The translations under genes and the position numbers were made by a program. The notes beneath the pieces were generated by a model. That model was not told the origin of the DNA, did no database searches, and saw only the letters and a list, made by a program, of their open reading frames with translations. Of a stretch of DNA of 64,000 nucleotides, positions 1-64,000 are shown in pieces. Each line of letters opens with the position of its first letter. The first letter of the stretch is position 1. This stretch comes from Pseudomonadota bacterium (GTDB lineage: Bacteria; CALINM01): contig JAOABK010000001.1 of the NCBI GenBank assembly GCA_026418415.1, positions 7,080-71,079 on the forward strand, written 5' to 3'.

Positions 1-63
1 ACAGCCTGTGGAATTTGTGCCGAAATGTGTCCAGACGTTGTTATAGAAGTATGGAAGGAGTAG
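1..63 (+). CDS. C-terminal fragment of a 4Fe-4S ferredoxin-type (delta) subunit of 2-oxoacid:ferredoxin oxidoreductase (partial, runs off window start)
   Basis: Frame 1 reads TACGICAEMCPDVVIEVWKE*, the second Cys motif of a 4Fe-4S ferredoxin. The stop lies 3 nt before the alpha-subunit gene. Confidence 0.5.
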   Translation, partial: TACGICAEMCPDVVIEVWKE

Positions 64-66
64 ATA

Positions 67-1119
67 ATGGAAAAGCTTTTTTTAAGGGGAAGTGAATCTC
101 TTGCTTTGGGTGCGATTGATGCATCTTTAAAATTTTACGCAGGTTATCCAATAACACCACAAAACGATATTCCTGAATTTCTTTCAAAGGAGCTTCCTAA
201 AGTTGGTGGTAAATTTGTTCAGGCGGAAAGTGAAGTTGCTAAAATTAATATGCTTCTTGGTGCGAGTGCATGTGGTATAAGAGTCATGACATCCTCTTCA
301 AGTCCTGGTATTTCATTAATGCAAGAGGGTATATCTTATCTCGCTGGTTCGGAGTTACCAGCAGTGATCGTTAATGTAATGAGGTGGGGGCCTGGTTTAG
401 GTGGTATAGGTGCATCTCAGGGAGACTATCATCAGGCTACTAAAGGTGGTGGACATGGTGATTATTTTGTTCCAGTATTTGCTCCCTATTCGGCTCAAGA
501 AATGTATGATCTTATAATAAAAGCCTTTGATGTAGCAGATGAATATAGAACTCCTGCAATGATACTTGTAGATGTTATGATTAGCCTTATGAAAGAAAAA
601 GTTTTAAGAAGATATGATAAGGGTATTAAAGTTAAAGAAAAGAAGTGGGCTTTTGGTAGTAAGAAAGAAGGTGATCAAAAGATTATTAAATCTCTGTATT
701 TAAAAGGCAATGATTTAGAAAGGCATAACTGGAAACTTTATGAAAAATACCAAAAAATGTGTCAAAAAGAAGTATTGTATGAAGCTTATTTATGTGATGA
801 TGCAGAGATTATTCTTATAGGTTTTGGTATGATTGCTCGTATTGGTAAGAGTGCTGTAGATCTTGCGAGGGAGAGGGGGATTAAAGCAGGTCTCTTTAGA
901 CCAATATCTCTAATACCTTTTCCCGAAAGAGAATTAGAAAATCTCTCAACTAAATGTGAGAATTTTTTGGTTGTTGAGATGAATACAGGACAGATGGTTC
1001 ATGATATTAAAAGAGTCGTTGGGAAAGATCATAATATTGGATTCTATGGTAAACCAAGTAGTTATGCACCGAATCCAGAAGAGCTATATTTGAAGATAAA
1101 GGAGTATTTAGAAAAATGA
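67..1119 (+). CDS. 2-oxoacid:ferredoxin oxidoreductase, alpha subunit (KorA/PorA/VorA family)
   Basis: 350 aa. Conserved OFOR alpha motifs are present (GYPITP, GGIGASQGDY). It is followed by the beta and gamma subunits, with an ATGA overlap to the next gene. Confidence 0.9.
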   Translation: MEKLFLRGSESLALGAIDASLKFYAGYPITPQNDIPEFLSKELPKVGGKFVQAESEVAKINMLLGASACGIRVMTSSSSPGISLMQEGISYLAGSELPAVIVNVMRWGPGLGGIGASQGDYHQATKGGGHGDYFVPVFAPYSAQEMYDLIIKAFDVADEYRTPAMILVDVMISLMKEKVLRRYDKGIKVKEKKWAFGSKKEGDQKIIKSLYLKGNDLERHNWKLYEKYQKMCQKEVLYEAYLCDDAEIILIGFGMIARIGKSAVDLARERGIKAGLFRPISLIPFPERELENLSTKCENFLVVEMNTGQMVHDIKRVVGKDHNIGFYGKPSSYAPNPEELYLKIKEYLEK

Positions 1120-1868
1120 AAGTAGTATATAAGAAGCCAGAAGTATTGAAAAATATTAATTTTCATTTTTGTCCAGGTTGTCAACATGGGCTTGTGCACA
1201 AAATTATAGCTGAGGCTATAGACAACTTTGGTATAAAAGATAGATGTTTAGCAGTAATTGGTGTAGGATGCGGGGTTTTTTTATATGACTATTTTGATGT
1301 AGATTCGCTTGAGGCACCTCATGGAAGAGGTCTTGCAGTAGCAACAGGAGTTAAAAGAGCAAGACCTGAAAGGATAGTTTTCACCTATCAAGGTGATGGA
1401 GACTTAGCTGCAATTGGACTTGCAGAAACGGTACACGCTGCAAACAGAGGTGAGAATGTGTCTGTATTTTTTGTTAATAATACGATTTATGGTATGACTG
1501 GTGGACAGATGGCTCCGACAACTTTATTAGGACAAATTACCACCACATCTCCCTATGGGAGAGAGTTTCAAAGAGAAGGTTATCCAATAAGAATGGCAGA
1601 AATGCTCGCTACCTTAGAGGGTGTGGCCTTTTCAGCAAGAGTAGCTCTTTGTACTCCAAAACAGTTAATGGATGCGAAAAAGGCAGTTAAAAAAGCATTT
1701 CAGATGCAGATAGAAGGATTGGGTTTTTCTTTTGTAGAAATACTATCTTCATGTCCTACTAATTGGAATATGCAGTCACTCGATGCAATTAAAAGGGTAG
1801 AAGAAGAGATGATACCCTTTTTTCCTCTTGGTATTTATAAAGAAAGGAGAGTGTCGGATGTCCTCTAA
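1116..1868 (+). CDS. 2-oxoacid:ferredoxin oxidoreductase, beta subunit (TPP-binding)
   Basis: 250 aa. N-terminal CPGCQHG Cys motif and the TPP-binding signature GDGD...N are present. The gene is translationally coupled to the alpha subunit. Confidence 0.9.
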   Translation: MKVVYKKPEVLKNINFHFCPGCQHGLVHKIIAEAIDNFGIKDRCLAVIGVGCGVFLYDYFDVDSLEAPHGRGLAVATGVKRARPERIVFTYQGDGDLAAIGLAETVHAANRGENVSVFFVNNTIYGMTGGQMAPTTLLGQITTTSPYGREFQREGYPIRMAEMLATLEGVAFSARVALCTPKQLMDAKKAVKKAFQMQIEGLGFSFVEILSSCPTNWNMQSLDAIKRVEEEMIPFFPLGIYKERRVSDVL

Positions 1869-2427
1869 ATATTATTTTGATTTTGTCTTTTCTGGTTTTG
1901 GTGGACAGGGAATTCTAATCGCAGGAAATCTCTTGTGTTATTCAGCAATACTTGAAAATAGAGAGGTTACCTTTTTCCCATCCTATGGTGTAGAGATGAG
2001 GGGTGGATCTGCAAACTGTTATGTGGTTCTTTCAGATAGTCAGATCGGTTCACCCATTCCTTCTCATCCAATGGGTAGTATAATTATGAGCACCCCTGCA
2101 TTAATAAGATTTTTACCCATCATCAAAAATAATGGTTTGGTACTTATAAACAGCGATATTATTTCAACTGACGATATTAACAGAAAAGACTTAGATATTA
2201 GATTAATTCCTGCGAACAAATTGTCTATAGATGTTATCGGTAATGAAAGATTGGCAAATATGGTGATGTTAGGATATCTTGTATCAGCAACAAAATGTGT
2301 TAAGATCGAGAGCCTTGTCAAATCAATAAAAGAAGTGGTAAGTGAAAAACATAAAAAGTTGATCCCTTTAAATGAGAAAGCAATCTTAGCAGGTGCTGAG
2401 TTGTTTGAAAAAGATAAGAGGTGCTGA
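1858..2427 (+). CDS. 2-oxoacid:ferredoxin oxidoreductase, gamma subunit
   Basis: Gamma-subunit motif FSGFGGQGIL is present. The track ORF starts at TTG 1828, but ATG 1858 preceded by AAAGGAGAG is the likelier start. Confidence 0.85.
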   Translation: MSSKYYFDFVFSGFGGQGILIAGNLLCYSAILENREVTFFPSYGVEMRGGSANCYVVLSDSQIGSPIPSHPMGSIIMSTPALIRFLPIIKNNGLVLINSDIISTDDINRKDLDIRLIPANKLSIDVIGNERLANMVMLGYLVSATKCVKIESLVKSIKEVVSEKHKKLIPLNEKAILAGAELFEKDKRC

Positions 2428-2429
2428 AG

Positions 2430-3014
2430 ATGAAAAAACAAGAAATTTTAAGTATAGGTAAGAAAATAAAAGAGATAAGAGAGAAGAAAAATTTAAGCTT
2501 AAAAGATTTATCTAATCGCACGGGTTATTCAGAGTCAGTTCTATCTCAAATAGAGAATCATTTTATTTCGCCACCATTAGGGGCACTTTTGAATATTGCG
2601 AAAGGATTAGAGATAAGTGTTGGACAACTTCTTGGCGAAAGTAAAGAAGAACCATTTGTTATTGTTAAAAGGGGAAGTGAAGTTTCTGTCTCGAGGGTTG
2701 CTTCTAAAGAGGGAGTTAGTTATGGATATACATATAAATCTTTAGGTATTGGAAAAAAAGATAGACATTTTGAACCTTTTTTAATAACATTAGAGCCCAC
2801 TTCAATAAAGCATGAGGGGCTTTCTAAACACGATGGACAGGAATTTATTTATGTGCTTAATGGCAAGATGGAAGTCCAGTTGCTTGATTTTTCTGAAGTT
2901 TTAGAAGCAGGGGATAGCATTTTTTATGATTCTACAATTCCTCATAGAGTTTCATGCCATGGAGATAAGCAGGCTGTAATACTGGCAGTAATCTGGAGTC
3001 CAGATGGTAAATAA
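2430..3014 (+). CDS. XRE-family HTH transcriptional regulator with C-terminal cupin domain
   Basis: N-terminal HTH (LSLKDLSNRTGYSESVLSQIEN) and a C-terminal cupin fold (GQEFIYVLNGKMEV...IPHR). ATG 2430 lies 9 nt downstream of an AGAGG. Confidence 0.75.
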   Translation: MKKQEILSIGKKIKEIREKKNLSLKDLSNRTGYSESVLSQIENHFISPPLGALLNIAKGLEISVGQLLGESKEEPFVIVKRGSEVSVSRVASKEGVSYGYTYKSLGIGKKDRHFEPFLITLEPTSIKHEGLSKHDGQEFIYVLNGKMEVQLLDFSEVLEAGDSIFYDSTIPHRVSCHGDKQAVILAVIWSPDGK

Positions 3015-4182
3015 CAATTCATTAGAGATTGAAAGGAGAATAGAAAATTTAAAGAAAATAATAGAAGAAAGAGATTTAAGTGCGGTTATTTTAATTCAAA
3101 ATGTTAGCCTTTATTATTATACAAACACAATACAATTAGGGGTTCTTGTTGTTGGTATAGATTTCGAACCAGTTTATTTTGTTAAGAGAGATTATGAGAG
3201 GGCGAAAGAAGAATCTCCAATAAAAAATATTTTTAAAATAAACAGTTTCAAAGAGATAACTAATTATCTTAATCTTGAATCAAAAAAAATTGGTCTTGAA
3301 TTAGATGTATTACCATATAACCAATATTTAAGGTTTAAAGAAGTTTGCAAAGACGCTATTTTTATAGATATCTCGATGGACTTAAGAAAATTAAGGATGG
3401 TTAAAAGCGATTATGAAATCAGTAAAATGAAACAAGCTGGTATATTATTAGAAGAAACTATTAAAGAGGTTAGTAGTTATATAAAAGAAGGGATTACTGA
3501 ATGGGATATTGCCTGTGAAATGGAGTATATAGCAAGAAAAAAAGGCCATATGGGACCTGTTAGGATGCGGGCTTTTAATCAGGAGATGTATTTTGGCCAT
3601 TTTCTGGCAGGAGAGAGTGCTTTTACTTTATCTTATGTTGATTCACCGACTGCTGGAAAGGGACAGGGTGGATTTTTTCCCCAAGGGGCAAGCAAAAAAA
3701 AATTAAAAGAAGGCGATATTTTAAGCATTGATTTTGTCTTTGTTTATGAAGGTTACATGGTAGATCAAACAAGAGTTTTTAGTATTGGTGAGCCTAATAA
3801 AGAAGTAAAGAGGATCATGAGGACAGCTAAGGATTTAAAAGAAATGTTAGAGCAAGATACAAGGCAAGGTATTACTTGTGATGATCTGTTCGAAAAAACA
3901 TATAATATTGTAAAAGAGAATAAGTTAGAAGATATTTTTATGGGTATTGGTGATAGAAAAACAAATTACATAGGCCATGGAATAGGTCTTGAGTTAGACG
4001 AATTACCTGTGATTACAAAGGGCGTAAGTGATAAATTAGATATAAATGTAGCTTTTGCTTATGAACCAAAATTCTTTCTTAAACCCTTTGGATTGATAGG
4101 TTTTGAAAATAGCTATGTGATGAAAGAAGAAGGCCCTTTACTCTTGACAAAATTTTCTGAAGATATTCAAATAATATTATGA
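3004..4182 (+). CDS. Xaa-Pro aminopeptidase / M24 family metallopeptidase
   Basis: 392 aa. Creatinase-like N-terminal domain and an M24 core with the metal-ligand motif HGIGLELDELP. Confidence 0.85.
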   Translation: MVNNNSLEIERRIENLKKIIEERDLSAVILIQNVSLYYYTNTIQLGVLVVGIDFEPVYFVKRDYERAKEESPIKNIFKINSFKEITNYLNLESKKIGLELDVLPYNQYLRFKEVCKDAIFIDISMDLRKLRMVKSDYEISKMKQAGILLEETIKEVSSYIKEGITEWDIACEMEYIARKKGHMGPVRMRAFNQEMYFGHFLAGESAFTLSYVDSPTAGKGQGGFFPQGASKKKLKEGDILSIDFVFVYEGYMVDQTRVFSIGEPNKEVKRIMRTAKDLKEMLEQDTRQGITCDDLFEKTYNIVKENKLEDIFMGIGDRKTNYIGHGIGLELDELPVITKGVSDKLDINVAFAYEPKFFLKPFGLIGFENSYVMKEEGPLLLTKFSEDIQIIL

Positions 4183-4763
4183 CTAAAATTTTATTTATTT
4201 TAATATTTGTCTTATTTTCAAATCCAACCTTTGCAGATATTTATAAATACGAAGATGAACAAGGAGTAATTCATTTTACCGATACGCCAACACATAGTGG
4301 TTTTAAACTCTATCTAAGAACAGGTTTTTTTAACGTAAAGGACTATAAAGACTATTTTAAAAAATATGACCATATAATTTTTAAATATTCAAAGGAATTT
4401 GGGGTAGAATATCCACTTGTTAAAGCTGTGATAAGAGCAGAATCAGGTTATAATCCAAAAGCGGTATCACCAAAAGGAGCCATGGGTTTAATGCAACTAA
4501 TGCCAGAAACTGCAAGTTTGTTTGAATGTGAGAATCCTTTTGATCCTGAGAGCAATATAAGAACAGGCATTAAATATCTAAGTTATCTCTTGAATTATTT
4601 TAAAGGAAATATGGATTTAGCTCTTGCTGCATATAATGCGGGTCCTAAAAATGTAATTAAGTATAATTATTCAATACCTCCGTTTAATGAGACAAGAATG
4701 TATGTTAGAAAAGTAAAAGAGTTTTATAGATTTTATTCTCAAGAAGCAAGTAAAATAAATTGA
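4179..4763 (+). CDS. Lytic transglycosylase (SLT domain) with N-terminal DUF4124-like domain, secreted
   Basis: Signal peptide. SLT catalytic region AESGYNPKAVSPKGAMGLMQLMPETA and AYNAGP. Confidence 0.8.
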   Translation: MTKILFILIFVLFSNPTFADIYKYEDEQGVIHFTDTPTHSGFKLYLRTGFFNVKDYKDYFKKYDHIIFKYSKEFGVEYPLVKAVIRAESGYNPKAVSPKGAMGLMQLMPETASLFECENPFDPESNIRTGIKYLSYLLNYFKGNMDLALAAYNAGPKNVIKYNYSIPPFNETRMYVRKVKEFYRFYSQEASKIN

Positions 4764-4778
4764 TTTTAACCTAAAACT

Positions 4779-5339
4779 ATGTTAAATCTACCCAATTTAG
4801 TTACTTTTATAAGAATCTTATCAATACCATTTGTTGTATACTTTCTTTATCAACCTACTAAGGAAAAGTGTTTTTATGGTGCTATTATATTTCTATTCGC
4901 AGCTCTTACTGATTGGGTTGATGGTTATATGGCAAGGCAGATGAAAGAGGTAACTAATTTAGGTAAATTTTTAGATCCCCTTGCGGATAAATTGTTGGTT
5001 ACTTCTGCATTAATATTACTTCTCTATCATCAATGGGTTCCAGTTTGGGCAGTGTTGGTAATAATGATTAGAGAGATTATAGTTATGGGGCTTAGAGATA
5101 TCGCTGCTGTTCAAGGAGTTGTAGTTCCTGCTTCATTTACCGGTAAGATAAAGACTTTCTTGCAGATGATAGCAATATTTTTTCTATTGTTACATTATAG
5201 ATATCATATTGGTGAACCCTATTACATGACCCTTGATTTTCATTCTATTGGATATGATTTACTAGTGATTGCAGTTATTGCAACTGCTTGGTCTGGAATA
5301 GATTATATAATTAAGCTAAGAAAGTTTCTCATATCATAA
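4779..5339 (+). CDS. pgsA: CDP-diacylglycerol--glycerol-3-phosphate 3-phosphatidyltransferase
   Basis: CDP-alcohol phosphatidyltransferase signature DWVDGYMAR...GKFLDPLADK with multiple TM helices. Confidence 0.85.
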   Translation: MLNLPNLVTFIRILSIPFVVYFLYQPTKEKCFYGAIIFLFAALTDWVDGYMARQMKEVTNLGKFLDPLADKLLVTSALILLLYHQWVPVWAVLVIMIREIIVMGLRDIAAVQGVVVPASFTGKIKTFLQMIAIFFLLLHYRYHIGEPYYMTLDFHSIGYDLLVIAVIATAWSGIDYIIKLRKFLIS

Positions 5340-5996
5340 ATTTTTGTAACAAATTCTAATAAAATTTTCTACTTTTTCAGCAAGCTTGTAACTGAATTTG
5401 TTGATGTTATTTAAAAATTCTTGCTCAAAATTTTTTGATGATGAGTCAGTGATTACCTTCATAATAACCGCTTCTTTTTTGTTTTTTAGGCAGGTTTTTA
5501 ATACTGCAGTTCCTTCCCAGTCTGCAATTTGTATACCCATACTATGAAGGTAATTCTTTTTTTCTTCACTATCTGCATTGCTATCAGCTGAACCGAGCAC
5601 TGCTAAAGGTATATTTAATATATTGGTTTTGCTTAAGAAAAAGTTGTTAACAGGGATAGAAGGAGTTCCTTCACGAAGGCTTTTAAAGTCGTATTCTATG
5701 CATAAAGAAGCCAATAATACATCACCAAGTTTAAATTTAGGACAAATACCACCACAACTGCCAGCATTTACAATAAAATCTATATCATAATTTTCGATTA
5801 AATGTTGGGTGCACGATGAAGCTCTTACCTTTCCTAAACCAGACAATGTGAGAAAAACTTCGATATCATCTATATTACCTTTAAATGTTTTGTAGGGTTC
5901 TTCTCTGATTAAAATATAGTTCTTATCGAGAAAAGGCTTTGCTTCTTTTTTTAGAGCGAAAATTAGTCCAATTCTTTTATTTTTTAAGTTGAGCAT
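5334..5996 (-). CDS. Purine nucleoside phosphorylase-family protein (MTA/SAH nucleosidase- or futalosine hydrolase-like)
   Basis: 220 aa with a PNP_UDP_1-like fold (IGLIFALKKEAKPF ... VNAGSCGGI). It overlaps the upstream radical SAM gene by 20 nt. Confidence 0.55.
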   Translation of the reverse strand: MLNLKNKRIGLIFALKKEAKPFLDKNYILIREEPYKTFKGNIDDIEVFLTLSGLGKVRASSCTQHLIENYDIDFIVNAGSCGGICPKFKLGDVLLASLCIEYDFKSLREGTPSIPVNNFFLSKTNILNIPLAVLGSADSNADSEEKKNYLHSMGIQIADWEGTAVLKTCLKNKKEAVIMKVITDSSSKNFEQEFLNNINKFSYKLAEKVENFIRICYKNL

Positions 5997-7029
5997 CCAT
6001 TAACTCTTTAAGTTTTTTGCTATTCATATTTAAGTTAAAAACATCATGCCATACATCTTCATTTTCCATACAAAGATAGACAAAAACATCACCTGAAAAG
6101 GAACGTATAATTTCATAAATTTTTTTGTAAATTTCAGTACGTTTTTTTCTAAAATATCTTTTCTTCCCATCAAGTCCTAAGATAAATTCATTATCAAATA
6201 TTTTTGTTTTGTATATTGATTTGGATATATCTTTTAAGCGAGGTATAAATCTAAGCGTTCCGAGGCTTATCCATTTTATAGATTTAGGATCTAAATTTTT
6301 AAAAATAAGCTCAACAATTTCTTTGTAATCCTGTTCCCAATCTTCGTATTCAATTATTGGATCAAAATGCAGGCTTATTGGATATCCTTTTGATATTACC
6401 ATTTTTGCTAAGTCTATTCGTTCTTCTATGGATGAGGTACCAATTTCTTCATATTTGTTAATTTTTTTGCTATTCATGGACCAAGAGAAAATTATATTTT
6501 TGTGCTTTGTTTCCAAAAAACAATCTAATATATTCTTCCCCTTTGTTTTCAATTCGAGATAAATATCGCTATTTTTATTGAAAAACTCTATTAGCTTTTC
6601 TGCATACACACTAGCCCCTAATTCATACATGCTGTCTGAAAATTCTCCTGTTCCAATTCTTTTTATTTTCTTTGTCTTGGCAATCTCATTTAATTCTTTT
6701 ATCATGTCCTCTGTGTTTAAGTAGATCTTAATGTGTCTATCTTTAAAATAGGCATTTAAAATGCAGTAAGTACAGTTATAAGGGCAGTTTTCAACAGGAG
6801 ATAATACATAATAACCACAACAGATATATTTAGGCGTGCCGGGACAGGGCATTAAAAACCTTCCTTTATTTAATGTAAATATTACTGCTCTGTCTATCTC
6901 TTGAGGGACTTCTTTTATATCATTGATTATATTAAATTTTAATCCCCTACTGTTTAAAAAGGGTTTAGCTTTATGTAATGCATCATATGTTACAAAATAT
7001 TTCATAGGATATCGAAAATTTTCTCCCAA
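5977..7029 (-). CDS. Radical SAM protein, spore-photoproduct-lyase (SPL/COG1533) family
   Basis: 350 aa with a CPYNCTYC (CX3CX2C) cluster motif and an SPL-like TIM barrel. Confidence 0.6.
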   Translation of the reverse strand: MGENFRYPMKYFVTYDALHKAKPFLNSRGLKFNIINDIKEVPQEIDRAVIFTLNKGRFLMPCPGTPKYICCGYYVLSPVENCPYNCTYCILNAYFKDRHIKIYLNTEDMIKELNEIAKTKKIKRIGTGEFSDSMYELGASVYAEKLIEFFNKNSDIYLELKTKGKNILDCFLETKHKNIIFSWSMNSKKINKYEEIGTSSIEERIDLAKMVISKGYPISLHFDPIIEYEDWEQDYKEIVELIFKNLDPKSIKWISLGTLRFIPRLKDISKSIYKTKIFDNEFILGLDGKKRYFRKKRTEIYKKIYEIIRSFSGDVFVYLCMENEDVWHDVFNLNMNSKKLKELMDAQLKK

Positions 7030-7883
7030 AGGTCTTTTTTTTCATCCACATTTTTTAAAAGTTTTCTAATCCTATCATTAAGTTCTACATAGTTCTTGAA
7101 GAAGATTTCTATTTTCAGGTTTTTTGATTCAAAAAATGGTGTTTCAACAAGGTTTATTTTGGATGGTAAATTTATTTTCTTTTTGTTTTGATCAAACAAT
7201 CTTTTGGTCTTAGTATATTGAGGCAAACTCAAAGCTCTTATCGTTTCTACTAACAAGTCTCTATTCTTGATTTTTTCTATATTAGAAAAGACTTCTTTAT
7301 CACTTATTTCATTTTTCTCTTGTAAAAATTGAAAAAACTCTCTTTGCTGACTCTGAGTAAGTTTAAGCTCATCTATGATTTTTAAAAACTTAAACAGCAG
7401 AGAAGGTTCTAAGTTATTTAGTTTTGATGCTAAATCTAAGGGAATTATACTTCTTGCAATCATATCTTGAGCTTCATCAGGCAATGATAAAATTTGCTCA
7501 TTTTTTATAAATTCTTCAACATCAAGATTTGGAACCAGTTCTTTAAGATCGAAATATAATATAAATTTTGATAATTGAATCTTTTCTATTGGGTTAAAAG
7601 AATTCTCTCTAAAAAAGATTTTTAGAATGTTAATAAAATCTATAGGGTTTTGGAACATTATACCAAATATTTTTTCCTTTGATTCTATAAATTTTTTAAG
7701 TACTCTAAAATTATTTAGAGGATAAAGTTTTTTTTCATATTCTAAAAACATGAATTTAGATTGGTCGTAATGTAAAGTTTCATAAAATACAAGGAACTTT
7801 TTTGATGGTATGATTCTTTTTTTAGGTATAGATTTGGGTTTCATAGAATTTACAAAGTTCTTTGAGTTTGTTGGATTCATCAA
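7002..7883 (-). CDS. Hypothetical protein
   Basis: 293-aa ORF with AT-rich codon usage consistent with its neighbours. It overlaps both flanking genes in an operon arrangement. I recognise no domain. Confidence 0.4.
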   Translation of the reverse strand: MMNPTNSKNFVNSMKPKSIPKKRIIPSKKFLVFYETLHYDQSKFMFLEYEKKLYPLNNFRVLKKFIESKEKIFGIMFQNPIDFINILKIFFRENSFNPIEKIQLSKFILYFDLKELVPNLDVEEFIKNEQILSLPDEAQDMIARSIIPLDLASKLNNLEPSLLFKFLKIIDELKLTQSQQREFFQFLQEKNEISDKEVFSNIEKIKNRDLLVETIRALSLPQYTKTKRLFDQNKKKINLPSKINLVETPFFESKNLKIEIFFKNYVELNDRIRKLLKNVDEKKDLWEKIFDIL

Positions 7884-8685
7884 GGAAACCTCTTTTTTGA
7901 AGGCCCTTTATATATATATAACATTTTTGCTTAAGTTCTGATAGAGCCAATATTTTTTGTTCCTTTGAGAGATTGTTGGTTTTCAGTAGTTTTTCTATGC
8001 TATATATTCTATATTTATCAAGGCATTTAATAGTTTTGGATAATTGATCTTGATGACCACCTCGTTTTATTACCAACTTTTTATCTATCAAAAATATAGG
8101 GTATTTTGATGATATTCTGAGCCATAAATCATAATCTTCACAAGCAGGCAAAGTTTCGTCAAAACCTCCGAATTGTAAAAAGAAATTTTTTTTCATCATT
8201 ACTGCTGATGGTGAAACGATACATAATTTTAAGGCTTTTTCAAATATATAACCCGATATTTTTTTGTGTTTTTTATGAGGATTAACCCTGATTCCGTTTC
8301 TAATCCATAATTCGTCCGTTTGGCATATATCCCAGTTATTTTTGATCATTTCCTTTATTTGAATACTAAGTTTGTTTTTCAACCATAAGTCATCGGAATC
8401 TAAAAAAGCAATATATTCGCCCTTAGCAATTTCAACACCTCTGTTTCTTGCAAAAGATGGTCCTCGGTTTTTTTCTCCTTTTAAATAAAGTATGTTAAAT
8501 TTTTCATATATTTGCATTATTTTCTTGATAGTTTTTTCTGTATTGTCATTCGAAGCATCGTCATAAACAATAAGTTCAATATTTTTAAATGTCTGATTTA
8601 TAACAGAAAGCATCGATTCTTTTATAAAATTTTCCCTGTTAAATACTGGTATTATAACAGATATTAGTGGATAATTTTTTTTCAT
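7822..8685 (-). CDS. Glycosyltransferase family 2
   Basis: GT2 motifs are present: ISVIIPVFN, YDDASND and FLDSDD (DxD). The start is placed at the internal ATG (MKKNYPL). Confidence 0.8.
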   Translation of the reverse strand: MKKNYPLISVIIPVFNRENFIKESMLSVINQTFKNIELIVYDDASNDNTEKTIKKIMQIYEKFNILYLKGEKNRGPSFARNRGVEIAKGEYIAFLDSDDLWLKNKLSIQIKEMIKNNWDICQTDELWIRNGIRVNPHKKHKKISGYIFEKALKLCIVSPSAVMMKKNFFLQFGGFDETLPACEDYDLWLRISSKYPIFLIDKKLVIKRGGHQDQLSKTIKCLDKYRIYSIEKLLKTNNLSKEQKILALSELKQKCYIYIKGLQKRGFLDESNKLKELCKFYETQIYT

Positions 8686-8755
8686 ATTTTTATAATAACA
8701 TAGATTAATTTTTTTGACCATTTACTTGCTCATCTTTGGGGGAGAGATACATAGT

Positions 8756-9736
8756 ATGCACATTCTTCTTACCGGTGCAACCGGTTTTATCGGTAGTCAT
8801 GTATTAGAGATGCTGCTTAGGGAAGATTATAAGGTATCATGCCTCGTTAGGAAAAAGAGTAATCTCAGATGGATAGAAAATAAAAAAGATAAAATAACTC
8901 TAAAAGAGGGAGATTTTTTATATCCAGAGACTCTCGAAAAAGTAATGTACGACATAGATGTAGTAATACATATTGCCGGACTTCCTCATTCTGTTGATTG
9001 GCATAAATATTATCTTGTGAATTTCATAGGTACTAAAAACATTTTGCAGGCAAGTTTAAAAAGTGGAAAGGTAAAAAAATTTATTTACTTTTCAGGTCAA
9101 TCAGCATGTGGACCAGTTTCAAAAGGAGAAATACGGGATGAGAACATGCAATGTAAACCAGTTTCTCATTCTGGGAAAAGCAAACTACTATCAGAAGAAG
9201 AGATTTTAAAGTTTAAGGATAAGATGGATATTTTAATACTTAGGCCTACAATTGTTTATGGGCCGAGAGATTTCTATTTATTGCCAATTTTTAAATTGGC
9301 AAAGAATGGAGTTTTTATAACCCTTGGTAATCCAAACAGGGTGATTAATCTATGTTATATTGATGATATTGTTGAAATGTTATCGTTGCTTTTAAAGAGA
9401 GGTTTTAAATCAGGAGATATTTTCTTTCTCGGAGGAGAAAACTATCCCATATATGAAGTTAGAGACCTATTCTCTAAGGTATTTGGAAAAAAACTAAAGA
9501 ATATTAGTATTCCTGATAAATTTTTACCTATTTTGGGTTTTTTTTCTGAAATCTTTGGTAGGGTTTTTAAAAAAGATTACATGTTAAACCTTGACTTAGC
9601 CAAGGAAATGATTCAAGACAATTGGGCAGTTAGTATTGAAAAAATAAGCCAATTCCTTAACTACACACCATACACATCTTTAAAAATCGGCTTGCATAAG
9701 ACCTATGAATGGTACAAAAAAAATGGGTACCTATGA
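8756..9736 (+). CDS. NAD-dependent epimerase/dehydratase (SDR family)
   Basis: Rossmann motif TGATGFIGSH at the N-terminus. Start is ATG 8756, downstream of GGGGGAGAG. Confidence 0.8.
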   Translation: MHILLTGATGFIGSHVLEMLLREDYKVSCLVRKKSNLRWIENKKDKITLKEGDFLYPETLEKVMYDIDVVIHIAGLPHSVDWHKYYLVNFIGTKNILQASLKSGKVKKFIYFSGQSACGPVSKGEIRDENMQCKPVSHSGKSKLLSEEEILKFKDKMDILILRPTIVYGPRDFYLLPIFKLAKNGVFITLGNPNRVINLCYIDDIVEMLSLLLKRGFKSGDIFFLGGENYPIYEVRDLFSKVFGKKLKNISIPDKFLPILGFFSEIFGRVFKKDYMLNLDLAKEMIQDNWAVSIEKISQFLNYTPYTSLKIGLHKTYEWYKKNGYL

Positions 9737-9831
9737 GCTCTTAAGTTTTTCTTTGGGGTTTTATATATTCCCATAATATTAGATAGTTTAAGTTCTTGAA
9801 GAAAAGTGAAGTTTTGTTTTAGTAAAGTTTC

Positions 9832-9859
9832 TTGTAAATAGTTATTTATATGTTATAAT
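9832..9859 (+). promoter_or_regulatory. Putative sigma70 promoter: TTGTAA-N16-TATAAT with TGn extension
   Basis: The -35 TTGTAA lies at 9832-9837 and the -10 TATAAT at 9854-9859, preceded by TGT. It sits about 30 nt upstream of GTG 9889, which has a GGAGGA ribosome-binding site. Confidence 0.4.
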
Positions 9860-9888
9860 ACAATTAAAAATATAAGCATGGAGGAATT

Positions 9889-10674
9889 GTGAAAAAAATA
9901 ATACTTCTTTTCCTTTTATTTTTTTCAATTGCAAAGTTTAGTTTCGCTTTTAGTAAGATGGAAGGTGGTGATTGTAAAAGTTGCCATAAAATTACAAAAG
10001 AAGAAGCAACAAAGATATTGAATCAGTTAGATCCTAACATTAAAGTTGAAAAAATAGGATATTCTGAAGTTAGTGGAGTTTTTGAGCTTTTTGTTAAAGA
10101 TAATAAATCTAAAATGGGTATCGTATACTTAGATTTTAGTAAAAAATATCTTATAATTGGTAATGTTATTGATATTGCTGGCAAGAAAAGTCTTACAGAA
10201 TCTGCTTTAGAAGAGCAAAGACAGATTGATGTTAGTAAAATTTCTGTGAAAGACGCATTAATTATGGGTAATAAGAATGGAACCAAAAAGGTTTATGTTT
10301 TTAGTGATCCAGAATGTCCATACTGTTTTAAATTGCATCAAGAGCTTGAAAAATTAATTAAAGAAGATAAACAACTTCTTGTATATATTATCTTGTTTGG
10401 TCTTGATATCCATCCTAATGCACAGTGGAAATCAGAATCTATTATTTGTAAGTCTAAAGAAAACATGGAAGAAGCAATAAAAATGTTAGAAAATAGTTAT
10501 GAGGGTAAAGAAATACAGAAAATAAATTGTGGTAAAAATTATGCCGATTCAAATAAAAAACAGGCAAATAGTTTTGGAATAAGTGGCACCCCTGCAATTG
10601 TTTTACCAAATGGTAAGGTTATTTCAGGTTATAGAACTAAGGATGATTTAAAGAAGATGTTAAATTCTAAATAG
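9889..10674 (+). CDS. DsbC/DsbG-like periplasmic thiol:disulfide interchange protein with N-terminal CxxCH motif
   Basis: GTG start, signal peptide, and a thioredoxin fold with CPYC active site (SDPECPYCFK). A CKSCH motif follows the signal peptide. Confidence 0.75.
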   Translation: MKKIILLFLLFFSIAKFSFAFSKMEGGDCKSCHKITKEEATKILNQLDPNIKVEKIGYSEVSGVFELFVKDNKSKMGIVYLDFSKKYLIIGNVIDIAGKKSLTESALEEQRQIDVSKISVKDALIMGNKNGTKKVYVFSDPECPYCFKLHQELEKLIKEDKQLLVYIILFGLDIHPNAQWKSESIICKSKENMEEAIKMLENSYEGKEIQKINCGKNYADSNKKQANSFGISGTPAIVLPNGKVISGYRTKDDLKKMLNSK

Positions 10675-10714
10675 AAGGTGCTTTAACTGGGTTTAGTTTA
10701 GATAATGATTTATA

Positions 10715-10787
10715 TGGAGATGAGGGGAGTCGAACCCCCGACCCCCGCATTGCGAACGCGGTGCTCTCCCAACTGAGCTACATCCCC
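10715..10787 (-). tRNA. tRNA-Ala (anticodon CGC)
   Basis: The reverse complement folds as a 73-nt cloverleaf: GGGGATG/CATCTCC acceptor stem with G3:U70, T-loop TTCGACT, and anticodon loop TTCGCAA. CCA is not encoded. Confidence 0.85.
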
Positions 10788-10819
10788 TATAAGTTTTATA
10801 TGATACATGATTACTATAT

Positions 10820-11647
10820 TTATTTCAACACATTGTCAATTTTAGACTTGAAATGTTTTATCTTTGAAGAATTTTTATTAGTGAGGGCCAATTCATAAGC
10901 AGATTTATAATAGTATAAAGCTTTGTCTTGCTGACTTTCCATTAAATAAATATTTCCTAAAAATTCTAAGTCCCAATATATATAATCTAATAGGTTAAGA
11001 GATCTGTCGATATGTAATGCTTCATCAATAAGAGAAATCGCACCCTTGATGTTTTTGTCTTTTAAATCAATTAAAGATAATATTTTTAGTGTGAAGGATT
11101 TTTCTATTAAAAGATTTTTTTTGTTCGAGATTTTTAATGAATCCTTAGCAAAATTTTTGGCTAAGGTTAAATTGTTATTTTTTAAATGATTTAGAGATTT
11201 TATAATGTTTATGCCCGTTAAAACCTCTTCTGGATAATTTATATCTTCCTTTAATAGGGAATTTAGAAGATTAGTGTTTTGAGTTATGTAAGCAATGAGG
11301 ATTTCATAATATTTAATATAGGGGATCATATTAGGGGATTCCCTGATTGATATCTCCCTTGCAGTATCTAAATTTTTTTGTGCATTATCAAAACTACCGG
11401 TTCTAATTTCATAATTTGTTTTAAGCAGGTATGCTCTTATCTTTAAATCAGGAATATTTGTGGCTATTGATAGGTTTATTGATGTTTCTATAAGTTCTTT
11501 TAAATCAAAATCTTCACTGGCAAGACTCTTTTCAGTCTTTTCTATGACTCTTTCAGTTTCCTTTACAATATTAGCTTTTGGTAATTCTGTTTTTTGTGCA
11601 CAACCAAATGTTAAGTAAATAATGATGGAAAAAATAATTAGTCTCAT
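10820..11647 (-). CDS. TPR-like repeat lipoprotein
   Basis: Lipobox LTFGC and alpha-helical repeat composition. It overlaps mlaD by 4 nt. Confidence 0.5.
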   Translation of the reverse strand: MRLIIFSIIIYLTFGCAQKTELPKANIVKETERVIEKTEKSLASEDFDLKELIETSINLSIATNIPDLKIRAYLLKTNYEIRTGSFDNAQKNLDTAREISIRESPNMIPYIKYYEILIAYITQNTNLLNSLLKEDINYPEEVLTGINIIKSLNHLKNNNLTLAKNFAKDSLKISNKKNLLIEKSFTLKILSLIDLKDKNIKGAISLIDEALHIDRSLNLLDYIYWDLEFLGNIYLMESQQDKALYYYKSAYELALTNKNSSKIKHFKSKIDNVLK

Positions 11648-12648
11648 TTATCCTTACCCTCGTTTATTTGGGGTAATAAAAATGCCGGTGGTATAAGTGA
11701 AGGAGGTGTTTTAGGTGGGATGTTACCTTTTATAAACCAGCTTTTCTTAATTGATTCTGTAATATCATCGACATTATCAGCAATAATTTCAGCTTTATCA
11801 AGCATAGTTCCTATACGAGGCGATTGCCTTGAAATATCTTTAGCTATTTTGTTTATTTCTTCTAAAGATCTTTGTGTTTCATCAAGTATAAGTGGAATCT
11901 TATTATTAATTGTTTTTGTAAGGCTCTCAATTTCTTGTAGAGAATTGTCCACAGATTTTGTAAGTTTTGGTAATTCTTCTGATGTTTTGTTTATGTTTTT
12001 CAATGCCTCTTCAAGCTCTTTTAAAGATCTTTTAGCTTCTATAATTCTTTTTTGTAGTTCTTCATTAGTAGTTCTAAGCTCTTCTGTTAAGTGAGCGGTA
12101 TTTTTCAAAATTTTTGTTACATCACCCTGTGGATTTACAATATATTCAACGAAGTTTTTTACATCTAAAGCGACTGGCTTTAGTTCTTCTACCATTTCTT
12201 TTGCTATATCTTCTAATCCCTTTGTTTTCGCGAAAGTTATTTGGTCTCCATCTTTAAGCTCTGGCTTATCCATTGAACCAAAAGTAATTTCAATTATTGT
12301 TTCTCCTATATATCCCTCTTTTTTTATAGTCGCCGTTGAATCTTGCCTTATCCATTTTAGGTACCTTTTTTTAATTTCCATTTCAACACGAACGTGGGCA
12401 GTTTCATCTAATGTTATGTTTGATACACGACCTATTCTAAATCCAGCAAGTTTAACTGGCATATTGACTGAAAGTTCAAAAGCAGTATCGTGTATAAAAT
12501 ATAAGTGAACTGTTTTTGCAAAAATATCTTTAATCTTTCCAAGTTGATAAATAACAATAAGTAGAATTGTTAAAGATATAGTGATAAATACGAAAACTTT
12601 TTTACCAATATGTTTGAATCTTGGATCTATATCCTGTATGGTAGCCAT
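11644..12648 (-). CDS. MlaD-like MCE-domain protein with C-terminal coiled coil
   Basis: N-terminal TM helix followed by an MCE domain (VNMPVKLAGFRIGRVSNITLD) and a long coiled-coil tail. Confidence 0.8.
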   Translation of the reverse strand: MATIQDIDPRFKHIGKKVFVFITISLTILLIVIYQLGKIKDIFAKTVHLYFIHDTAFELSVNMPVKLAGFRIGRVSNITLDETAHVRVEMEIKKRYLKWIRQDSTATIKKEGYIGETIIEITFGSMDKPELKDGDQITFAKTKGLEDIAKEMVEELKPVALDVKNFVEYIVNPQGDVTKILKNTAHLTEELRTTNEELQKRIIEAKRSLKELEEALKNINKTSEELPKLTKSVDNSLQEIESLTKTINNKIPLILDETQRSLEEINKIAKDISRQSPRIGTMLDKAEIIADNVDDITESIKKSWFIKGNIPPKTPPSLIPPAFLLPQINEGKDK

Positions 12649-12657
12649 ATAATAACC

Positions 12658-13311
12658 TTATTTTAAACTTATAATTTTGTCAAATTTAAAATCCTCGGGA
12701 ATATGGGTTTTTTGCCTAAATGTCATAATTGTTATTCTATCTTTATTAGTATTATGAAAGTCAATGATTTGTTTAAGGTAAAAGTCTCTATATTCTCTAT
12801 TAGAATCATCTATAATATGTGAATAATACACCAAGTTTGCATCAGATAAAAAAGCCCTTGCTAAAAGACCACATCTTTTTTCATGATTTGTTAAATAGGC
12901 AGGAAGTTTATTGTAAGAAGATTCTATACCTAATTGCTTTAATATTTCATATGCTTTGTTGAACAAAATATTTTCAGATAAATTTGAATGATATAGTAGG
13001 GGTAGATAAATGTTTTCTATAAGTTTCAAATTACTTATTAAAGGTAAGTGTGGTGATACATGAATCTGTGTTTTTAGAATTTGAATAATTTCTGACTCAT
13101 GAAGGTCTTTGAATTCAATATTTTTTATGCTTGCATAACCTTCATATTCCCTATTGATGAAGAAAAGAAAGTAAAGTAATGCGAAGTCGTAAAGGTCTCT
13201 TGTAATAATTATTCCTATTTTCTCACCGCTATTTATTGTTAAATTTAGTATTGGCATTTTTTCGTTTTCGTGTATTATAGTGCAATCTCGAAATTCGTAA
13301 ATTATTCCCAT
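12658..13311 (-). CDS. MlaF-like ABC ATPase homolog with degenerate catalytic motifs
   Basis: It aligns to MlaF across its length, but every catalytic motif is altered: Walker A GPSGxGKT to ITRDLYDF; signature LSGG to LTNHEKR; Walker B DEP to SHIIDD; H-loop SHD to TFRQ. Confidence 0.6.
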   Translation of the reverse strand: MGIIYEFRDCTIIHENEKMPILNLTINSGEKIGIIITRDLYDFALLYFLFFINREYEGYASIKNIEFKDLHESEIIQILKTQIHVSPHLPLISNLKLIENIYLPLLYHSNLSENILFNKAYEILKQLGIESSYNKLPAYLTNHEKRCGLLARAFLSDANLVYYSHIIDDSNREYRDFYLKQIIDFHNTNKDRITIMTFRQKTHIPEDFKFDKIISLK

Positions 13312-14087
13312 AACACAACCAACATATCAAGGAAAATGTTTATTATAAAAACATAATAGAAACACTTAAGTACTGCTTTAGTTGTTAGCTGAGGGATTTC
13401 TGTAACACTTTTTTTAATCACAAGTCCATAAAAACAACAAATGGTAGATATGATTAACCCAAAAAACATTGCTTTCAATAGAAGTAGGACTAAATCAAAA
13501 GGTGAGATTCTATAAAAAAAGGTATTAAAAAAATCTTCTGTAGCGATATTTGTAAAAAGATAAAGGGAAATACCACCGCTTAGAATAGACATGAAAGTAG
13601 CGATAATTGTTAGACATAGTAGAGAAATTATAAAGCTTGCAATTCTACTAAATATTAGTGAGTAAATATAATTTATTCCTAAGCTTCGAAGTGTTAAAAA
13701 CTCATTATTTATTTTCATTAAATTTAATTCAGAGGTTATAGCGGAACCACTTCTTGTTATTGTTACTATTGCCATTAAAAGGGGAATGGTCTCACGAACT
13801 AATCCAATATTAATAATATTTGTTATAGTGGACAAATCGCCTATACCTGTTATAAAGGATGCAATTTGTGTAACTACCACCATACCCATGAATATGCCAA
13901 TATATATAGTTATGGGTATTGCTTGAATACCTGTAAAGTAAATCTGTTTTTTGCTTACATTTATAAATAGATTGATGCCTCTTGGAAAATTTGTGAAAAA
14001 ACCCTCTAAACAAATATATAGGAATGAAGCTAAATTATAAGTAGTTCCAAATATTCTTTCAAAAAGGAAGTCAAGTATTCTTTTCAT
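13302..14087 (-). CDS. MlaE-family ABC transporter permease
   Basis: 261 aa and polytopic. It carries the conserved MlaE/Ttg2B region (GIQAIPI..., TRSGSAITSELNLMKINNE). Confidence 0.8.
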   Translation of the reverse strand: MKRILDFLFERIFGTTYNLASFLYICLEGFFTNFPRGINLFINVSKKQIYFTGIQAIPITIYIGIFMGMVVVTQIASFITGIGDLSTITNIINIGLVRETIPLLMAIVTITRSGSAITSELNLMKINNEFLTLRSLGINYIYSLIFSRIASFIISLLCLTIIATFMSILSGGISLYLFTNIATEDFFNTFFYRISPFDLVLLLLKAMFFGLIISTICCFYGLVIKKSVTEIPQLTTKAVLKCFYYVFIINIFLDMLVVLWE

Positions 14088-14091
14088 TTCT

Positions 14092-15810
14092 CTATTTGCG
14101 TTTTATTCTAATTAATTTTTCAAAATCTTTTAAGTGCCTCGAATTTACTATGTCGTCACATGTTAACCATGCTCTTCTTGCCTGTCCTATACCATAGATC
14201 ATCATATTTAACTGTATTGAATTGTGAGAGTCGGTTCCTATACAGAACTTAACACCGTATTCTTTGGCAATTCTTGCGTTTATATCATTTAAATCAAGCC
14301 TGTCGAAATATGCATTAATTTCAAGGTATGTGTTAGTCTTTGATGCCCCTTTGCACATTTCTATAATATTCACATTATAGGGATCTCTTGAATTAATTAT
14401 TCTTCCAGTAGGATGAGCTATCATAGTTACATAAGGATTTTCCATGGCACTTAAAACTCTTTTTGTTATCTTTTTTTCATCATCTTTGAATCCAGAATGG
14501 ATTGAAGCAATAACAAAGTCTAATTTTTTCAAAATTTCATCAGAATAATCAAGAGAACCGTCGTGTTTTATATCTACTTCAGAACCTTTAAATATTTTGA
14601 AAGGCGCTAATTCTTTATTTAACTTATCTATTTCTTCCATTTGTTTATAAAGCCTTTCTATTTCAAGTCCCTTGGCAATTTTTAAACTCTGGGAATGATC
14701 TGTTATTACTATATATTCATAACCTTTTTTAATTGCTGACTCTGCCATAGCTCTTATAGTTTCACCACCGTCACTATATGTAGAATGAACATGGACATCT
14801 CCCTTAATATCTTTGTATCCAATAAGCTCTGGTAATTCATTTTTTTGAGCAAGTTCAATTTCGCCATTATCTTCTCTCATTTCTGGTGGTATCCAAACTA
14901 ACCCTAAGGTTCTGTAGACAATATCTTCATCTGGACAGGGGATTAATTTGTCACCTTCAAAAACTCCATATTCATTTATTTTTAAACCTTTATCTTTGGC
15001 AATACCCCTTAATTTAACATTATGATTTTTTGAGCCGGTAAAATACTGGAGGCAAGCACCAAAGGAAATATCATCGACTACCCTAAGATCTGCTTGTATT
15101 CCTGATGTCAGCAAGACGGAACTCTTTGTTTCCCCTTCTGAAAGTATTTCTTTAACCAGAGGAAGCTTCGTAAAACTTTTTATTATTCTTGCTGGATTTT
15201 CGCCTGAAGCGAGGATATCAATATCCCCTATGGTCTCTTTCATTCTTCTGAAACTACCAGCTACTTCTGCTCTTATAACCCCTTCGATTTTTTTAACGTC
15301 TTCGAGTAGCTTGGATATGTCTTCATAGATTAGTCCTATGGGATGTCTAAAGGTTTGTTCTTTAAATCTAAGTAATCCTTTAAGAATATTTTCCTCCTTT
15401 TTTGGGCCAAAGTTAGGTAAATTTCTTAGCATTTTATCTTCACAGGCTTTGATTAATTCGTCAAAATTTGTAATATGTAATGTTTTGTAAAGGGTTCTCA
15501 AAGTAACTGGACCTATGTATGGAACAGATAGGAGCTCTAATAAACCCTCTGGTATTTTAGAACGATATTCTTCATAAGCGCTTATTTTCCCCTTATCTAA
15601 ATATTCACCAACCTTTTGAATTATGCTTTCTCCTATGCCCTTTATCTCAGACAATTTGCCAGATTTATATAAATTTTCTATATCTTCTGGTAGTCCGTAG
15701 ATAATTTGTGATGCTCTTTTATATGCCCTTGCTCGAAAGGGGTTTTCACCGAGAAATTCCAGCATATCTCCCATTTCGTCAAAGATCTTTGCTATCTCTT
15801 TATTTTTCAT
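14092..15810 (-). CDS. DNA polymerase X family protein with C-terminal PHP domain
   Basis: Pol beta-like HhH and palm domains (GIGESI, GSFRRMKETIGDIDIL) plus a PHP domain (HVHSTYSDG ... HP). Confidence 0.85.
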   Translation of the reverse strand: MKNKEIAKIFDEMGDMLEFLGENPFRARAYKRASQIIYGLPEDIENLYKSGKLSEIKGIGESIIQKVGEYLDKGKISAYEEYRSKIPEGLLELLSVPYIGPVTLRTLYKTLHITNFDELIKACEDKMLRNLPNFGPKKEENILKGLLRFKEQTFRHPIGLIYEDISKLLEDVKKIEGVIRAEVAGSFRRMKETIGDIDILASGENPARIIKSFTKLPLVKEILSEGETKSSVLLTSGIQADLRVVDDISFGACLQYFTGSKNHNVKLRGIAKDKGLKINEYGVFEGDKLIPCPDEDIVYRTLGLVWIPPEMREDNGEIELAQKNELPELIGYKDIKGDVHVHSTYSDGGETIRAMAESAIKKGYEYIVITDHSQSLKIAKGLEIERLYKQMEEIDKLNKELAPFKIFKGSEVDIKHDGSLDYSDEILKKLDFVIASIHSGFKDDEKKITKRVLSAMENPYVTMIAHPTGRIINSRDPYNVNIIEMCKGASKTNTYLEINAYFDRLDLNDINARIAKEYGVKFCIGTDSHNSIQLNMMIYGIGQARRAWLTCDDIVNSRHLKDFEKLIRIKRK

Positions 15811-16836
15811 TTAGCTTTCTTTTTTTAAGTAAAGTCTTTGTTCTGGTAGAGGTATCTCAATCTTTTCTTCCTTAAATCTTTTAAAAATTCTTTTTCTCAT
15901 CTCATGGATTACAGGGAATTGGTCAGTAAACTCTTTCACATGAATAACTACTGTAAAATCTAAAGAGCTGGGACCAAATCCCGGGAACAATCTTACTGTT
16001 GGTAATGGATCTTCTAAAACACCAGAAATTTCTTTTGTTGCTTTCATAGCTTCTTCTAATAATACTCTTTCAACCTTTTCTGGATCAGAACTATAACTTA
16101 CACTTACAGGTATAAAACATGCCATCCTTTTTTCTGGAAGATAGTAATTTGTGACAACACTTTGGGCTAATTTGCTGTTTGGTATCACAACCATATTGTT
16201 AGGAAGCATTCTTATTCTTGTTGTTCTCCAGGTGATGTCTTCAACATAGCCTTCTTGTCCAGTTTCAAGCCTAATGAAATCACCAACCCTAATTGAGCGT
16301 TCTACTAAAATGTGAATCCCAGCAAAAAGGTTTGCTAAAGTGTCCTGTAATGCAAGAGCCACCGCTAAACCGCCAACTCCTAAAGCTGTTATAATGGGTG
16401 TAATAGATATTCCAAGAAAACTTAAGATCATTACAAAGCCTATTACAATTATAGTACCCTTTAAGATGCCGTAAAATAAGCCAGTAGTTGGGAGAGGAAG
16501 ATTTGACTCTATTATGTAGTTTTTATATATCTTGCCAGCTAAATTTGCTACCGCTATAGTAATTGAGAAAATTATTATTACATTAATGATTTTGCTTGTT
16601 AAAGAAGAATATTTCACAGGTATTTCTGCTAAACTAATTGCTATGTAAATTCCAATAGCAATGCACCAGTAAATAGAAGGAGTTTTAATTGATTTAATAA
16701 TTATATCATCAATTTTTGTTTCTGTTCTTGAAGCCCAAAGGTGTAAGAACTTGAAAGATATACTTCTTATTATTAATAAAATTATTATGGAAATGATTCC
16801 TATCGAAATGGGTAAAAAAATTTTCAGATCTTCCAT
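15811..16836 (-). CDS. Mechanosensitive ion channel MscS family
   Basis: TM3 and beta domain signature DTLANLFAGIHILVERSIRVGDFI...GYVEDITWRTTRIR. Confidence 0.85.
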   Translation of the reverse strand: MEDLKIFLPISIGIISIIILLIIRSISFKFLHLWASRTETKIDDIIIKSIKTPSIYWCIAIGIYIAISLAEIPVKYSSLTSKIINVIIIFSITIAVANLAGKIYKNYIIESNLPLPTTGLFYGILKGTIIVIGFVMILSFLGISITPIITALGVGGLAVALALQDTLANLFAGIHILVERSIRVGDFIRLETGQEGYVEDITWRTTRIRMLPNNMVVIPNSKLAQSVVTNYYLPEKRMACFIPVSVSYSSDPEKVERVLLEEAMKATKEISGVLEDPLPTVRLFPGFGPSSLDFTVVIHVKEFTDQFPVIHEMRKRIFKRFKEEKIEIPLPEQRLYLKKES

Positions 16837-16905
16837 TGCCTATCACCCCTATAATTTTAGAGTATATATGAACAAATATGGCAAAGCAATACATTTGAAT
16901 CAAAA

Positions 16906-17967
16906 TTATTTAAGATTAAATGCAGGTATTTGCTGGGTCAGGCAGTGTATTGAGCCTAAACCAATTATAATATCAGAACAATCTATTCCAATAACCTTTT
17001 TATTTTTAAAAACTTTTTTAAGGATTTCCAAAGCCCTTTCATCATTTTTTGATTTAAAAGTGGGAACTAAAACTGAGTTATTAGTAATATAGAAATTAGC
17101 ATAGCTTGCTGGAACACGTTCATTTCTATAATATTGTGGTTCTGGCATTGGCAGTGTTATGATTTTAAAAAAGTTACCATTTAGGTCAGTAAAGCTTTTT
17201 AATTTTTGTAAATTTTCCTTTAATATATCGTAATTTTCATCCTTTGTATTATCCTCTATAACAGTAACTATAGTATCTGATGATACAAAACGGGCAATAT
17301 CATCAATGTGACCATCAGTATCATCACCTACTATACCTTCTTTAAGCCATAAAATCTTATCAACTCCTAAATAAAGTTTTAAATGATTTTCTATCTCTTC
17401 TTTTGATAAATGGGGGTTTCTATTTGGATTTAAGAGACACTGTTCAGTGGTCAGTAATACCCCATTACCATTTACATCTATAGAGCCACCTTCTAAAACC
17501 ATGTCAATTTTAAATGTTTCAACTTTAAGAAAATCAGTCATTAACTCTGGAATTTTTTCATCAAGGTCGTGGGGGTATTTCCCACCCCATGAATTAAACT
17601 TCCAGCATGTTCCTGCAATTTTATTTGTTTTCCTGTTTAAAACAAATATTGCTCCATGGTCTCTACACCAGGCATCATTAGTTGGATAATGATGTATAAA
17701 TATTTTTCTAAAATCCACTTTTTTAGCTTTAAGTCTTTCAATAAGATCCTGTTCCATATCTTTGTCATTAACATTAATGTGCACATATTCATCCTGTGAA
17801 ATGTGATAAATAATTTCAGCATAAGCGTCTCTTACTGAATCCATCCGCTCAAAAAAGGTTAGAGGATTGTGTGGATATGAAAGCCAAGTTCCATAATGGG
17901 GATACCATTCAGGAGGCATTATATAACCTAACTCTTTTGGATATTTTATGTCATTCTTTCTCATCAA
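16906..17967 (-). CDS. aguA: Agmatine deiminase
   Basis: Agmatine deiminase-family motifs MPPEWYPHYGTWLSYP and ICWDQ. It overlaps the upstream gene. Confidence 0.75.
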   Translation of the reverse strand: MMRKNDIKYPKELGYIMPPEWYPHYGTWLSYPHNPLTFFERMDSVRDAYAEIIYHISQDEYVHINVNDKDMEQDLIERLKAKKVDFRKIFIHHYPTNDAWCRDHGAIFVLNRKTNKIAGTCWKFNSWGGKYPHDLDEKIPELMTDFLKVETFKIDMVLEGGSIDVNGNGVLLTTEQCLLNPNRNPHLSKEEIENHLKLYLGVDKILWLKEGIVGDDTDGHIDDIARFVSSDTIVTVIEDNTKDENYDILKENLQKLKSFTDLNGNFFKIITLPMPEPQYYRNERVPASYANFYITNNSVLVPTFKSKNDERALEILKKVFKNKKVIGIDCSDIIIGLGSIHCLTQQIPAFNLK

Positions 17968-18856
17968 TAAACCTTTTTAAAATACCTTGATAACTATCTA
18001 TCCGTCTATCTCTAAAAAAGGGCCATATTGTTCGTTTTTCTTCAATCATTGATAAATCGATTTCAGCGGATATGAGTGCTTCTTTATTAACTGGGGCTTT
18101 CTTTATTATTTCTCCATAGGGATCACATATAAAACTACTTCCCCAGAACTCTATCCCTTCATTTAATTCTGGGAATTTTTCATATCCTGTTCGATTGATC
18201 GAGGCTACGAAAACACCATTTGCTATAGCATGTGATCTTTGGATTATCTCCCAAGAATTATATTGCTTTTTGCCAAGTTTCTTTTTTTCAGAAGGTAACC
18301 ATCCAATGGCAGTTGGATAAAAAAGTATTTTTGCACCCATAAGAGATGTTATTCTTGCAGATTCAGGATACCATTGGTCCCAACAAATTAAAACACCAAT
18401 AGGCGCATATTTTGTTTTAAAAACTTTATATCCTAAATCACCTGGGGTAAAATAAAACTTTTCATTAAAATGAGGATCATCAGGAATATGCATTTTCCTG
18501 TATAAACCAATTATACTACCATCAGCATCAAAAACGATAGCTGTATTATGATATATGCCTTCCGTTCTTTTTTCAAAAAGAGAAGCTATGATAACAACTT
18601 TATTTTTCCTGGAGAGCTTTGATAATACTTTTATGTGTTCATTTTTTTCATTAATCTCTTCTGCCCATTTAAAAAATTCTGTATTCTGGATTTGACAGAA
18701 ATATAGGCTTGAGAAAAGCTCTTGTGTACTGATAATATTGGCGCCAGCATCACATAATTGTTCGATAGAGTTTAATGTTTTTTTGAAATTAACCTCTCTA
18801 TCTTCTACACAAGATGATTGTATTAAACCTATTTTTAGAATGTTTTTGTTACCCAT
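17951..18856 (-). CDS. aguB: N-carbamoylputrescine amidase (CN-hydrolase superfamily)
   Basis: Nitrilase-superfamily Glu/Lys/Cys triad region (KIGLIQ ... VLICWDQWYPE). It is adjacent to aguA. Confidence 0.7.
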   Translation of the reverse strand: MGNKNILKIGLIQSSCVEDREVNFKKTLNSIEQLCDAGANIISTQELFSSLYFCQIQNTEFFKWAEEINEKNEHIKVLSKLSRKNKVVIIASLFEKRTEGIYHNTAIVFDADGSIIGLYRKMHIPDDPHFNEKFYFTPGDLGYKVFKTKYAPIGVLICWDQWYPESARITSLMGAKILFYPTAIGWLPSEKKKLGKKQYNSWEIIQRSHAIANGVFVASINRTGYEKFPELNEGIEFWGSSFICDPYGEIIKKAPVNKEALISAEIDLSMIEEKRTIWPFFRDRRIDSYQGILKRFIDEKE

Positions 18857-18907
18857 AAAGTTTAATATATTAGCAGAATAATTTCTTATTTTAAAGTTGA
18901 AAAAGAA

Positions 18908-18935
18908 AGAGGGTCTATTAGGACCCTCTTTTTAG
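18908..18935 (-). terminator. Rho-independent terminator hairpin (bidirectional-looking)
   Basis: AGAGGGTC-tattag-GACCCTCT stem-loop followed by a T-run. It lies between the stop of the GltB-like gene and aguB. Confidence 0.5.
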
Positions 18936-18941
18936 ATATAT

Positions 18942-20582
18942 TTAGCTTTTCAAAATTCTTTTTGCGCTTTCATCAAGGGCATCTGTAATAAATGGTAATC
19001 CAGTTTCTCTTGCAGTTTCACGATTTGCTGCAACAATATCATCTCTTGAAATCTCGCTAAGAGAGAATTTTCTTGCACCTGCTAATAACTGCTGTAATCC
19101 AGCAGAAAGTTTATCCATTAAAGTCCACATTGCAATAGCACCAAAGGGTATGTTTTTCATCTCCTTTTTACCAACTTTTTTCTCTACATCATAATAGGAT
19201 GCAAATATTTCTTCTGGTTTTTCCCCAATTGCAGTAACCGAGGCTGGAAGTTTATCCCAGTTTCCATTGACTTCTGCTCTTCTCTCTGGTTTAAGAACAC
19301 CTTCAATGTTTGAACCGAGGAATCCAGGAATCATAGGGGCTCTTCCCATACATACAAGTTTTACAAAAGGTGCACCTAATGCAATTGCTTTAAAGATATG
19401 GTCTTCTCTTGCGAACCCACCAGCAAAAGCCATATCGACAACGTTTTTACCATTTGTTTTAAGGATTGATGCATATTCGTATGCCTTTGAATGGAGTAGT
19501 ATTGATGGCACACCCCATGTTTCCATCATATTCCAGGGGCTCATGCCAGTACCACCACCTGAGCCATCAATGGTAAGTAAATCTAAACCAGCTTCTGAAG
19601 CAAACTTAATTGACATAGCAAGGGCTTCCATACCATAGGAGCCTGTTTTTAAAGTAATTCTTTTATATCCCAATTTGCGAAGTCTTTTGACCTCTTTGTT
19701 GAAGGCATCCTGTACTTCTGCAACGTCACTTAGATTTGTATAACCAAGTCTACTATGTCTTGCAAAGGAGCGAATTGCTTTATGTTTAAATGCTTCCTGT
19801 ACCTCTGGAAGTGTTGGATCGGGGTCAACGACATATCCTCTTTTTTTCAAGAACAAGGCATATTCTAAATCTGTTACTTGAATTTCACCGCCAATGTCTT
19901 TTGCTCCCTGTCCCCATTTAAGTTCTATTATTACTTTATCACCGTATTTGTCTATAACATATTCAGCAACTCCATTTCTTGTATCTTCAACATTCATTTG
20001 AACGATAATTGCGCCATAACCATCAAAATAACGTAAAAATGTTTCAATTCTGCGATCTAATTCAGGAGCTTTAACAACTTTACCATTTTTAAATTCTGCT
20101 TTCTTATCAACCCCAACCACGTTTTCTCCTACTACTATAGGAAATCCAACTAATGCTGCACCAACAGCAAATGACTCCCAGTACCTTGCAGCAACAAAAG
20201 TGGAGCCTAAAGCCCCAGTCATTACTGGGATTCTTGCCTTTGTCTTTACTTTATTTCCGAAAGTTGTTTCTATGGAAACATTAGGAAAGATACAATCATC
20301 TGGAGTATTTGAAAGCCCTTTTGGAATTCCCTTAGCTCCATAGCAATATCCTTGGATTCTGATGGCATTGTAATTAACACCTATTGCAGTTGTGTTAGCA
20401 CTACCAGCAGTTACATAACCAAAGTCTCTTGGATAGAGAAGTTTTCTCCCCACAAGGCTTGAAAGCCAAGTTTCACATTTACCCGCGCAATCTGCTCTAC
20501 ATAAAGTACAAAGTCCTGATTCTGAGGGATTTCCACGGTTTGTTGTACCTAAAACATCATTTGTTTTTGGCCACTGTATCAT
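18942..20582 (-). CDS. Glutamate synthase domain-2-like FMN/Fe-S oxidoreductase (archaeal-type GltB)
   Basis: N-terminal Cys cluster CTLCRADCAGKC and the FMN-binding GltS domain (VMTGALG, GSGGGTG). Confidence 0.75.
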   Translation of the reverse strand: MIQWPKTNDVLGTTNRGNPSESGLCTLCRADCAGKCETWLSSLVGRKLLYPRDFGYVTAGSANTTAIGVNYNAIRIQGYCYGAKGIPKGLSNTPDDCIFPNVSIETTFGNKVKTKARIPVMTGALGSTFVAARYWESFAVGAALVGFPIVVGENVVGVDKKAEFKNGKVVKAPELDRRIETFLRYFDGYGAIIVQMNVEDTRNGVAEYVIDKYGDKVIIELKWGQGAKDIGGEIQVTDLEYALFLKKRGYVVDPDPTLPEVQEAFKHKAIRSFARHSRLGYTNLSDVAEVQDAFNKEVKRLRKLGYKRITLKTGSYGMEALAMSIKFASEAGLDLLTIDGSGGGTGMSPWNMMETWGVPSILLHSKAYEYASILKTNGKNVVDMAFAGGFAREDHIFKAIALGAPFVKLVCMGRAPMIPGFLGSNIEGVLKPERRAEVNGNWDKLPASVTAIGEKPEEIFASYYDVEKKVGKKEMKNIPFGAIAMWTLMDKLSAGLQQLLAGARKFSLSEISRDDIVAANRETARETGLPFITDALDESAKRILKS

Positions 20583-20652
20583 TTTTGCCTCCCCTATTAT
20601 TTTTTTAGACTATGTATTATATAATAAATAGAATCAATGTAAACTGAAAAAT

Positions 20653-20681
20653 TTGCTTTGTACTTAAAAATCTTTTATAAT
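20653..20681 (+). promoter_or_regulatory. Putative sigma70 promoter for miaB (TTGCTT-N17-TATAAT)
   Basis: -35 at 20653-20658 and -10 at 20676-20681, in the divergent intergenic region upstream of ATG 20692. Confidence 0.35.
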
Positions 20682-20691
20682 CAAAAGGGTT

Positions 20692-22017
20692 ATGGAAAGT
20701 TTTTATATTGAGACTTATGGTTGTCAAATGAATGAAGCTGATAGTGAATATATGGCTTCTATTCTAATGTCCTTAGGCTTTGAAAGGGCTGAGAATCTAA
20801 ATAAAGCTGATATTATACTTGTTAACACGTGTAGTATTAGGGAAAAGGCAGAAAAAAAAGTATTAAGTTTTGTTGGTAGAGTAAGACCCTTTAAAGAACA
20901 GAAAAATATAATTTTAGGTGTCTGTGGTTGTGTAGCAAAACAAGAGGGCGAAAAACTTTTGGGAAAAGCCCCTTATATCGATATGATTTTTGGTCCCTAT
21001 CAGATAAATAAATTACCCGAACTCTTAAGTAGAGTTAAAAGTTTAAAAAAGCCTGTTATAGCCCTCGATGATGAAGCTTGTTTTCAAAGAGATGTTAATG
21101 CTCTTGTTTATCCAGGAGTTAGAGCCTTTATCCCTATAATGCAAGGGTGTAATAACTTTTGTTCATATTGTATAGTACCTTATGTGCGAGGTAGAGAAGT
21201 AAGCAGGGAAGAAGAAGAAATTTTGTATGAGGTTAAGAGATTAGCAAAATTAGGTGTAAAAGAGGTAATGCTATTGGGGCAAAATGTGAATTCCTATGCT
21301 TTGGATAGAGGAGTAAAAGATGGTTTTGTTAGTCTAATAGAGAAAGTGTCTAAAGTAGAAGGGATTGAGAGAATTAGATTTACCACTTCACATCCAAAGG
21401 ATTTAACAGATAGTTTGATTAATGCCTTTGGCTATATAGATAAATTGTGTCCTCATATACATCTTCCCGTTCAATCAGGTTCAAATAAAGTTTTATCTCT
21501 CATGAATAGAAGATATTCGAGAGAAGAATATCTTGAAAAAGTTTATAAATTAAGAAAAGTATGCCCTGAAATATCAATTACCACTGATATCATTGTTGGA
21601 TTTCCAGGCGAAGATGATAGAGATTTTGAAGACACTTTGGATTTATATAAGCAAGTAAATTTTGACAGTGCCTTTTCTTTTAAATTTTCTCCAAGGCCGG
21701 GGACAAAGGCATCTAATATGACAAATATAGTTCCCGAAGAGATTAAACAATCGAGACTTGAAATACTTCAAGAATTACAAAAAAGTATAACCTATGATAA
21801 AAATAAAATGCTAGAAAATAAAATATTGCCTGTTCTTATTGAAAGTAAAAGCAAGAAAAATGAGGGTGAGTTTGTTGGTAGAACACCCTGCTTTAGGGTT
21901 ACAAATATTATTTGTAATAATGTTAAATCATTGGATATGATCGGTCAAATAGTAGATGTAAAAATACTAAAGGGATTGAAAAATTCTCTCAAAGCACAAT
22001 TAGTAAATGGAGATTAG
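20692..22017 (+). CDS. miaB: tRNA-2-methylthio-N6-dimethylallyladenosine synthase (radical SAM methylthiotransferase)
   Basis: MTTase N-terminal domain (YIETYGCQMNEADSE) and radical SAM core CSYCIVP, with a TRAM domain. Confidence 0.9.
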   Translation: MESFYIETYGCQMNEADSEYMASILMSLGFERAENLNKADIILVNTCSIREKAEKKVLSFVGRVRPFKEQKNIILGVCGCVAKQEGEKLLGKAPYIDMIFGPYQINKLPELLSRVKSLKKPVIALDDEACFQRDVNALVYPGVRAFIPIMQGCNNFCSYCIVPYVRGREVSREEEEILYEVKRLAKLGVKEVMLLGQNVNSYALDRGVKDGFVSLIEKVSKVEGIERIRFTTSHPKDLTDSLINAFGYIDKLCPHIHLPVQSGSNKVLSLMNRRYSREEYLEKVYKLRKVCPEISITTDIIVGFPGEDDRDFEDTLDLYKQVNFDSAFSFKFSPRPGTKASNMTNIVPEEIKQSRLEILQELQKSITYDKNKMLENKILPVLIESKSKKNEGEFVGRTPCFRVTNIICNNVKSLDMIGQIVDVKILKGLKNSLKAQLVNGD

Positions 22018-22503
22018 ATGGATGAATTAGTTGAGGTAAGAGTTTTAACACTTCTGTTTGATAATGCTAATCAAACACCTGTTCTACTACTAAAAGAAAA
22101 AAAGGGTAGTAGAGTTCTTCCCATATGGATAGGTGTTTTTGAAGCTCAGTCTATATTGATGGCATTAAAAGGGATAATGTTACACAGACCCCTTACCCAT
22201 GATTTATGTTTAGATATAATTAGTTCTCTTGGTGGAAAATTAAAAAAAGTAGTGATTAACAAAATTGAGAAAGGAACATTCTATGCAGAGCTTATATTGG
22301 AATATAAGAGAAATAAAGTAGTTGTTGATGCAAGACCAAGCGATTCTGTTGCAATGGCTTTAAGAAATAATGTGCCCATATATGTAAACAAAACAGTGAT
22401 TGAGATAGCATCAATTCCTGATGAAGAACACTTAGATGAAAAAAAATGGGAAAATATACTTGAAAATATACCCGATGAAGCTTTTGGAAAATATAGTATG
22501 TAG
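22018..22503 (+). CDS. Bifunctional nuclease (BFN/DUF151) family protein
   Basis: 161 aa with the DUF151 core (PVLLLKE...RVLPIWIG..EA..I ... RPSDSVAMALR). Confidence 0.7.
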   Translation: MDELVEVRVLTLLFDNANQTPVLLLKEKKGSRVLPIWIGVFEAQSILMALKGIMLHRPLTHDLCLDIISSLGGKLKKVVINKIEKGTFYAELILEYKRNKVVVDARPSDSVAMALRNNVPIYVNKTVIEIASIPDEEHLDEKKWENILENIPDEAFGKYSM

Positions 22504-22510
22504 ATAGGAA

Positions 22511-24328
22511 ATGAAAAAAAATAAAATTCTCATTATTGATGATTCTCATGAAACATGTAGGGAATTGGCACAGTTTTTATTTGAGCAGGGCTTCGATGTT
22601 ATTGAAGCTAATTCCTTTGATGATGCAAAAAAAATCATTCAAGATACAAGATTCGATATAATCTTTTTTAGCCAACAACAGGTTTTAGATTCTATTTCTG
22701 AAAATTTAAATCAAATAAGGATACATTCTAAAGATGCAGATATAATATTTGTAGGTTCTTATGAAATGCTTAATCTGGTAAAAGATAATTTGAAAAAAGG
22801 AATTAGCGACTTTGTCTTAAAACCCTATAACAATGAAGAAGTAATGTTTGTTCTTAATAGGCTTATTAAAAAAAAGGGGATAGAAAAGAAATTAGATTTT
22901 TTTCTTTATGAGAATATAGAACTAATAGAACTAATAAGTCTATATAGGAGTCTTTTAAGATTAGTAATTATCTTAGAATTGGATAGTTTGAAAGATCAAA
23001 TTTTAGAGGAAATTCTTAACTTTACTTTTGCTAAGGTAGCAGTAATGTATACCCTGAATGATGCAAATGATGATTTTCTCTTTTATGATAGACATAGAGG
23101 ATCAATTCAATTTCATAATCTTGAAAATAAAATTCAAAAGAAAACTTTAGAAGGTGCAGATTCATCATTTTTTTTCAGCAAAGATCAGCTAAATCTGCCA
23201 ATAAGGACAGAAGAAAGATTGTATTGTTTAATTAAAGTTATTGAGCCACAATTCAAAGATGGTTTTAGAGAGAAGGAATTCAATAAAGCGCTGCATTTTT
23301 GCGAATTTTTACCCTATGCATTTGAAAATGCTATGAGGTTTGAGGCTCTTAGAAAATGTAATGTAAAAGATTACGAAACTAATGCATACTATTGGGATAT
23401 TTTCAAAGATTTTGTAAATAAAGAGATCTTTAAAGCAATAAGATACGATAGAAGGCTCTCCTTGTTAGGCATAAGAATAGAAAATCTTGATGAAGTTAGA
23501 AGATATCATTCTGAGAAAGTAATAAAGAAGACTGTACTCGATATCATTTCAAGTATTAATAATATTATCAGAGAATCTGATTGGTTTGTTGAGAAAAAAG
23601 TTGGAGATTATTTAGTTTTCCTTACAGAAACAGATTATTTTGGTGCATTGATGACTATTCCAAGGATAAAAAAAGCACTCACAGGCAGATGTATAATAAG
23701 AGGAGCCCAAAGAGTAGATGAATTGTATTTGAATATTGCAGCTGTCGGTTTACCATTACATGGTGTTAGTTTAGAGAGTCTTTTAGAGAGTTTGAATATA
23801 AAGTTGAATATTAGTAAAGATAGCTTAGCTTATAAACTTGAGATACACAAACTTAGTTTTGAAGAGGTTTGTTTGGGATTACTTAATATTAACATCAGTG
23901 ATCAAATAAAAAATGATAGATTATATGTATGGCAGAATAGAAATAATAAATTTTTTTATGAAAATCTTTTGTTTCTTCTTGATGAACTAAAAATTCATCC
24001 TTCAAGAAGAGGTGTTTTTTATGTTGGTTTTTTTGATGGTAAAAATGTGGTAACGTTGATTAAAAACAGAAATCTACAAAACCTGTCAACGAAAATATAT
24101 TTCTTTTGTAATGAAAATAAGGATGATTTAGATTATCCTGGGATTATTGCTGTAGGATCTAAAAAAGTAAATATTACTGATTTCTACTTTATTTTGTCTT
24201 TAAATGAACATTATACTTATATGTTATTGAGCAATGGTGAGAAGTTTTTTGAAAGTAGCGACTTTTTATTAGTGCAAGAACTAATATCTAAATTGCAATC
24301 AGAATATCATTTACAATGGCAATTATAG
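22511..24328 (+). CDS. Response regulator with receiver domain and degenerate GGDEF-like domain
   Basis: CheY-like receiver at the N-terminus. The central region follows the GGDEF layout, but the GG(D/E)EF site reads GDYLVFL, so cyclase activity is unlikely. Confidence 0.55.
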   Translation: MKKNKILIIDDSHETCRELAQFLFEQGFDVIEANSFDDAKKIIQDTRFDIIFFSQQQVLDSISENLNQIRIHSKDADIIFVGSYEMLNLVKDNLKKGISDFVLKPYNNEEVMFVLNRLIKKKGIEKKLDFFLYENIELIELISLYRSLLRLVIILELDSLKDQILEEILNFTFAKVAVMYTLNDANDDFLFYDRHRGSIQFHNLENKIQKKTLEGADSSFFFSKDQLNLPIRTEERLYCLIKVIEPQFKDGFREKEFNKALHFCEFLPYAFENAMRFEALRKCNVKDYETNAYYWDIFKDFVNKEIFKAIRYDRRLSLLGIRIENLDEVRRYHSEKVIKKTVLDIISSINNIIRESDWFVEKKVGDYLVFLTETDYFGALMTIPRIKKALTGRCIIRGAQRVDELYLNIAAVGLPLHGVSLESLLESLNIKLNISKDSLAYKLEIHKLSFEEVCLGLLNINISDQIKNDRLYVWQNRNNKFFYENLLFLLDELKIHPSRRGVFYVGFFDGKNVVTLIKNRNLQNLSTKIYFFCNENKDDLDYPGIIAVGSKKVNITDFYFILSLNEHYTYMLLSNGEKFFESSDFLLVQELISKLQSEYHLQWQL

Positions 24329-24329
24329 G

Positions 24330-25766
24330 ATGAGAAAAATAAAAGTTTTGATAGCTGAGTGGGAACAAAAAAATTTAGAAGATATTCTAAATCTTCTTGA
24401 TAAGGAAAATTACGAAGTAATAAAAGCTTCTGATGGAGTTGAGGCTTTGCAACTGGCTTTGCAGAATGTGCCAGATTTCATTATGCTTTCTCTTGATTTA
24501 CCCCTTATTGATGGTGTTAAGTTGAGTCAAATCTTAAGGACAAATCCAAGAACAGAAGGGATACCAATTTTTTACATGAACGATAAAGCTATTCAGCTTT
24601 CTCATTTTAGAAGAAATATAGATTATTTTATAATTAAGCCATTCAATAAAGATGAATTGAAAAAGATACTTTCAACTGTCAGAAAAAAAATCTTGAATGT
24701 TTATGATAAAAGATTTGAGGAAGAATTTGCCGGAAATCTTAAACAGATGGGATTACCAGATCTTATACAAATTTTGACCATTAATAAAAGAACTGGTAAT
24801 TTATATATATATGAAACACAAAAAAAAGATAATATACTTGGCGTTGTTGTTTTAAATGAAGGAAGAATAATTAATGCGAAATCTGGTAACACTAAAAAAA
24901 CAAAGGCTTTTTATAGGATCCTAAATTTAAAGGAAGGGTATTTTAGTTTTATTCCCGGTGAACCATCCATGGCAGAAGAAATTTTTGAGGGTTCAGATTC
25001 TCTAATAATGGAGGGCCTAAGACAGATTGATGAATTTATTGAATTACGTAATAAAATTCCAAAAGATGCAAAGATTCATTTAAAGATCAAAAGCACACAA
25101 TTACCTAATAATTTGAGACCTATAACGAAAGAAGTTTTAACAGCTATTGAAATATTTCCCGATATAAATGACCTAATAGACAATGTGGATGCTACAGATT
25201 ATGAAATTCTAAAGATTCTAAATGCTCTATGGGAAAAAGGCATAATTAAATTTGAAACTGCTAAAAGAGAAGAAACTTTTGTTAAAACCAGTTTTTCTTC
25301 AGACGTGATTATTGAGCTCAAAAGGAAATTGGCTAAAACTTTTTTTGATATAAGGTGGACAAATAATATTTATCTCCTATTTTTTATGAATGATAATACA
25401 CCAGCCCCAAATCTGCTAAAATTCTTAAATTGTATTAATTTTGAATCAAATAGAGATAATGTTCTTGATTTACTGAATTCAAGAAGCAAAATGGGGTATA
25501 TGGGAAAGGTTAAGTTAGTGGAAAGCTTATTATTGCATCTTTTTTATTTTTCTGGAATAGCGCCAACTATACCTCTTTGGGAATCGGTTTTAAAAAATTC
25601 GGTAGGAGCAGTTGTTATAGGTAAAAGGGATATATTTAGAGAGATAATTGGTTATTTAGGAAGGCGATATGTTGTTATTGAAGAAAAGGATTTGAATAAT
25701 ATTGAATATGTTACGAAAAGTATAGAAAAAATATTTGAATCCTTTATTATTATGGAGGAAAAATGA
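24330..25766 (+). CDS. Response regulator receiver + DUF4388 (PatA-like) domain protein
   Basis: Receiver domain (VLIAEWEQ..., IIKPF) followed by a DUF4388 signature (GNLKQMGLPDLIQILTINKRTGNLYI). Confidence 0.6.
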   Translation: MRKIKVLIAEWEQKNLEDILNLLDKENYEVIKASDGVEALQLALQNVPDFIMLSLDLPLIDGVKLSQILRTNPRTEGIPIFYMNDKAIQLSHFRRNIDYFIIKPFNKDELKKILSTVRKKILNVYDKRFEEEFAGNLKQMGLPDLIQILTINKRTGNLYIYETQKKDNILGVVVLNEGRIINAKSGNTKKTKAFYRILNLKEGYFSFIPGEPSMAEEIFEGSDSLIMEGLRQIDEFIELRNKIPKDAKIHLKIKSTQLPNNLRPITKEVLTAIEIFPDINDLIDNVDATDYEILKILNALWEKGIIKFETAKREETFVKTSFSSDVIIELKRKLAKTFFDIRWTNNIYLLFFMNDNTPAPNLLKFLNCINFESNRDNVLDLLNSRSKMGYMGKVKLVESLLLHLFYFSGIAPTIPLWESVLKNSVGAVVIGKRDIFREIIGYLGRRYVVIEEKDLNNIEYVTKSIEKIFESFIIMEEK

Positions 25767-26410
25767 TAGATTTACATACCCATACAATTTATTCTGATGG
25801 AGAATTGATCCCCTTTGAGTTAGTAAGAAGGGCAGAAAATATCGGTTATAAATATATTGCATTGACAGATCATATGGATTTTTCTTCTTTTGAGTTTGTT
25901 ATTCCCAAGCTTGTGAAAGCTGCAAAGAAATTAAATGAGGTCAGTAAAACTACTGTAATTCCTGGATGTGAAATAACCCATATTCCGCCTTCACTTATGA
26001 AAGAAGCAGTAAGAGAAGCAAGGAAACTGGGGGCAAAAATAGTGATCGGTCATGGAGAAAGTCCAGTCGAACCAGTTCTTGTAGGAACAAACCGATCTGC
26101 AATAGATGCTAAAGTTGATATATTAGCACATCCAGGCTTAATAACCGAAGAGGATGTAAAAAGAGCTATAAAGAATAATGTAATTTTAGAAATTACCGCA
26201 AGAGGTGGACATAATATTACAAATGGTCATGTTGCTAAATTAGCAAAAAAATATGGTGCTTTAGTTACGGTTAACACAGATGCCCATAGTCCAAGAGATT
26301 TAATAACCTTCGATTTTGCTAAAATAGTTGCAATCGGAGCAGGATTTGATGAAAATGATTTTTATAAAGCCTATAACTTGGTTGAAAAGTGGTTATCAAC
26401 AAAGTTCTAA
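25763..26410 (+). CDS. PHP-domain metal-dependent phosphoesterase
   Basis: PHP metal-ligand motifs DLHTHTIYSDG, TDH and NTDAHS. ATGA overlap with the upstream gene. Confidence 0.7.
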   Translation: MIDLHTHTIYSDGELIPFELVRRAENIGYKYIALTDHMDFSSFEFVIPKLVKAAKKLNEVSKTTVIPGCEITHIPPSLMKEAVREARKLGAKIVIGHGESPVEPVLVGTNRSAIDAKVDILAHPGLITEEDVKRAIKNNVILEITARGGHNITNGHVAKLAKKYGALVTVNTDAHSPRDLITFDFAKIVAIGAGFDENDFYKAYNLVEKWLSTKF

Positions 26411-27033
26411 CTACAGATAAATTACCAGAATTTATTCAATATTTCTTTACTTCCAAGTACATAGCCTATTGGTTGGGAATAAAAATTACTCAGATAGATG
26501 AGATTAGAGAATATGCAATTGAGAACATACTTGATATTGAAAATAAATTTTTAAGAATAATTTTTGCTGATTACCAAGTTAAGGAGTTAGAAAATAATCT
26601 TGATGATAGATTAAAGGTGGAAGATATTGCTGATTTTGTAAGATTTATAATTGATTATTATGATGATATTGAGGATTTTTTAGCCGAGAGAGAAGAGAGT
26701 TTTTATGTAGAATTTGTATTTCAAGTCCCTTTTATTTGGAATAGCAGGTTTTCAAAAGAGGAAAGGGAAACTTTTTTTTCAGATCCCAAAGCAAAGTATT
26801 ATGCAACAATTAGAAATAATTATATTGGCAGGATGATTTTGATAAAGAGCAGTTTGGATATTATAGATACCAATAATGATGAGTGTTTAGTGCAGTTTTA
26901 CTTTGAAGATCAAGGAGATTTAGATCTCCTCCTTTTATTTCCTAAGTTTCTAAAAAAATACTGGGTTACTATAATTGATAGAATAGTAAAATCAAGCGGA
27001 TATTCAATACCCTTCGAGATAAGCGATTGCTGA
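26389..27033 (+). CDS. Hypothetical protein
   Basis: 214-aa ORF with no recognisable motifs. The true start may be internal. Confidence 0.35.
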   Translation: MVINKVLTTDKLPEFIQYFFTSKYIAYWLGIKITQIDEIREYAIENILDIENKFLRIIFADYQVKELENNLDDRLKVEDIADFVRFIIDYYDDIEDFLAEREESFYVEFVFQVPFIWNSRFSKEERETFFSDPKAKYYATIRNNYIGRMILIKSSLDIIDTNNDECLVQFYFEDQGDLDLLLLFPKFLKKYWVTIIDRIVKSSGYSIPFEISDC

Positions 27034-27912
27034 AAGTGCTGCTGTGCATCCATCGCCAACAGCAGTAGCAATTTGTTTATAGGGTTTTAATACACAATCT
27101 CCAGCTGCAAAGATCCAAGGTATGCTTGTCTGATTTTTGTTATTTACCTTTATGTATCCATTTTCGTCAAGATCTACAATATTTTTTAAGAATTCAGTTT
27201 TTGGTGTATACCCAACAAAAATAAAAAGACCATCGAGTGGTAAAAAGGTAGTCTCACCAGTAATTTTATTTTTTATATTAACGCCCCTTAATGATTCTTG
27301 ACCTTCTATTGAATCTATTATAGTATTCCAAATTATCTCTATTTTTTTGTGTTCAAATACTCTTTCTTGTAAACATTTCTCAGCCCTTAATCTATCTCTT
27401 CGATGAATTAAATATACTTTTTGAGCAAAATTTGTAAGAAACAGAGCTTCTTCTACTGCTGTATTACCACCACCGACAACAGCAACAACTTGATCTCTAA
27501 AAAAAGCACCATCGCAGGTTGCACAGTATGATATGCCTCTGCCTGTCAATTCTTCTTCTTTAGGTAAATTTAGTTTAGATGGAGTTGCTCCAGTTGCAAT
27601 AATTAAAGCTTTGCATTTGTATTCACTATTTTCAGTTATTATTTTTTTATTGTCTAAATCTATTAATTTAACACTATCGAATATAATTTCTGTACCAAAT
27701 TTCTTTGCCTGTTCTTCCATAAGCATTGCAAGTTCTGGGCCCATAATGCCTTTAGGAAAACCAGGATAGTTTTCTATTTCTGTAGTTATTATTATCTGTC
27801 CACCAATCGCTTTTTCTTCAATTACAAGGGTGCTATGCCTTGCTCTACTTGTGTAGATTGCTGATGTGAGTCCAGCAGGACCACCGCCAATAATAATGAT
27901 ATCTTTTTCCAT
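27004..27912 (-). CDS. trxB: Thioredoxin-disulfide reductase
   Basis: FAD motif IIGGGPAG, redox-active CATC, and NADPH motif GGGNTA. Confidence 0.9.
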   Translation of the reverse strand: MEKDIIIIGGGPAGLTSAIYTSRARHSTLVIEEKAIGGQIIITTEIENYPGFPKGIMGPELAMLMEEQAKKFGTEIIFDSVKLIDLDNKKIITENSEYKCKALIIATGATPSKLNLPKEEELTGRGISYCATCDGAFFRDQVVAVVGGGNTAVEEALFLTNFAQKVYLIHRRDRLRAEKCLQERVFEHKKIEIIWNTIIDSIEGQESLRGVNIKNKITGETTFLPLDGLFIFVGYTPKTEFLKNIVDLDENGYIKVNNKNQTSIPWIFAAGDCVLKPYKQIATAVGDGCTAALSAIAYLEGY

Positions 27913-27966
27913 AATTTACTCCAAAAAAATTTTTGCAAAAGTCACAAATCATTATATACTTATTGC

Positions 27967-28776
27967 ATGTGGCAGGCAACACTTGAGTATGCTAATGATA
28001 ATGAAAAAGATAACATATTGAATTGTTTATATCTTTTTAACATAAAAGGGATATGGGAAAAAGAGGGAAAACTTATAGTCTATTTTGAAGATAAAGAGGA
28101 ACTCGATTCATTTAAAGAGAGTTTACAAGATAGGAAATTATTTTTTAGACGTGTTAAGGATAACTTAAAATGGAATTCTTTGTGGAAAAAGTTTCATAGA
28201 CCTGTTTCAATAAGACCATTTTTTATAACACCCACATTTTTTAAAGGAAGGAAACCAAAGGGGTTGAGAAAGATATTAGTAAAGCCCTCTTTTGCCTTTG
28301 GTACAGGTAGTCATGCTACTACAAAGATATGTATATATTTTTTAGTGAAATATGTAAAAAAGGGAATGAAGGTAATTGATATGGGAACTGGAACTGGTAT
28401 ACTTGCTATTATCTCAGAAAAACTCGGTGCAGAGGAAGTGTATGCAACTGACATTGATCCTATCGCTTTAAAAGAGGCTAAAGATAATATAAAAAGGAAT
28501 CGTTGCAAAAAGATAGTTTTAGGAAATGAAATAGATAATTTAAATAATTTTTTTGATTTATGTGTTGCCAACATTGTTTTGGATGAATTATTAAAATTAA
28601 AAGAACTTTTTAAAAAAATATTAAAAGAAAAAGGAATTTTAATACTATCTGGTATTTTAGAGGAGCAAATAGAAGAATTATTAGAAAAATATAGCGATAG
28701 TTTCAGACTTATTAATCGTAAAAAAAAGAGGGACAGAAATTTTAATTGGTTTGGCTTAGTATTTGAAAAAATATGA
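27967..28776 (+). CDS. prmA: Ribosomal protein L11 methyltransferase
   Basis: PrmA core FGTGSHATT...DMGTGTGILAI...DIDP. Confidence 0.8.
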   Translation: MWQATLEYANDNEKDNILNCLYLFNIKGIWEKEGKLIVYFEDKEELDSFKESLQDRKLFFRRVKDNLKWNSLWKKFHRPVSIRPFFITPTFFKGRKPKGLRKILVKPSFAFGTGSHATTKICIYFLVKYVKKGMKVIDMGTGTGILAIISEKLGAEEVYATDIDPIALKEAKDNIKRNRCKKIVLGNEIDNLNNFFDLCVANIVLDELLKLKELFKKILKEKGILILSGILEEQIEELLEKYSDSFRLINRKKKRDRNFNWFGLVFEKI

Positions 28777-29510
28777 CAATTCCAAGAATATTTTTAAAAA
28801 GATTGCTAATTGAAGATGATACATTAGAAATAGACAATAAAAATTTTCACTATCTTGTGAGGATAATGAGGTTAAAAAGAAATGATAAGTTTTATTGTGT
28901 GGATGAAACTGGTAGAGAATTCATGGGTGTGATTTTGGAAATTGGAAAAGAAAAGTTGGTTGCTAAATTTAATTTTTTAAAGACTTTGCCTGAAAATGAT
29001 TATGTTGTAAATTTATATTTTGGTATGTTGAAGGGTGATAAAAATGAATTGGTTGTTAACATCGCTTCTTCTCTTGGAGTTTCAAGGATAATTCCTGTTA
29101 TTATGGAAAGAACAGTTGTTAAATTAGATGAAAAAAAGGCTTATATAAAAAAAGAAAGGCTTCAAAAAGTTGCTATTGAATCGGCAAGGACTTCTTATCT
29201 AAATAAAAAACCTATAATAGAAGATATTAAAAACTTAAAAGATCTAATTTTCGATAAGAATTCGCTAAAAATTTTATTTTCAGAAAAGGTAGGGATACCA
29301 GACTTTATAGAATATAAAGAAAAGATAATAAATGCGACGAATTTGACATTTTTTTTTGGTCCTGAGGGTGGTATTAGTGATGGAGAGTATGAATTTCTTC
29401 TAAAAAATGATTTTATGCCACTTTCATTAGGTAGTAGAGTAGTAAAAGCTGAAATTGCGATTTTATATTCGATTTCCGTTATAAGATTTCTAAAAGCAGG
29501 TAAATTATAG
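28773..29510 (+). CDS. rsmE: 16S rRNA (uracil1498-N3)-methyltransferase, RsmE family
   Basis: SPOUT-class RsmE layout (PUA-like N-terminus, GPEGG motif). ATGA overlap with prmA. Confidence 0.75.
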   Translation: MTIPRIFLKRLLIEDDTLEIDNKNFHYLVRIMRLKRNDKFYCVDETGREFMGVILEIGKEKLVAKFNFLKTLPENDYVVNLYFGMLKGDKNELVVNIASSLGVSRIIPVIMERTVVKLDEKKAYIKKERLQKVAIESARTSYLNKKPIIEDIKNLKDLIFDKNSLKILFSEKVGIPDFIEYKEKIINATNLTFFFGPEGGISDGEYEFLLKNDFMPLSLGSRVVKAEIAILYSISVIRFLKAGKL

Positions 29511-30214
29511 TGGAAAGATTGCTTGATTATTTAGTTGATCAATTTCAAAAATTTTACCAATATATTTTTAAGAAAATCGATCTCACGGAACTCGAAGATT
29601 TAAATTTTACCGTTGTAGATTTAGAAACAACAGGTTTTCAATATCCACCAATTGATAGAATAATTGAAATTGGTGCTGTAAGAATTGAGAATTTACAAAT
29701 AAAAGATACTTTTTCAACTTTAGTGAATCCTTTAAAAAAAATACCCCAAATAGCAACTGAAGTAACTGGAATTACTGATGATGATGTCTTAAATGCTCCA
29801 ACTATTGGAAAAGCATTAAAAGAATTTTTTCGTTTTTCAACGGATACTGTAATTGTTGCCTATAACATTTCTTTTGATTATCACTTTATTCAAGAAACTT
29901 CTAAATTGAGTATGGGATATGTGCCAGAAGCGAGAACTTTATGTGCCTTTGAATTATCAAAAAAAATTCTCTATTTTTTAGAAAGATATGATTTGGATGT
30001 TGTAGCAGAATATTTTAACATAAAAATAGAGAACAGACACAGAGCATTGGGAGATGCTATAGCAACCGCAAAGATCTTTTTAATTTTAATAGACATACTT
30101 AAGAAAATCGGAATCACAAAATACGGAGAAGCAAAATTATTTGAAAAAGCTAACTTAACTCCACCGAAAATAAGAGAGTTATTGGAACATTATAGAAGGC
30201 TTGGTATTATTTAA
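29510..30214 (+). CDS. DnaQ-like 3'-5' exonuclease (DNA polymerase III epsilon family)
   Basis: Exo I motif VVDLETTG, Exo II AYNISFD and Exo III HRALGDA. Confidence 0.75.
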   Translation: MERLLDYLVDQFQKFYQYIFKKIDLTELEDLNFTVVDLETTGFQYPPIDRIIEIGAVRIENLQIKDTFSTLVNPLKKIPQIATEVTGITDDDVLNAPTIGKALKEFFRFSTDTVIVAYNISFDYHFIQETSKLSMGYVPEARTLCAFELSKKILYFLERYDLDVVAEYFNIKIENRHRALGDAIATAKIFLILIDILKKIGITKYGEAKLFEKANLTPPKIRELLEHYRRLGII

Positions 30215-31914
30215 TGAAGATTCAATAGTTCTTCAATTGTTATATTGTATTGTTTAATTTTTCTCCAGAGAGTAATTCTACTATACCCAAGGATTTTTGA
30301 TGCTTCATTCCTATCAAGATTTGTCTCTCTTAAAACTTTTATTATTTGATCACGTTCTTGTTGTATTGACTTAATTTTTTGATTTTTATTAACTATATCT
30401 CTAATTGTTTCAGGAAGCATTTCCAGTCCGATTTCTCTTTTTGTAGAGCTTGCTGTAAAATATATGTGTTCTACAACATTTTTTAATTCCTGTACATTTC
30501 CTTCCCAGGGATATTGATATAATATTGCCAAAGCAGAATCATTAATTTTAGATAGGTTTTTTTCCTTTCCCTTCTTACGACATTCAGAGAGAAAATATTC
30601 AACTAATCCTTGGATATCATCTTTCCTTTCTAAAAGAGTAGGTAAATTAATTTTCAGACTTGAAATAATTTCATATAAATCCTTGTTAAATAAACCTTTA
30701 TCTAATAAAAACTTGAGATCCTTTGAAGTTATAGCTACTAATTGAAAAGAGACTTTGTGTGGTGTATTGCTACCAAGTCTAAAATTTATTCCATTTTTTA
30801 AAACTGTTAAAAGCTTATTTTGGTTTTCTAAAGAAAGGTCACATATATCATCTATAATTAATATTCCATTATTCGCTTTTTCTATTAATCCTTGCTTTGT
30901 ATCAAATGCACCTTCGAAAGCATCCTTTTCATAACCAAAAAGTTCCTGAGAAATTTGCTCTGAAGTTAGCCCTTTTGTGTTTAGAGTGAATAAAGGTATA
31001 TCTGGGTTTTTATAAAAAATTCTTAGTTTTGATGCCAAAAACTTTTTTCCAGTTCCAGTTTGACCTGATATAAGAAAAGGCTTATTTGAAAAGCCTGCAA
31101 CAGCAAGGAGGCTAATCACTTCTTTCATGGAATCACTTTCAGTTATAACATCTTCTAATGGATATTCTTTTTTTAGTTTTTCAAAATCTAAAATCTTTTT
31201 TACAACGGCAATTCCACCCAAGAGTTGACCAGTTAATTCTTTCATGAGTTTAATTTGTGCTTTAACTAATATTGGAGTTGAATTTTTTCTAATTATGATT
31301 GAATATATCTCGTCTCTATCTTTGTTATTTTTGTAACAATAATCAAAGGGACAGTTATATCCTTCCGGTATATGACATATTTTAGGACAAGGTTGCCCTA
31401 TCAGTTCTATATTTGAATAACCAGTAATATTTTCCATTGATTTATTAGATTTAAAAATTTTAAAATTTTCATCTACAAAAACTATCCCTTCATCTATAAT
31501 ATCCATGGCATTTTCAAAAAAACTTAGTAATTTATTTGTTTGTTGAATTGAATCATTCGTTTCGAATTCATTGGTTTCTAATGATGGGGAGAGAGTTATT
31601 AAAGCACCCCTTGAATGATCGAATTCAAATGGGGAGATGCTATAATCAATAGATTTAGCTTCTCCTAAATCATCATAGTAGTTTATATTTTTCTTCTCAA
31701 AGTTTGTATTATGTTCAAAAACTGACAGAAAAGGGCAATCTTTGAAACATAGATCACAGGTTATTGCATTATAACAATACTCTCCTATTATTTCTTCAAT
31801 AGGTTTATTAAGAAAGTAACTTAGCCATTTATTTGCATAAACTATTTTGTGAGCATAGTCTATAATTAGTGCTGGTTTATTTATATTTTCTAATGTTTTA
31901 ATCTCTTTTTCCAT
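30211..31914 (-). CDS. Sigma54-dependent transcriptional activator (bEBP) with Cys-rich PAS sensor domains and Fis-type HTH
   Basis: AAA+ core with Walker A GQTGTGKK. The GAFTGA-region reads ELFGYEKDAFEGAF. C-terminal HTH (ASKILGYSRITLWRKI) and N-terminal Cys clusters (CYNAITCDLCFKDC). Confidence 0.8.
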   Translation of the reverse strand: MEKEIKTLENINKPALIIDYAHKIVYANKWLSYFLNKPIEEIIGEYCYNAITCDLCFKDCPFLSVFEHNTNFEKKNINYYDDLGEAKSIDYSISPFEFDHSRGALITLSPSLETNEFETNDSIQQTNKLLSFFENAMDIIDEGIVFVDENFKIFKSNKSMENITGYSNIELIGQPCPKICHIPEGYNCPFDYCYKNNKDRDEIYSIIIRKNSTPILVKAQIKLMKELTGQLLGGIAVVKKILDFEKLKKEYPLEDVITESDSMKEVISLLAVAGFSNKPFLISGQTGTGKKFLASKLRIFYKNPDIPLFTLNTKGLTSEQISQELFGYEKDAFEGAFDTKQGLIEKANNGILIIDDICDLSLENQNKLLTVLKNGINFRLGSNTPHKVSFQLVAITSKDLKFLLDKGLFNKDLYEIISSLKINLPTLLERKDDIQGLVEYFLSECRKKGKEKNLSKINDSALAILYQYPWEGNVQELKNVVEHIYFTASSTKREIGLEMLPETIRDIVNKNQKIKSIQQERDQIIKVLRETNLDRNEASKILGYSRITLWRKIKQYNITIEELLNLH

Positions 31915-31970
31915 AGTTTTAAATAATTATACATGTATTTTTTAATGTTGCAATAGTAAATTATTAAATC

Positions 31971-32156
31971 TTATATTTTTTTATCTTTTTTTGCATTTTC
32001 TTTATAAAAGCTAAATATTATACAAGCTGATCTAAATTTGCAATAGGTATTTGGAGTAGGGCACACAGGTTTTTCTTTTTCTATTAATTTACCAGACTTT
32101 GTGCATGTATAAAAATTGTCATCTTCTTTAATTTCTAATGCTAAGTTTTCTTTCAT
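31971..32156 (-). CDS. Small cysteine-rich protein (61 aa), translationally coupled to yedF-like gene
   Basis: Four Cys (YTCTKSG...PVCPTPNTYCKFRSAC). The start overlaps the yedF stop (ATGA). Confidence 0.4.
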   Translation of the reverse strand: MKENLALEIKEDDNFYTCTKSGKLIEKEKPVCPTPNTYCKFRSACIIFSFYKENAKKDKKI

Positions 32157-32725
32157 ATTATCACTCCATTGTTTTCAATCATTTCGATTAATTTATACAT
32201 GTTTCCTATTTTACCAACTGCTAATTTGTCTTTGATATTAAAATAGTCAAGACATGTACCACAGCTTAATATTTCTACACCTTTACATTCTAAGTTTTTT
32301 AATTCATCTAAAACTGGAGAATTAAAAATAGTTAAATGAACACCACTGTTAACAAAAAAAATTGTTTCTGGTAATTTTTCAGAATCATTTAGCGTATGAA
32401 AAAAGGTTTTTATAAGTATTTCTCCTAATTTTTTATCTCCCTCTCCAAAATAGTTCTTTGTAACTATTAATTTAAGTTGTAACTCTTTTTTTGAAGTGTA
32501 GGTAGATACATTCATTTTTTTTATTAATAAGTGGTAATTCTCTCCTATTTTGGTAACTTCAAATTTAATGCCCTTTGTAATTAAAAATCTTTCTATATTT
32601 TCTTTTGAGACTTCAGAGTTTGTAATTATTTCTAATTCATTGAAATCTTCTGTCTCAATGGCTTTTTTTGTAAGTATAACTGGCTCTGGACAGGGTTTGT
32701 TTCTCACATCAACTATCTTTTTCAC
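32153..32725 (-). CDS. yedF: YedF-like selenium/sulfur metabolism protein (TusA-like N-domain + DsrE-like C-domain)
   Basis: TusA-type CPxP motif (NKPCPEPV) at the N-terminus and a DsrE/DsrF-like C-terminal half. Confidence 0.65.
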   Translation of the reverse strand: MKKIVDVRNKPCPEPVILTKKAIETEDFNELEIITNSEVSKENIERFLITKGIKFEVTKIGENYHLLIKKMNVSTYTSKKELQLKLIVTKNYFGEGDKKLGEILIKTFFHTLNDSEKLPETIFFVNSGVHLTIFNSPVLDELKNLECKGVEILSCGTCLDYFNIKDKLAVGKIGNMYKLIEMIENNGVII

Positions 32726-33122
32726 TTTTAGCTCCCATTGATGAGTGGAATATCTTAATGCAAGTGTCTTCTACTACTGTAATATTATTATTTTCGAGTA
32801 GCTCTTTTGCTTCCTTATTTTTAATTCCCAGTTGCATCCAGAAACATTTTATACCTAATTTTACTGCTTCTTCTGCTATTGGTAAGATATCTTCTGATTT
32901 TCTGAAAACATCTACTATGTCTATATTTTCAGTTATTGATAACAAGCTTGGATAACACTTTTCATCAAGAATTGAATCATATTTAGGATTTACTGGTATT
33001 ATTTTGTAGCCAACTGATTTTAGATATTTTGCCACTTGATAAGAAGGTTTGCTCGGATCATCAGAACAGCCAACAATGGCTATTGTTTTTGCATTTTTTA
33101 GTATATCTTGTAGACTATTCAT
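32709..33122 (-). CDS. CoA-binding domain protein (YccU-like)
   Basis: 137 aa with Rossmann-like IAIVGCSDDPSKPSY...KIIPVNP. Confidence 0.6.
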   Translation of the reverse strand: MNSLQDILKNAKTIAIVGCSDDPSKPSYQVAKYLKSVGYKIIPVNPKYDSILDEKCYPSLLSITENIDIVDVFRKSEDILPIAEEAVKLGIKCFWMQLGIKNKEAKELLENNNITVVEDTCIKIFHSSMGAKSEKDS

Positions 33123-33399
33123 TAAATATCTCCGTCATGGCTTTGACTAATTTTGCTACTTTTTCGTTTGAAACATAATACTGTCTTTTTACACCAATTT
33201 TTTCAGCCTTTATCAAATGTTTATTCTTCAAAATAGCCAAATGCTGAGATACTGTTGCTTGGGGAAGTCCTAAACAATCCCATATATCTTTAACGCAACT
33301 TTTTCTTTGTAATAATCCTGATAAAATAGTTAGTCTAATAGGATGGCTAATTACTTTTAGAATTTCTGCTAATTCTTCAAACTTTTTATAATCTTCCAT
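33115..33399 (-). CDS. ArsR/SmtB family transcriptional regulator
   Basis: Winged HTH motif ISHPIRLTIL...CVKDI...LPQATVSQHL. Confidence 0.8.
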   Translation of the reverse strand: MEDYKKFEELAEILKVISHPIRLTILSGLLQRKSCVKDIWDCLGLPQATVSQHLAILKNKHLIKAEKIGVKRQYYVSNEKVAKLVKAMTEIFNE

Positions 33400-33459
33400 T
33401 TAAGCCTCCATTTTTAATTATATGAATATTATTATATTCAATTTAGATGAGAAAGTCAA

Positions 33460-34161
33460 TTAATATAATCTCTGTCTTGTTTGTTCAGCTATTTCTTGTA
33501 GGGCTTTTATATTTAAGATAATTATTTTGTTTTTTACTGTATCTAAGATTTTCATATCTTTGAATTTTTTTAAGGTTCTTGACAGTGTTTCGTTAACGGT
33601 GCCTATTTTTTTTGCAATCTCGGTTTTTTTTAGAACCAGTTCAAATTCTATAATCTCCCCTCTTTTTACTCCCCTAATTGCTGATTCTTTTAACAAAAAT
33701 TCTGCAAGCCTCACATCAACTGTCTTAAGAGAAACATCATTAATTAGATCAATTACTTTTTTTAACATGATTGAAAGACTTATGATTAAGTTTAGACTTA
33801 ACTTTGGATTCTTTTCTAGAGTTTCTAAAAAAATATCTTTGTCAAAAAATGCTACTACGCTATCTAATATTGTCTCAGCAAAAGCTGGATAGGTGTTACC
33901 AATGAAGATTGCTGCCTCTGCAAAAGTATTGTGAGGGTTTATTATATGAAGAATCTGTTCTCTACTATCAGGTGAAATTCTGTATATTTTAACCATGCCT
34001 GATAATAAAACATAGAAACCCTTAGCAATATCTCCTTCAGAAAAAATCAAACTTTTCTTTGGATATTTTTTAATTTTTGCTGTTTTCACAAGCTCTTTTA
34101 AGTCTTCTTCATTGAGCCCAGAAAAGATCAAGCATTTTTTAAATTCTGCTATATAGTCCAT
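33460..34161 (-). CDS. Crp/Fnr family transcriptional regulator
   Basis: cNMP-binding beta-roll (IFSEGD...GFYVLLSGMVKIYR) and a C-terminal HTH (KTEIAKKIGTVNETLSRTLKK). Confidence 0.85.
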   Translation of the reverse strand: MDYIAEFKKCLIFSGLNEEDLKELVKTAKIKKYPKKSLIFSEGDIAKGFYVLLSGMVKIYRISPDSREQILHIINPHNTFAEAAIFIGNTYPAFAETILDSVVAFFDKDIFLETLEKNPKLSLNLIISLSIMLKKVIDLINDVSLKTVDVRLAEFLLKESAIRGVKRGEIIEFELVLKKTEIAKKIGTVNETLSRTLKKFKDMKILDTVKNKIIILNIKALQEIAEQTRQRLY

Positions 34162-34170
34162 TAATTTTCC

Positions 34171-34542
34171 TCAGGCATAACTTATATTTTCTAAAATCAT
34201 AAATAGAGCATTTATTTGTAATGGATCAGATTTATTTATTACAGATAACACTTTTCCCATTTTAAAGTGTTTGTGTAATTCTTCTGATGTTTTTGAGCTA
34301 ACTACAATTATTTTATAAAAAGGTATACCTGCTTTTTCAGCATGATCAATAACTTTTTTACCATCAATAGTTGACATCTCCCAGTCTACTATTAAAAGGT
34401 CGAAAACTTTATCAAATTCTTTAAAGGCTTCTAAGGGGTCGTTAAAGGTTTTTATATTAAAGCAGGGATAGTGTTTTTCTATCTCATTCTTTATAAGATT
34501 AAGAAAAGAAACGTTATCGTCTATTATAATTATAGTCTTCAT
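34171..34542 (-). CDS. Single-domain CheY-like response regulator
   Basis: 123 aa with receiver aspartates (IIIIDD, LLIVDWEM). Confidence 0.7.
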   Translation of the reverse strand: MKTIIIIDDNVSFLNLIKNEIEKHYPCFNIKTFNDPLEAFKEFDKVFDLLIVDWEMSTIDGKKVIDHAEKAGIPFYKIIVVSSKTSEELHKHFKMGKVLSVINKSDPLQINALFMILENISYA

Positions 34543-35300
34543 TTTATTAATTTTTTCTTCATAAGTTTTATTGAAAGAATAAAGAAAATGATACCATGAA
34601 AAAAAGGATAGATCCCCTCTAAAATTATCTTTAAGTTTAAATTGTATTCTAACGCTCTTAAAGAAATCATGGAATAGGTGAGAGGAAAGATTATTTTACT
34701 AATATAGACTATGAAATCAGGAAAGTTAGTGATAGGAAAAAATGTGCCAGAGAAAAAAATCATAGGGGTATAGTATAGGAAGATAGGGTAGTTAAAGGAT
34801 TCGATGGTTGATACAATTGAAGTGAACAACATACCAAGAGAAGAAAAAGTAAAAGAAAGAATTGAAATAATTAATAAATAAAAAAATAAGTTCTTTAAGG
34901 GGACCAATCCCAGAAAAATTAGAAAAATTAATACCATGAAGCCACTTATTATGCCTCTTGTTGCTCCCCACATAATTTCACCCATTACGACCTCTTCTAT
35001 ACTAACAGGTGTTGCTATAATTGCGTCAAAGGTTTTTTGAAATATCATTTTCACGAAACTTGAATAGGTGGTATAAAAAAAGGATGAACTTAAGGTTGCC
35101 ATTGCGACAATTGCTGGTATTATAAACTTTTTGTAAGGCATCCCATTTATATCTCTTACAAAATTTCCTAATCCAAATCCAAAGGTTATTAGATAAAAAA
35201 TAGGTTCTAGTAGGGGTAAAAAAAAGTTTACCCAGAAAAGCTTTTTAAAAACGTCTCTGTTTCTTTTCCATACAGGTATCCAGCCAGTTAAAATTATCAC
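34539..35300 (-). CDS. ABC-2 type transporter permease
   Basis: 253 aa with six predicted TM helices. ATGA overlap with the ATPase gene. Confidence 0.7.
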   Translation of the reverse strand: MIILTGWIPVWKRNRDVFKKLFWVNFFLPLLEPIFYLITFGFGLGNFVRDINGMPYKKFIIPAIVAMATLSSSFFYTTYSSFVKMIFQKTFDAIIATPVSIEEVVMGEIMWGATRGIISGFMVLIFLIFLGLVPLKNLFFYLLIISILSFTFSSLGMLFTSIVSTIESFNYPIFLYYTPMIFFSGTFFPITNFPDFIVYISKIIFPLTYSMISLRALEYNLNLKIILEGIYPFFHGIIFFILSIKLMKKKLIK

Positions 35301-36205
35301 TCCTTTAACTCCTTTCCTGTAAGATAGATGAAAAGATCTTCTAAGTTTGTTGGTCTAACGGTAAATTTTATGTTTTCACAAATATCTGTAAGCATTTCTA
35401 AGGCTTCTTTTTTATTATCTGTATGAATATAAATCCTATCTTTGAAAAAGATCTTTTTCCCCTTTATTTCATTTAATTTAACATCTTCGCAGTTATATAT
35501 TTCTATGGTTTCTGTTCCTATATGTTTGATTATAAGCTCCTTCGGATTTCCCCATGTGATAATTTTACCTGCATCCATTATGTAAATCCTATCACAAAGC
35601 TTTTCTGCTTCTTCCATGTAATGGGTTGTTAATATAATAGTTTTACCATTTTTTTTTAAATCTTCAATCATCTCCCATATTTTCCTTCGAGCTTGAGGAT
35701 CTAAGCCAGTAGTTGGCTCATCGAGTATTATTAATTCTGGATCGTTTATTAAACTTCTTGCAATGATAAGTTTTCTTTTCATGCCACCAGATAAATCGGT
35801 TACCTTTTCGTCTCTTTTGTTTTGTAAACCAACAAAGTTAAGTAAATTTTGAATCCTTTTTTCTGCCTCATCTCTCTTTATCCCAAAATATCTCGAGAAA
35901 ACAAGTAGATTTTCGTAAACAGTAAAGTCAGGATCGAAGTTGTTGTCTTGAGGAACTAATCCTATTAATGCTTTGATTTTCTTCTGATCTTTTTCAGTGT
36001 CTAATCCAAAGACTTTTAACTTTCCAGAAGTTTTGAAAGATGTACAGGTAATGAGTTTTATAAGGGTTGTTTTACCTGCTCCGTTGGGTCCTAAAAAACC
36101 TACAATTTCACCTTCCTTAACAAAGAAATTTATGTTATCGAGAGCCTTAAAACTATCATAGTTTTTAGATATATTAAAGCCTTCAATAATTATTTGGGTT
36201 GTCAT
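35297..36205 (-). CDS. ABC transporter ATP-binding protein (ABC-2/drug-exporter type)
   Basis: Intact Walker A GPNGAGKTT, signature LSGGMKRK and Walker B IILDEPTTGLD. Confidence 0.9.
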   Translation of the reverse strand: MTTQIIIEGFNISKNYDSFKALDNINFFVKEGEIVGFLGPNGAGKTTLIKLITCTSFKTSGKLKVFGLDTEKDQKKIKALIGLVPQDNNFDPDFTVYENLLVFSRYFGIKRDEAEKRIQNLLNFVGLQNKRDEKVTDLSGGMKRKLIIARSLINDPELIILDEPTTGLDPQARRKIWEMIEDLKKNGKTIILTTHYMEEAEKLCDRIYIMDAGKIITWGNPKELIIKHIGTETIEIYNCEDVKLNEIKGKKIFFKDRIYIHTDNKKEALEMLTDICENIKFTVRPTNLEDLFIYLTGKELKE

Positions 36206-36218
36206 CCTTTTATTATAT

Positions 36219-37475
36219 CTATTTATTGAGGGTTTTCAAAATTTTTGCTTTGTATGATTTTGGTAAATAGGCTTTAATAGAAAAACCTGTCTGATCATAC
36301 TGTAATTTTTCAAGTCTTCCATATGATTTTATAATATCTATTATATTTGATTTATCAAAGGCAAAATGTTCATCTAATAACTCCCAATCTTCTTCTAAAG
36401 ATTGAGAAATTTTTTTTATTAGGTCCTTTAAACCTATCTTCTTAGATGCAGAAATAAAAACGTATGGTTCTGAGATATTTTGTTCAATTTTGAAAATTTT
36501 TAGAGTGTCTTCACTAATCTTATCAATCTTATTAAAAGCTACTATAATTGGCTGATTAGCTCCAAGTTCTTTAAGAATTTTGTTAACTTCATTATATTGT
36601 TCTTCCCAGTTTTTGTTGCTCAAATCAACGACATGGATAAGTAAATCAGAATTTACAATTTCTTCTAAAGTAGATTTAAAAGCTTCTATTAAAAAAACTG
36701 GGAGCTTTTTTATAAAGCCTACTGTGTCTGTTAACAAGAAAGGATGCATCTCAGGATAAACTATTTTCCTTGTCGTTGGATCAAGAGTGGCAAATAATTT
36801 ATCTTCTGCTAAGACAGATGAATCTGTTAAAGCATTTAGAAGTGTTGACTTTCCTGCATTTGTATAACCCACTAAAGAAATTACAGGTATTTCATTTTTC
36901 TTCCTTGCGATTCTTTTTTCAAACCTACTCTTTTCAATTCTTTCAATCCTTTCTTTAATCTTTTGAATAAGTAATCTTATTTTTCTTCTGTCTGTTTCTA
37001 ATTTTGTTTCTCCAGGGCCTCTTGTACCTATTCCACCTCCCAATCTTGAAAGAGCAAAACCTCTTCCTTTAAGCCTTGGAAGAATGTAGTTTAATTGTGC
37101 TAATTGTACTTGAAGTTTTCCTTCTCTTGATTTTGCTCTTTGAGCAAAAATATCAAGAATTAATCCAGTTCTATCGACAAGTTTTTTCTCAAAGAAATCT
37201 TCTAAATTTCTTTGTTGTGCTGGAGTGAGCTCTGCATCAATTATAATCAGATCACAATCAGAGGATAAATGTTTTATCTCTTCTGCTTTTCCCTTCCCAA
37301 TAAGCAGAGCAGGATTATATTGTCTAATCTCTACTATTACTTTCCCTTCAACTACTGCACCAGCAGTAGTAGCAAGATGATATAACTCTTCTAAAGATTC
37401 CTCAGCTTGAATTATCGAATCTTTTTTATCTTTTATACCTATTAAAAAGGCTTTTTCTTTATTGTTTTTTATAAT
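36219..37475 (-). CDS. hflX: GTPase HflX (start codon uncertain/non-canonical)
   Basis: GTPase domain [14 protein letters not shown] and NKID, plus the HflX N-domain ([22 protein letters not shown]). The track ORF is truncated at TTG 37043. The reading frame stays open up to the stop at 37515-37517 with no ATG, GTG or TTG. Confidence 0.7.
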
Positions 37476-37692
37476 CCTTCTCTCCGGGTTTAAGTATGAA
37501 TTCTTTTGGAGGAATTATTTTTGAAAGTGCATGTTTATATACTAAAACCAGTTCTAACTGGGTTTGTAACATTATGCAGAAATTGTCAAAACCTTTAATT
37601 ACCCCAACAATTTTTTTTCCATCAAGCATTTCAAGCACCACATTAATTTTTTCTTTTCTCAACTGATTTAAAAACAAATCTTGAATGTTCAT
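37459..37692 (-). CDS. hfq: RNA chaperone Hfq
   Basis: Sm1/Sm2 motifs: [35 protein letters not shown] ... YKHAL. Confidence 0.85.
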
Positions 37693-37736
37693 AAAACCTC
37701 CCCCAATAAAAAAGTAAAAAAGATAATAAAAATTTA

Positions 37737-38663
37737 TTAATTGTTATGCAAGAATTTTTTAGCTTTTTCAAGAAAAATTTTTAACTGCTTCGGTGATTCT
37801 GCATTAATAAACTGCACATTTTTTTCTTTTTTGAACCAAATTTTTTGCCTTTTTGCATATTCTTTGGTAGATTTAATTGTCATATTTATGGCCTCGTCGA
37901 AAGATATTTTACCTTCTATATGCATTACTGCCTCTTTATATCCAATGCTTTTTAATGGTTTAATATTTAATCCATAGAGTTCTATAATTTTTTTTGTTTC
38001 TTCTATAATACCTTCATTGAAAATTTTTTTAGTCCTTTCTTCAATCCTTTTAAGAAGAATGTCTTTTTCAAGATGGGGAATTAAAATAGTAAAGTTATAA
38101 GGTGATATGTGAAAGCCGTATTTTTTATGAATATCGCTCATCTTTTCTCCAGTAGCTGTATAAAATTCAAGAGCTCTTACAATTCTAATTTTATCATTAG
38201 GGTGAATTTTTTCAGCAAATTCAGGGTCAATTTTTAAAAGTTCATCATAAAGTTTTTCAAGCCCCCATTCAATTAATCTTTTTTCCCATAATTTTCGAGC
38301 TTCTTTAATTAATGAGTCATTCTGTTCAAATAGTCCATACAAAAAGCATCTTATATAAAGTCCAGTACCACCAACAATTATGGGAATCTTATTTCTTGAA
38401 TAAATCTCAGTTACTTTTTTTTCTGCTAATTTTTTAAAGATGTAGGCATTAAAATCTTCATTGGGTTCTAAGATATCAATCAAATGATGGGGTATTTTAT
38501 CTCTATATTCTTTTGGAGGCTTTGCTGATCCGATGTCAAAATATTTGTAAACTTGAATTGAATCTGCATTTATAATCTCACCACCAAGTTCATTTGCAAG
38601 GTAGAAGGCAATATCACTTTTACCTGTTGCAGTTTGTCCAGCAATAATAATTATTTTCCGCAT
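37737..38663 (-). CDS. miaA: tRNA dimethylallyltransferase
   Basis: P-loop GQTATGKS and IPT-family core (PHHLIDI). Confidence 0.9.
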   Translation of the reverse strand: MRKIIIIAGQTATGKSDIAFYLANELGGEIINADSIQVYKYFDIGSAKPPKEYRDKIPHHLIDILEPNEDFNAYIFKKLAEKKVTEIYSRNKIPIIVGGTGLYIRCFLYGLFEQNDSLIKEARKLWEKRLIEWGLEKLYDELLKIDPEFAEKIHPNDKIRIVRALEFYTATGEKMSDIHKKYGFHISPYNFTILIPHLEKDILLKRIEERTKKIFNEGIIEETKKIIELYGLNIKPLKSIGYKEAVMHIEGKISFDEAINMTIKSTKEYAKRQKIWFKKEKNVQFINAESPKQLKIFLEKAKKFLHNN

Positions 38664-38665
38664 AT

Positions 38666-40333
38666 TTAATTCTTTCTACCAAATTTTTTTTCTAATTCAT
38701 CAAGTGTTATAGAGATGATGAAATTTCTGCCATGGGGGCAGAATGTTTCAATATCCTTATCTGTAAGTGATTGGAGTAGATATTCTATTTCCTCAATATT
38801 TAATTTTGTCGTTTTTTTAATGGCTTCTTTGCATGCTGAGATAGAAGACATTTTTTTTATAAAATCTTCTTCTCTTTTGAAAATATTTATATCATCAATG
38901 ATGCTGATAATTAAATCAATTGCAGTTTCAAAGGATAAAAAAGATGGTATTGCTGTTATAGCCAAACTCATTGGTCCGCTTTGTTCAAAGGAGTAGCCAA
39001 ATTTTTCAAGAAAATTTCTATGGGTTTCATAAATATGCATTTTACTTTCACTAATGTTTATAATGTAGGGAATTATTTTCTGAGAGTTTTTCCCCCCTTC
39101 TTTATAACTTTCTATAATTTTATTAAATATTAACCTTTCATGAGCAGCATGTTGGTCGATTATATATAGAGTTTTTTCTTTTTCTACTAATACATATCCA
39201 TTACAAAATGTGCCAATTATTTTACACTCATCATACTTATTTATTTCTTTAGAATAAAGATAAGGTAGAAAATCTTCTTTTTTTTCTTCAATTTTATATT
39301 CAGAAATATCTTTATTGATTTTTGGCAGTTCTTCTTTATTAACTTCAGGTACATAAAAGATCTCTTTTTTGCTTGCTTTCTCTAAAAGTTCTCTTAAAAG
39401 ATTATAGATATCATTGTATCTGTGAAATTTAACCTCTTTTTTTGTCGGATGGACATTTACATCAACTTCATTTGGTGGTATTTCAAGAAAAATAGCAACA
39501 AAGGGACTTCTTTTTCTTTGTTCTCCATAATAATCATTTAGGACTTTATAAAATAGCCTATCCTTTACGAATCTTCTATTTACAGAGAATATGTGAAAGT
39601 TTGACAAAGGTAAGTCTGGATAGGATATGTATACTTTTGCAGAATATTCATTATTTTGAATTTTGTAAGAATTTAATTTTCCGTATAGCGAGGGAAATAT
39701 TTGAAATATTCTTGTTTCAATAGAATCTGTTGAGTTTAAAAGTAGCAAAATTTTATTATTATCAGAAAAAATAATTTCAATCTCTGGATATAAAATTGCA
39801 ATACCTTCAATGTATTCCAATATTAGAGACTTTTCCCATAAAGCACTTTTTAAAAATTTCTTTCTTGCAGGTATATTTGCGAATAAATTTTTAACAATTA
39901 TATAAGTTCCATTACTTGTACCAACTTCTCTAATTATTGGTGAGCTACCATATGACGATTTTAATTCATATCCCTGCAATTCTTCCTTTGTTTTTGTTAA
40001 AATTGTTAATTCAGAAACTGCTGAAATACTATATAAAGCCTCACCTCTAAAGCCCAAGCTTGTTATATTGTAAAGATCTTCAACTCTTGATATTTTGCTG
40101 GTTGCGTGTTTATGTAAACATTTTTCCAAGTCATCTCTATCCATCCCTATACCATTGTCTTTTACCCAAATGGTTTTTTTACCTCCCTCTTCAATCCCAA
40201 TCTCAATTCTGGTTGAATTAGCATCGATTGAGTTTTCAACAAGTTCTTTAACAACCGATAGAGGCCTTTCTACTACTTCGCCAGCTGATATGGCAGAAGC
40301 GATTTCTTCATTTAAAAGTATTATTTTTCCCAT
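38666..40333 (-). CDS. mutL: DNA mismatch repair protein MutL
   Basis: GHKL ATPase motifs (ELVENSIDA, DNGIGM) and a C-terminal dimerisation domain. Start placed at the internal ATG (MGKIILL). Confidence 0.9.
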   Translation of the reverse strand: MGKIILLNEEIASAISAGEVVERPLSVVKELVENSIDANSTRIEIGIEEGGKKTIWVKDNGIGMDRDDLEKCLHKHATSKISRVEDLYNITSLGFRGEALYSISAVSELTILTKTKEELQGYELKSSYGSSPIIREVGTSNGTYIIVKNLFANIPARKKFLKSALWEKSLILEYIEGIAILYPEIEIIFSDNNKILLLLNSTDSIETRIFQIFPSLYGKLNSYKIQNNEYSAKVYISYPDLPLSNFHIFSVNRRFVKDRLFYKVLNDYYGEQRKRSPFVAIFLEIPPNEVDVNVHPTKKEVKFHRYNDIYNLLRELLEKASKKEIFYVPEVNKEELPKINKDISEYKIEEKKEDFLPYLYSKEINKYDECKIIGTFCNGYVLVEKEKTLYIIDQHAAHERLIFNKIIESYKEGGKNSQKIIPYIINISESKMHIYETHRNFLEKFGYSFEQSGPMSLAITAIPSFLSFETAIDLIISIIDDINIFKREEDFIKKMSSISACKEAIKKTTKLNIEEIEYLLQSLTDKDIETFCPHGRNFIISITLDELEKKFGRKN

Positions 40334-40334
40334 G

Positions 40335-42008
40335 TTACTCCCAGTTTTCCCAAGTTTTTTTTGCTCGATTGTATAGATAAAGACAAGACAAGACACTTAT
40401 AAATAATAAAAATGCGTAACTAATTATAAAGTTTAAGTAACTAATAGTTTGGGCAAAAAGTTTATTTTTCAGATAACTATAAACTGGACCTGCTTGGATA
40501 ACAATGCTGAGTCCAATATATAGCATGCTAAAGAGCATGTAGGTTATTCCACCGTAACTAAAGGAAATCTCTGTTACATTAGAAAATTTAAAATGGGGGT
40601 AAATAATACTAAATGATAAACCAAAGAATGTTAAGACAGCAGTCATTGTTAGCACATTAATAACCGTGAACAAATACATAAAACTATCAACATTTAAAAG
40701 TTTATTTGAAAATAGGGAAAGTAAAATTCCAAATATCAAAAGTGGTATAAAATATAATAAGAATTTAGATAAAAAGATTTGATGCATTTCTATGGGGAAG
40801 CTTTTTACTATCCACATTACCTTGCCTTCTTGTGAAAAGCTTGGAAATACAAAACGATTAATAAGTGAGGCAAGTATGAATTCAAGAATTCCGATATTGA
40901 AAAAGGCTACCATATTCATAGTTATTGCATGTTTTATAGGTAAGCTTTTTACACTGAAAAGATATACAAAAACAAGACCTACCAGTAGTAAGAGTTGACT
41001 CCATTGTCCTGTATCTCTTGCTATTTCTTTTAAATCTTTAAGAAAAAACTGTCTTATTCCATTAGAAAAGGGAATTATTTTAGCAATTATATCTAATTTA
41101 CTGCCTTTTATTTCTTTTTTTATAAAATCAGATTTTGCCCTTGAAAAAGAATAGGTATAAATTTTATTAGAGATGATAATAAAAATAAGAAAACATAATA
41201 TTGTAAATAAAAATAACATTAAAAGATAAATTAAATATTGATTTGCATTTTTATCAAAGGTTAATGCTGAAAAGCCCTTTGTAATCCAAGTGGAAGGAAG
41301 AAAAGGATATTCTGGTGTTTCAAGTCCCTTCAAGAATTTCATAAATTCTTGATCTGGTATTGGTCGGAATAGTCTTTCAGGTCTTATTAATCTGATTACT
41401 ATGAATATAAATGCAATAAAAATTGCAGAAATACTCCAAAGTATTTGGTGGGCTCTCTTTGCAGGAAAGTAATTAACTATGAAAAGGGTAATTAAACAAC
41501 CGAGTGCTGAGAGAGATAAAAATAAAAAGAGATATAGCAAGAATATTAAAAAAAGGTTGTACTTTGAAAAACTGAAACTTTCAAAAAGAGCATAGTAAAA
41601 TGGAATCATGGCGAAAATCACCATCCATGAGCTCGTTATAGTAGTTTGTAAATATCTTGATATTATTAATCTCTTATTGTTTAAAGGATATGAAAGTAGT
41701 AATTCTAAATCTTCGGAAACATAAAAGTAGTATATTGAATTTGTTAAATTACTAAAAAAAAGCATAGAGAGAAAAGTCAGATTCATAATATTAACAAGCT
41801 GGATTGTTAGATGTTTTGATAAAAATTCTACTTCTATTTTAAGGTAATTAAAAATTTTCAAAAAAAATCTATACTCTCCAAAGAAAAAAAGTATAGCCAA
41901 AAAAAGTAAGATGAAGATCTTTAGTCGTTTGTCAGAACTTTTGTTAAGGAAATTATTTTTAAGCATTAATAATCTATATTTGTAATTCATAAGTATTATT
42001 TTATTCAT
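40335..42008 (-). CDS. Polytopic integral membrane protein of unknown function (possible ABC-exporter-like permease)
   Basis: 557 aa with more than ten hydrophobic helices. No catalytic motif recognised. Confidence 0.4.
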   Translation of the reverse strand: MNKIILMNYKYRLLMLKNNFLNKSSDKRLKIFILLFLAILFFFGEYRFFLKIFNYLKIEVEFLSKHLTIQLVNIMNLTFLSMLFFSNLTNSIYYFYVSEDLELLLSYPLNNKRLIISRYLQTTITSSWMVIFAMIPFYYALFESFSFSKYNLFLIFLLYLFLFLSLSALGCLITLFIVNYFPAKRAHQILWSISAIFIAFIFIVIRLIRPERLFRPIPDQEFMKFLKGLETPEYPFLPSTWITKGFSALTFDKNANQYLIYLLMLFLFTILCFLIFIIISNKIYTYSFSRAKSDFIKKEIKGSKLDIIAKIIPFSNGIRQFFLKDLKEIARDTGQWSQLLLLVGLVFVYLFSVKSLPIKHAITMNMVAFFNIGILEFILASLINRFVFPSFSQEGKVMWIVKSFPIEMHQIFLSKFLLYFIPLLIFGILLSLFSNKLLNVDSFMYLFTVINVLTMTAVLTFFGLSFSIIYPHFKFSNVTEISFSYGGITYMLFSMLYIGLSIVIQAGPVYSYLKNKLFAQTISYLNFIISYAFLLFISVLSCLYLYNRAKKTWENWE

Positions 42009-42075
42009 TTATATTTTTTTTAAAAACAAAATAAAAGTTTATTTTTTATAGAAAATTTCAAGTATAATTCTAAAA

Positions 42076-43212
42076 ATGAGATTTTTTGATAATATAATTG
42101 AAGGAATCTTTCTCTCAAGAAGAAATAGATTTGTCATAGAATGCCTGATTAATGGTATAAAAACAGAAGCTTATTTACCTAATCCTGGCAGATTGGTAGA
42201 GTTGTTATACAGAGGTGTAAAAATTTATTTGACTAAAGATCTTAATTTGGGAAAATTGAGATTTACTGTTATTGGTGTTAAGAAAGGCGATGACAATGTT
42301 ATGTTACATACCCATGTTTCAAACAAAGTTTTCAAGTATTTATTGGAAAAAAAGTTGTTAAGAGATTTAAAGGATTTTAAAATTCTTCACGAAGAATATA
42401 AGTATAATAACTCGCGATTCGATTTTTTATTGGAAGGTAAGTGTGATAAGAAGGTTGTCGAGGTTAAAACTTGTACACTCTATTACGATAATATAGCAAT
42501 GTTTCCAGATGCAGAGACTAAAAGAGGAACTAAACATCTAATTGAATTATCAAAAGTAAATGGTGCTATCGTTTTTTTAGTTCAATCAAAAAATGTTGAT
42601 TATTTTTTGCCTGAATTTAATATCGATTTTCAATTTGCAAATACTTTAATGAAATTAAAAGATAAAATCTTTGTTAAGGCATATGCAATAGAATGGAATA
42701 ATGATTTTTCTCTAAATCAAAATATTAAAGAATTAAAAATACCCTGGAGAATATTAGAGAATCATTTGGTTGATAGTGGCAGTTACTTCTTGATATTCAA
42801 GCTTAATGAAAACAAAAACATAAAAATTGGTGAAAGAGGTGATATCTTTTTTAAGGAAGGTTACTATATCTATGTTGGTTCTGGTAAAAAAAATTTAAAA
42901 AAAAGAATAGAAAGGCATAGAAGGATAAAAAAGAAAAAATTTTGGCACGTAGATTACTTCAGAGAAAATGCAATTTATTTAACATCAATAATTTTTAGAA
43001 CTCAGAAAGATTTAGAGTGTGAGCTTGCGAAAAAATTATTACAAGTTGCAGATTGGTCTATTAATGGTTTTGGTGCTTCAGATTGTGGGTGTGATACTCA
43101 TATGTTTGGGTTTTATAATAATCCCCTTGATTATGAGAATTTTAGGCAAGTGGTATTTCATTACAGAATAGGTATATTAAAGGAAGAGATTAATAATGGA
43201 CTTGAAATGTAG
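42076..43212 (+). CDS. sfsA: SfsA-family nuclease-like protein fused to C-terminal DUF123 (GIY-YIG-like) domain
   Basis: The N-terminal ~230 aa align to SfsA (RFVIECLING...AYLPNPGRL; FPDAETKRGTKHLIEL). The C-terminal ~140 aa carry the DUF123 signature GYYIYVGSGKKNLKKRIERHRR...FWHVDYF. Confidence 0.65.
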   Translation: MRFFDNIIEGIFLSRRNRFVIECLINGIKTEAYLPNPGRLVELLYRGVKIYLTKDLNLGKLRFTVIGVKKGDDNVMLHTHVSNKVFKYLLEKKLLRDLKDFKILHEEYKYNNSRFDFLLEGKCDKKVVEVKTCTLYYDNIAMFPDAETKRGTKHLIELSKVNGAIVFLVQSKNVDYFLPEFNIDFQFANTLMKLKDKIFVKAYAIEWNNDFSLNQNIKELKIPWRILENHLVDSGSYFLIFKLNENKNIKIGERGDIFFKEGYYIYVGSGKKNLKKRIERHRRIKKKKFWHVDYFRENAIYLTSIIFRTQKDLECELAKKLLQVADWSINGFGASDCGCDTHMFGFYNNPLDYENFRQVVFHYRIGILKEEINNGLEM

Positions 43213-43236
43213 TGGTTTTTAATATAATCTTACATC

Positions 43237-44367
43237 ATGAAAACAGCTTTTATTTATACTGATGAGCTTGCAAAATTTAAATATAGTGATACCCATCCAC
43301 TAAAACCTTTTAGATTAAAACTTACTTATGAGCTTATAAAAGCCTATGGCCTCGATGACATTGATAATTCAATATTTAAAAAACCAAAAATAGTTAATGA
43401 AGAGATTTTATTGAAGGTACATACTCACGACTATCTTGATGTATTGAAGACCTTAAATTCTGGCATTGATGTTCCTTACGCATCACATTTTGGTTTAGGT
43501 TATGGAGATAATCCGATATTTAATGGTATGTATGATTGGTCTATGTTGGTTACAAGTGCAACTGTTGAGGCTGCAAATATAATATTAAGTAATGAAGCCA
43601 ACATCGCTTTTAACATTTCTGGAGGTCTTCACCATGCATTACCTAATAAAGCATCGGGTTTTTGTTATATCAATGATATTGCTGTAGCAATAAAATATTT
43701 AATTGATCAGGGGAAAAGGGTCGTATATCTTGATATTGATGCCCATCATGGAGATGGTGTTCAGCATATTTTTTATGATACAAATCGAGTTTTGAAGATT
43801 TCAATACACGAGACTGGTTATTACCTTTTTCCAGGCACAGGGTTTGTAGAAGAGATGGGAGAAAAAGAGGGATATGGATACTCAGTAAATGTTCCATTAC
43901 CACCTTATAGTGATGATGAGGTTTTTCATTACGCATTTGATAAAGTAGTTCCAGAGTGTATTGATAGATTTAAACCAGATATTATTGTTACACAATTAGG
44001 AGTAGATACGCTTTATGACGACCCACTTGCCCATCTTAACTATTCGATTTATGGGTTTTCATCTGCAGTAGAAAAGATAAAAAATTTGGGGATACCCTGG
44101 ATTGCACTTGGTGGTGGTGGATATGACATTGCAAGTGTAGCAAAGGCATGGACTGTAGCATGGGCTGTCATGAACAATAAGGACTTGAACAAGAACATAC
44201 CTGAAGATTTCATGAAAACTTATGGGAAATATGGGTTTGAGAATGATGATCTTTTTGGTCCAAGATATGAATTAGTAGAAGAACAAAAAAAGAAAGTATT
44301 GGAGATTTTAGATAGAGAGATAACTTTTATCCATAAAAAGATTATGCCCCTGATTAAGGATAGATAA
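43237..44367 (+). CDS. Histone deacetylase-family protein (AcuC / acetylpolyamine amidohydrolase-like)
   Basis: HDAC motifs GGLHHA, GFCYINDIA, DIDAHHGDG and the GGGGY loop. Confidence 0.8.
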   Translation: MKTAFIYTDELAKFKYSDTHPLKPFRLKLTYELIKAYGLDDIDNSIFKKPKIVNEEILLKVHTHDYLDVLKTLNSGIDVPYASHFGLGYGDNPIFNGMYDWSMLVTSATVEAANIILSNEANIAFNISGGLHHALPNKASGFCYINDIAVAIKYLIDQGKRVVYLDIDAHHGDGVQHIFYDTNRVLKISIHETGYYLFPGTGFVEEMGEKEGYGYSVNVPLPPYSDDEVFHYAFDKVVPECIDRFKPDIIVTQLGVDTLYDDPLAHLNYSIYGFSSAVEKIKNLGIPWIALGGGGYDIASVAKAWTVAWAVMNNKDLNKNIPEDFMKTYGKYGFENDDLFGPRYELVEEQKKKVLEILDREITFIHKKIMPLIKDR

Positions 44368-45407
44368 TGAGTAAAAATCTCATGCCCTTCGAAGGAAACT
44401 TAATGACGACGGGAATGGGGATACTGCCTCACAAAGATTTGGACAGAGCTCTTAAAATATCAATGTCTGTTGATATTCCCTTTTGGCCACAGTTACCAAA
44501 AATGAGTTTTTTTGAAGATATGTATGTTCAAGCCTCTGAAAATTTTCCTGGAATTATACTTGAGCCTGAAAACCTTAATATATATTTTGATACCGCAAAG
44601 TTCTACTCTCAATTGGAGAATACTCTATTAAATTTTGAAAATCCTGATTTTTTTAAAATGTCTCCTCAATATTCTGCAACCTATCATGCCTTTCTGGGAT
44701 TTGACCTTTCAAAATATGCTTCTATAAGAGGACAGTTGGAAGGCCCAGTAAGTTTTGGTCTAAAAGTATTAGATGAAAATAAGAAACCAATAATATTCAA
44801 TGAAGAAGTTAGATCAATTCTGTTTGATTTCATGGCGAGAAAAGCTAATGTACAACTGCAAGAGCTAAAAGATAAAAATCCAAGAGCTTTCTTATTTATA
44901 GATGAGCCTGGTTTACAATATATATTTAGTAGTGTTTCAGGTTATACAAATGATATGGCAAAGAGAGATTTTGAAATTTTCTTTAATCAGATAGAGCATC
45001 CAAGAGGTATACATCTTTGTGGAAATCCCGATTGGGATTTTCTGCTCAATCTTGATATAGATATTCTTTCTTTTAATGCTTATAACTGTGGAGAAATATT
45101 TGTAAAATATAAGGCGAGCATAAAAAGATTTCTTAAAAGAGGGGGCATAATAGGTTGGGGATTAGTTCCAGCAAATTATGAAGAGTTTCAAAAGGAAAAC
45201 AAAGAGCATCTTATTCATCATATTGAAAATTTGTGGGGGGAACTGGTTAAAGAAGGTTTTGATTTGAAAGAGGTGTTGACTAAAAGTATCCTAATGCCAG
45301 CGACATGTGCACTTTTAAATCCCGATGAATTTAAAACTGTAGAAGAAGCTTATAATTGGCTTAATAATCTATCCCATAAATTAAGAGAGAAATATAAAAT
45401 TGTGTGA
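44367..45407 (+). CDS. MetE-C-terminal/UroD-like TIM-barrel protein (putative Zn-dependent methyltransferase)
   Basis: MTTGMGILP resembles the MetE TTTIGSFP motif, and IHLCGN plus ATCA suggest His/Cys Zn ligands. 1-nt overlap with the upstream HDAC-like gene. Confidence 0.4.
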   Translation: MSKNLMPFEGNLMTTGMGILPHKDLDRALKISMSVDIPFWPQLPKMSFFEDMYVQASENFPGIILEPENLNIYFDTAKFYSQLENTLLNFENPDFFKMSPQYSATYHAFLGFDLSKYASIRGQLEGPVSFGLKVLDENKKPIIFNEEVRSILFDFMARKANVQLQELKDKNPRAFLFIDEPGLQYIFSSVSGYTNDMAKRDFEIFFNQIEHPRGIHLCGNPDWDFLLNLDIDILSFNAYNCGEIFVKYKASIKRFLKRGGIIGWGLVPANYEEFQKENKEHLIHHIENLWGELVKEGFDLKEVLTKSILMPATCALLNPDEFKTVEEAYNWLNNLSHKLREKYKIV

Positions 45408-45506
45408 TTTTTTACGATAAATTTACATTTTTATAATTTTTTTTTAAATTTGTTTTCAGTTTAAGGTAGGGATTTGATTAAACGTTATATAAACAAATTT
45501 TATCTC

Positions 45507-45536
45507 TTGAATTATATTTTTTTAAAATAGTATACT
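45507..45536 (+). promoter_or_regulatory. Putative sigma70 promoter (TTGAAT-N18-TATACT) for the cytochrome/porin operon
   Basis: -35 at 45507-45512 and -10 at 45531-45536, ~20 nt upstream of the AAAGGA ribosome-binding site and ATG 45558. Confidence 0.35.
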
Positions 45537-45557
45537 TACACAAAAAGGCTAAAGGAT

Positions 45558-46559
45558 ATGAAAATACAAAACTTTTTTTTCTTAATAATCTTTTCAGTAA
45601 TTTTGAGTTGCAGTTATTTGACGGAATCAAAGCCATTATTGAAACAATCTGAGATTGAGAAATTAATCGCTGGAAGAATTGATGCAGAATATATTGGGAC
45701 AGATAATTGTTTAAAAAACTGCCATGAAAAGGGAAATGAACACAAAAAGTTGGCAGATTATTTTAAGAAAAGTGTTCATGCAGAACAAATTAATATAGAT
45801 ACACACCTTCCTCTTGTTAATTGTGAAACATGCCATGGACCTGGTAGCATTGCTGTTGAAAACATAAAGGAAGTCAATGGAAAAAAACAGTGCGACTTTG
45901 ATAGTCTAATTAATATAAAGAAGTTGCCAGCTGAGGCAAAAAATCTAATATGTCTTAAATGTCATACAAAAGCCTCTTCACCTAATCTTGCTATGTGGAG
46001 AGGTTCTAAACATGATTTAGCTGGGGTTTCATGTAGTGATTGTCACAAACTACACAAATCCCCTTTGCAAAAAGTTGAGCATAACCAGCAGATTGAGCTA
46101 TGTTTGGGATGTCATAAGAAAATAAAGGTAGAGATTTCAAGTTTATCAAAGCATCCATTTCATGAAAGAAAAATTATCTGTACAGATTGTCACAACCCCC
46201 ATGGAAGCTTTACAAATAATCTTTTAAAAAAGGAGTCTCTTAGAGAAACTTGTGCTAATTGCCATACTGAAAAAGCTGGTCCCTATATTTTTGAGCATGC
46301 TGATTTGATGGATGATTGTAGTAACTGTCACGTTCCACATGGTTCGGTTAATGATAATCTTCTAAAAGTCAAAGAACCTATATTATGTTTAAGATGTCAT
46401 GAAGGTCATCATTCTTTTAGAAGTACTGCATTAAGCCCTGTCAATAAATTAAAATACTATAATAGATGTACTGACTGTCATCTATCAATTCACGGGACAG
46501 ACACTCCTTCTGGTTCAGCCACAACGTTGCCAAAGAATCAAGGGAGGATGTTAAGGTAG
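45558..46559 (+). CDS. Decaheme c-type cytochrome, MtrA/DmsE/PioA-like (periplasmic/lipoprotein)
   Basis: 333 aa with signal peptide and possible lipobox ILSC. Exactly 10 CxxCH motifs: CLKNCH, CETCH, CLKCH, CSDCH, CLGCH, CTDCH, CANCH, CSNCH, CLRCH, CTDCH. Confidence 0.85.
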   Translation: MKIQNFFFLIIFSVILSCSYLTESKPLLKQSEIEKLIAGRIDAEYIGTDNCLKNCHEKGNEHKKLADYFKKSVHAEQINIDTHLPLVNCETCHGPGSIAVENIKEVNGKKQCDFDSLINIKKLPAEAKNLICLKCHTKASSPNLAMWRGSKHDLAGVSCSDCHKLHKSPLQKVEHNQQIELCLGCHKKIKVEISSLSKHPFHERKIICTDCHNPHGSFTNNLLKKESLRETCANCHTEKAGPYIFEHADLMDDCSNCHVPHGSVNDNLLKVKEPILCLRCHEGHHSFRSTALSPVNKLKYYNRCTDCHLSIHGTDTPSGSATTLPKNQGRMLR

Positions 46560-46565
46560 GGATTT

Positions 46566-48443
46566 ATGAAAAAAAATATCATTCTGGTTTTTTTAATATT
46601 TTTTACATCAAATGTAGTATTAGCAGAAGATATTGTTTATAGAGAGTTTTATTTTGAAACTGGATACAAATTTTATTCAGTAGACGGTGCTGTTGACTTA
46701 GTCAATGAATATAAAGCTTCTCGTTCTTCGCCTTATTTCTCATTAACTTATAAAGATCTCTCTCCAAACGATAAAATAATGTTCGATGCATTAATTAATG
46801 AAAAAGATAATAGAAATATTGATTTACACTATATACACAAGGATTTGCTTAATATTGAATTTAGTAATCGCTCATTAGTACATAATTTAGATCACAAATT
46901 ACTTTTATATCACCCTGAAAAATATGATTTAAATCCTTCCACAAATTACAGGCTTGATTTTTTAAAAAACTATTTCTCTACAAAATATAAACCCTTTAAT
47001 TATCCCTTTCATTTAAAACTGATAATTGAAGATATTGAAAGAGATGGGACGGTACAAAAAATATTTTATGGAGCGAGAAGTTTGGACTTGAATATACTTT
47101 CTTTACCTCCAAACCTAAGAAACAACATCTTTTCGAGGGATAGGCAAATAGGTTTTGAAACAGAAAGAATTATAGCAACAATCGATGGAATTTTAGGAGG
47201 AGTTGGATTAGTTTTTGATCTCACATCTGAAAATTTTACTAACAAACATCATAATTCTCTTGATTATTTATTAAATTATCCAACAATAAATAAAAATGCT
47301 TATGAGTTGAAATTATATAGTAATCTTACCGGTCAGTTGAGTTGGGCTCTTGCTTTAAATCGCAGGGATGCAAAAAATCATAATAGAGATGAAATAGGAA
47401 GAGAAGGGGCAAGTGTAACCCAAACAGATACTGTAGCTACAGTTACTTATTATCCAAAGAAAAATTTAAAATTTACTTTAAAAGTTGGTTACTTAGATAG
47501 GGATCAGGATAATCCAGATACCGTGAGGTTTTTAAATAATGATATAGTTGGTATTAAGGATGCGGTGTCCTATTCTAAGAAAACGGCTGATTTTTCAGCA
47601 TGGTATGAAATATCATCCAAAGCAATTTTAAAATTAAATTTAAAAAGAAAGGAAATAGAAAGAAGCTTCAATTATTTTACACTACCGGAGTATTCTCATA
47701 CAAATACAGGTGTCTTGTCTTTAGAAGGCAGGTTAAATAAAAATTTTTCTTATAAACTTATACAGAAGGTCGAAAATAATCATAATCCATCATATAAAAA
47801 AATGCCCGAGATGCTTTACTCCACAGCAGTTAATCTTAACTATGATTTTAATATATTTTCAGGTATTTACTTACAAAGTGAGTATTTAATGTCAGAAAAT
47901 AATTCTGATATTGGATATTTTCGTAGAAGTAGGGAACACAAACACTTCTTGAACTGTTGGATTAATATAAGCGATGATTTAAATTTAAATTTATATGGTT
48001 ATTATAACAGTGAAAAATTCATATCAAATATTCAGTATGGTAGTTCAAACCCAACGTTTTTTTTAGATAAAGATGTTCCATACTCTTTTACGCTTTACCA
48101 AACAGGGCTAAATATTAGTAAGATTATAAATAAAAAACACAATTTATATGGAGACGTTAGTTATGTTCGTGGATATGGTACTTATTATCCCCATCTCTTT
48201 ATAGGAACAGTTACTAATCCAGGACCACCATTAGTAACTTATAATTTCAATACTTTAGGTTTAGATAGTTTGGCTTCTACGGATTTTTATCAATATGGAA
48301 TTTTATTGGGAAATAGTTATTCAATTGGAAAAAGATCAAGGGTTAGATTAGAAGCAAGCTTGAAGGATCATGTAGATAAAACCAATTATCCTAAAGAGGG
48401 AACTGTTAAGATGGTTTTTGTATCCTGGGAAATGAAATGGTAA
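46566..48443 (+). CDS. Outer-membrane beta-barrel protein, MtrB/PioB-like porin partner of the decaheme cytochrome
   Basis: 625 aa with signal peptide (VVLA-ED), alternating hydrophobic/Tyr-rich strand patterns, and a C-terminal OMP signature ...VFVSWEMKW. It begins 7 nt after the cytochrome stop. Confidence 0.7.
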   Translation: MKKNIILVFLIFFTSNVVLAEDIVYREFYFETGYKFYSVDGAVDLVNEYKASRSSPYFSLTYKDLSPNDKIMFDALINEKDNRNIDLHYIHKDLLNIEFSNRSLVHNLDHKLLLYHPEKYDLNPSTNYRLDFLKNYFSTKYKPFNYPFHLKLIIEDIERDGTVQKIFYGARSLDLNILSLPPNLRNNIFSRDRQIGFETERIIATIDGILGGVGLVFDLTSENFTNKHHNSLDYLLNYPTINKNAYELKLYSNLTGQLSWALALNRRDAKNHNRDEIGREGASVTQTDTVATVTYYPKKNLKFTLKVGYLDRDQDNPDTVRFLNNDIVGIKDAVSYSKKTADFSAWYEISSKAILKLNLKRKEIERSFNYFTLPEYSHTNTGVLSLEGRLNKNFSYKLIQKVENNHNPSYKKMPEMLYSTAVNLNYDFNIFSGIYLQSEYLMSENNSDIGYFRRSREHKHFLNCWINISDDLNLNLYGYYNSEKFISNIQYGSSNPTFFLDKDVPYSFTLYQTGLNISKIINKKHNLYGDVSYVRGYGTYYPHLFIGTVTNPGPPLVTYNFNTLGLDSLASTDFYQYGILLGNSYSIGKRSRVRLEASLKDHVDKTNYPKEGTVKMVFVSWEMKW

Positions 48444-49357
48444 AGAGATTTATCTTATTGATGATAATTTTTTTATTTATTATAGGCGATAGGTCCTATT
48501 CTAAGGAGAGAGTTGTTGCTGTAATTTTAGCATCTAATTTAGAAAAGTTTAAAATAGCCTATAATGAATTACAAAGAACGCTACAAGAACATAAAAAGGA
48601 TAGTTATGTTCAGATTGTTTTATCAACACCTAACCCTGATCCTGCTTCATGGGCAAATGCTTTAAAGAGGGCGGAAGGTATGGAAGTAGATTTAATTATT
48701 GCTTTTGGCGCTCCTCTTGCTTATACGGCTTTGAAGGAAAGAATATCAGTGCCTCTTTTGTATGTTGATGTCTATGAAAAGGGTATTCTCGATGCTTTTA
48801 AATCAAAACAGATGACTGGGATTTATAATGTTATTCCAATAACAACAGTTTTGAAGAATTTGTTAGCGTTAAAGAGTTTTAAAACCTTACATGTTCTATA
48901 TTGTCCTTTAGAGAAAGAGAGCGAAATACAAGCAGGAAAAATTAAAGAGTTAGCAGAATACGAAGGTATAAAAGTATCCCTACATCCTTTAAAAAGTGCT
49001 CAATCAGTTTATGATATAAGTATAAACAATACCGATGCAATTTTTTTAACATCATCTGTAATTTTAGAGATGGGTGCTAATAAGATAGCTCAGTTTGCAA
49101 TAGAAAAAGAGGTTCCTTTAGTTGGTGTTTCAGAGACTGTAACAAATGCAGGTGGACTTATGTGTGTTGCACCGGATGCTAAAATACAGGGTAGGTTAAT
49201 TTCAAATTTTTTGTTAAACTATATTGAAAAGGGTATTTTAACTAAGAGCGAACAGATTAAGGAAGTTAATTTTATACTAAATATGAAGACTGCAAAAAGA
49301 ATTAATATTACAATACCTTTTACAGTTTTAAATAACGTAACAAAGGTAATAAAATGA
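48437..49357 (+). CDS. Periplasmic substrate-binding protein (ABC_sub_bind / PF04392-like)
   Basis: Signal peptide and PBP-fold motifs (DLIIAFGAPLAYTA, VPLVGVSETVTNAGGLMCVAPD). The start overlaps the barrel stop by 7 nt. Confidence 0.65.
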   Translation: MVKRFILLMIIFLFIIGDRSYSKERVVAVILASNLEKFKIAYNELQRTLQEHKKDSYVQIVLSTPNPDPASWANALKRAEGMEVDLIIAFGAPLAYTALKERISVPLLYVDVYEKGILDAFKSKQMTGIYNVIPITTVLKNLLALKSFKTLHVLYCPLEKESEIQAGKIKELAEYEGIKVSLHPLKSAQSVYDISINNTDAIFLTSSVILEMGANKIAQFAIEKEVPLVGVSETVTNAGGLMCVAPDAKIQGRLISNFLLNYIEKGILTKSEQIKEVNFILNMKTAKRINITIPFTVLNNVTKVIK

Positions 49358-51408
49358 AAGAAAAGAGCATAAAAACACCATTATACACAACAGTATTTAT
49401 CTCAATAGCATTAGCTTCACTAATTACAGCAATAGTCATTACAATCAATTTTTATAGTGATTATAAAAATAATGTATATAAAACCATTCGAAATATAGGT
49501 AATAAATTTAGTGATGATTTGCAGAAGATGATTGCCTTTGGTTTAACTATTTATGATATACCTAATTTCCAAAATGATTTAAATGAGAAATTGAATGAGG
49601 AACCAAGTATAGCATATATAATTATAACTGAGATGGATGGAACAATTTTAGCAACCAATTCAAATACACAATTAAATCAAAAGTTTTTAAGTAAAGATAT
49701 GGAAGATGTTAATGTTAATAATGAGAGGGCTTTGAATTTTCAAATAAAGGTAAAAGATCCGGAAAGACAAAATGAATTAAGATACTTGATAAACATTGGT
49801 TTGAAAAAGGGTTTTTTAAGTAAAAAAATTTACGGTTCTTTAATGATGGTGCTTGCTGTATCATTTACCACTATTTTCACAGTTTTCTTTGTTTTTAAGA
49901 GAATTATTAATAAAAGAATTGTAGAACCATTAAAAGAACTTAAAGATGCTACAGAAAAGGTTACTAATGGAGAACTATCTGTTAGTCTAACCCCTGTTTT
50001 TAATGATGAAATTGGACTTGTAACAGACAACTTCTCTGCGATGGTTAAAGAAATCAAAGAGATACTGAATAAAATTAAGGATAGTATAGAAAAGCTCAGA
50101 AATATAGGCGATAGAACTGGAGAAATAAGTCAAACCGTTAGAGATGGTTCTTTTAAACAAAAAGAGGGCATAGACAACATAAGAAAGATTTACTCTGATA
50201 TAGAAGATAGAATAAAAGCCCTCAAAAACAAGGTAAATTCACTGAATGATTTTCTTGAGCTTACTACTTCTACATTTTTGGAATTATCTGCTTCTTCTGA
50301 AGAGATTTCAAAGCTTATGGAGGAACTTCTTAGTGTAGTAGTTAAAGTAGAAGAGGCTTATAATAAACTTAGAAATATAAACATAAAACTTGATGAAGGA
50401 GCAGTTCTTTTAGAAAGGGAAGTAGAAAATATTCTTTCCTTTGTAAATCAATTAGACGCTTCGGTCAGAATAACTCTTCAGAACATTAATGAAACTTCAA
50501 GGATGGCTGAAAAAATAAATAAATTGGCAGAAGAGAGTAAATGGGCAACAAAAAGTTCAATTGAAAGTGTCAATAAAATGGCTGAAGTAACATTAGAGAC
50601 TAAAAATGCCTTCGGAATATTAAGAAACAATATAAACAAAATAACAGCAATTTTAGATGTTATAAATGAGGTTGCTGAACAGACAAATATGTTGGCTCTT
50701 AATGCTGCAATTATTGCAACTCAGAGTGATGAAAGTGGAAGAGCATTTGCTATAGTCGCTGATGAAATAAAAAATTTGTCTCGAAGAACACAAAAATCTA
50801 CCCTTGAGATATCGAGTCTTATTTCAGATATTATGAATCAAACTGAAAATGTATATTTTAAGGTTCAAGAAAGCGTTAATGAAGGTAATGTAGTTCTGGA
50901 ACAATCAAGGAATATCGAAGAAAAGGTTGCTCAAATTATTGATTTAGTATATAAACTAACAGAAAGTATGGGACAGGTTCTAAAGGCATCAAACGAACAA
51001 TCTGAAGGGAGTTCAGCTTTAAGAAGGGGTGTAGAAGATTTAAAAAATATTTCTAAAACATTAATAAATGTAAAAGATGAAGCGGTTAAGGTGGGTAACA
51101 CTATTAATGAATTATTTGATTTTATAGTTAACGTTACTAATAAAGTAAACAACTCGGTAAGAGAACAAAATGCATCAATAGGGAGTGTTAAAGGTTCCTT
51201 TGTTGAATTAAGTAATTTTTCAAAGGATTTAGTTGAACATATAGATAAAGAGGAAAAGGAGATAAAAATCTCAGAAAAAGCTCTTGAAGATGTATTGAAT
51301 TTATCCGAAGAAAATGCGATTAAGAGTAAAAACTTAGAAGAAAAGTTGTTAGAAATAAAAGAACAAATTTCTCTTTTCAAGGATTTGACAAACAAATTCA
51401 GACTTTAA
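49354..51408 (+). CDS. Methyl-accepting chemotaxis protein
   Basis: Two TM helices flank a ~130-aa periplasmic domain, followed by HAMP and the highly conserved MCP signalling region (EQTNMLALNAAIIATQSDESGRAFAIVADEIKNLSRRT). ATGA overlap with the binding-protein gene. Confidence 0.85.
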   Translation: MKEKSIKTPLYTTVFISIALASLITAIVITINFYSDYKNNVYKTIRNIGNKFSDDLQKMIAFGLTIYDIPNFQNDLNEKLNEEPSIAYIIITEMDGTILATNSNTQLNQKFLSKDMEDVNVNNERALNFQIKVKDPERQNELRYLINIGLKKGFLSKKIYGSLMMVLAVSFTTIFTVFFVFKRIINKRIVEPLKELKDATEKVTNGELSVSLTPVFNDEIGLVTDNFSAMVKEIKEILNKIKDSIEKLRNIGDRTGEISQTVRDGSFKQKEGIDNIRKIYSDIEDRIKALKNKVNSLNDFLELTTSTFLELSASSEEISKLMEELLSVVVKVEEAYNKLRNINIKLDEGAVLLEREVENILSFVNQLDASVRITLQNINETSRMAEKINKLAEESKWATKSSIESVNKMAEVTLETKNAFGILRNNINKITAILDVINEVAEQTNMLALNAAIIATQSDESGRAFAIVADEIKNLSRRTQKSTLEISSLISDIMNQTENVYFKVQESVNEGNVVLEQSRNIEEKVAQIIDLVYKLTESMGQVLKASNEQSEGSSALRRGVEDLKNISKTLINVKDEAVKVGNTINELFDFIVNVTNKVNNSVREQNASIGSVKGSFVELSNFSKDLVEHIDKEEKEIKISEKALEDVLNLSEENAIKSKNLEEKLLEIKEQISLFKDLTNKFRL

Positions 51409-51527
51409 TAAATTTGGTAATAATTAAAAGATTACCGAGCTATTTAATATCAAGTTTATTTTTTTTTTATCTTCATCTATAATAATTAAGCTATATTTTT
51501 AAAAATCACTCCTATAGGAGGGGTAAT

Positions 51528-54023
51528 TTGGAAAGCTTAAATTTTGTGGGAAAAGTTGTTGAAGTTAATATCGAAGAAGAGGTTAAACAATCCTATCTCG
51601 ACTATGCTATGAGTGTTATTGTTGGAAGAGCTCTTCCCGACGCTAGGGATGGACTGAAGCCTGTTCATAGAAGAATACTTTATGCCATGTATGACATGGG
51701 AAATGAATGGAATAAACCTTATAAAAAATCAGCACGTATAGTTGGAGATGTTATAGGTAAATATCATCCCCATGGTGATCAAGCAGTTTATGATGCAATA
51801 GTTAGAATGGCTCAAGACTTTTCAATGAGAATGCCACTTATTGATGGGCAAGGTAATTTTGGGTCTATTGATGGAGATCCACCTGCTGCTATGCGTTATA
51901 CAGAAGTCAGGATGAAACAGCTCTCTTCAGAATTACTTGCAGATATAGATAAAGATACTGTGGATTTTGTTCCTAATTATGATGGATCTTTAAAAGAACC
52001 AGTTGTTTTACCCGCTAAATTTCCTAATTTACTTGTCAATGGTGCTTCAGGAATAGCAGTCGGAATGGCTACTAATATTCCCACTCACAATCTTGTTGAA
52101 TGTATTGATGCTACAATTTATTGTATTGATAATCCTGATTGCTCAATTGAAGATATCATAAAAATAATGCCAGGCCCCGATTTTCCAACATACGGAATTA
52201 TTTATGACAATGGTGATATATTTAATGCCTATAAAACAGGGCGAGGTACAATAAAAATTAGGGGTAAAATTGAGGAAGAAGCCCTAAAGGGAGATAAGAC
52301 AGCTCTTGTAATAACAGAGTTACCCTATCAGGTTAACAAGGCTGAATTAATAAAAAAAATAGCTGAATTAGCGAGAGATAAAAAAATAGAAGGGATATCA
52401 GACATAAGAGACGAGTCTGATAAAGATGGTATACGTGTTGTGATTGAATTAAAAAGAAATGTGCCGGGTTTAATAATTAAAAACCAGCTTTTTAAATATA
52501 CACAACTTGAACAGTCTTTTGGTATTAATATGATTGCCCTTGTTAAGGGACAACCTAAGCTACTAAATCTAAAAGAACTTATATTTGTTTTCATTGAACA
52601 TAGAAAAGAAGTTGTTACAAGAAGAACACTATTTGATTTAAATGATGCAAAAAAAAGAGCTCATATACTTGAAGGTCTGAAAATAGCCATAGATAATTTA
52701 GACTTAACGATAAAATTGATTAGAGAATCTAAATCACCAAAAGAGGCCAAAACAGCCTTAATGACAAATTTGAGTCTCAGTGAAGAACAGGCTCAAGCAA
52801 TACTTGACATGAAGCTTCAAAGACTAACGAACATGGAAAGGGAAAAGATTATTGAAGATTATGAAAAAATAATAAAGTTGATAGCAGAATTAGAAGGCAT
52901 ACTAAAAGATGAAAGGAAAATTTATGATATTATTAAAAAAGAGTTAGAAGAGATAAAAAATAAATATGGTGATAAAAGAAGAACAATAATAGAAGCACAA
53001 CAAATTGAACTTGACAAAGAAGATTTGATCCCCGAAGAACAGGTTGTAGTAACGATTACCCATAGGGGATTTATAAAAAGAACACCAGTAAATGAATATA
53101 AGAAACAAAAAAGAGGTGGCAAAGGGAAAATCGGGTTAACACTAAAGGAAGGGGATTTTATAAGAGATCTTTTCATAGCCTCAACCCATGATTATATTCT
53201 TGCTTTTACTAACTTAGGAAGAATGTACGTAAGCAAAACCTATGAATTTCCTGAAGCAGATAGGACCTCCTATGGAAAAATTATTACTAACTATTTCCCT
53301 TTGAAAGAGAACGAAAAGGTAATTAACTTAGTTTCAGTTAGTACTTTTGATACTGATAAAGAAATATTTTTTGCTACAGAAAAGGGAATTGTAAAAAAGA
53401 CCGCACTGAGCTTATTTAAAAATGTAAGAAAGACTGGAATTAATGCTATAAACATACATGATGATGATTTTCTTGTGTCTGCTGCTATAGTAGGAATTGA
53501 TGAAGATATAATACTCTCCACTAAAAATGGAAAGAGTATAAGATTTGGAGTCGAGCAAGTAAGAAGCATGGGAAGAACTGCTGCTGGAGTTAAGGGAATT
53601 GAGTTGAGTGAAGGAGATAAGGTTGTCTCTATGGATGTTATAACCAAGGATGATGATAGCTCACTTTTAACTGTGACAACTTTAGGGTATGGCAAAAGAA
53701 CTAAGATCAAAGAGTATAGAGTTCAAAATAGAGGGGGAAAAGGTATTTTGACTGTCAGACTGACAGAAAAAAATGGAAATGTTATGGGAGTTTTACACGT
53801 AAAAGATGATGATGAGATATTGCTCATTTCAAGTAGTGGAAAAATTGTAAGATTGTCGGTCAAAAGTAGCATACCTGAATATGCAAGAAATAGCCAGGGT
53901 GTAAAACTAATAGATTTACAGGGCGATGAGAGGATAGTGAGCATTGGTAAGATAATAGAGAAGGAAGAAATCGAAGAAAATGAGACAGAAGGGGAAAATG
54001 GCGATGAAAATAAACTATTATAA
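51528..54023 (+). CDS. gyrA: DNA gyrase subunit A
   Basis: Active-site region [26 protein letters not shown] and C-terminal beta-pinwheel repeats. Probable TTG start after GGAGGGG. Confidence 0.95.
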
Positions 54024-54921
54024 GTTAGCATTTATATTGTTATTCTGTTTTTTTCTTTTTAGTTGTGCTGAGAGAAAAGCTAAAAATTCTTATAAAATGG
54101 CAGAGGAATTGTTAAAGAATAATAATTATAAAGAAGCGGTTGCTAAGTATGTAGAAGTTTTAAAGTATGATAAACCAATTCCTGAAGTTGAAGATTCCTA
54201 TTACAAAATAGGTGTTATTTATTCTAAATATTTAGACGATCCTAATTCAGCCATCTATTACTTTGAGCAAATGTTTACCAAGTTTCCAAAGTCATCACGT
54301 ATTCCAGAAGTAAAGAAGGATATTGCTTATACATATCTGTATAAGTTAAATCAGCCAGAAAAGGCTCTTACTCATTTAGAATATATCGAACAGAACCATA
54401 AAAATTATCCTCAATTAGATGAAGTCGTGTATCATAAGTCTAAATCATTGATTTCTCTAAAAAAATATGATGAAGCAATGAAAACAGTTGAAAATTTCAA
54501 TACTGTTTTCCCAAATTCTAAGTTTAATGAAGAAGTTGATTATCAGAAGGGACTTATAAAATTTAATCAGGGTAGATACAAAGAAGCAATTGAAAATTAT
54601 AATAATTATATTCAAAAATATCCAAATGGTTCTTTTAAAGCCTTAGCTAAATTTGATATAGGAGTTTCTCAAGAGAATTTAGGTAACTACAAGGAGGCAT
54701 TAGAAACTTTCAAAAGCATAGGTTCTGAGTATCCTAACCAGGAAGCATTAAAAATTAAAATTCAAAAATTAGAAGAGAGATTAAAGAAAAAAAGTAAAGC
54801 ACCCGTAACAAGAACCCCTAAATCTCTAAAAAAATCAAGGGAGCAGACAAAATCATCTGTTAAAAGAACAACAAAAAAATCCACTAAAAAAACAAAAAGT
54901 AGCAAAAATAGTGAAAATTAG
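54004..54921 (+). CDS. TPR-repeat outer-membrane lipoprotein (BamD/YbgF-like) with Lys/Ser/Thr-rich C-terminal tail
   Basis: Lipobox LFSC and TPR-like repeats ([12 protein letters not shown]..., [13 protein letters not shown]). The basic tail reads [44 protein letters not shown]. It overlaps the gyrA 3' end by 20 nt. Confidence 0.55.
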
Positions 54922-55324
54922 TGTTATAAGTATTGGTAATAAAATTGTCGAACGAGATTTAAAAGAATATTCCAACGAGTTAATTAAAAGAATTAAACCC
55001 TTTGCAAAGATAGAAGAAATATATTTTAAAGAAACAAAACAACTTTTTGAAAATATAGAAAACCTAACAAATGTAATTATACTTGATGTTGATGGCAAAC
55101 AATTAAATTCCAAAGAATTTTCAGAATTACTGAAGAAGGATCTAACTTTTATTATCGGTCCACATAATGGTTTTAGTGAGCAAGAAAGGAGGCATCTTTT
55201 AAATAAGTTTAAATCCCTATCATTATCAAAACTAACTTTTCCCCATCGATTATGCAAAATATTACTCTTAGAGCAAATATATAGAGGGTTTTGCATACTT
55301 TCAAATCATCCCTATGCCAAGTAG
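54911..55324 (+). CDS. rlmH: 23S rRNA (pseudouridine1915-N3)-methyltransferase
   Basis: SPOUT RlmH motifs (IIGPHNGFSEQ, LSLSKLTFPHRL, NHPY) with a GTG start. Confidence 0.8.
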   Translation: MKISVISIGNKIVERDLKEYSNELIKRIKPFAKIEEIYFKETKQLFENIENLTNVIILDVDGKQLNSKEFSELLKKDLTFIIGPHNGFSEQERRHLLNKFKSLSLSKLTFPHRLCKILLLEQIYRGFCILSNHPYAK

Positions 55325-55645
55325 TTATATAAAAATCTAATTTTTATAATTCAGATATTGAATCGCTTTATTTTCTAATTTTTTATTTCAATAATTTTGC
55401 TTTTCAGGGTATAAATTTTAAAAATTTTATTAAAACGTTAAAATTATAAAAATTTAATTGACAAATTTTAATTATAGAAGTAGGATTGCGATTAGAAATG
55501 TTTAATATAATAAAAAAGATATCTCAACCCTTTTTAGTATCTGTTAAATTTTTACCGTTTTTTAACAATAATATTGATCAAGCTGCTTTTTTTAGTTTTC
55601 AAATTTTACAAAAAATTAAATTCAACGTATTTAGTGAGGAAAAAT

Positions 55646-58600
55646 GTGAAACCTAAAAGTTTAAAATTTTTATTTTTATTTTTTTTTATAGTTTTCTTTG
55701 TTAAAACTGCCTTTAGTGTTGATCCACCACATGATAGATTTAGCTGTAATAATTGTCATGGAAACAATTTGATCTCAACTAAAAATGGTGGACTGGATTT
55801 AAGCCGGATGTGTTTAGACTGTCATAAGCCCGGTGGCTATGGAAAGCCTGTAAACACAAAACCTGCAAACCCCTATGGTACAGCTGATTTAATTATACAA
55901 AGGCACAAAGGAACGGAGCATGCCTTTTTAGGTGGTGACAACAATCCTTTAGCGAAAGCGGTTAGCCCCTCTGGTGACGAGTTTTATGGTCATAATGTAA
56001 CTGGAGTTATAACATGCGCTTCCTGTCACAATCCCCATGTTCAAAATAATGAAGATGGAAAGTTTTTACGAGTGAAATTAGGTAAAACAGACGAACTATG
56101 TTTAAGATGTCATGTAGATATGAACCAAAAACCTAATGGATACTCCCATCCAGTGAACGTTTCTCTCAATAAAGATGGTTTCTTTGTTCTGCCTCAGTTT
56201 AGTTCCTTAAGAAAGGTTTATGAGAAAAAGGAAAATAATTTAACCTGTACAGTATGCCATAAAACACATAATGGTTTTTCAAAAATAACATCTTATGGTC
56301 ATTCTGGTGATGGCTTTCTTGGAAGAACTGAAATTGATGAATGGTTGTGTTTACAGTGTCATAAAAAACCTGTTCATGGAAATTCAAAGGGGAGGCCAGA
56401 GCCTTTATGCAAAGATTGCCACACAATGCATAACCCAGGGAATAACATCAAATTGATAAAAAATAGTATAAACTTTAACGGTAATACAAAGGAAGTTAAT
56501 TTTAAAAACAATTCTTTAGCGACTGACTTTTATAATTTAGAGGGCAGTGGTGTTTGTCAGGTTTGTCATAGAAACACAAAATACTTTAAAAACTATACTG
56601 CATCTAAGTTTATAGTTACAGGAACATCCATTCACAACCCAGATAATCTAATTTGTACAGAATGTCATTCCCATGGGAATTTGGTTAATTTTCAAGCTCC
56701 AAAGGCTAAAGAAAAGCCAAATTTTGAAAAAGATGCTTTTAAAGGATGTGCGGGATGTCATGGTTTTCCACCTACATTAAATTCTTTAGGTAATAATGGA
56801 CTTGCAAGAAATGAAGGTGGAACGGGTTCTATGAATGTTGGTGCTCATATAAAACATGCAACAGAAACTGGTTATTCATTTGCTTGTAATACATGCCATA
56901 AGGGTGGAATGCCATTAACACCAATATACGATAAGAAGATTCAAATTGGTTTCGAGCTTTTTAATGGGCTTTTAAAAGGAGGTTTTTTTGAGGGAAGGAG
57001 CTCTATTAAAAATGGTTATAGTTTTTCAAGTGGTAATGGGGAAACAAATGTCTCTAATGGTAGCACAAGCAAATGCACAAACATATACTGCCATAGCAAT
57101 GCGAATCCTATCGACAAAGCAACAGTTTACAAAGAGATAGGGTGGAATAATAAAAATATTTCATGTAGGGATTGTCATAATGATATTACATATCCCGATG
57201 GTCTAAGTAGTTATCATAAAAAACATTTACAAAGTGGCTATAACTATAAATGCGAGGATTGTCATAAAGAAACAGTAATAGGAAATAATGAAATTAAGAA
57301 TAAGACCAAGCATGTAAATAGTATAAAAGACGTTGTATTTAAGCTAACAGGCGATTATGGTGTTGATAAGTCTTGTACTGTTTATTGTCATAGCGATGGA
57401 AAGGGAGGCCAACCCGAACAACAGGTTAGATGGAATATTAGTTTAACAATATCCTGCGATTCATGTCATAGAGGCAGGCTTAATGATTTTAAACAAATGA
57501 CTTCTTTTGGTCATAATAGGTTGGTGAGTAAAAACTGGATTAGAAAATATCCTTGCTATTATTGCCATGATGATACTGTTGATGAAAATGGAAATATAAA
57601 AAGTTATACAAAACATATAAACCAGATTAAAGATGTCAAAATGAGTTCTAAATGGGCAATCCCAGGAAGACCAGAACCAGCATACATAACATCTACAAAG
57701 GTTTGTACTAATGTATATTGCCACAGTGATGGGACTACAAATCCAGAAGCAGTTAAACCATTTTCATGGAATGAGGGAAGGGCTAATTGTGATACCTGTC
57801 ATGGACATCCGAGAGGTACTTGTAATAATGCAGGTTGTCATGATGGCATAGCGAGAGAATTAAAGATAGATTGGAAACCCGAGGACATATGGAAATCTTC
57901 TGTGCCAATGTATCCAAATGAAGGAGCTGGAAAGCCAAGAGCTAACTCTCATGCAAGACATATAGAAACTAATTTTACCTGTGATAAATGTCACGCAACT
58001 ACAATAATTGGTGGAGATTGTTTAAGTTGTCATAAAAATGGTATCCCTCCTGGAAGCATGACAGAGGCACCTCATCTTAATGCGAATTATCATGTAAATG
58101 GTAGGAAGGACGTTGTATTCAAAGATGGTGGTGTTTATAACCCTATAACTAAGACATGTTCGAATACTAATTGTCATACTGGTGGTAGCGATCCACAGTG
58201 GGGTGGATCAGTTAATAGCGCTGTTATATGCCTTAGCTGTCATGGAACAACAGGTGGCGATATTGATAATTTTGATGCCTTCGATGGTACTCAAGCTAAG
58301 ATAAACCTAACACAATGGGCTGTCGCAGGACACGGAAGAAAAGCATCTCATGGCAATTATCCTTCAGGAAATCCTCCCGCAAATTTTCCGGGAAATCCCT
58401 GTTGGTATTGTCATGATAATACAGTGCTTCACAAGAAAGCTGATAATCCCTATAGGTTAAAATTACATAATCAGTTTGAAAGAAGGTTTGATAAAGAGTG
58501 TGTTTACTGTCATATGGAGAAGAAAGAAGAAGAGTGTTTAAAGTGCCATAATAGCGTGGAATCACTTGCACCACAGATGAATTCAGCATCTGTTGTAGCA

Positions 58601-60904
58601 AAACATTCAAATAATATATATCTTAATGGATGTCTTAACTTACAATGCCATCCTAATGATGACAAAATTCACAAAACAGGTTCTGGCTTCTGGAATTACA
58701 CCTTGAAGGTACAGATTAAAAAACAGTATGTGTTTATGGGTGTATGTCTTAAATGCCATGATGATGATAGTGAGGGGCAATGTGAATCCTGTCATGCAAT
58801 TGATAATAAGCATAAGTTGGGTTATGATCCTGGTACTGGATTTATAAAACCACAAAAAGCAAAAGCTGCTGGTACTCACTATGGTTATAAGCATTATCTA
58901 CAGGGTTCTACTAAGGGAGGAAAATTTTGTTGGGATTGTCATGATCCTCATGGTGATACAAATATTTATATGATACACGATAAAGTAGCTGTTGAAACAG
59001 ATGGTATATTCGGAAAACCAGTTCAAAGAGCGAGTGTTGTATTTACAAGAAAACAAAGTGGCAGTGATTATGTGAAAATAAACGCACCCTATAATGGTAT
59101 TTGCAATGTTTGTCACAGCTATGGAAGCCAGCATTACAGAAAAGATGCTGGAGATGGACACCAGTTAGGAAGGGTTTGTACAGAATGTCATAATCACAGA
59201 TTTACCGATAGTCATTCTTCAGGACAACAATGTAATACCTGTCATTTAAACAAACCTATACCAAGACACTCATCCTTCGGACTACCAAGAGATTGCACAA
59301 AATGCCACAATGGTACTATTGGAAGAAGAACAAATGTTATGGCACAGTTAAAAGGAAATTCTCACCATATTCAGAATGTAAACGTAACAAACAGACATTG
59401 TTATGCTTGTCATTGGGAAGCAACCCCTGAAGGGATTGTGAATAATGATTATCATGAAGGCTACAATACTAAAACCCATTCTTCAAGGAAGGATGCAAAA
59501 GTAGATCTTGTTGTTTGGGGACCCAATAAAAGACCAACGGTTTATAAACTCTATTCTTCCGCGGTAGTATTCGTTGCAATTAGTAGTATTGGAACTCCAA
59601 GAGAAAGGGAGCAGGTAGGGAATATTTCTCAGCATTGTTTGAGCTGTCATAGTGATAAAAATAATGATACACAGCCATTTAATGATTGTAAAACACCCAA
59701 TCAATATGCATGGGATAGAAGCAGTATCGAAAGTAGATTTAAGAATAAAGAAACAACTAAATGGGGTAAGTATAATACTTCAGGGGCAGCAAAGAAGGAT
59801 ATAAATAAAGCACTATCTGCCCATGGAAATGCAAAAGCAAATGCTGGAGGCTTTGATCCAGCAAATGGCTTGGATGGAACGATTCCTAATACAAGAAATG
59901 GAAATGCAAACGTGGAATGCTTTGATTGTCATAATTCTCATGGTTCATTAGTAGGTGGAAACACTTCGAGTTATATATCCTTTAATGGAACAAAAAATGG
60001 AGGTATTTTAAAAGATACAACAGCAGGAAGAAGTGGTTATCCAATAACATATAGAGCACAGGGTAAGAGTGATGGTATTAATCCCTATTCTGTTCAAGCA
60101 GGACAATGCTTTGATTGTCACATGACGGAAAATGGTGGAGTTACAACACCTTGGGGGTACAAGTCAACCTTTGGAGCAACTCAACCTATTATGGGATATT
60201 ATGATTCAATCAAATTTGGTGAAGGAGATTCTGGTGCGAAGAAGAGATTTAGTTTTAGAAATCCCCTTAATATAAAGGGAGGGCATTTTAAAGCAAGTTC
60301 TAATCTTGTTAATACACCAGATAAACAAATAGAAGGATTGTGTACTAATTGCCATGATCCCCATGGTGTAAGCCCATCCTTTGGTGAAGATAGATTTTAC
60401 GCAGTTCCATTGCTCAAAGGGACATGGCTCACATCTCCTTATAAAGAAGATATTCCACCAACTCATGGCCCAACAGGTGGTAGTTATTTATATGATAGTC
60501 CTCAAAATCATACTAATCTTGATTCAACTTCTGTATTTCCAAATGGTAAAGCAGATGAACCAGAAGAAAAGTTTGCAGGTCTATGTCTTAAGTGCCATCC
60601 AAAAAACAAACTAACTGATGGAGTAAATCAGAATACTGCATGGAAGAGCCTTGATAGGGTTCATGAGACTGTGAAAGGTTGGGGAAAGAATACTAAGCAT
60701 AATTTTGTATGCTCAAAGTGTCATGCACCTCATACAAGCTTATTACCCAGACTCATGGTAACTAACTGTATTGATTATAACCACAGAGGAATGGTAGCTT
60801 CTGGTGGGTATCCAAATGGTGGTCGAGGTGGTAGTTATCCACAATGTCATCCTCAAGATGGGAGCTGGCCTAAGAGTTATTGGAACTGGAAGACTCCATG
60901 GTAA
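55646..60904 (+). CDS. Giant secreted multiheme c-type cytochrome (~1,753 aa, ~36 CxxCH + 6 CX3-4CH motifs)
   Basis: GTG 55646 follows GAGGA, with a Sec signal peptide (FFVKTAFS|VDPP). I counted 36 canonical CxxCH plus six C-x(3,4)-CH variants (e.g. CTNIYCH, CTVYCH, CTNVYCH). The track ORF starts further upstream at 55574. Confidence 0.85.
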   Translation: MKPKSLKFLFLFFFIVFFVKTAFSVDPPHDRFSCNNCHGNNLISTKNGGLDLSRMCLDCHKPGGYGKPVNTKPANPYGTADLIIQRHKGTEHAFLGGDNNPLAKAVSPSGDEFYGHNVTGVITCASCHNPHVQNNEDGKFLRVKLGKTDELCLRCHVDMNQKPNGYSHPVNVSLNKDGFFVLPQFSSLRKVYEKKENNLTCTVCHKTHNGFSKITSYGHSGDGFLGRTEIDEWLCLQCHKKPVHGNSKGRPEPLCKDCHTMHNPGNNIKLIKNSINFNGNTKEVNFKNNSLATDFYNLEGSGVCQVCHRNTKYFKNYTASKFIVTGTSIHNPDNLICTECHSHGNLVNFQAPKAKEKPNFEKDAFKGCAGCHGFPPTLNSLGNNGLARNEGGTGSMNVGAHIKHATETGYSFACNTCHKGGMPLTPIYDKKIQIGFELFNGLLKGGFFEGRSSIKNGYSFSSGNGETNVSNGSTSKCTNIYCHSNANPIDKATVYKEIGWNNKNISCRDCHNDITYPDGLSSYHKKHLQSGYNYKCEDCHKETVIGNNEIKNKTKHVNSIKDVVFKLTGDYGVDKSCTVYCHSDGKGGQPEQQVRWNISLTISCDSCHRGRLNDFKQMTSFGHNRLVSKNWIRKYPCYYCHDDTVDENGNIKSYTKHINQIKDVKMSSKWAIPGRPEPAYITSTKVCTNVYCHSDGTTNPEAVKPFSWNEGRANCDTCHGHPRGTCNNAGCHDGIARELKIDWKPEDIWKSSVPMYPNEGAGKPRANSHARHIETNFTCDKCHATTIIGGDCLSCHKNGIPPGSMTEAPHLNANYHVNGRKDVVFKDGGVYNPITKTCSNTNCHTGGSDPQWGGSVNSAVICLSCHGTTGGDIDNFDAFDGTQAKINLTQWAVAGHGRKASHGNYPSGNPPANFPGNPCWYCHDNTVLHKKADNPYRLKLHNQFERRFDKECVYCHMEKKEEECLKCHNSVESLAPQMNSASVVAKHSNNIYLNGCLNLQCHPNDDKIHKTGSGFWNYTLKVQIKKQYVFMGVCLKCHDDDSEGQCESCHAIDNKHKLGYDPGTGFIKPQKAKAAGTHYGYKHYLQGSTKGGKFCWDCHDPHGDTNIYMIHDKVAVETDGIFGKPVQRASVVFTRKQSGSDYVKINAPYNGICNVCHSYGSQHYRKDAGDGHQLGRVCTECHNHRFTDSHSSGQQCNTCHLNKPIPRHSSFGLPRDCTKCHNGTIGRRTNVMAQLKGNSHHIQNVNVTNRHCYACHWEATPEGIVNNDYHEGYNTKTHSSRKDAKVDLVVWGPNKRPTVYKLYSSAVVFVAISSIGTPREREQVGNISQHCLSCHSDKNNDTQPFNDCKTPNQYAWDRSSIESRFKNKETTKWGKYNTSGAAKKDINKALSAHGNAKANAGGFDPANGLDGTIPNTRNGNANVECFDCHNSHGSLVGGNTSSYISFNGTKNGGILKDTTAGRSGYPITYRAQGKSDGINPYSVQAGQCFDCHMTENGGVTTPWGYKSTFGATQPIMGYYDSIKFGEGDSGAKKRFSFRNPLNIKGGHFKASSNLVNTPDKQIEGLCTNCHDPHGVSPSFGEDRFYAVPLLKGTWLTSPYKEDIPPTHGPTGGSYLYDSPQNHTNLDSTSVFPNGKADEPEEKFAGLCLKCHPKNKLTDGVNQNTAWKSLDRVHETVKGWGKNTKHNFVCSKCHAPHTSLLPRLMVTNCIDYNHRGMVASGGYPNGGRGGSYPQCHPQDGSWPKSYWNWKTPW

Positions 60905-60917
60905 AGGAGACAGACTA

Positions 60918-63900
60918 ATGATTAAACGTTTGAACATAGCAGTTCTACTAATTTTATTTTTAACCAGTTCACTTTTTGCTTCTGGTGGTGAACAGATATG
61001 TAAAAAATTAGATATAAATAATGTTGCATATCCCACTGCTTCGGTCAGGGATTTTGAAGGCAACATAATAGTTGCAGGATATAAGAGCATATCAATGAGT
61101 GATGAATCTTTTTATATTGCTAAGATAAGTTCTGATTGTTCTGGCATTTTATGGAGTTATGAAGAAAATCCTTCCAACCAATCAGATAGATTAGTTTCAG
61201 TAACAACAGATTTTGAGGGTAATGTAATAGCAGTGGGATATATATTATATGGTTCAAACTTTGATATAAAGATTTTAAAATTGAATAAAGAAACGGGAAG
61301 TATTGTTTGGACTGAAAGGTATAATGGTTTAGCAAATCTTGATGATTTTCCAGTGGCTGTTAAAGTCGATAGCGTAGGAAATGTTTATGTTGCTGGATAT
61401 TCAAGGAATACATCGGGAAACGATGATTTTCTGTTAATAAAATATTCGAAAAATGGTGGTCTTCCATTGTGGGTTCAAACTTTTAATAGCGCTTATAACA
61501 AGGATGATAGAGCCACATCTCTTGATATAAAGTCTGACAGTGTTATCATCGCAGGATATTCAGATAACGGATCAGATCTTGATATGCTTCTTATAAAATA
61601 TGCCCTAACGGGAGAATTGCTTTGGAGTAGAAGATACATAGGTAATGCTAACAACGAAGATAGAGCAGTAGGAGTTAAAATTGACGATAATGGAGATGTA
61701 TTATTAACTGGATTTACAACCAATAGCAATGGAAATAAAGATATCTATATTGGGAAATACTTCAAAGATACAGGAGTTCCAATATGGGAGAAAATTTACA
61801 ATGGTGGTTATGATGACGAACCTTACTCTATAGCAATTGGGGAGGGTAATAATGTTTATCTTACAGGTTATACATGGACTATTGAACATCACACACAACT
61901 AACCACAATGAAAATATCCTCTTTAAATGGTGAGATTATTTGGCAAAGAAATTTTTCCCTATCAGAGGATATAACGTCAGTGGGGATTGATATTACTGTT
62001 GAGAATGAAGAAGATGTTTATGTAACAGGATATTTGGTTAGGGGTACAAACTATAATATTCTTACTTTAAAATATCACAAAATTTTGGGTAATCAAGTAT
62101 GGTCTGTAGAATATGATGGTGATGCAGGTAAAAATGATAGACCTATTGGTATTTTTATAGGTTTAGATGGTAAGGTAATTGTAGCTGGGTGGTCAGAAAC
62201 AGGTATTAATGAACCTCATTTTTTAATCCTTAAGTATGAGCCGGGTAGCATAAATGCACCAACTAATTTAACTGCAGAAGTACTTTCTAACTCACAAGTT
62301 AGATTAAGTTGGAGTGATAACTCTAACAATGAAGATTCATTCAAAATTGAAAGAAAAACTGGTGATTTAGGTAATTGGCAAGAAATTGCATCTCTATCAG
62401 CAAATACAATAAACTATATAGATAACTCAGTCTCTGCAAATACAAAATATTATTATAGAGTAAGAGCCTACAGCACTACCTTTGGTTATTCTCATTATAG
62501 TAATGAAACCAAAGTCATTACAACCGTTATAACCTTTGAACAACCAACTTGGGTGTATACGTATAATGGCTCTGGGAATAATGATGATTATGCTAATGCT
62601 ATAGCTATAGGTCCAGATAGTAATCCCGTTATTGCAGGATTTAGCTTTTCTTCAATCTCTGGCTTTGATTATGTAACTATGAAGTTGAATAGAAGCAATG
62701 GGGCTTTAATCTGGTCAAGGTCCTATGATGACCCCGAAAATGATACAGATATAGCAACATGTATAGATGTTGATAATAACAATGATGTTATTGTTTCTGG
62801 TTTTGCTTCTCTATTTAATCCTAATGTTGGATACAATACAAACGATATAATGACAATAAAGTATTCGTCAAATGGAGCTTTGCTGTGGAGTGATGCTTTT
62901 AGTGGTCCAGGCAATAATGATGATAGATCAGTTGCAATATCTGTTTCTAAAGATGCTTCGGGCAATCCCTTTATTCTTGGTTATGGTAAAAACGCATCAG
63001 GGAATGACGACATTTATCTTATAAAATATAATGCTTCTGGAACAAGACAGTGGTCAAAAATTTACAATGGCGGTGGAGATGACTACCCATCTTCATTTGT
63101 GATAGATAAGAATGGCGATGTTATTATAGCAGGTTATGTTACAAGAGGTGGTAACTTTGATTGGTATGTTAGTAAGTATAAAAACAGTGATGGTACCATC
63201 TTATGGACCTATTTTTATGATGAAGTCGGGCTTGAAGATAAGGCGCTCTCAATTACAGCGGATAAAAATGGTGATATATTTGTAACTGGTTTTATATCAA
63301 AGTCTGGTAGTATTAAAGATATTCAGTTGATAAAACTTTCTGGCGGTAGTGGTGGGCTTTTGTGGCAGAAAAAGTTTAACAGAAACTCAGGGGATAATGA
63401 GGCAATAAAGGTTTTAATAGACCCAGTTGATGGTGATATAGTTATTGCGGGTTCAATAACAAGCATAGAAGGAGATAAGGATATATATACTGCGAAGTTT
63501 AAAAATAGCGATGGTTCATTAATTTGGGAAAGGACGGTTTCAAGACTTTCAATAAACGATATTTTGGCTGATGCAGTTGTTGATATTAGCGGTAATGTCT
63601 GTCTTGGAGGTAATTCTGGACAATGGGAAGGACAGGATATCGTGGCAATAAAGTTTGATCATGAAGGAAATCTTTTAGGTGCTTCATTATATAACGGTGT
63701 GGCCAATAGACAGGATGGTGTTGAGAAAATAGCAGTTAATAGATTTGGAGAAACATTCTTAGTTGGTTATACCACTACTGCTAATGGCGACACAGATTTT
63801 CTTATATTCAAATGCGGTTTAGATCCTATTCAAGTTCCAACACCTTTAAGTGTAACAGCTTCATATAATTCTTTGGTCATTAATTGGGTAGATAATTCTT

Positions 63901-64000
63901 TTTCTGAGCTGGGTTATCGAATTGAGAGAAAAACAGGGCCATGCTCAAGCAATGATAATTTTCAAGTTATTACACAAACACCTCCTAATGTAACATCCTA
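60918..64000 (+). CDS. Large secreted beta-propeller (SBBP-repeat) / fibronectin-III surface protein, 3'-partial (runs off window)
   Basis: Not in the ORF track because no stop is reached. ATG 60918 follows AAGGAGA, with signal peptide MIKRLNIAVLLILFLTSSLFASG. More than 20 repeats of ...GN(V/I)Y(V/L)(T/A)GY... D(I/F)(L/Y)LIKY...G...W and at least two FN3-like modules (LSWSDNS..YYYRVRAY). Confidence 0.7.
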   Translation, partial: MIKRLNIAVLLILFLTSSLFASGGEQICKKLDINNVAYPTASVRDFEGNIIVAGYKSISMSDESFYIAKISSDCSGILWSYEENPSNQSDRLVSVTTDFEGNVIAVGYILYGSNFDIKILKLNKETGSIVWTERYNGLANLDDFPVAVKVDSVGNVYVAGYSRNTSGNDDFLLIKYSKNGGLPLWVQTFNSAYNKDDRATSLDIKSDSVIIAGYSDNGSDLDMLLIKYALTGELLWSRRYIGNANNEDRAVGVKIDDNGDVLLTGFTTNSNGNKDIYIGKYFKDTGVPIWEKIYNGGYDDEPYSIAIGEGNNVYLTGYTWTIEHHTQLTTMKISSLNGEIIWQRNFSLSEDITSVGIDITVENEEDVYVTGYLVRGTNYNILTLKYHKILGNQVWSVEYDGDAGKNDRPIGIFIGLDGKVIVAGWSETGINEPHFLILKYEPGSINAPTNLTAEVLSNSQVRLSWSDNSNNEDSFKIERKTGDLGNWQEIASLSANTINYIDNSVSANTKYYYRVRAYSTTFGYSHYSNETKVITTVITFEQPTWVYTYNGSGNNDDYANAIAIGPDSNPVIAGFSFSSISGFDYVTMKLNRSNGALIWSRSYDDPENDTDIATCIDVDNNNDVIVSGFASLFNPNVGYNTNDIMTIKYSSNGALLWSDAFSGPGNNDDRSVAISVSKDASGNPFILGYGKNASGNDDIYLIKYNASGTRQWSKIYNGGGDDYPSSFVIDKNGDVIIAGYVTRGGNFDWYVSKYKNSDGTILWTYFYDEVGLEDKALSITADKNGDIFVTGFISKSGSIKDIQLIKLSGGSGGLLWQKKFNRNSGDNEAIKVLIDPVDGDIVIAGSITSIEGDKDIYTAKFKNSDGSLIWERTVSRLSINDILADAVVDISGNVCLGGNSGQWEGQDIVAIKFDHEGNLLGASLYNGVANRQDGVEKIAVNRFGETFLVGYTTTANGDTDFLIFKCGLDPIQVPTPLSVTASYNSLVINWVDNSFSELGYRIERKTGPCSSNDNFQVITQTPPNVTS

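Follow-up and report, generated by a model that had tools for sequence, protein, structure and literature searches.

A conserved ABC-fold protein without ATP-site motifs in the MlaF position of an Mla/MCE-type operon

Gene content and organisation of the operon

The window analysed here, a 64-kb stretch of DNA (64,000 nucleotides), contains an operon of four tightly packed minus-strand genes encoding an MlaE-type permease (261 aa; 13302..14087 (-); PF02405, 171.5 bits, E=2.5e-50), a 217-aa ABC-fold protein without catalytic motifs in the MlaF position, termed here the pseudo-NBD (12658..13311 (-); identified by model, Foldseek and orthologues), a long MlaD/MCE protein (334 aa; 11644..12648 (-); PF02470, 57.5 bits, E=1.7e-15) and a TPR lipoprotein (275 aa; 10820..11647 (-); TPR_12/TPR_2 matches), which has a signal peptide ending ...LTFG-C16. 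The MlaE and 217-aa reading frames overlap by 10 nt (ATGGGAATAA), the 217-aa frame and MlaD are separated by a 9-nt gap, and MlaD shares 4 nt (ATGA) with the TPR gene; these junctions therefore indicate one operon, and the 10-nt coding overlap suggests translational coupling and stoichiometric co-assembly of MlaE and the pseudo-NBD. The 217-aa frame is the longest possible ORF and contains no frameshift. The pseudo-NBD of the window is currently labelled 'hypothetical protein'.

The original prediction, made from sequence alone, was of an MlaE, MlaF-homologue, MlaD, TPR-lipoprotein operon with an intact 217-aa second gene free of frameshifts. The gene order (by ORFs, Pfam matches and junctions) and the integrity of the gene both held, and the only adjustment to position is that the predicted interval, 11644-14087, leaves the TPR gene just outside.

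The permease aligns to solved MlaE chains (E~3e-15) with SELNLMKINNEFLTLRSLGIN, which we take to be the NBD-docking (coupling-helix) element, opposite AEIGSMKQSEQLASMEMIGVD, and it retains the stretch that aligns with the conserved centre of solved MlaE. MlaD aligns to solved MlaD (E~3e-10) and, by AF2 secondary structure, comprises an N-terminal cytoplasmic DPRF motif (12616..12627 (-)) that is conserved through the cassette family, a TM helix (residues 9-39), an MCE domain (46-140), a C-terminal part of ~160 helical residues (145-304) and a Pro-rich tail. The helical part was modelled as a monomer and only at low confidence (pLDDT about 45-65). The last gene of the operon has TPR-family matches only and shows no homology to PqiC; its product, whose lipoprotein status rests on the signal peptide and Cys, may be an analogue rather than a homologue of the PqiC/MpcA-type cap. 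As an Mla/MCE-type ABC lipid transporter, the operon has both the MlaE-family permease and the membrane-anchored MCE protein, but it does not meet the criterion of an ATP-hydrolysing NBD, its own NBD being degenerate. No MlaB/STAS, MlaC or MlaA was seen in the 64-kb window.

Fold of the pseudo-NBD and loss of ATP-site motifs

The AF2 model of the pseudo-NBD is confident (pLDDT 93, pTM 0.89) and is matched by Foldseek (TM 0.80-0.85, E~1e-15) to the NBDs of MacB, MlaF (in the MlaFEDB complex), LolD and FtsE; profile matches to PDB entries were also obtained at E~1e-13. As predicted by the model, the protein keeps the RecA-like core and helical subdomain of the ABC fold, contradicting a non-ABC fold, one of the two outcomes that would have refuted the original prediction. 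The PF00005 profile proposed as a check scored only 12.8 bits (E=0.19), below its gathering cut-off of 25, and covered residues 54-161 alone, the stretch between the two Walker motifs; the fold was confirmed by AF2 and Foldseek.

The motif replacements were read from the translation, and a profile alignment to MJ0796 and LolD fixed their positions. In the Walker A position, ITRDLYDF (residues 36-43; 13183..13206 (-)) aligns to GPSGSGKS of MJ0796 and lacks the Gly-rich loop, Lys and Ser/Thr of the GxxGxGK[ST] motif. The Q-loop and the start of the helical subdomain are represented by HLPLISNLKLIENIYLPLLYH (residues 88-108; 12988..13050 (-)), which aligns to GALFTDMSVYENVAFPIRAH of MlaF, has Pro in place of the Q-loop Gln and is the best-conserved stretch of the family, with conserved columns at L91, S93, N94, L95, E99, N100, L103, P104 and Y107 across alignment A2. 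LTNHEKR (residues 140-146; 12874..12894 (-)) replaces the LSGGQ/E signature. The Walker B equivalent is LVYYSH (residues 160-165; 12817..12834 (-)), in which S164 replaces the Asp and H165 the catalytic Glu, and the conserved Tyr of which corresponds to that of MlaF-type (M/L)YDEPF. At the H-loop position Phe198 (12718..12720 (-)) replaces His.

The predicted replacement of Walker A, Q-loop, LSGG signature, Walker B glutamate and H-loop histidine was therefore confirmed in full, with the Walker B Asp lost as well, and neither half of the composite ATP site survives. The P-loop, signature, catalytic Glu and His are all lost, so a pair of pseudo-NBDs would be incapable of an ATP-driven power stroke; absence of both ATP binding and hydrolysis is predicted from this motif loss, without protein data.

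Orthologues and purifying selection

Twelve orthologues were identified, with 54-70% identity, lengths of 216-217 aa and the same substitutions as the window protein, and some of the close ones have been named ABC ATPase subunits by JGI. The closest orthologue pairs have dN of 0.21-0.25 against dS of at least 1.1 (saturated), and because dN is far below dS the pseudo-NBD gene is under purifying selection. Amino-acid identity of the pseudo-NBD between orthologous operons is intermediate, with MlaE and MlaD on one side and the TPR protein on the other.

A sequencing or assembly error, or a decaying pseudogene on its way out, was considered as an explanation and rejected. Nothing favours it except the motif loss itself. 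Against it, 12 independent assemblies share this 216-217-aa frame and its substitutions, ~76 cassettes carry more divergent forms, dN is far below dS and the fold prediction is confident. The identical motif losses in 12/12 orthologues exclude sequencing error, and with it the other outcome that would have refuted the original prediction, namely restoration of canonical motifs on error correction; artefact or decay is all but ruled out.

Relationship to MlaF and other NBD lineages

The original prediction named the protein an MlaF homologue, which requires correction. By sequence, the window clade is nearer LolD/MJ0796/MacB-type NBDs (E~1e-13) than MlaF (E~5e-7), with LolD and MJ0796 ranked first by its profile, and the NCBIfam MlaF model NF008809 (PRK11831) scores only 17.4 bits against the pseudo-NBD, below its equivalog cut-off of 441. 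The protein ends at residue 217 and lacks the MlaF C-terminal extension of ~50 residues, which contacts the partner MlaF and MlaB; alignments of the family profile to the 269-273-aa MlaF chains stop at about residue 211-213 of those chains.

Other comparisons give a mixed picture. The family profile ranks solved MlaF chains first, narrowly (124 and 122 bits, against 115-120 for other NBD subfamilies, the next hit scoring 120), and in pairwise BLAST MlaF is the best match for 63 of 153 family members. The family also has MlaF-like traits, in that a Tyr precedes Walker B and P-x-x-x-H follows the Q-loop helix, and the pseudo-NBD is encoded beside mlaE and mlaD, as MlaF is, in an arrangement kept in related loci. 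The pseudo-NBD is most likely a catalytically dead descendant of an ABC NBD, probably of MlaF type.

A wider family with its own consensus

A profile search recovered many further pseudo-NBDs that go with MlaD and a TPR lipoprotein, forming a large family that seems not to have been described. In a motif census of 153 non-redundant members, 31 keep the Walker A Lys and 3 the full Walker A, while 11 retain the Q-loop Gln, 10 the catalytic Glu, 2 the H-loop His and none the signature SGG. The places of the lost motifs have a consensus of their own, acidic T-[SAE]-[RG]-[ED]-[DE]-E for the P-loop, L-[STP]-x-[YFH]-E for the signature and hhhY-[DS] for Walker B, indicating new constraint rather than decay. 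The Q-loop and helical subdomain show the strongest conservation. A precomputed PF00005 (ABC_tran) match exists for many of the more distant members, and present annotation labels (ABC_tran, ABC ATPase subunit, 'hypothetical protein') hide the family. Membership of a large family makes the window protein more significant than a single oddity would be.

One subclade (L031, L033 and L050) has an intact P-loop, GPLGSGKT, but lacks the signature, catalytic Glu and His, and nucleotide binding may on this account matter in part of the family. It could be proposed that the pseudo-NBD is a sensor, whose remodelled pocket binds nucleotide non-canonically, or another ligand, and signals to MlaE and MlaD without hydrolysis. 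The non-random, family-specific acidic and aromatic consensus of the former ATP-site residues agrees with this idea, as does the GPLGSGKT subclade, whose pattern would suit binding without hydrolysis. However, the acidic residues in the P-loop place of the window clade and most of the family should repel phosphates, the surface under strongest conservation lies in the Q-loop/helical-subdomain stretch rather than in the pocket, and there is no evidence of ligand binding, leaving a sensor role improbable.

Conservation of the cassette

The pseudo-NBD gene is intact and directly before MlaD in 76 non-redundant loci, and the order MlaE, pseudo-NBD, MlaD, TPR recurs in divergent loci, down to ~20% identity. 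Of 53 testable loci, 51 have the TPR lipoprotein gene after MlaD, 36 have MlaE immediately upstream and 17, about one third, have no adjacent MlaE; gene adjacency thus ties the pseudo-NBD more closely to MlaD and TPR than to the permease MlaE. A D-[PA]-[RK]-aromatic motif is present in 50 of 62 non-redundant cassette MlaDs, with near-variants (D-x-R-F; DPSF in L001 and L002) in all the others except that of L007, and D8 and F11 of MlaD are invariant in alignments A3 and A4. A lipobox-type Cys is found in 39 of 52 TPR homologues and near-lipobox forms in the remainder. No further conserved neighbouring gene, including any STAS-domain gene, was found around the cassettes.

These counts bear on the possibility that the pseudo-NBD partners mainly MlaD and TPR rather than MlaE, for example as a holder for the DPRF N-termini of hexameric MlaD, MlaE being an optional addition. 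In support, pseudo-NBD, MlaD and TPR form the invariant core (TPR in 51/53, against adjacent MlaE in 36/53), and the DPRF-type motif occurs in nearly all cassette MlaDs, those of three-gene cassettes included. Against it, the best-conserved stretch of the pseudo-NBD is the region that forms the permease-docking groove in ABC NBDs, and orphan MlaE genes occur close to three-gene cassettes in two loci, one of them, in L047, without any NBD and 3.7 kb from the cassette, the other in L055. In these two genomes MlaE is probably encoded elsewhere rather than absent. This explanation is considered doubtful.

No intact MlaF was found in the 64-kb window, which contains one unrelated intact NBD (the rest of the genome lies outside the search), adjacent to the cassette in any of the 76 non-redundant loci, or near the L047 orphan MlaE; the check for a second, intact mlaF was negative to that extent. 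Intact ABC genes nearby are limited to SufC in L007, a branched-chain amino-acid-type ATPase in L010 and the window's ABC-2 pair. Complete genomes bearing the cassette include OW818669.1 and BLAB01000001.1.

It remains possible, though less likely than the structural cap described below, that an intact MlaF/MceG-like ATPase from another locus powers MlaE. The pseudo-NBD would then be a regulator or decoy, competing for the NBD docking sites or sharing them and so switching the transporter off or tuning it. Mycobacterial Mce systems share MceG, which is encoded away from the mce operons (PMC9947336), the separation of 17/53 cassettes from MlaE shows that components can be encoded apart, and only 64 kb of the genome is visible, with one unrelated intact NBD. 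Against this, a mixed dimer of intact and pseudo-NBD would have one site without a signature and the other without a P-loop, neither of which is competent by the established ABC mechanism; the 10-nt overlap of the MlaE and pseudo-NBD frames suggests stoichiometric co-assembly; and none of the 76 cassettes, nor the L047 orphan MlaE, has an intact MlaF nearby.

Proposed mechanism

The main reading, to which we assign a probability of roughly 0.5, is that the pseudo-NBD caps MlaE structurally, without hydrolysing ATP, within a needle-type MCE bridge. In this view, two inner-membrane MlaE permeases would each be capped on the cytoplasmic side by one pseudo-NBD, and the pair would stabilise the MlaE dimer, possibly jointly with the DPRF N-terminus of MlaD. 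A hexameric MlaD MCE ring would extend through its long C-terminal helices as a periplasmic needle, to be received at the outer membrane by the TPR lipoprotein, and lipid passage through the needle would be passive or energised from outside the operon.

The fold, motif loss, purifying selection, cassette conservation and absence of an adjacent intact NBD are shown, whereas docking, stoichiometry, needle/outer-membrane contact and ATP independence are inferred. In ABC NBDs the permease coupling helix docks into a groove formed by the Q-loop/helical-subdomain region. Docking of the pseudo-NBD to MlaE is plausible because this stretch is its best conserved and the MlaE central segment is kept, and it can be offered only as a possibility in the absence of a complex model or binding data. 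Counting against the main reading are a possible intact MlaF-type ATPase elsewhere in the genome, which is not excluded since whole genomes lay outside the search, the failure of MceG Walker B mutants to stabilise Mce1 and Mce4 (PMC9947336), the 17/53 cassettes without adjacent MlaE, the GPLGSGKT-keeping subclade and the low confidence of the helical part of the MlaD model.

The original suggestion of a retained structural or regulatory pseudo-ATPase is supported by the fold, the shared losses, purifying selection and cassette conservation; the accompanying alternative, energy coupling from elsewhere or an ATP-independent MCE system, is not decided, again for want of a whole-genome search. It is likely, by inference as to ATP independence, that a whole branch of Mla/MCE transporters with a dead subunit (~76 cassettes in uncultured bacteria) works without ATP hydrolysis of its own.

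A bolder reading, which we hold with rather less confidence than the structural cap, is that widespread and undescribed MlaE-based MCE bridges have permanently given up ATP hydrolysis. MlaF would have become an obligatory structural pseudo-enzyme locking the MlaE dimer, perhaps with the DPRF N-termini of the MlaD hexamer, and lipid would move via the MlaD needle to the TPR lipoprotein without an ABC power stroke. If true, evolution would here have fixed a natural 'ATPase-dead' Mla system, from which the capabilities of the MlaE/MCE core in the absence of ATP, and the direction in which it works, could be learned.

How Mla/MCE phospholipid traffic is energised, and which way it runs, is still debated (review PMC10212509; preprint 10.1101/2021.05.25.445566), and a large family with a conserved dead NBD in the MlaF position provides a natural test. 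Should the MlaE-MCE core operate with no ATPase of its own, transport that is passive or energised in some other way would become credible for this architecture; should it rely on an orphan ATPase, competition by the pseudo-NBD for the permease would represent a new regulatory layer.

Comparison with known systems

The operon resembles MlaFEDB of Proteobacteria (E. coli, A. baumannii and P. aeruginosa; for example PDB 6xbd, 7d06 and 7ch8) in encoding MlaE and a single-MCE MlaD with an NBD-fold subunit. It differs in lacking ATP-site motifs, in the size of that subunit (217 aa, against about 270 for MlaF), in its long MlaD (334 aa, ~160 helical residues) followed by a TPR lipoprotein gene, and in having no MlaB/STAS, MlaC or MlaA in the window.

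The order of permease, NBD, needle-type MCE protein and lipoprotein is shared with the 'Mla-Pqi chimeric' MpcEFDA system of Brucella abortus, for which a bridge between the two membranes that dispenses with both MlaC and MlaA has been proposed (PMC12436622). In that system, unlike the present one, MpcF is described as an ABC ATPase homologous to MlaF, MpcE has an N-terminal STAS domain and the lipoprotein MpcA is PqiC-like, not TPR (PMC12436622). The minimal trans-envelope MlaEFD of Veillonella parvula and most diderm phyla likewise lacks MlaA and MlaC and has a long MlaD with an alpha-helical extension, the common form (PMC10665443). The V. parvula-type MlaD, in contrast, ends in a beta-barrel, and that study describes neither a TPR lipoprotein nor a catalytically dead F subunit; it mentions 'uncertainty of MlaF annotations' and draws on MlaDEF as well as MlaDE clusters (PMC10665443).

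PqiABC and LetAB of E. coli offer a precedent, being MCE tunnel/needle systems whose inner-membrane partner has no ATPase domain, and the PqiB needle meets an outer-membrane lipoprotein (summarised in PMC12436622). Unlike the window operon, their PqiA and LetA are not MlaE homologues and an NBD-fold subunit is absent, and PqiB and LetB, unlike the window MlaD, have several MCE domains per chain.

Mycobacterial Mce1 and Mce4 (PMC9947336; PDB 8fed) have MlaE-like YrbE permeases and long helical MCE needles, and the MceG NBD is required for stability of both complexes, a precedent for a structural NBD role (PMC9947336). MceG Walker B mutants failed to stabilise Mce1/Mce4, so that stabilisation is not independent of catalysis there (PMC9947336). 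MceG differs from the pseudo-NBD in being an active ATPase, with Walker B residues needed for transport and stabilisation alike (PMC9947336); the MCE ring is also heterohexameric and no pseudo-NBD is present in the operon.

Non-canonical NBD motifs, with a degenerate site that is structural or regulatory, are found in CFTR, PatAB and similar heterodimeric exporters (PMC5626490, PMC9541285). No description of an ABC pseudo-enzyme that has lost both halves of both ATP sites was found in the searchable literature, and the pseudo-NBD would be a clear case of one. CFTR/PatAB-type proteins keep one fully competent composite site and their degenerate site still binds ATP, whereas in the pseudo-NBD both halves of both sites are gone.

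Operon structure and gene order

The window encodes, on the minus strand, a single tight unit of four ORFs: MlaE (14087-13302, 261 aa; PF02405, 171.5 bits, E=2.5e-50), a 217-aa ABC-fold protein in the MlaF position (13311-12658), here termed the pseudo-NBD, an MlaD/MCE protein (12648-11644, 334 aa; PF02470, E=1.7e-15) and a TPR protein (11647-10820, 275 aa) with TPR_12/TPR_2 matches and a signal peptide ending LTFG-C16. The MlaE and pseudo-NBD genes overlap by 10 nt, 9 nt separate the pseudo-NBD from MlaD, and MlaD overlaps the TPR gene by 4 nt. The original prediction was of an Mla-like operon whose intact MlaF homologue lacks all catalytic motifs; the TPR gene that it names sits just beyond the coordinates assigned to it. 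A tRNA is located after the TPR gene. On the other side, the 3' end of a PolX-family DNA polymerase gene with a PHP domain (14092-15810, minus strand) lies 4 nt upstream of the MlaE start codon, an adjacency kept in the closely related loci L001-L003; PolX and MlaE could share a transcript, without an evident link in function.

An ABC fold with a predicted loss of ATP chemistry

The pseudo-NBD, labelled 'hypothetical protein' by NCBI, matched PF00005 only partially and below threshold (residues 54-161, 12.8 bits, cut-off 25), and NCBIfam gave weak matches to DarD, LolD, YbbA and FtsE, with MlaF at 17.4 bits against a cut-off of 441. The fold is clear all the same. When the pseudo-NBD and its orthologues were combined into a profile, this aligned over its whole length with solved NBDs (MJ0796 and LolD at ~1e-13, MlaF at ~5e-7), and the AlphaFold2 model is confident (pLDDT 93, pTM 0.89) and gave TM scores of 0.80-0.85 against the MacB NBD, MlaF (including MlaFEDB chains), LolD and FtsE. 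A PDB search found no solved structure for any member of the family, the best matches being ordinary MlaFs.

Alignment to solved NBDs places ITRDLYDF at Walker A, Pro at the Q-loop Gln, LTNHE in place of the LSGGQ signature, S164 and H165 at the Walker B Asp and catalytic Glu, and F198 at the H-loop His. The predicted losses of Walker A, Q-loop, signature, Walker B Glu and H-loop therefore held, by both profile alignment and translation, and the 217-aa ORF cannot be extended further in its frame, which rules out a hidden N-terminal P-loop. The protein is very likely an ABC NBD by fold and not by chemistry, the fold resting on profile and model, and the lack of ATP binding and hydrolysis being predicted from the motif losses.

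Conservation in orthologues

The same substitutions are present in all 12 database orthologues (54-70% identity, 216-217 aa), whose loci keep the gene order PolX-MlaE-pseudo-NBD-MlaD-TPR, and the four-gene cassette from MlaE to TPR occurs again in another MAG with a 37%-identical pseudo-NBD relative. Between orthologous cassettes the pseudo-NBD diverges faster than MlaE and MlaD and slower than the TPR protein (identities to the related locus L003 of 69% for the pseudo-NBD, 83% for MlaE, 87% for MlaD and 55% for TPR). The closest pairs have dN of 0.21-0.25 and saturated dS of at least 1.1; as dS exceeds 1 in all pairs, the dN/dS of about 0.14-0.2 for closer pairs is only rough. Sequencing error or a pseudogene is ruled out by the shared substitutions and by dN far below dS, and the pseudo-NBD is conserved, not decaying. 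The original prediction would have failed had error-corrected sequence restored canonical motifs; this was not borne out, the degenerate motifs being conserved in 12/12 orthologues.

Family size and cassette census

Searching 1.84 billion representative proteins with the profile yielded 5 representatives at E<=1e-30 and, beyond these, a long tail of matches. Of the 161 proteins gathered, 52 are canonical, 22 retain one or two of three motifs (Walker A, signature and Walker B) and 87 have none of the three. The canonical proteins that the family profile also matches are partners of FtsX/MacB-type permeases, and two such intact ABCs near related cassettes, P0181 and P0188, were rejected as MlaF for this reason.

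The family's hallmark peptide, L[IV]SNL[KS]x[WIL]EN, was used in a single scan of metagenome contigs, where 221 stretches encode it; 80 loci were taken from these for analysis, and ORFs in all loci were classified by jackhmmer, with the four proteins of the window as seeds. This gave 76 non-redundant cassettes in which a pseudo-NBD lies directly upstream of an MlaD of roughly 305-335 aa. A TPR gene follows MlaD in 51/53 loci with enough downstream DNA, and MlaE is directly upstream in 36 of the 53 with enough upstream DNA, being non-adjacent in the other 17. About a third are three-gene cassettes without MlaE directly upstream (L010, L019-L021, L025, L044-L047, L052, L055, L056, L068, L069, L080 and L086); in L047 and L055, an orphan MlaE without a neighbouring NBD lies on the opposite strand at a distance of 3.7 kb, with a metallo-beta-lactamase-fold gene on one side and an FBPase gene on the other. 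L007 is the only locus with the label Syntrophales. Pseudo-NBDs thus form a large family, of which the window protein is one member.

Pattern of motif loss and origin

An alignment-based census of 153 non-redundant family members found the signature SGG in none, the H-loop His in 2, a complete Walker A in 3, the catalytic Glu in 10, the Q-loop Gln in 11, the Walker A Lys in 31 and the Walker B Asp in 55, with Walker B Asp and Glu together in only 1. The P-loop is replaced by an acidic consensus, T-[SAE]-[RG]-[ED]-[DE]-E, the signature by L-[STP]-x-[YFH]-E and Walker B by hhhY-[DS]. One subclade (L031, L033-L035 and L050/L051; for example L033:1886-2560) keeps a P-loop, GPLGSGKT or GPLGYGKT, without the signature (LPFYT), catalytic Glu (YDRL) or H-loop His; it could represent a binding-only intermediate stage, although there are no binding data. 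The retention of the P-loop alone in the L031/L033/L050 subclade suggests that in most lineages the loss of hydrolysis preceded that of nucleotide binding, an inferred order that remains tentative. The most conserved stretch of the family is GGLISNLKxWENIxLPLxYH (in the window, HLPLISNLKLIENIYLPLLYH). The equivalent part of ABC NBDs makes up the groove into which the coupling helix of the permease fits.

A broad family profile searched against all solved chains ranked MlaF of A. baumannii and P. aeruginosa highest (124 and 122 bits), with MetN and LolD close behind. MlaF-like details in the alignment include the Tyr before Walker B (MYDEPF in MlaF) and P-x-x-x-H after the Q-loop helix. For the clade of the window protein, LolD/MJ0796-type NBDs gave higher scores than MlaF, and pairwise BLAST of family members was split between MlaF and other NBDs, in disagreement with the profile ranking. 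MlaF also has a C-terminal extension that the pseudo-NBD lacks, and no STAS/MlaB gene was found in the cassette or among its conserved neighbours. With profile and BLAST rankings in disagreement, descent from MlaF is favoured by a small margin and is not proven.

MlaE, MlaD and the TPR lipoprotein

The MlaE segment SELNLMKINNEFLTLRSLGIN, which we read as a putative NBD-docking element, aligns to the conserved AEIGSMKQSEQLASMEMIGVD of solved MlaE. In the MlaD model, built with database homologues, a TM helix (9-39) precedes the MCE beta-domain (46-140), after which come about 160 helical residues (145-304) that are modelled with low confidence as a monomer. Relatives of this MlaD have weak or precomputed matches to Mce4_CUP1 and PF28544 'Helical_needle', and in diderm phyla at large the usual MlaD is long and helix-extended, a form proposed to act as an envelope bridge (PMC10665443). 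Separately, chain I of PDB 13hr, a 312-aa 'Mce/MlaD domain-containing protein' present in 8 chains, weakly matched the MCE and helical regions of the window MlaD (E=0.0012); other PDB searches returned no MlaE-like or pseudo-NBD-like chain from this entry.

Just before the TM helix, the cytoplasmic N-terminus of MlaD carries the motif (E/Q)-D-P-R-F-(K/R)-x-L-x-(K/R)-K, with DPRF at residues 8-11 (12616-12627, minus strand) and also in the MlaDs of related loci L003-L089. It is matched in 50/62 non-redundant MlaDs, with near-variants in the rest except L007. Residue 19 of the window MlaD pairs with residue 11 of the solved E. coli chain, whose N-terminus is therefore shorter. The motif is possibly specific to the cassette, and docking to the pseudo-NBD or to MlaE is a conceivable role for it, inferred from sequence alone. 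The C-terminus has a conserved K-x-S-W-F-I-(K/R) segment with invariant W304, followed by a Pro-rich tail (residues 302-334; 11644-11745, minus strand). Some long MlaDs are proposed to contribute a single beta-strand to a six-stranded mini-barrel (PMC10665443), and by analogy this segment could be such a strand. In nearly all TPR proteins of the cassettes, the N-terminal signal peptide terminates at a lipobox-type Cys.

Other ATPases and neighbouring genes

The one intact NBD in the 64-kb window belongs to an ABC-2-type ATPase with its own permease (34539-36205) and is unrelated to the Mla cassette. This minus-strand ATPase (302 aa; GPNGAGKT, LSGGM, DEP) has an ABC-2-type permease as its partner, and a response-regulator-like gene follows. 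A 557-aa protein at 40335-42008 (minus strand) was rejected as an ATPase, having matches to PF16949 'ABC_tran_2' (301 bits) and ABC2_membrane_3 but no Walker A; it is likely a membrane component despite the Pfam name. No second intact mlaF is thus present in the window, its presence elsewhere in the genome not being excluded. None of the related loci has an intact MlaF adjoining the cassette; intact ABCs nearby were rejected as MlaF, being SufC in L007 and a branched-chain amino-acid-type ATPase in L010. Clustering of neighbour ORFs across all loci found no extra conserved partner (STAS, real ATPase or MlaC-like), only housekeeping synteny.

Elsewhere in the window, the plus strand encodes a 333-aa multihaem cytochrome c (45558-46559) and a 1776-aa multihaem cytochrome (55574-60904), the latter with motifs of the c7, MtrC/MtrF-like and Geobacter CxxxxCH kinds. 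Next comes a beta-propeller/fn3 protein (60804-64000) which is cut off by the window end and has a length of at least 1065 aa. Judged from sequence alone, this region resembles an extracellular electron-transfer locus. Four ORFs had no Pfam match at the thresholds used: 7002-7883 (minus, 293 aa), 26389-27033 (plus, 214 aa), 44367-45407 (plus, 346 aa) and 46566-48443 (plus, 625 aa).

Possible mechanisms

In an ABC ATP site, one NBD supplies Walker A, Walker B, Q-loop and H-loop, and its partner supplies the signature. Two pseudo-NBDs together would have neither half of this site, and pairing of one with an intact NBD would leave one site without a signature and another without a P-loop. With both halves gone, under the established ABC mechanism, the pseudo-NBD is very likely unable to contribute to an ordinary ATP power stroke, an inference from motif loss without biochemical data.

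The most economical reading, to which we assign a probability of ~0.5, is that the pseudo-NBD has been retained to cap MlaE structurally and may also touch the MlaD N-termini, and that a bridge of MlaE, MCE needle and lipoprotein would move lipid without an ATPase of its own; docking, lipid transport and ATP independence are all inferred. PqiABC and LetAB are MCE tunnels with inner-membrane partners lacking an ATPase domain (PMC12436622), showing that MCE tunnels can work without one. The main rival, which remains possible, is that an orphan active ATPase is encoded elsewhere in the genome and the pseudo-NBD acts as a regulator. The NBD MceG is a precedent for the orphan-ATPase arrangement (PMC9947336), which cannot be excluded from a view limited to 64 kb of the genome and at most 10 kb on each side of related loci. 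MceG can also be required for MCE complex stability, and its Walker B mutants failed to stabilise the complex (PMC9947336). The choice originally posed, between energy from outside and an ATP-independent MCE system, is therefore undecided.

Comparison with known systems

No degenerate MlaF or ABC pseudo-ATPase in MCE operons was found described in the open-access full text searched, and a phylogenomic Mla survey goes no further than noting 'uncertainty of MlaF annotations' (PMC10665443). The combination of a fixed pseudo-NBD with a TPR lipoprotein in an MCE/Mla system is thus likely to be new, subscription-only papers lying outside the search. Brucella MpcEFDA shares the order E-F-D-lipoprotein with the cassette, and the outer-membrane lipoprotein MpcA is proposed to cap its MpcD needle; it differs in that MpcF is described as an MlaF-homologous ABC ATPase and MpcA is PqiC-like (PMC12436622).

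Follow-up and report, generated by a model that had tools for sequence, protein, structure and literature searches.

Gene organization of the locus

Why genes for a predicted trans-outer-membrane electron conduit should directly adjoin those for a periplasmic binding protein (PBP) and a methyl-accepting chemotaxis protein (MCP) is the question raised by a locus in a 64,000-nt stretch of DNA from a Pseudomonadota bacterium (GCA_026418415.1, JAOABK010000001.1:7080-71079; hereafter the 64-kb window). The answer put forward here, to which we give about an even chance, is that the four genes work together as a sensory porin-cytochrome, a single functional unit that would sense redox conditions or minerals across the outer membrane and pass the signal on to the chemosensory system.

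Four plus-strand open reading frames follow each other in the window sequence: (i) a decahaem c-type cytochrome (45558–46559), (ii) an outer-membrane β-barrel (46566–48443), (iii) a PBP (48437–49357), and (iv) an MCP (49354–51408). This is the order given in a preliminary description of the locus, which had also correctly placed a 7-nt overlap between barrel stop and PBP start (48437–48443) and an ATGA overlap between PBP stop and MCP start (49354–49357). Two of its figures have to be corrected: the spacing between the cytochrome and barrel genes is 6 rather than 7 nt, and position 45507, given as the start of the locus, carries no start codon and is followed by an in-frame TAG after 7 codons. 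The cytochrome gene starts with the ATG at 45558, which is preceded by AAGGA. Position 45507 is instead the first base of promoter-like hexamers (TTGAAT-18 nt-TATACT, 45507–45536, plus strand) within the 150-nt gap that precedes the cytochrome gene; since such matches occur in this AT-rich region at chance level (39 found versus 33.9 expected), they are weak evidence for a promoter. The PBP start at 48437 was chosen by us and yields a proper signal peptide. The exact protein sequence from this start is absent from the protein collection, hence the public annotation probably uses another one.

Decahaem cytochrome and outer-membrane barrel

The 333-aa cytochrome belongs to the MtrA/DmsE/OmcK family, as anticipated: its TIGR03508 score (248.3 bits) exceeds the cut-off (192.2) with profile positions 1–257 of 258 covered, MtrA of the 6R2Q structure (6R2Q_A) is matched with an E-value of 1.9e-51 over residues 46–320 (phmmer), and the NCBI label reads 'DmsE family decaheme c-type cytochrome' (MCX7769501.1). 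Ten haem motifs are present, as had been counted, but not all of them are CxxCH; nine are, and the remaining one is a CxxxCH (C51-LKN-C55-H56). Since 18 of the 19 orthologues in the alignment keep the latter, the exception being L016 with CxxCH at that site, it is predicted to be a real tenth haem site. The occurrence of ten haem motifs within 333 aa, together with the conserved gene overlaps described below, is far beyond chance. Export of the protein, also proposed previously, is predicted from a signal peptide with an N-terminal hydrophobic segment and a lipobox (ILS-C18), the cysteine of which recurs in 17 of the 19 orthologues aligned, suggesting a lipoprotein. Shewanella MtrA, unlike this predicted lipoprotein, is soluble.

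The 625-aa product of the second gene (NCBI label 'hypothetical protein') has a predicted signal peptide (VLA/ED) at the N-terminus and a Trp at the C-terminus. Its AF2 model (pLDDT 90.1, pTM 0.81) displays a barrel of ~26 long strands, for which Foldseek retrieves MtrB (6R2Q_B) as top match in the PDB (E 1.2e-18, TM 0.76/0.73), while all other matches have TM values ≤0.47. At the sequence level, the protein has no Pfam match even at E≤10, including PF11854, and the profile of the barrel family finds no solved structure. Relatives do match PF11854, namely 38 of 64 sampled family members at E≤1e-3, with relative P0008 reaching 46.5 bits (cut-off 23). The protein can therefore be assigned to the PF11854 family through its relatives and by its fold, which bears out the earlier proposal of a β-barrel related to MtrB/PioB and places it in the MtrB/PioB/OmcL superfamily as a divergent representative. 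The missing sequence matches would suit an explanation according to which the neighbourhood is meaningless, the arrangement being conserved yet accidental or the barrel-cytochrome pair not being an electron conduit. This is strongly disfavoured and very improbable, considering that the MtrB fold match is specific, that the cytochrome lies above the cut-off of a curated decahaem model, and that the block is conserved across phyla and in different contexts with its overlaps.

The barrel gene directly follows the MtrA-type gene also in relatives. An MtrA-family decahaem immediately before an MtrB-fold barrel is the layout of MtrAB/PioAB/MtoAB conduits, as had been recognized, and Shewanella MtrAB (6R2Q) as well as MtoAB/PioAB of Fe(II) oxidisers likewise combine a decahaem of 333-aa length with a subsequent barrel of ~26 strands. 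By homology and modelled fold, the pair is predicted to be an electron conduit. The window contains no MtrC-type decahaem lipoprotein gene adjacent to the unit, which is also the case for MtoAB and PioAB and for MtrAB pairs reported in magnetotactic bacteria (PMC13200544). The window unit differs from MtrAB/MtoAB/PioAB in the predicted lipoprotein nature of the cytochrome and its first haem site (CxxxCH), a barrel too diverged for PF11854, the PF04392-type PBP and signal transducer as fixed parts, and the absence of a CymA, MtoD or PioC-type partner gene from the unit.

Judged by NCBIfam, the closest named family is OmcK/OmcL (GSU2203/GSU2204). The cytochrome scores 232 bits with the GSU2203 family (NF041028; equivalog cut-off 325), whereas the barrel has only a weak N-terminal match to the GSU2204 family (NF041027; 44 bits, equivalog cut-off 350) and, in a motif scan, neither a CxxCH nor a selenocysteine site. 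On these scores, the pair is related to the OmcK/OmcL families but not a member of them. The OmcK/OmcL conduit is known from Geobacter and syntrophic sulfate reducers (PMC10553843); passages of that report on OmcKL describe a cytochrome and a porin and mention neither a binding protein nor a transducer. A Geobacter MAG locus (L015) and two GSU2204-like ones (L053, L061) also have the PBP directly behind the barrel. GSU2203/2204 are up-regulated on the iron oxides haematite and magnetite (PMC4070692) and are treated as a working conduit there and in the relevant part of PMC10553843, so that a respiratory role may apply to the present pair as well.

Binding protein and chemoreceptor

The third gene encodes a 306-aa PBP of PF04392 type I fold (57.5 bits, cut-off 25.9; 3LFT_A, E 5.6e-7), in line with its first assignment, with a predicted Sec signal peptide and no lipobox. 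The orthologue alignment reveals an invariant C-terminal T-[KR]-[VI]-[IL]-K and no conserved Cys or His. No genes for an ABC permease or ATPase are present inside the unit, neither in the window nor in the relatives examined. At one locus (L028), the MCP gene is succeeded by genes for an amino-acid ABC transporter, which has an SBP_bac_3 binding protein of its own.

The 684-aa MCP comprises TM1 (~13–31), a periplasmic domain of ~130 aa, TM2 (~163–181), HAMP (185–235; 41 bits) and a signalling domain (MCPsignal, 110.8 bits), agreeing with its previous description as a full MCP with two membrane-spanning segments. The signalling hairpin is symmetric and unusually long (224+224 residues, 32+32 heptads, '64H-like'; tip at residue 460). 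The same arm length occurs in at least 47 MCPs of related loci, and the rare distance of ~225 residues from hairpin tip to C-terminus is common to almost every complete MCP encoded there, that of the window among them, arguing for a dedicated array. The sensor domain is sCache_3_2 in 25 of 29 aligned relatives and undetectable as such in the MCPs of the window clade. Members of the sCache_3_2 family usually bind small soluble ligands directly. A CxxCH motif is absent from the window MCP and present in 1 of the MCP-like ORFs of related loci, compared to 82 without. The N-terminus of the window MCP weakly matches NF053592 ('HK near YfiR-like'; 33 bits, cut-off 194).

These properties bear on a possible, if rather doubtful, alternative: a working conduit of MtoAB/PioAB/OmcKL type, respiratory or oxidative, would be combined with an ordinary chemoreceptor, PBP and MCP sensing a soluble cue (e.g., Fe(II), a chelate, or an aromatic or organic compound) and co-expression letting the cell swim towards places at which the conduit can be put to use. 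This alternative comes close to the preliminary description, in which the PBP serves as ligand-delivering co-sensor for the MCP, a role it may have. The homology to proven electron conduits, the induction of GSU2203/2204 on iron oxides and the sCache_3_2 sensor of the related MCPs are consistent with such an arrangement. Moreover, substrate-binding proteins are known to stimulate chemoreceptors, and solved PF04392 proteins bind the aromatic amino acids Trp, Tyr or Phe (PMC10443332). An ordinary chemoreceptor would leave unexplained, however, several features of the related loci described below.

Conservation of the four-gene unit

The linkage of conduit, PBP and MCP, from which a joint function had been proposed, is retained in relatives: identical order and gene overlaps are found where the barrels are only 20–24 % identical, and the unit recurs in an unrelated genomic neighbourhood (L028). 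Relatives carrying it are mostly Nitrospirota, in addition to Thermodesulfovibrionales, Geobacter and other MAGs. A search of metagenomes from the PBP side yielded 80 loci, the following proportions referring to those evaluable. The barrel gene is located directly upstream of this PBP subfamily in 47 of 49 loci and the cytochrome gene is present in 29 of 30. Directly downstream of the PBP, an MCP is encoded in 39 of 48 loci and a PhnD-like protein in 7 of 48, the latter with a HAMP histidine kinase behind it in every case in which the contig reaches far enough; thus, a signal transducer follows the conduit in ~96 % of the loci. The 7-nt overlap of barrel and PBP genes is conserved in relatives, and the ATGA overlap of PBP and MCP genes is present in most loci. 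Hence, the linkage is not a local accident, and the unit, as traced by sequence comparison, is conserved across bacterial phyla. A prior description of it was not found in the literature.

The constancy of the barrel-PBP pair could also indicate a structural role for the PBP as the conduit's third subunit (e.g., assembly factor, periplasmic cap or docking site for electron carriers) without a part in signalling, the MCP or kinase sensing independently via its own sensor domain. Two loci with conduit and PBP have no transducer (L053, L061), and one Geobacter MAG encodes only a response regulator beside the PBP, as would be expected for such a subunit. Nevertheless, we regard this explanation as unlikely, since it does not account for the near-universal transducer or the frequent ATGA coupling of PBP and MCP, and since PBP, PhnD-like protein and haem kinase also occur together with no conduit within 7 kb (L074).

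Kinase variants and Che clusters

A c-type haem site (C-x-x-C-H-H) is invariant in the periplasmic sensor domain of all 10 aligned kinase variants. Redox sensors with a periplasmic haem-c domain are an established class (PMC8396549), and a haem-c kinase beside the same cytochrome-barrel-PBP core is, as predicted from this motif, a direct redox-sensing design. The sensor domains of the two transducer types are not homologous to each other, but the PBP trails the barrel with either of them (sCache in MCPs, haem-c domain in kinases). Therefore, the PBP may be a component of the conduit and not of the receptor, an association that a structural subunit would equally display.

At 17 or more Nitrospirota loci, a Che cluster encloses the unit. 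The summed gene order is DUF4388, CheY, CheA, AAA_22, CheW, an MtrC-like lipoprotein decahaem (in most), cytochrome, barrel, PBP, 1–4 MCPs, CheW, a HEAT-repeat protein, CheR and CheB, with the HEAT-repeat protein and CheR/CheB being observed where the contig extends (CheR in L011 and L022, CheB in L011). The MtrC-like cytochrome upstream of the unit, found in most Nitrospirota relatives, is characterized by PF22113, 9–10 CxxCH and a lipobox. Flanking genes examined include none for an inner-membrane quinol dehydrogenase, a soluble periplasmic cytochrome or an ABC transporter.

An ordinary chemoreceptor next to a working conduit would explain neither the transducer regularly following a conduit devoid of an inner-membrane or periplasmic electron carrier, nor the haem-c sensor kinase as alternative transducer, nor the constant PBP despite unrelated sensor domains, nor whole Che clusters around the conduit. 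More compatible with this alternative is a gene 4 kb downstream of the window unit, past gyrA, a TPR gene and a SPOUT methyltransferase gene. It encodes a 1776-aa multihaem cytochrome (55574–60904, plus strand) with 36 CxxCH, 6 Cx3-4CH and an MtrC/MtrF-like domain (PF22113, 81 bits; PF09698, 58 bits), a possible, putative extracellular partner of the conduit. The linkage is loose, since the gene occupies the same place in L026 but is absent in L024 and L025.

Possible function as a sensory porin-cytochrome

From homology and fold, the MtrA/OmcK-like decahaem is expected to run through the 26-strand, MtrB/OmcL-like barrel, so that its haems would form a wire spanning the outer membrane. In case of a sensory porin-cytochrome, this wire would not mainly serve bulk respiration; rather, it would report on an electron acceptor or donor outside the cell (e.g., mineral surface, metal, redox shuttle or partner cell), either its redox state or its presence. 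The dedicated PF04392-type PBP and the inner-membrane receptor would together read the periplasmic end of the wire, and the receptor would then modulate a dedicated CheA/CheW array of very long (64-heptad) receptors. One may speculate that the PBP connects outer-membrane complex and receptor, either as docking adaptor or by switching partners, in the manner of YfiB-YfiR-YfiN, or alternatively that it binds a small aromatic redox mediator. The behavioural output may be flagellar taxis or another Che-controlled function, taxis being an assumption. If true, the unit may allow cells to sense redox-active material outside the cell.

Several observations count against this sensory function: the window MCP lacks a haem motif and most of its relatives carry the sCache_3_2 sensor, conserved Cys or His residues are missing from the PBP, solved PF04392 proteins hold aromatic amino acids, GSU2203/2204 are induced on iron oxides like a working conduit, the 64-kb window harbours no CheA, CheW or other che gene, and the PBP also occurs without a transducer (two loci) or with a kinase but without a conduit within 7 kb (one locus).

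Binding-protein-dependent receptors are represented by MBP-Tar, LuxP-LuxQ, TorT-TorS and AioX-AioS, and YfiB-YfiR-YfiN relies on a periplasmic protein that moves back and forth between a lipoprotein in the outer membrane and a sensor in the inner membrane. Like systems of the MBP-Tar type, the window has an orphan PBP gene adjoining, and predicted to be translationally coupled with, that of a membrane transducer. To our knowledge, none of these systems, YfiBNR included, has a multihaem cytochrome complex as outer-membrane partner. Periplasmic redox sensing coupled to Che signalling is an idea shared with the haem-c chemoreceptors GSU0582/GSU0935 of Geobacter and DcrA of Desulfovibrio (PMC8396549). 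The kinase variants of the unit resemble them in carrying CxxCHH in the sensor domain, whereas the window MCP has no haem site; here, the putative input would arrive via the outer-membrane haem wire, so that the outside of the cell rather than the periplasm would be sensed.

Gene organization

Four genes on the + strand occupy positions 45558–51408 of the window: a gene starting at 45558 for a 333-aa decahaem cytochrome with ten haem motifs (45558–46559), a 625-aa ORF for an outer-membrane barrel (46566–48443), a 306-aa ORF for a periplasmic binding protein (PBP; 48437–49357) and a 684-aa ORF for a methyl-accepting chemotaxis protein (MCP; 49354–51408). The barrel gene begins 6 nt after the cytochrome gene, correcting the 7 nt given in the preliminary description; the overlaps of the PBP start with the last 7 nt of the barrel ORF and of the MCP start with the PBP stop codon (ATGA) were found as described there. 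The start of the unit had been set at 45507, where no start codon is present and a TAG follows in frame. This position coincides with a promoter-like TTGAAT-18-TATACT; such matches occur at chance level in this DNA of 30 % G+C (39 found vs. 33.9 expected). The same scan detected no + strand terminator-like site in 45300–51700 and neither supports nor refutes a single transcript.

The 7-nt overlap rests on the choice of 48437 as PBP start. Since the PBP sequence starting there is missing from the protein collection, which holds the three neighbouring proteins, the public annotation probably uses another start; a conserved MVKR/MVKK N-terminus and the signal peptide both favour 48437. Outside a small uncultured clade, the nearest relatives of the genome's GyrA belong to the Thermodesulfobacteriota, at only ~60 % identity.

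Decahaem cytochrome and outer-membrane barrel

The cytochrome scores above the cut-off of the curated DmsE/MtrA decahaem model TIGR03508 (248 bits vs. 192), in line with its initial assignment, and below that of the GSU2203 (OmcK) model (232 bits, cut-off 325). Residues 46–320 match by sequence chain A of the Shewanella Mtr complex (6R2Q, E 1.9e-51). Its length of 333 aa stands, the supposed ten CxxCH motifs being nine CxxCH and one CxxxCH (CLKNCH, residues 51–56). This first haem site is CxxxCH in 18 of 19 aligned orthologues, and a lipobox cysteine is kept in 17 of the 19, followed by a highly conserved stretch of ~30 residues. The conserved N-terminal segment reads C-x-x-L-K-E-S-R-P-I-L-P...Y-V-G-T. 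Lipobox, conserved CxxxCH and the matches to TIGR03508 and 6R2Q together point to an exported ten-haem protein that is probably lipid-anchored.

The barrel, labelled 'hypothetical protein' by NCBI, carries a signal peptide, ends in Trp and has no Pfam match of any kind. Besides itself, a word-indexed search recovered six close homologues and two distant ones, one of the latter (P0008; 23 % identity over 86 % of the query) matching PF11854 (MtrB_PioB). An exhaustive profile search yielded a family of 443 cluster representatives of ~650 aa each, with PF11854 matching 38 of 64 sampled members (E ≤ 1e-3). The AlphaFold2 model built from the family alignment (pLDDT 90.1, pTM 0.81) contains 26 long strands, and its top Foldseek match in the PDB is MtrB (6R2Q_B, E 1.2e-18, TM 0.76/0.73), all others (mostly TonB-dependent receptors) staying at TM ≤0.47. 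The family profile gave only noise against PDB sequences, so that the link to MtrB rests on the fold and on the Pfam matches of relatives. A weak N-terminal match to the GSU2204 family, described as MtrB/PioB-type barrels (PMC13188914) and named OmcL in PMC10553843, agrees with this placement. Predicted fold and transitive homology thus place the barrel in the MtrB/PioB/OmcL superfamily; the relatedness proposed in the preliminary description is borne out by the 26-strand model, by MtrB as best fold and by the PF11854 matches of relatives, PF11854 giving no match to the window barrel itself.

Cytochrome and barrel are of the MtrAB/OmcKL type. At the outer membrane the unit is predicted to work like MtrAB, MtoAB and PioAB, its closest known counterpart being OmcK/OmcL. 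It differs in that the cytochrome is a predicted lipoprotein with CxxxCH as first haem site, the barrel lies out of reach of the Pfam model, and binding protein and transducer are fixed parts. The accessible portions of PMC10553843 and PMC13200544 describe no binding protein or signalling link for OmcKL or MtrC-less MtrAB pairs. Full-text searches, which were non-exhaustive so that priority may exist elsewhere, likewise found no description of the linkage.

Binding protein and chemoreceptor

The 306-aa protein possesses a Sec signal peptide and is a type I binding protein of PF04392 (57.5 bits; 3LFT, E 5.6e-7), confirming its first assignment. Solved relatives bind aromatic amino acids (PMC10443332). 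No ABC transporter genes are present near the PBP gene or within the unit, so that service to an ABC importer was rejected, and the orthologue alignment contains no conserved Cys or His. The protein could be a partner-switching adaptor, by analogy to the partner-switching relay YfiB-YfiR-YfiN (compare a weak NF053592 match of the MCP N-terminus), a carrier of a small redox mediator, or a structural subunit of the conduit. It appears to represent an overlooked third component of OmcKL-type clusters.

The 684-aa protein displays the two transmembrane segments, HAMP and MCPsignal domains of the full MCP recognized initially. It contains no CxxCH and can thus be dismissed as a haem-c sensor. Its signalling hairpin is exactly symmetric, each arm (end of HAMP to tip, tip to C-terminus) counting 224 residues, i.e., 32+32 heptads (64H), which we take to be the longest receptor length class. 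The periplasmic domain has no Pfam match and aligns colinearly with the corresponding domains of relatives, 25 of 29 of which are sCache_3_2. A homologous-protein search with residues 1–240 returned nothing, and a single-sequence structure model of this region was unusable (pLDDT 45).

Conservation of the gene order

Close relatives (barrel 58–68 % identical) add little, since they have not only all four genes but the entire neighbourhood in common. The informative set comprises 22 distant loci, all taken from species-representative genomes. Most belong to Nitrospirota and Thermodesulfovibrionales, and a Geobacter MAG and a 'Deltaproteobacteria' MAG contribute as well; identities are 20–24 % for the barrel and mostly 44–49 % for the cytochrome. 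Wherever the contig continues, the PBP gene follows the barrel gene (except in one locus, L016), and an MCP or other signalling protein is usually next. A further locus, L028 (barrel 33–34 % identical), has the same four genes in a different context, flanked by cobalamin-synthesis genes on one side and an amino-acid ABC transporter on the other; PBP and MCP again overlap as ATGA and, according to the contig's gene calls, barrel and PBP by 7 nt.

A search from the PBP side covered 80 metagenome loci, counted where evaluable. The barrel gene lies directly upstream of the PBP gene in 47 of 49 and the cytochrome gene upstream in 29 of 30, while the gene directly downstream encodes an MCP (39/48) or a PhnD-like binding protein (7/48) or is lacking (2/48). 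On all contigs that reach far enough, a HAMP histidine kinase comes after the PhnD-like protein, and PBP follows the barrel whatever sensor type the transducer has. The overlaps of 7 nt and 4 nt are found again in many of the metagenome and distant loci. Hence the linkage of conduit, PBP and MCP, whose conservation had been proposed as a check by comparative genomics, is strongly conserved.

The HDAC and 346-aa genes upstream are absent from the distant loci and L028 and were rejected as unit members. The 346-aa protein (44367–45407) belongs to no Pfam family, shows a weak methionine-synthase-like match (22 bits) and is more conserved than the unit among close relatives (85–89 % identity vs. 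58–65 % for the barrel). Two loci (L053:2559–6721, L061:452–1450) represent a GSU2204-like variant, with a barrel containing one CxxCH, then PBP and no transducer downstream of it. Locus L074 is the opposite case, with PBP, PhnD-like protein and haem kinase and no conduit within 7 kb upstream.

Kinase variants and chemosensory gene clusters

In a minority of units, the MCP is replaced by a histidine kinase, each preceded by a PhnD-like (PF12974) binding protein (L009:13716–15692, L021:11596–13302, L023:11132–12601, L027:5983–7455, L074:8793–10745 and five more). Their helical periplasmic sensor domain matched no Pfam family and contains, in 10 of 10 aligned kinases, an invariant C-x-x-C-H-H, identified by its motif as a site for c-type haem. 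Redox sensing through periplasmic haem-c domains is an accepted design (PMC8396549). The sensor domains of kinases and MCPs are not homologous (hhalign aligns HAMP alone), which rules out a common domain as joint docking site for the PBP.

At least 17 Nitrospirota loci have the unit embedded in the middle of a gene cluster for chemosensory signalling. The composite order, compiled across loci, runs DUF4388, CheY, CheA, an AAA_22 protein and CheW, then in most loci a ~650-aa lipoprotein with 9–10 CxxCH and an MtrC/MtrF domain, followed by cytochrome, barrel, PBP, one to four MCPs, CheW, a HEAT-repeat protein, CheR (L011, L022) and CheB (L011). Such a cluster around an MtrCAB-like set is located at L010:1426–21826, and the same type occurs in L004–L006, L008, L011, L013, L017, L019, L020, L022, L067, L084, L093, L098, L101 and L107. 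The output may be other than flagellar, given that the HEAT-repeat protein is reminiscent of the Che7 system of Myxococcus. Nearly all complete MCPs of these loci measure ~225 residues from tip to C-terminus, as does the window MCP; this common length suggests one dedicated array type.

A 962-aa ORF upstream of the cytochrome gene in L011 (5875–8763) joins an MCP (Mcp40H-20 sensor, HAMP, MCPsignal) to a PhnD-like binding domain at the C-terminus; this could be either a genuine fusion or the product of a frameshift or assembly error. The window itself harbours two adjacent response-regulator genes (22511–25766), the second of which (24330–25766) encodes REC and DUF4388, the domain opening the unit-containing Nitrospirota clusters.

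Functional interpretation

It has long been asked how bacteria find electron acceptors or donors that are insoluble, and present answers are indirect (energy taxis, shuttle gradients, Fe(II) chemotaxis). With a chemoreceptor, or alternatively a haem-c kinase, joined to a haem conduit of the outer membrane, the conserved unit represents a genetically compact candidate for direct sensing of redox-active material outside the cell.

The four genes stay together as a block that includes a signalling protein. We infer, at about even chances, that this block is a sensory device with the outer-membrane haem wire as input. This reading is preferred because a transducer is nearly always present, with no gene for an inner-membrane or soluble electron carrier seen in the flanking genes examined, because the kinase serving as alternative transducer is a haem protein too, because Che clusters are built around the conduit, and because the receptors fall into an unusual length class. 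The main rival, a working electron conduit co-expressed with a conventional receptor, is judged less likely; in its favour, GSU2203/2204 of Geobacter are induced on iron oxides (PMC4070692). Of the interpretation in the preliminary description, which envisaged energy taxis or 'electrotaxis', the testable parts are supported and extended here, the mechanism being one that we infer.

For the block as a sensory device, one may tentatively speculate, with slightly less than even confidence, that it acts as an 'electrical antenna' across the outer membrane, which would represent a new kind of input. Through the decahaem wire in the MtrB-type barrel, the redox state of solids, metals or partner cells outside would reach a dedicated adaptor protein in the periplasm. 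The adaptor would signal to the chemoreceptor (or, in sister systems, to the haem-c histidine kinase), and the chemoreceptor would drive a private Che pathway whose receptors have 64 heptads. The unit combines known kinds, porin-cytochrome conduit and chemoreceptor, and the chance of its being a new type of sensory input is substantial. If true, some 'MtrAB/MtoAB-like' markers of iron respiration in MAGs of Nitrospirota and others would be sensors, not respiratory conduits; such matches are routinely taken as iron respiration in MAGs, and for this family they may mean sensing.

Other genes in the window

A 1776-aa cytochrome encoded at 55574–60904 contains 36 CxxCH and 6 Cx3-4CH motifs, an MtrC/MtrF-like domain and CxxxxCH motifs of the Geobacter type; among the close relatives, L026 has this cytochrome and two others lack it at that position. 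Directly after it, an ORF of >1027 aa (60918–64000) running off the window end encodes a signal peptide and beta-propeller repeats (PQQ_2/BamB-like, SBBP, DUF5122). At 42076–43212, an SfsA nuclease-like protein carries a C-terminal DUF123/GIY-YIG-like domain, a fusion kept in close relatives.

Follow-up and report, generated by a model that had tools for sequence, protein, structure and literature searches.

Close to one end of the window, by which we mean the whole 64,000-nt stretch of DNA analyzed, the plus strand carries a very large multiheme cytochrome c gene, followed by the 5' part of a second giant gene. In an ORF scan of the window, the longest reading of the cytochrome frame is 55574–60904 (+), with 1,776 codons from a TTG. 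The likely start is the in-frame GTG at 55646, which aligns with the called start of an 83%-identical relative (L084). The features of the locus are listed here with the basis of each call in brackets.

55458–55486, plus strand: candidate sigma-70 promoter, TTGACA-17 nt-TAGGAT (10/12 match; conserved islands in L084)
55636–55648, plus strand: Shine-Dalgarno sequence GAGG (55636–55639) and GTG start codon, 55646–55648 (sequence; GTG aligned with L084)
55646–60904, plus strand: multiheme cytochrome c gene (1,752 aa, 42 CX2-4CH sites)
55646–55717, plus strand: Sec signal peptide of the SPase I type, aa 1–24 (sequence inspection)
55718–57373, plus strand: lineage-variable N-terminal heme-rich region, aa 25–576, 14 heme sites (low identity)
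56885–58243, plus strand: TIGR01904-type repeat zone (CxxCH...CX3-4CH...CxxCH), aa 414–866 (TIGR01904, PF09698, motif positions)
57374–60901, plus strand: conserved family core, aa 577–1752, 28 heme sites (motif and block conservation)
59288–60901, plus strand: C-terminal module, aa 1215–1752, with eight CxxCH and a long-loop C...CH pair (cluster matches)
60767–60850, plus strand: Cys1708...Cys1734-His1735 pair (C-X25-CH here), candidate 43rd heme site (invariance)
60905–60917, plus strand: 13-nt intergenic spacer with AGGAG at 60905–60909 (sequence)
60918–64000, plus strand: 5' part of the partner gene, 1,027 codons, extending beyond the window end (domain matches, neighbour conservation)

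The first-pass annotation had described a single gene of about 1,750 aa for a giant secreted multiheme cytochrome c, led by a Sec signal peptide and holding 36 CxxCH motifs plus six CX3-4CH variants, about one per 42 residues, and our reanalysis agrees with it on each of these points. Read from the GTG at 55646, the protein has 1,752 aa, and the motif recount was identical: 36 CxxCH, one CX3CH and five CX4CH give 42 sites, or one per 41.7 aa, whereas chance alone, given how much Cys and His the protein contains, would yield 0.24 CxxCH. The signal peptide, evident by inspection of aa 1–24, reads MKPKSLKFLFLFFFIVFFVKTAFS/VDPP; its n-region is charged, its core hydrophobic, and A-F-S occupies positions -3 to -1. 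It holds no lipobox Cys, the first Cys being residue 34, within a CxxCH. We found no TM-like stretch in the mature protein, for which we computed a mass of 190.9 kDa in the apo form and ~217 kDa in the holo form. Judged from its sequence, the gene encodes a single, intact, Sec-exported c-type cytochrome that offers 42 sites for heme attachment, all of them canonical or nearly so.

The gene is intact and under purifying selection. At the base composition of this 30% GC DNA, the probability of meeting no stop in 1,776 codons is ~4e-66, and two relatives, each of 1,753 aa, are collinear with the 1,752-aa cytochrome. Comparison with a 73%-identical relative gave a dN of 0.20 and a dS saturated at at least 2, with dN/dS at most ~0.1. 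No internal DNA repeats were found in the gene, and misassembly driven by repeats is therefore not suggested. Together, the unbroken frame, the missing repeats, the homologues of equal length and the low dN/dS argue against the ORF being an artefact of misassembled smaller cytochrome genes, or a decaying gene; we found nothing in support of that reading, which is effectively refuted and to which we give practically no weight. Recent horizontal transfer was likewise rejected, since the GC3 of the gene (0.23) equals that of the host genes and its elevated overall GC arises at codon position 2 and so reflects the amino-acid composition. An exact-sequence database look-up of the cytochrome returned no record. 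Conserved clusters of antisense and out-of-frame ORFs inside the big genes were dismissed as shadow ORFs.

Upstream of the gene, TTGACA at 55458–55463 is followed after 17 nt by TAGGAT. In a footprint of only two sequences, both hexamers fall in islands conserved with L084, the surrounding intergenic DNA being diverged. The TTGACA had been pointed out before, as lacking a clean -10 element; the hexamer itself stands, and to it we add TAGGAT as a candidate -10, with the reservation that sigma-70-like matches in this AT-rich region occur at chance frequency (33 against 28 ± 5 expected). A search for a sigma-54 promoter upstream of the cytochrome gene found none. Sigma-54 regulators flank some of the related loci.

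Sequence comparison divides the cytochrome into two parts, a lineage-variable N-terminal third with 14 predicted heme sites and a strongly conserved core with 28. The N-terminal region includes, by Pfam, c3/c7-like stretches and an MtrC/MtrF-type pentaheme-like stretch at aa 228–373, the best stretch for PF22113 (pentaheme domain II/IV; 81.4 bits, cutoff 30). Its identity to family members other than two close relatives is 5–39% per 50-aa block, with 8 of its 14 motifs conserved. In the core, all 28 motifs are conserved at ≥90%, and identity across Desulfuromonadia and Nitrospirota is 41–69% per 50-aa block from aa 601 on. The conserved non-motif residues of the core are 30 His and five Met for 28 motifs, so that all core hemes could be six-coordinate, pointing to electron-transfer rather than catalytic hemes. 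Within the cytochrome, TIGR01904 matches four stretches (82.6 bits, cutoff 27), PF09698 three (58.4 bits, cutoff 21.7) and the c7-type PF14522 four (121 bits), and CX3-4CH sites are followed ~24–40 aa later by a CxxCH, at 477/507, 577/604, 687/715, 838/862 and 996/1034. TIGR03508, the profile of DmsE/MtrA decahemes, gave 47.9 bits, below its cutoff of 192.2.

By these profiles the cytochrome falls squarely within the "CxxxxCH/CxxCH domain c-type cytochrome" family (TIGR01904/PF09698), which is annotated but uncharacterised. It is an unexceptional representative of this large group of giant cytochromes, which spans several phyla. A protein database search gave 274 family matches, and tblastn confirmed 297 relatives in GTDB species-representative genomes, often as several paralogues per genome and mostly in Geobacterales/Desulfuromonadales and Nitrospirota. 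Full-length homologues are 44–83% identical and carry 32–53 heme motifs each. These counts, together with the 221 cluster representatives of the C-terminal module described below, contradict the earlier remark that cytochromes this large are rare. Literature searches on the family, the gene pair, SBBP with multiheme proteins and DUF2341 with cytochromes returned no description, and those on family members no localisation, expression or heme-loading data.

The last ~540 aa constitute, on the evidence of alignments and modelling, a widely shared nine-heme module, its ninth site being putative, with no solved structural relative. The module matches 221 representatives of 50%-identity clusters at E≤1e-30 in several architectures, is 45–58% identical across phyla and architectures, shows a heme density reduced to ~1 per 60–70 aa and ends in WNxxTPW (YWNWKTPW here). 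Its AF2 model (pLDDT 72.8, pTM 0.80) had no PDB neighbour in a fold search; a model of residues 553–1752 from a 36-sequence alignment (pLDDT 44.5, pTM 0.30) was unusable and was not fold-searched. A single-sequence PDB search with the cytochrome found no chain at E≤0.01, and a profile search found no relative of the core and only weak generic c3/c7/reaction-centre matches in the N-terminal part; 3oue_A was a weak profile match (E 0.007). Within the module, Cys1708...Cys1734-His1735 is invariant in 24/24 and in 62/62 aligned homologues, with loops of 25 to ~80 aa, and the pair is possibly a 43rd, non-canonical heme site. The AF2 model is unconfident around this stretch, and no dedicated heme lyase gene is conserved in the related neighbourhoods. 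Two further candidates were set aside: WNxxTPW was rejected as a sorting tag or beta-signal, being internal in 21 of 61 homologues, and a role of the near-invariant Cys1348 as key ligand or disulfide partner was weakened when this residue proved not to be conserved at ≥90% in the 62-sequence alignment. Other proteins carry the module fused to domains of the FN3-like, LamG, DUF2341, SusE-like and Ig-like kinds, which are also the kinds that make up the separate partner protein. In a Rosetta-stone comparison, similarity between the partner and the module-fusion proteins was limited to DUF2341 and FN3, at the level of domains.

The partner gene did not enter into the first-pass interpretation. 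Its 5' part encodes a heme-free protein in the order signal peptide, SBBP/delta-60 beta-propeller, FN3, beta-propeller, FN3, and full-length partners have ~1,900–3,300+ aa. The AGGAG in the 13-nt gap gives the partner gene a ribosome-binding site of its own. No terminator-like site was found between the two genes, and this, together with the short gap, suggests that they are co-transcribed. The pairing of the cytochrome with a giant propeller/FN3 protein is conserved in essentially every related locus: tblastn found a partner homologue directly downstream in 70 of the 71 related loci with room for one (sole exception L038), mostly across gaps of <100 nt. Moreover, the more a cytochrome has diverged, the more its partner tends to have diverged too (Spearman 0.51, n=68). 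T9SS secretion domains are found on more distant homologues that have an SBBP double propeller. Other neighbours in the related loci encode NosD-like beta-helix, NHL and CarboxypepD_reg proteins, domain types known from periplasmic proteins as well. We recognised neither a secretion system nor a sorting signal encoded with the pair.

Extracellular electron transfer is the most plausible role for the cytochrome. The first-pass annotation had made the same association, and this part of its proposal stands; the dedicated conduit partnership that went with it is not supported. With a probability of about 0.55, we favor a heme wire or capacitor anchored at the surface or in the matrix and held there by the giant adhesin-like protein, the two being co-transcribed and acting together. 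The pair would act beyond the cytoplasmic membrane, and most probably on the cell surface or within the extracellular matrix, as suggested by the signal peptide, SBBP/delta-60 repeats and FN3 domains of the partner, by the T9SS domains on its distant homologues, and by the fusions of the cytochrome module to FN3-like, LamG, DUF2341, SusE-like and Ig-like domains. The propeller/FN3/DUF2341 giant may be a scaffold or adhesin for a mineral, a polysaccharide matrix or a partner cell, and the cytochrome a single-polypeptide heme wire and/or electron store. If the hemes were arranged roughly linearly with OmcS-like spacing (~0.8 nm per heme), the chain would be ~30 nm long. Electrons would arrive in trans from the periplasm, possibly via some porin-cytochrome conduit, not specifically the one 7 kb upstream. 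Less easily reconciled with a wire is the very high conservation of the module, a level seen more typically in enzymes or specific docking surfaces than in heme wires of a generic kind.

Sec export alone amounts to delivery to the periplasm, and the cytochrome might instead be a very large electron capacitor or a wire spanning the periplasm, with the propeller protein as a periplasmic scaffold. Consistent with this, a Sec signal is present with no recognisable secretion or sorting determinant, NosD-like, NHL and CarboxypepD_reg proteins occur in related loci, and the c7-type domains matched by PF14522 are typical of periplasmic Geobacter cytochromes such as PpcA and GSU1996. We nevertheless judge a periplasmic role unlikely, as the partners, with 2,000–3,300+ aa of SBBP propellers, FN3 and DUF2341, resemble secreted adhesins, their distant homologues bear T9SS export domains, and the module is fused elsewhere to LamG, SusE-like and Ig-like surface domains. 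It was also proposed that the cytochrome is the dedicated extracellular partner, an MtrC/OmcA analogue, docking at the surface on a DmsE/MtrA-like decaheme and its barrel. Such a pair does lie upstream in the window and on the same strand, at 45558–48443: a 333-aa DmsE-family decaheme with a lipobox (TIGR03508, 248 bits, cutoff 192) and an adjacent 625-aa protein that resembles an outer-membrane barrel in having a signal peptide and an aromatic residue at its C-terminus. An extracellular cytochrome would need to be fed by some conduit, and the PF22113 stretch agrees with the analogy. However, the distance to the cytochrome start codon is 7.2 kb, not the ~4 kb given earlier, and it is occupied by five unrelated genes (an SBP-like gene, an MCP, gyrA, a TPR gene and rlmH). 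Rather than with the cytochrome, the conduit pair is translationally coupled with the SBP-like and MCP genes, and at 79 related loci, that of the 73%-identical relative among them, neither the decaheme nor the barrel has a homologue beside the cytochrome. In terms of family membership, only the pentaheme-like stretch survives of the MtrC/OmcA analogy, as the cytochrome lacks a lipoprotein signal, has 42 sites and is not beside mtrAB-type genes. The link to the upstream pair is thus not supported and should not be carried forward; as an explanation of the cytochrome's function, it strikes us as quite unlikely.

Catalysis offers another reading, in which the nine-heme module, fed by an N-terminal heme wire, would be a terminal reductase or oxidase acting on a substrate in the periplasm or outside the cell, with the long-loop C...CH playing a special part like heme 8 of MccA. 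MccA is indeed a precedent of a catalytic multiheme protein with unusual ligation. The conservation of the module across phyla, far above that of the N-terminal wire, its heme density, similar to that of octaheme enzymes, and the invariance of the unusual Cys...Cys-His pair would all fit such a role, and the literature offers examples of unusually ligated multiheme proteins that are catalytic (PMC13510729). Against this, the conserved His and Met suffice to make every heme six-coordinate, no CxxCK motif was found in the cytochrome, conservation of Cys1348 does not extend to the wider set of 62 sequences, and searches by sequence and by fold gave no match to HAO, ONR, OTR, NrfA, MccA or another solved chain; we therefore consider a catalytic role very improbable.

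Returning to the surface-anchored wire, a bolder version, tentative and in our view somewhat unlikely as a whole, would make the pair an undescribed cross-phylum "electro-adhesin", independent of porin-cytochrome conduits, with a new-fold module and an unprecedented heme attachment of the C-Xn-CH type over a variable loop of 25–80 residues. The terminal module would then dock on surface-binding domains, with a sister subfamily having the two fused. Giant multiheme cytochromes turn up repeatedly when genomes of metal-reducing and syntrophic bacteria are surveyed, but none is known to have an assigned role. The 28-heme core, the ~540-aa terminal module with no solved relative and the near-obligatory adhesin-like partner provide a testable definition of one such family, which extends beyond Geobacterales to Nitrospirota and an uncultured AT-rich lineage. 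Cultured carriers (C. pelophilum, G. hydrogenophilus, Geobacter sp. OR-1 and Geothermobacter hydrogeniphilus) make genetics and biochemistry feasible. If the wire is truly surface-anchored, it would be a third solution to long-range electron transfer besides polymerised small cytochromes and decaheme-capped porin-cytochrome conduits.

Among known systems, the closest are the giant "CxxxxCH/CxxCH" cytochromes of Geobacterales, direct homologues with 44–58% identity over the core, found for example in Citrifermentans pelophilum, Geobacter sp. DSM 9736, Geobacter sp. OR-1 and G. hydrogenophilus. In a survey of Desulfuromonadia cytochromes, these very strains stand out for their wealth of high-heme cytochromes (PMC11492766). 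The window cytochrome and these homologues have in common their motif pattern, a terminal WNxxTPW and a propeller/FN3 partner encoded downstream, whereas the N-terminal 550 aa of the window cytochrome are lineage-specific and its host belongs to an AT-rich uncultured lineage, with a GyrA ≤60% identical to those of named MAGs. MtrC, OmcA and MtrF of Shewanella share the proposed job, terminal extracellular electron transfer, and their pentaheme domain II/IV resembles aa 228–373 at the domain level only. They are four-domain lipoproteins of ~650–750 aa with 10 hemes, encoded beside mtrAB or acting on it; the window cytochrome has 1,752 aa, 42 sites, no lipobox and a different conserved partner. 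PDB searches found no homology to solved filament subunits of the OmcS/OmcE/OmcZ nanowire type.

In G. sulfurreducens, GSU1996 (12 hemes) and GSU0592/GSU2210 (27 hemes) are polymeric c7-type proteins proposed to act as "nanowires" or capacitors. A model of a 27-heme wire has been presented (PMC11492766). Tandem c7-like heme domains (PF14522) in one polypeptide are shared, to which the weak profile match to PDB 3oue_A may be added, but these proteins are smaller, are considered periplasmic and lack CX4CH sites, the C-terminal module and a propeller partner. With MccA, which has a CX15CH/CX17CH heme site, the family shares a multiheme module in which, close to the C-terminus, two Cys and a His are set apart by a long loop. 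The loop of the present pair is variable, from 25 aa (the window cytochrome) to ~80 aa among homologues, no dedicated lyase gene is conserved nearby, and profile and fold searches found no similarity to MccA. Lastly, ANME-2 giant cytochromes are fused to S-layer domains. The 69-heme DSOUD_0664 of "Desulfuromonas soudanensis" is a giant predicted extracellular cytochrome (PMC4914508). By description, these giants resemble the present family in their very high heme counts, predicted extracellular location and surface-structure domains; here, however, it is a second protein, encoded alongside the cytochrome, that bears the surface domains, except in a sister subfamily with fusions, and these domains are of the propeller, FN3, LamG and DUF2341 types rather than S-layer domains.

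The longest open reading frame at the giant cytochrome locus spans 55574 to 60904 on the forward strand, and its most likely start is the GTG at 55646, which is preceded by GAGG at 55636–55639 and lines up with the called start in an 83%-identical homologue. From this GTG the frame runs uninterrupted for 1,752 aa, in agreement with the single gene of about 1,750 aa proposed in the first-pass annotation; the chance of an open frame this long in DNA of 30% GC is approximately 4e-66. We found no internal DNA repeats in the gene, two relatives from the database search are of the same length (1,753 aa each), and comparison with the 73% relative gave a dN of 0.20 with saturated dS. On these grounds we conclude that the gene is real, intact and under purifying selection, and reading it as an artefact is scarcely credible. 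Its GC content is slightly above that of the surroundings, but this excess stems from codon position 2, while GC3 (0.23) resembles that of neighbouring housekeeping genes, so nothing points to recent transfer. Antisense or out-of-frame ORFs of 80–150 aa inside the giant genes (57461–60466 on the reverse strand in the window, at the same positions in all loci) also cluster across loci; we rejected these as genes, since they are conserved merely via the sense gene and are thus shadow ORFs.

A script count gave 36 CxxCH, one CxxxCH and five CxxxxCH motifs, 42 heme sites altogether with one for every 41.7 residues, in exact agreement with what had been noted from the sequence alone; given how many Cys and His the protein has, chance would yield only 0.24 CxxCH. 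The Sec signal peptide was likewise confirmed: the protein begins with a classical Sec signal, MKPKSLKFLFLFFFIVFFVKTAFS/VDPP, in which there is no lipobox Cys. After cleavage the mass is 190.9 kDa as apoprotein and about 217 kDa with 42 hemes, and no TM-like segment was found in the mature protein. Measured in 50-aa blocks against family members other than the two close relatives, identity is 5–30% as far as residue 550, 39% in residues 551–600, and 41–69% in most blocks between 601 and the C-terminus. In residues 577–1752, conservation reaches ≥90% at every one of the 28 heme motifs, and also at 30 non-motif His and five Met. These provide enough axial ligands for six-coordination of every heme in this core, so the hemes look like electron-transfer hemes.

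The giant cytochrome scores 82.6 bits against TIGR01904 (curated cutoff 27), also passes the curated cutoff of PF09698, and has hits to models of c7, c3 and the MtrC/MtrF pentaheme domain. In a database search it matched 274 homologues, the best two being 83% and 73% identical and the next ~30 collinear ones 44–58% identical. These collinear homologues carry 32–53 heme motifs in 1,477–2,403 aa; where named, they are called 'CxxxxCH/CxxCH domain c-type cytochrome' and come from Citrifermentans pelophilum, Geobacter sp. DSM 9736, Trichloromonas, Geobacteraceae and Desulfobulbaceae. When a single genome from each GTDB species was scanned, 297 relatives were confirmed, of which the best 80 belong mostly to Geobacteraceae/Desulfuromonadales and Nitrospirae/Thermodesulfovibrionia, often with several copies per genome; the window's own organism is absent among these listed best 80. 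With so many homologues and relatives, the protein is not rare as a type, contrary to what had been supposed, and it typifies a large family that is annotated but uncharacterised.

Its C-terminal part occurs in varied arrangements. A HMMER scan with residues 1095–1752 against 1.84 billion representatives gave 570 matches at E≤1e-3, of which 221 reach E≤1e-30, and among these proteins a ~520-aa stretch (residues ~1215–1725) is placed C-terminally, mid-protein or near the N-terminus. Non-terminal copies are followed by FN3-like (PF16656), LamG (PF13385), DUF2341, SusE-like or Ig-like domains. The motif WNxxTPW, with which the window protein ends, lies inside the protein in 21 of 61 homologues and therefore marks the end of a fold; we rejected it as a sorting tag. 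Only three Cys lie outside the 42 motifs (C1348, C1708 and C1734), and two of them belong to an invariant group:

60767–60850, forward strand: Cys...Cys-His pair, aa 1708–1735 of the giant cytochrome, invariant in 62/62 homologues

C1708, C1734 and H1735 are invariant in 24/24 as well as in 62/62 homologues, and the loop between the two Cys varies from 25 to about 80 residues. Either a long-loop heme site, the 43rd in the protein, or a disulfide beside a conserved His could account for this group; the AF2 model is unconfident in this stretch.

Downstream, the stop codon (TAA, 60902–60904) is followed by AGGAG and then by the ATG of a second giant gene at 60918, with no terminator-like site found between the two. 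This partner extends beyond the window, and its first 1,027 residues, in which there is no heme motif, comprise a signal peptide and two propellers, the first an SBBP/delta-60 beta-propeller, each followed by FN3. By tblastn, a partner homologue directly follows the cytochrome in 70 related loci, and the loci without one run out where the cytochrome match ends or ~0.5 kb beyond it at most, except L038. This locus, from an uncultured Polyangiaceae MAG, has about 4.7 kb of downstream sequence yet no partner homologue, and is the sole exception of its kind to the pairing. Gene calls in the 73% relative and in C. pelophilum show the pair too. A complete partner is about 1,900–3,300+ aa long, the intergenic gaps are mostly < 100 nt, and the divergence of the cytochrome core correlates with that of the partner (Spearman 0.51, n=68). 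All-against-all ORF clustering of 81 loci revealed no other universally conserved gene. In 13 of the 41 loci with a complete partner, a small secreted CarboxypepD_reg-like protein (~250–290 aa) comes next, in some cases with a NosD-like beta-helix protein (670–825 aa) after it, and subsets of loci carry an NHL-repeat protein or sigma-54 two-component regulators (response regulators or histidine kinases) upstream. Full-length partners terminate, after the last FN3 domain, in a conserved ...TTP[AS][YW]xxGDxTC(x)-COOH tail, a region before which the window ends.

L001 23103–23870; L004, L007–L009, L011, L019, L049, L060, L063, L071; L082, L083: related loci with CarboxypepD_reg, NosD-like, NHL or sigma-54 neighbours
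L001, L004, L007–L009, L011, L015, L019, L024, L028, L035, L042, L052, L058, L063 and others: TTP[AS][YW]xxGDxTC tail at the 3' end of the partner gene

In the region upstream of the giant gene, the best sigma-70-like site is TTGACA at 55458, followed after 17 nt by TAGGAT. The first-pass annotation had seen this TTGACA (at ~55459) and no clean -10 element; the former stands, and TAGGAT now supplies a -10 candidate. Both hexamers of this candidate promoter fall in conserved islands of the intergenic alignment with the 83% relative, a two-sequence footprint, and sigma-70-like matches in the region occur at chance frequency. No sigma-54 promoter was found upstream of the gene. The 83% relative also has rlmH upstream of its cytochrome. 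An imperfect 28-nt AT-rich tandem repeat (55413–55476, 2.3 copies, 77% matches) overlaps the candidate -35 element.

Further upstream lie the genes that had been taken for an MtrAB-like conduit:

45558–46559, forward strand: DmsE-family decaheme lipoprotein (TIGR03508, 248 bits against a cutoff of 192; 9 CxxCH plus 1 CxxxCH)
46566–48443, forward strand: probable outer-membrane barrel, 625 aa
Between barrel and giant gene, all forward strand, in order: ABC-type SBP-like gene, MCP, gyrA (51528–54023), TPR protein, rlmH

The giant gene had been placed ~4 kb downstream of this conduit as the natural candidate for its partner. Its start lies 7.2 kb beyond the barrel gene, the five genes in between are unrelated, and a tblastn search of the related loci with all window genes found none of the upstream ones, decaheme and barrel included, conserved beside the cytochrome. 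A dedicated partnership with the conduit lacks any synteny support and is unlikely, although the two may be functionally coupled in trans. The four tightly packed genes at 45558–51408 (forward strand; decaheme lipoprotein, barrel, substrate-binding-like protein, methyl-accepting chemotaxis protein), the last three overlapping by 4–7 nt (48437/48443 and 49354/49357), look like one operon coupling a porin-cytochrome pair to a chemoreceptor. The remaining window is housekeeping chromosome, including mutL, miaA, miaB and polX, and contains a single ORF (42076–43212, forward strand) in which SfsA, with its OB and nuclease-like domains, is unusually fused to DUF123 at the C-terminus.

We give a probability of about 0.55 to the reading in which the cytochrome is held by the heme-free giant and conducts or stores electrons at the cell surface or in the matrix. 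The two genes would be co-transcribed and their products would cooperate outside the cytoplasmic membrane, with the partner anchoring or positioning the cytochrome. With OmcS-like heme spacing, 42 hemes in line would reach about 30 nm. A surface or matrix location is favoured because in other proteins the C-terminal module is joined to surface domains of the kinds that the partner contains (a domain-level 'Rosetta stone'), and because the partner has an adhesin-like build and secreted distant homologues; those of its double propeller in Bacteroidota and Ignavibacteria bear T9SS export domains. That the cytochrome is instead a periplasmic capacitor or wire would fit the Sec signal, the only one seen, and the occurrence of several neighbouring domain types in the periplasm as well, but we think this unlikely. 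For the C-terminal module to be catalytic, as its enzyme-like conservation might suggest, is improbable, there being no sign of an open heme.

The host belongs to an AT-rich (~30% GC) uncultured lineage. Its GyrA reaches 72–91% identity only with metagenome proteins, and no more than 60% with Thermodesulfobacteriota or Syntrophaceae MAGs that carry a name. Among genomes with the cassette, 'Deltaproteobacteria bacterium SIS170217_bin_314' (GCA_037442505.1) is the closest. The proposed tie to the conduit is not borne out and the giant gene itself is ordinary within its family. The family, however, is large and conserved across several phyla, has no structural match and can now be approached by experiment, since its cultured carriers include Citrifermentans pelophilum, Geobacter hydrogenophilus DSM 13691, Geobacter sp. 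OR-1 and Geothermobacter hydrogeniphilus HR-1. We found no paper on the cytochrome-partner gene pair, and neither the family nor its partner is described in a survey of Desulfuromonadia cytochromes, in which strains carrying the family are unusually rich in high-heme proteins (PMC11492766). As to the proposed analogy with MtrC/OmcA, one pentaheme-type domain is shared, but three defining features of those proteins are absent. The annotated TIGR01904 giants belong to the same family as the window cytochrome, and among the closest known entities are the c7-polymer cytochromes GSU1996/GSU0592 and DSOUD_0664, a giant predicted extracellular cytochrome with 69 hemes (PMC4914508). The gene's kind is therefore known at the level of annotation, while the conserved cassette and the C-terminal module may be new.
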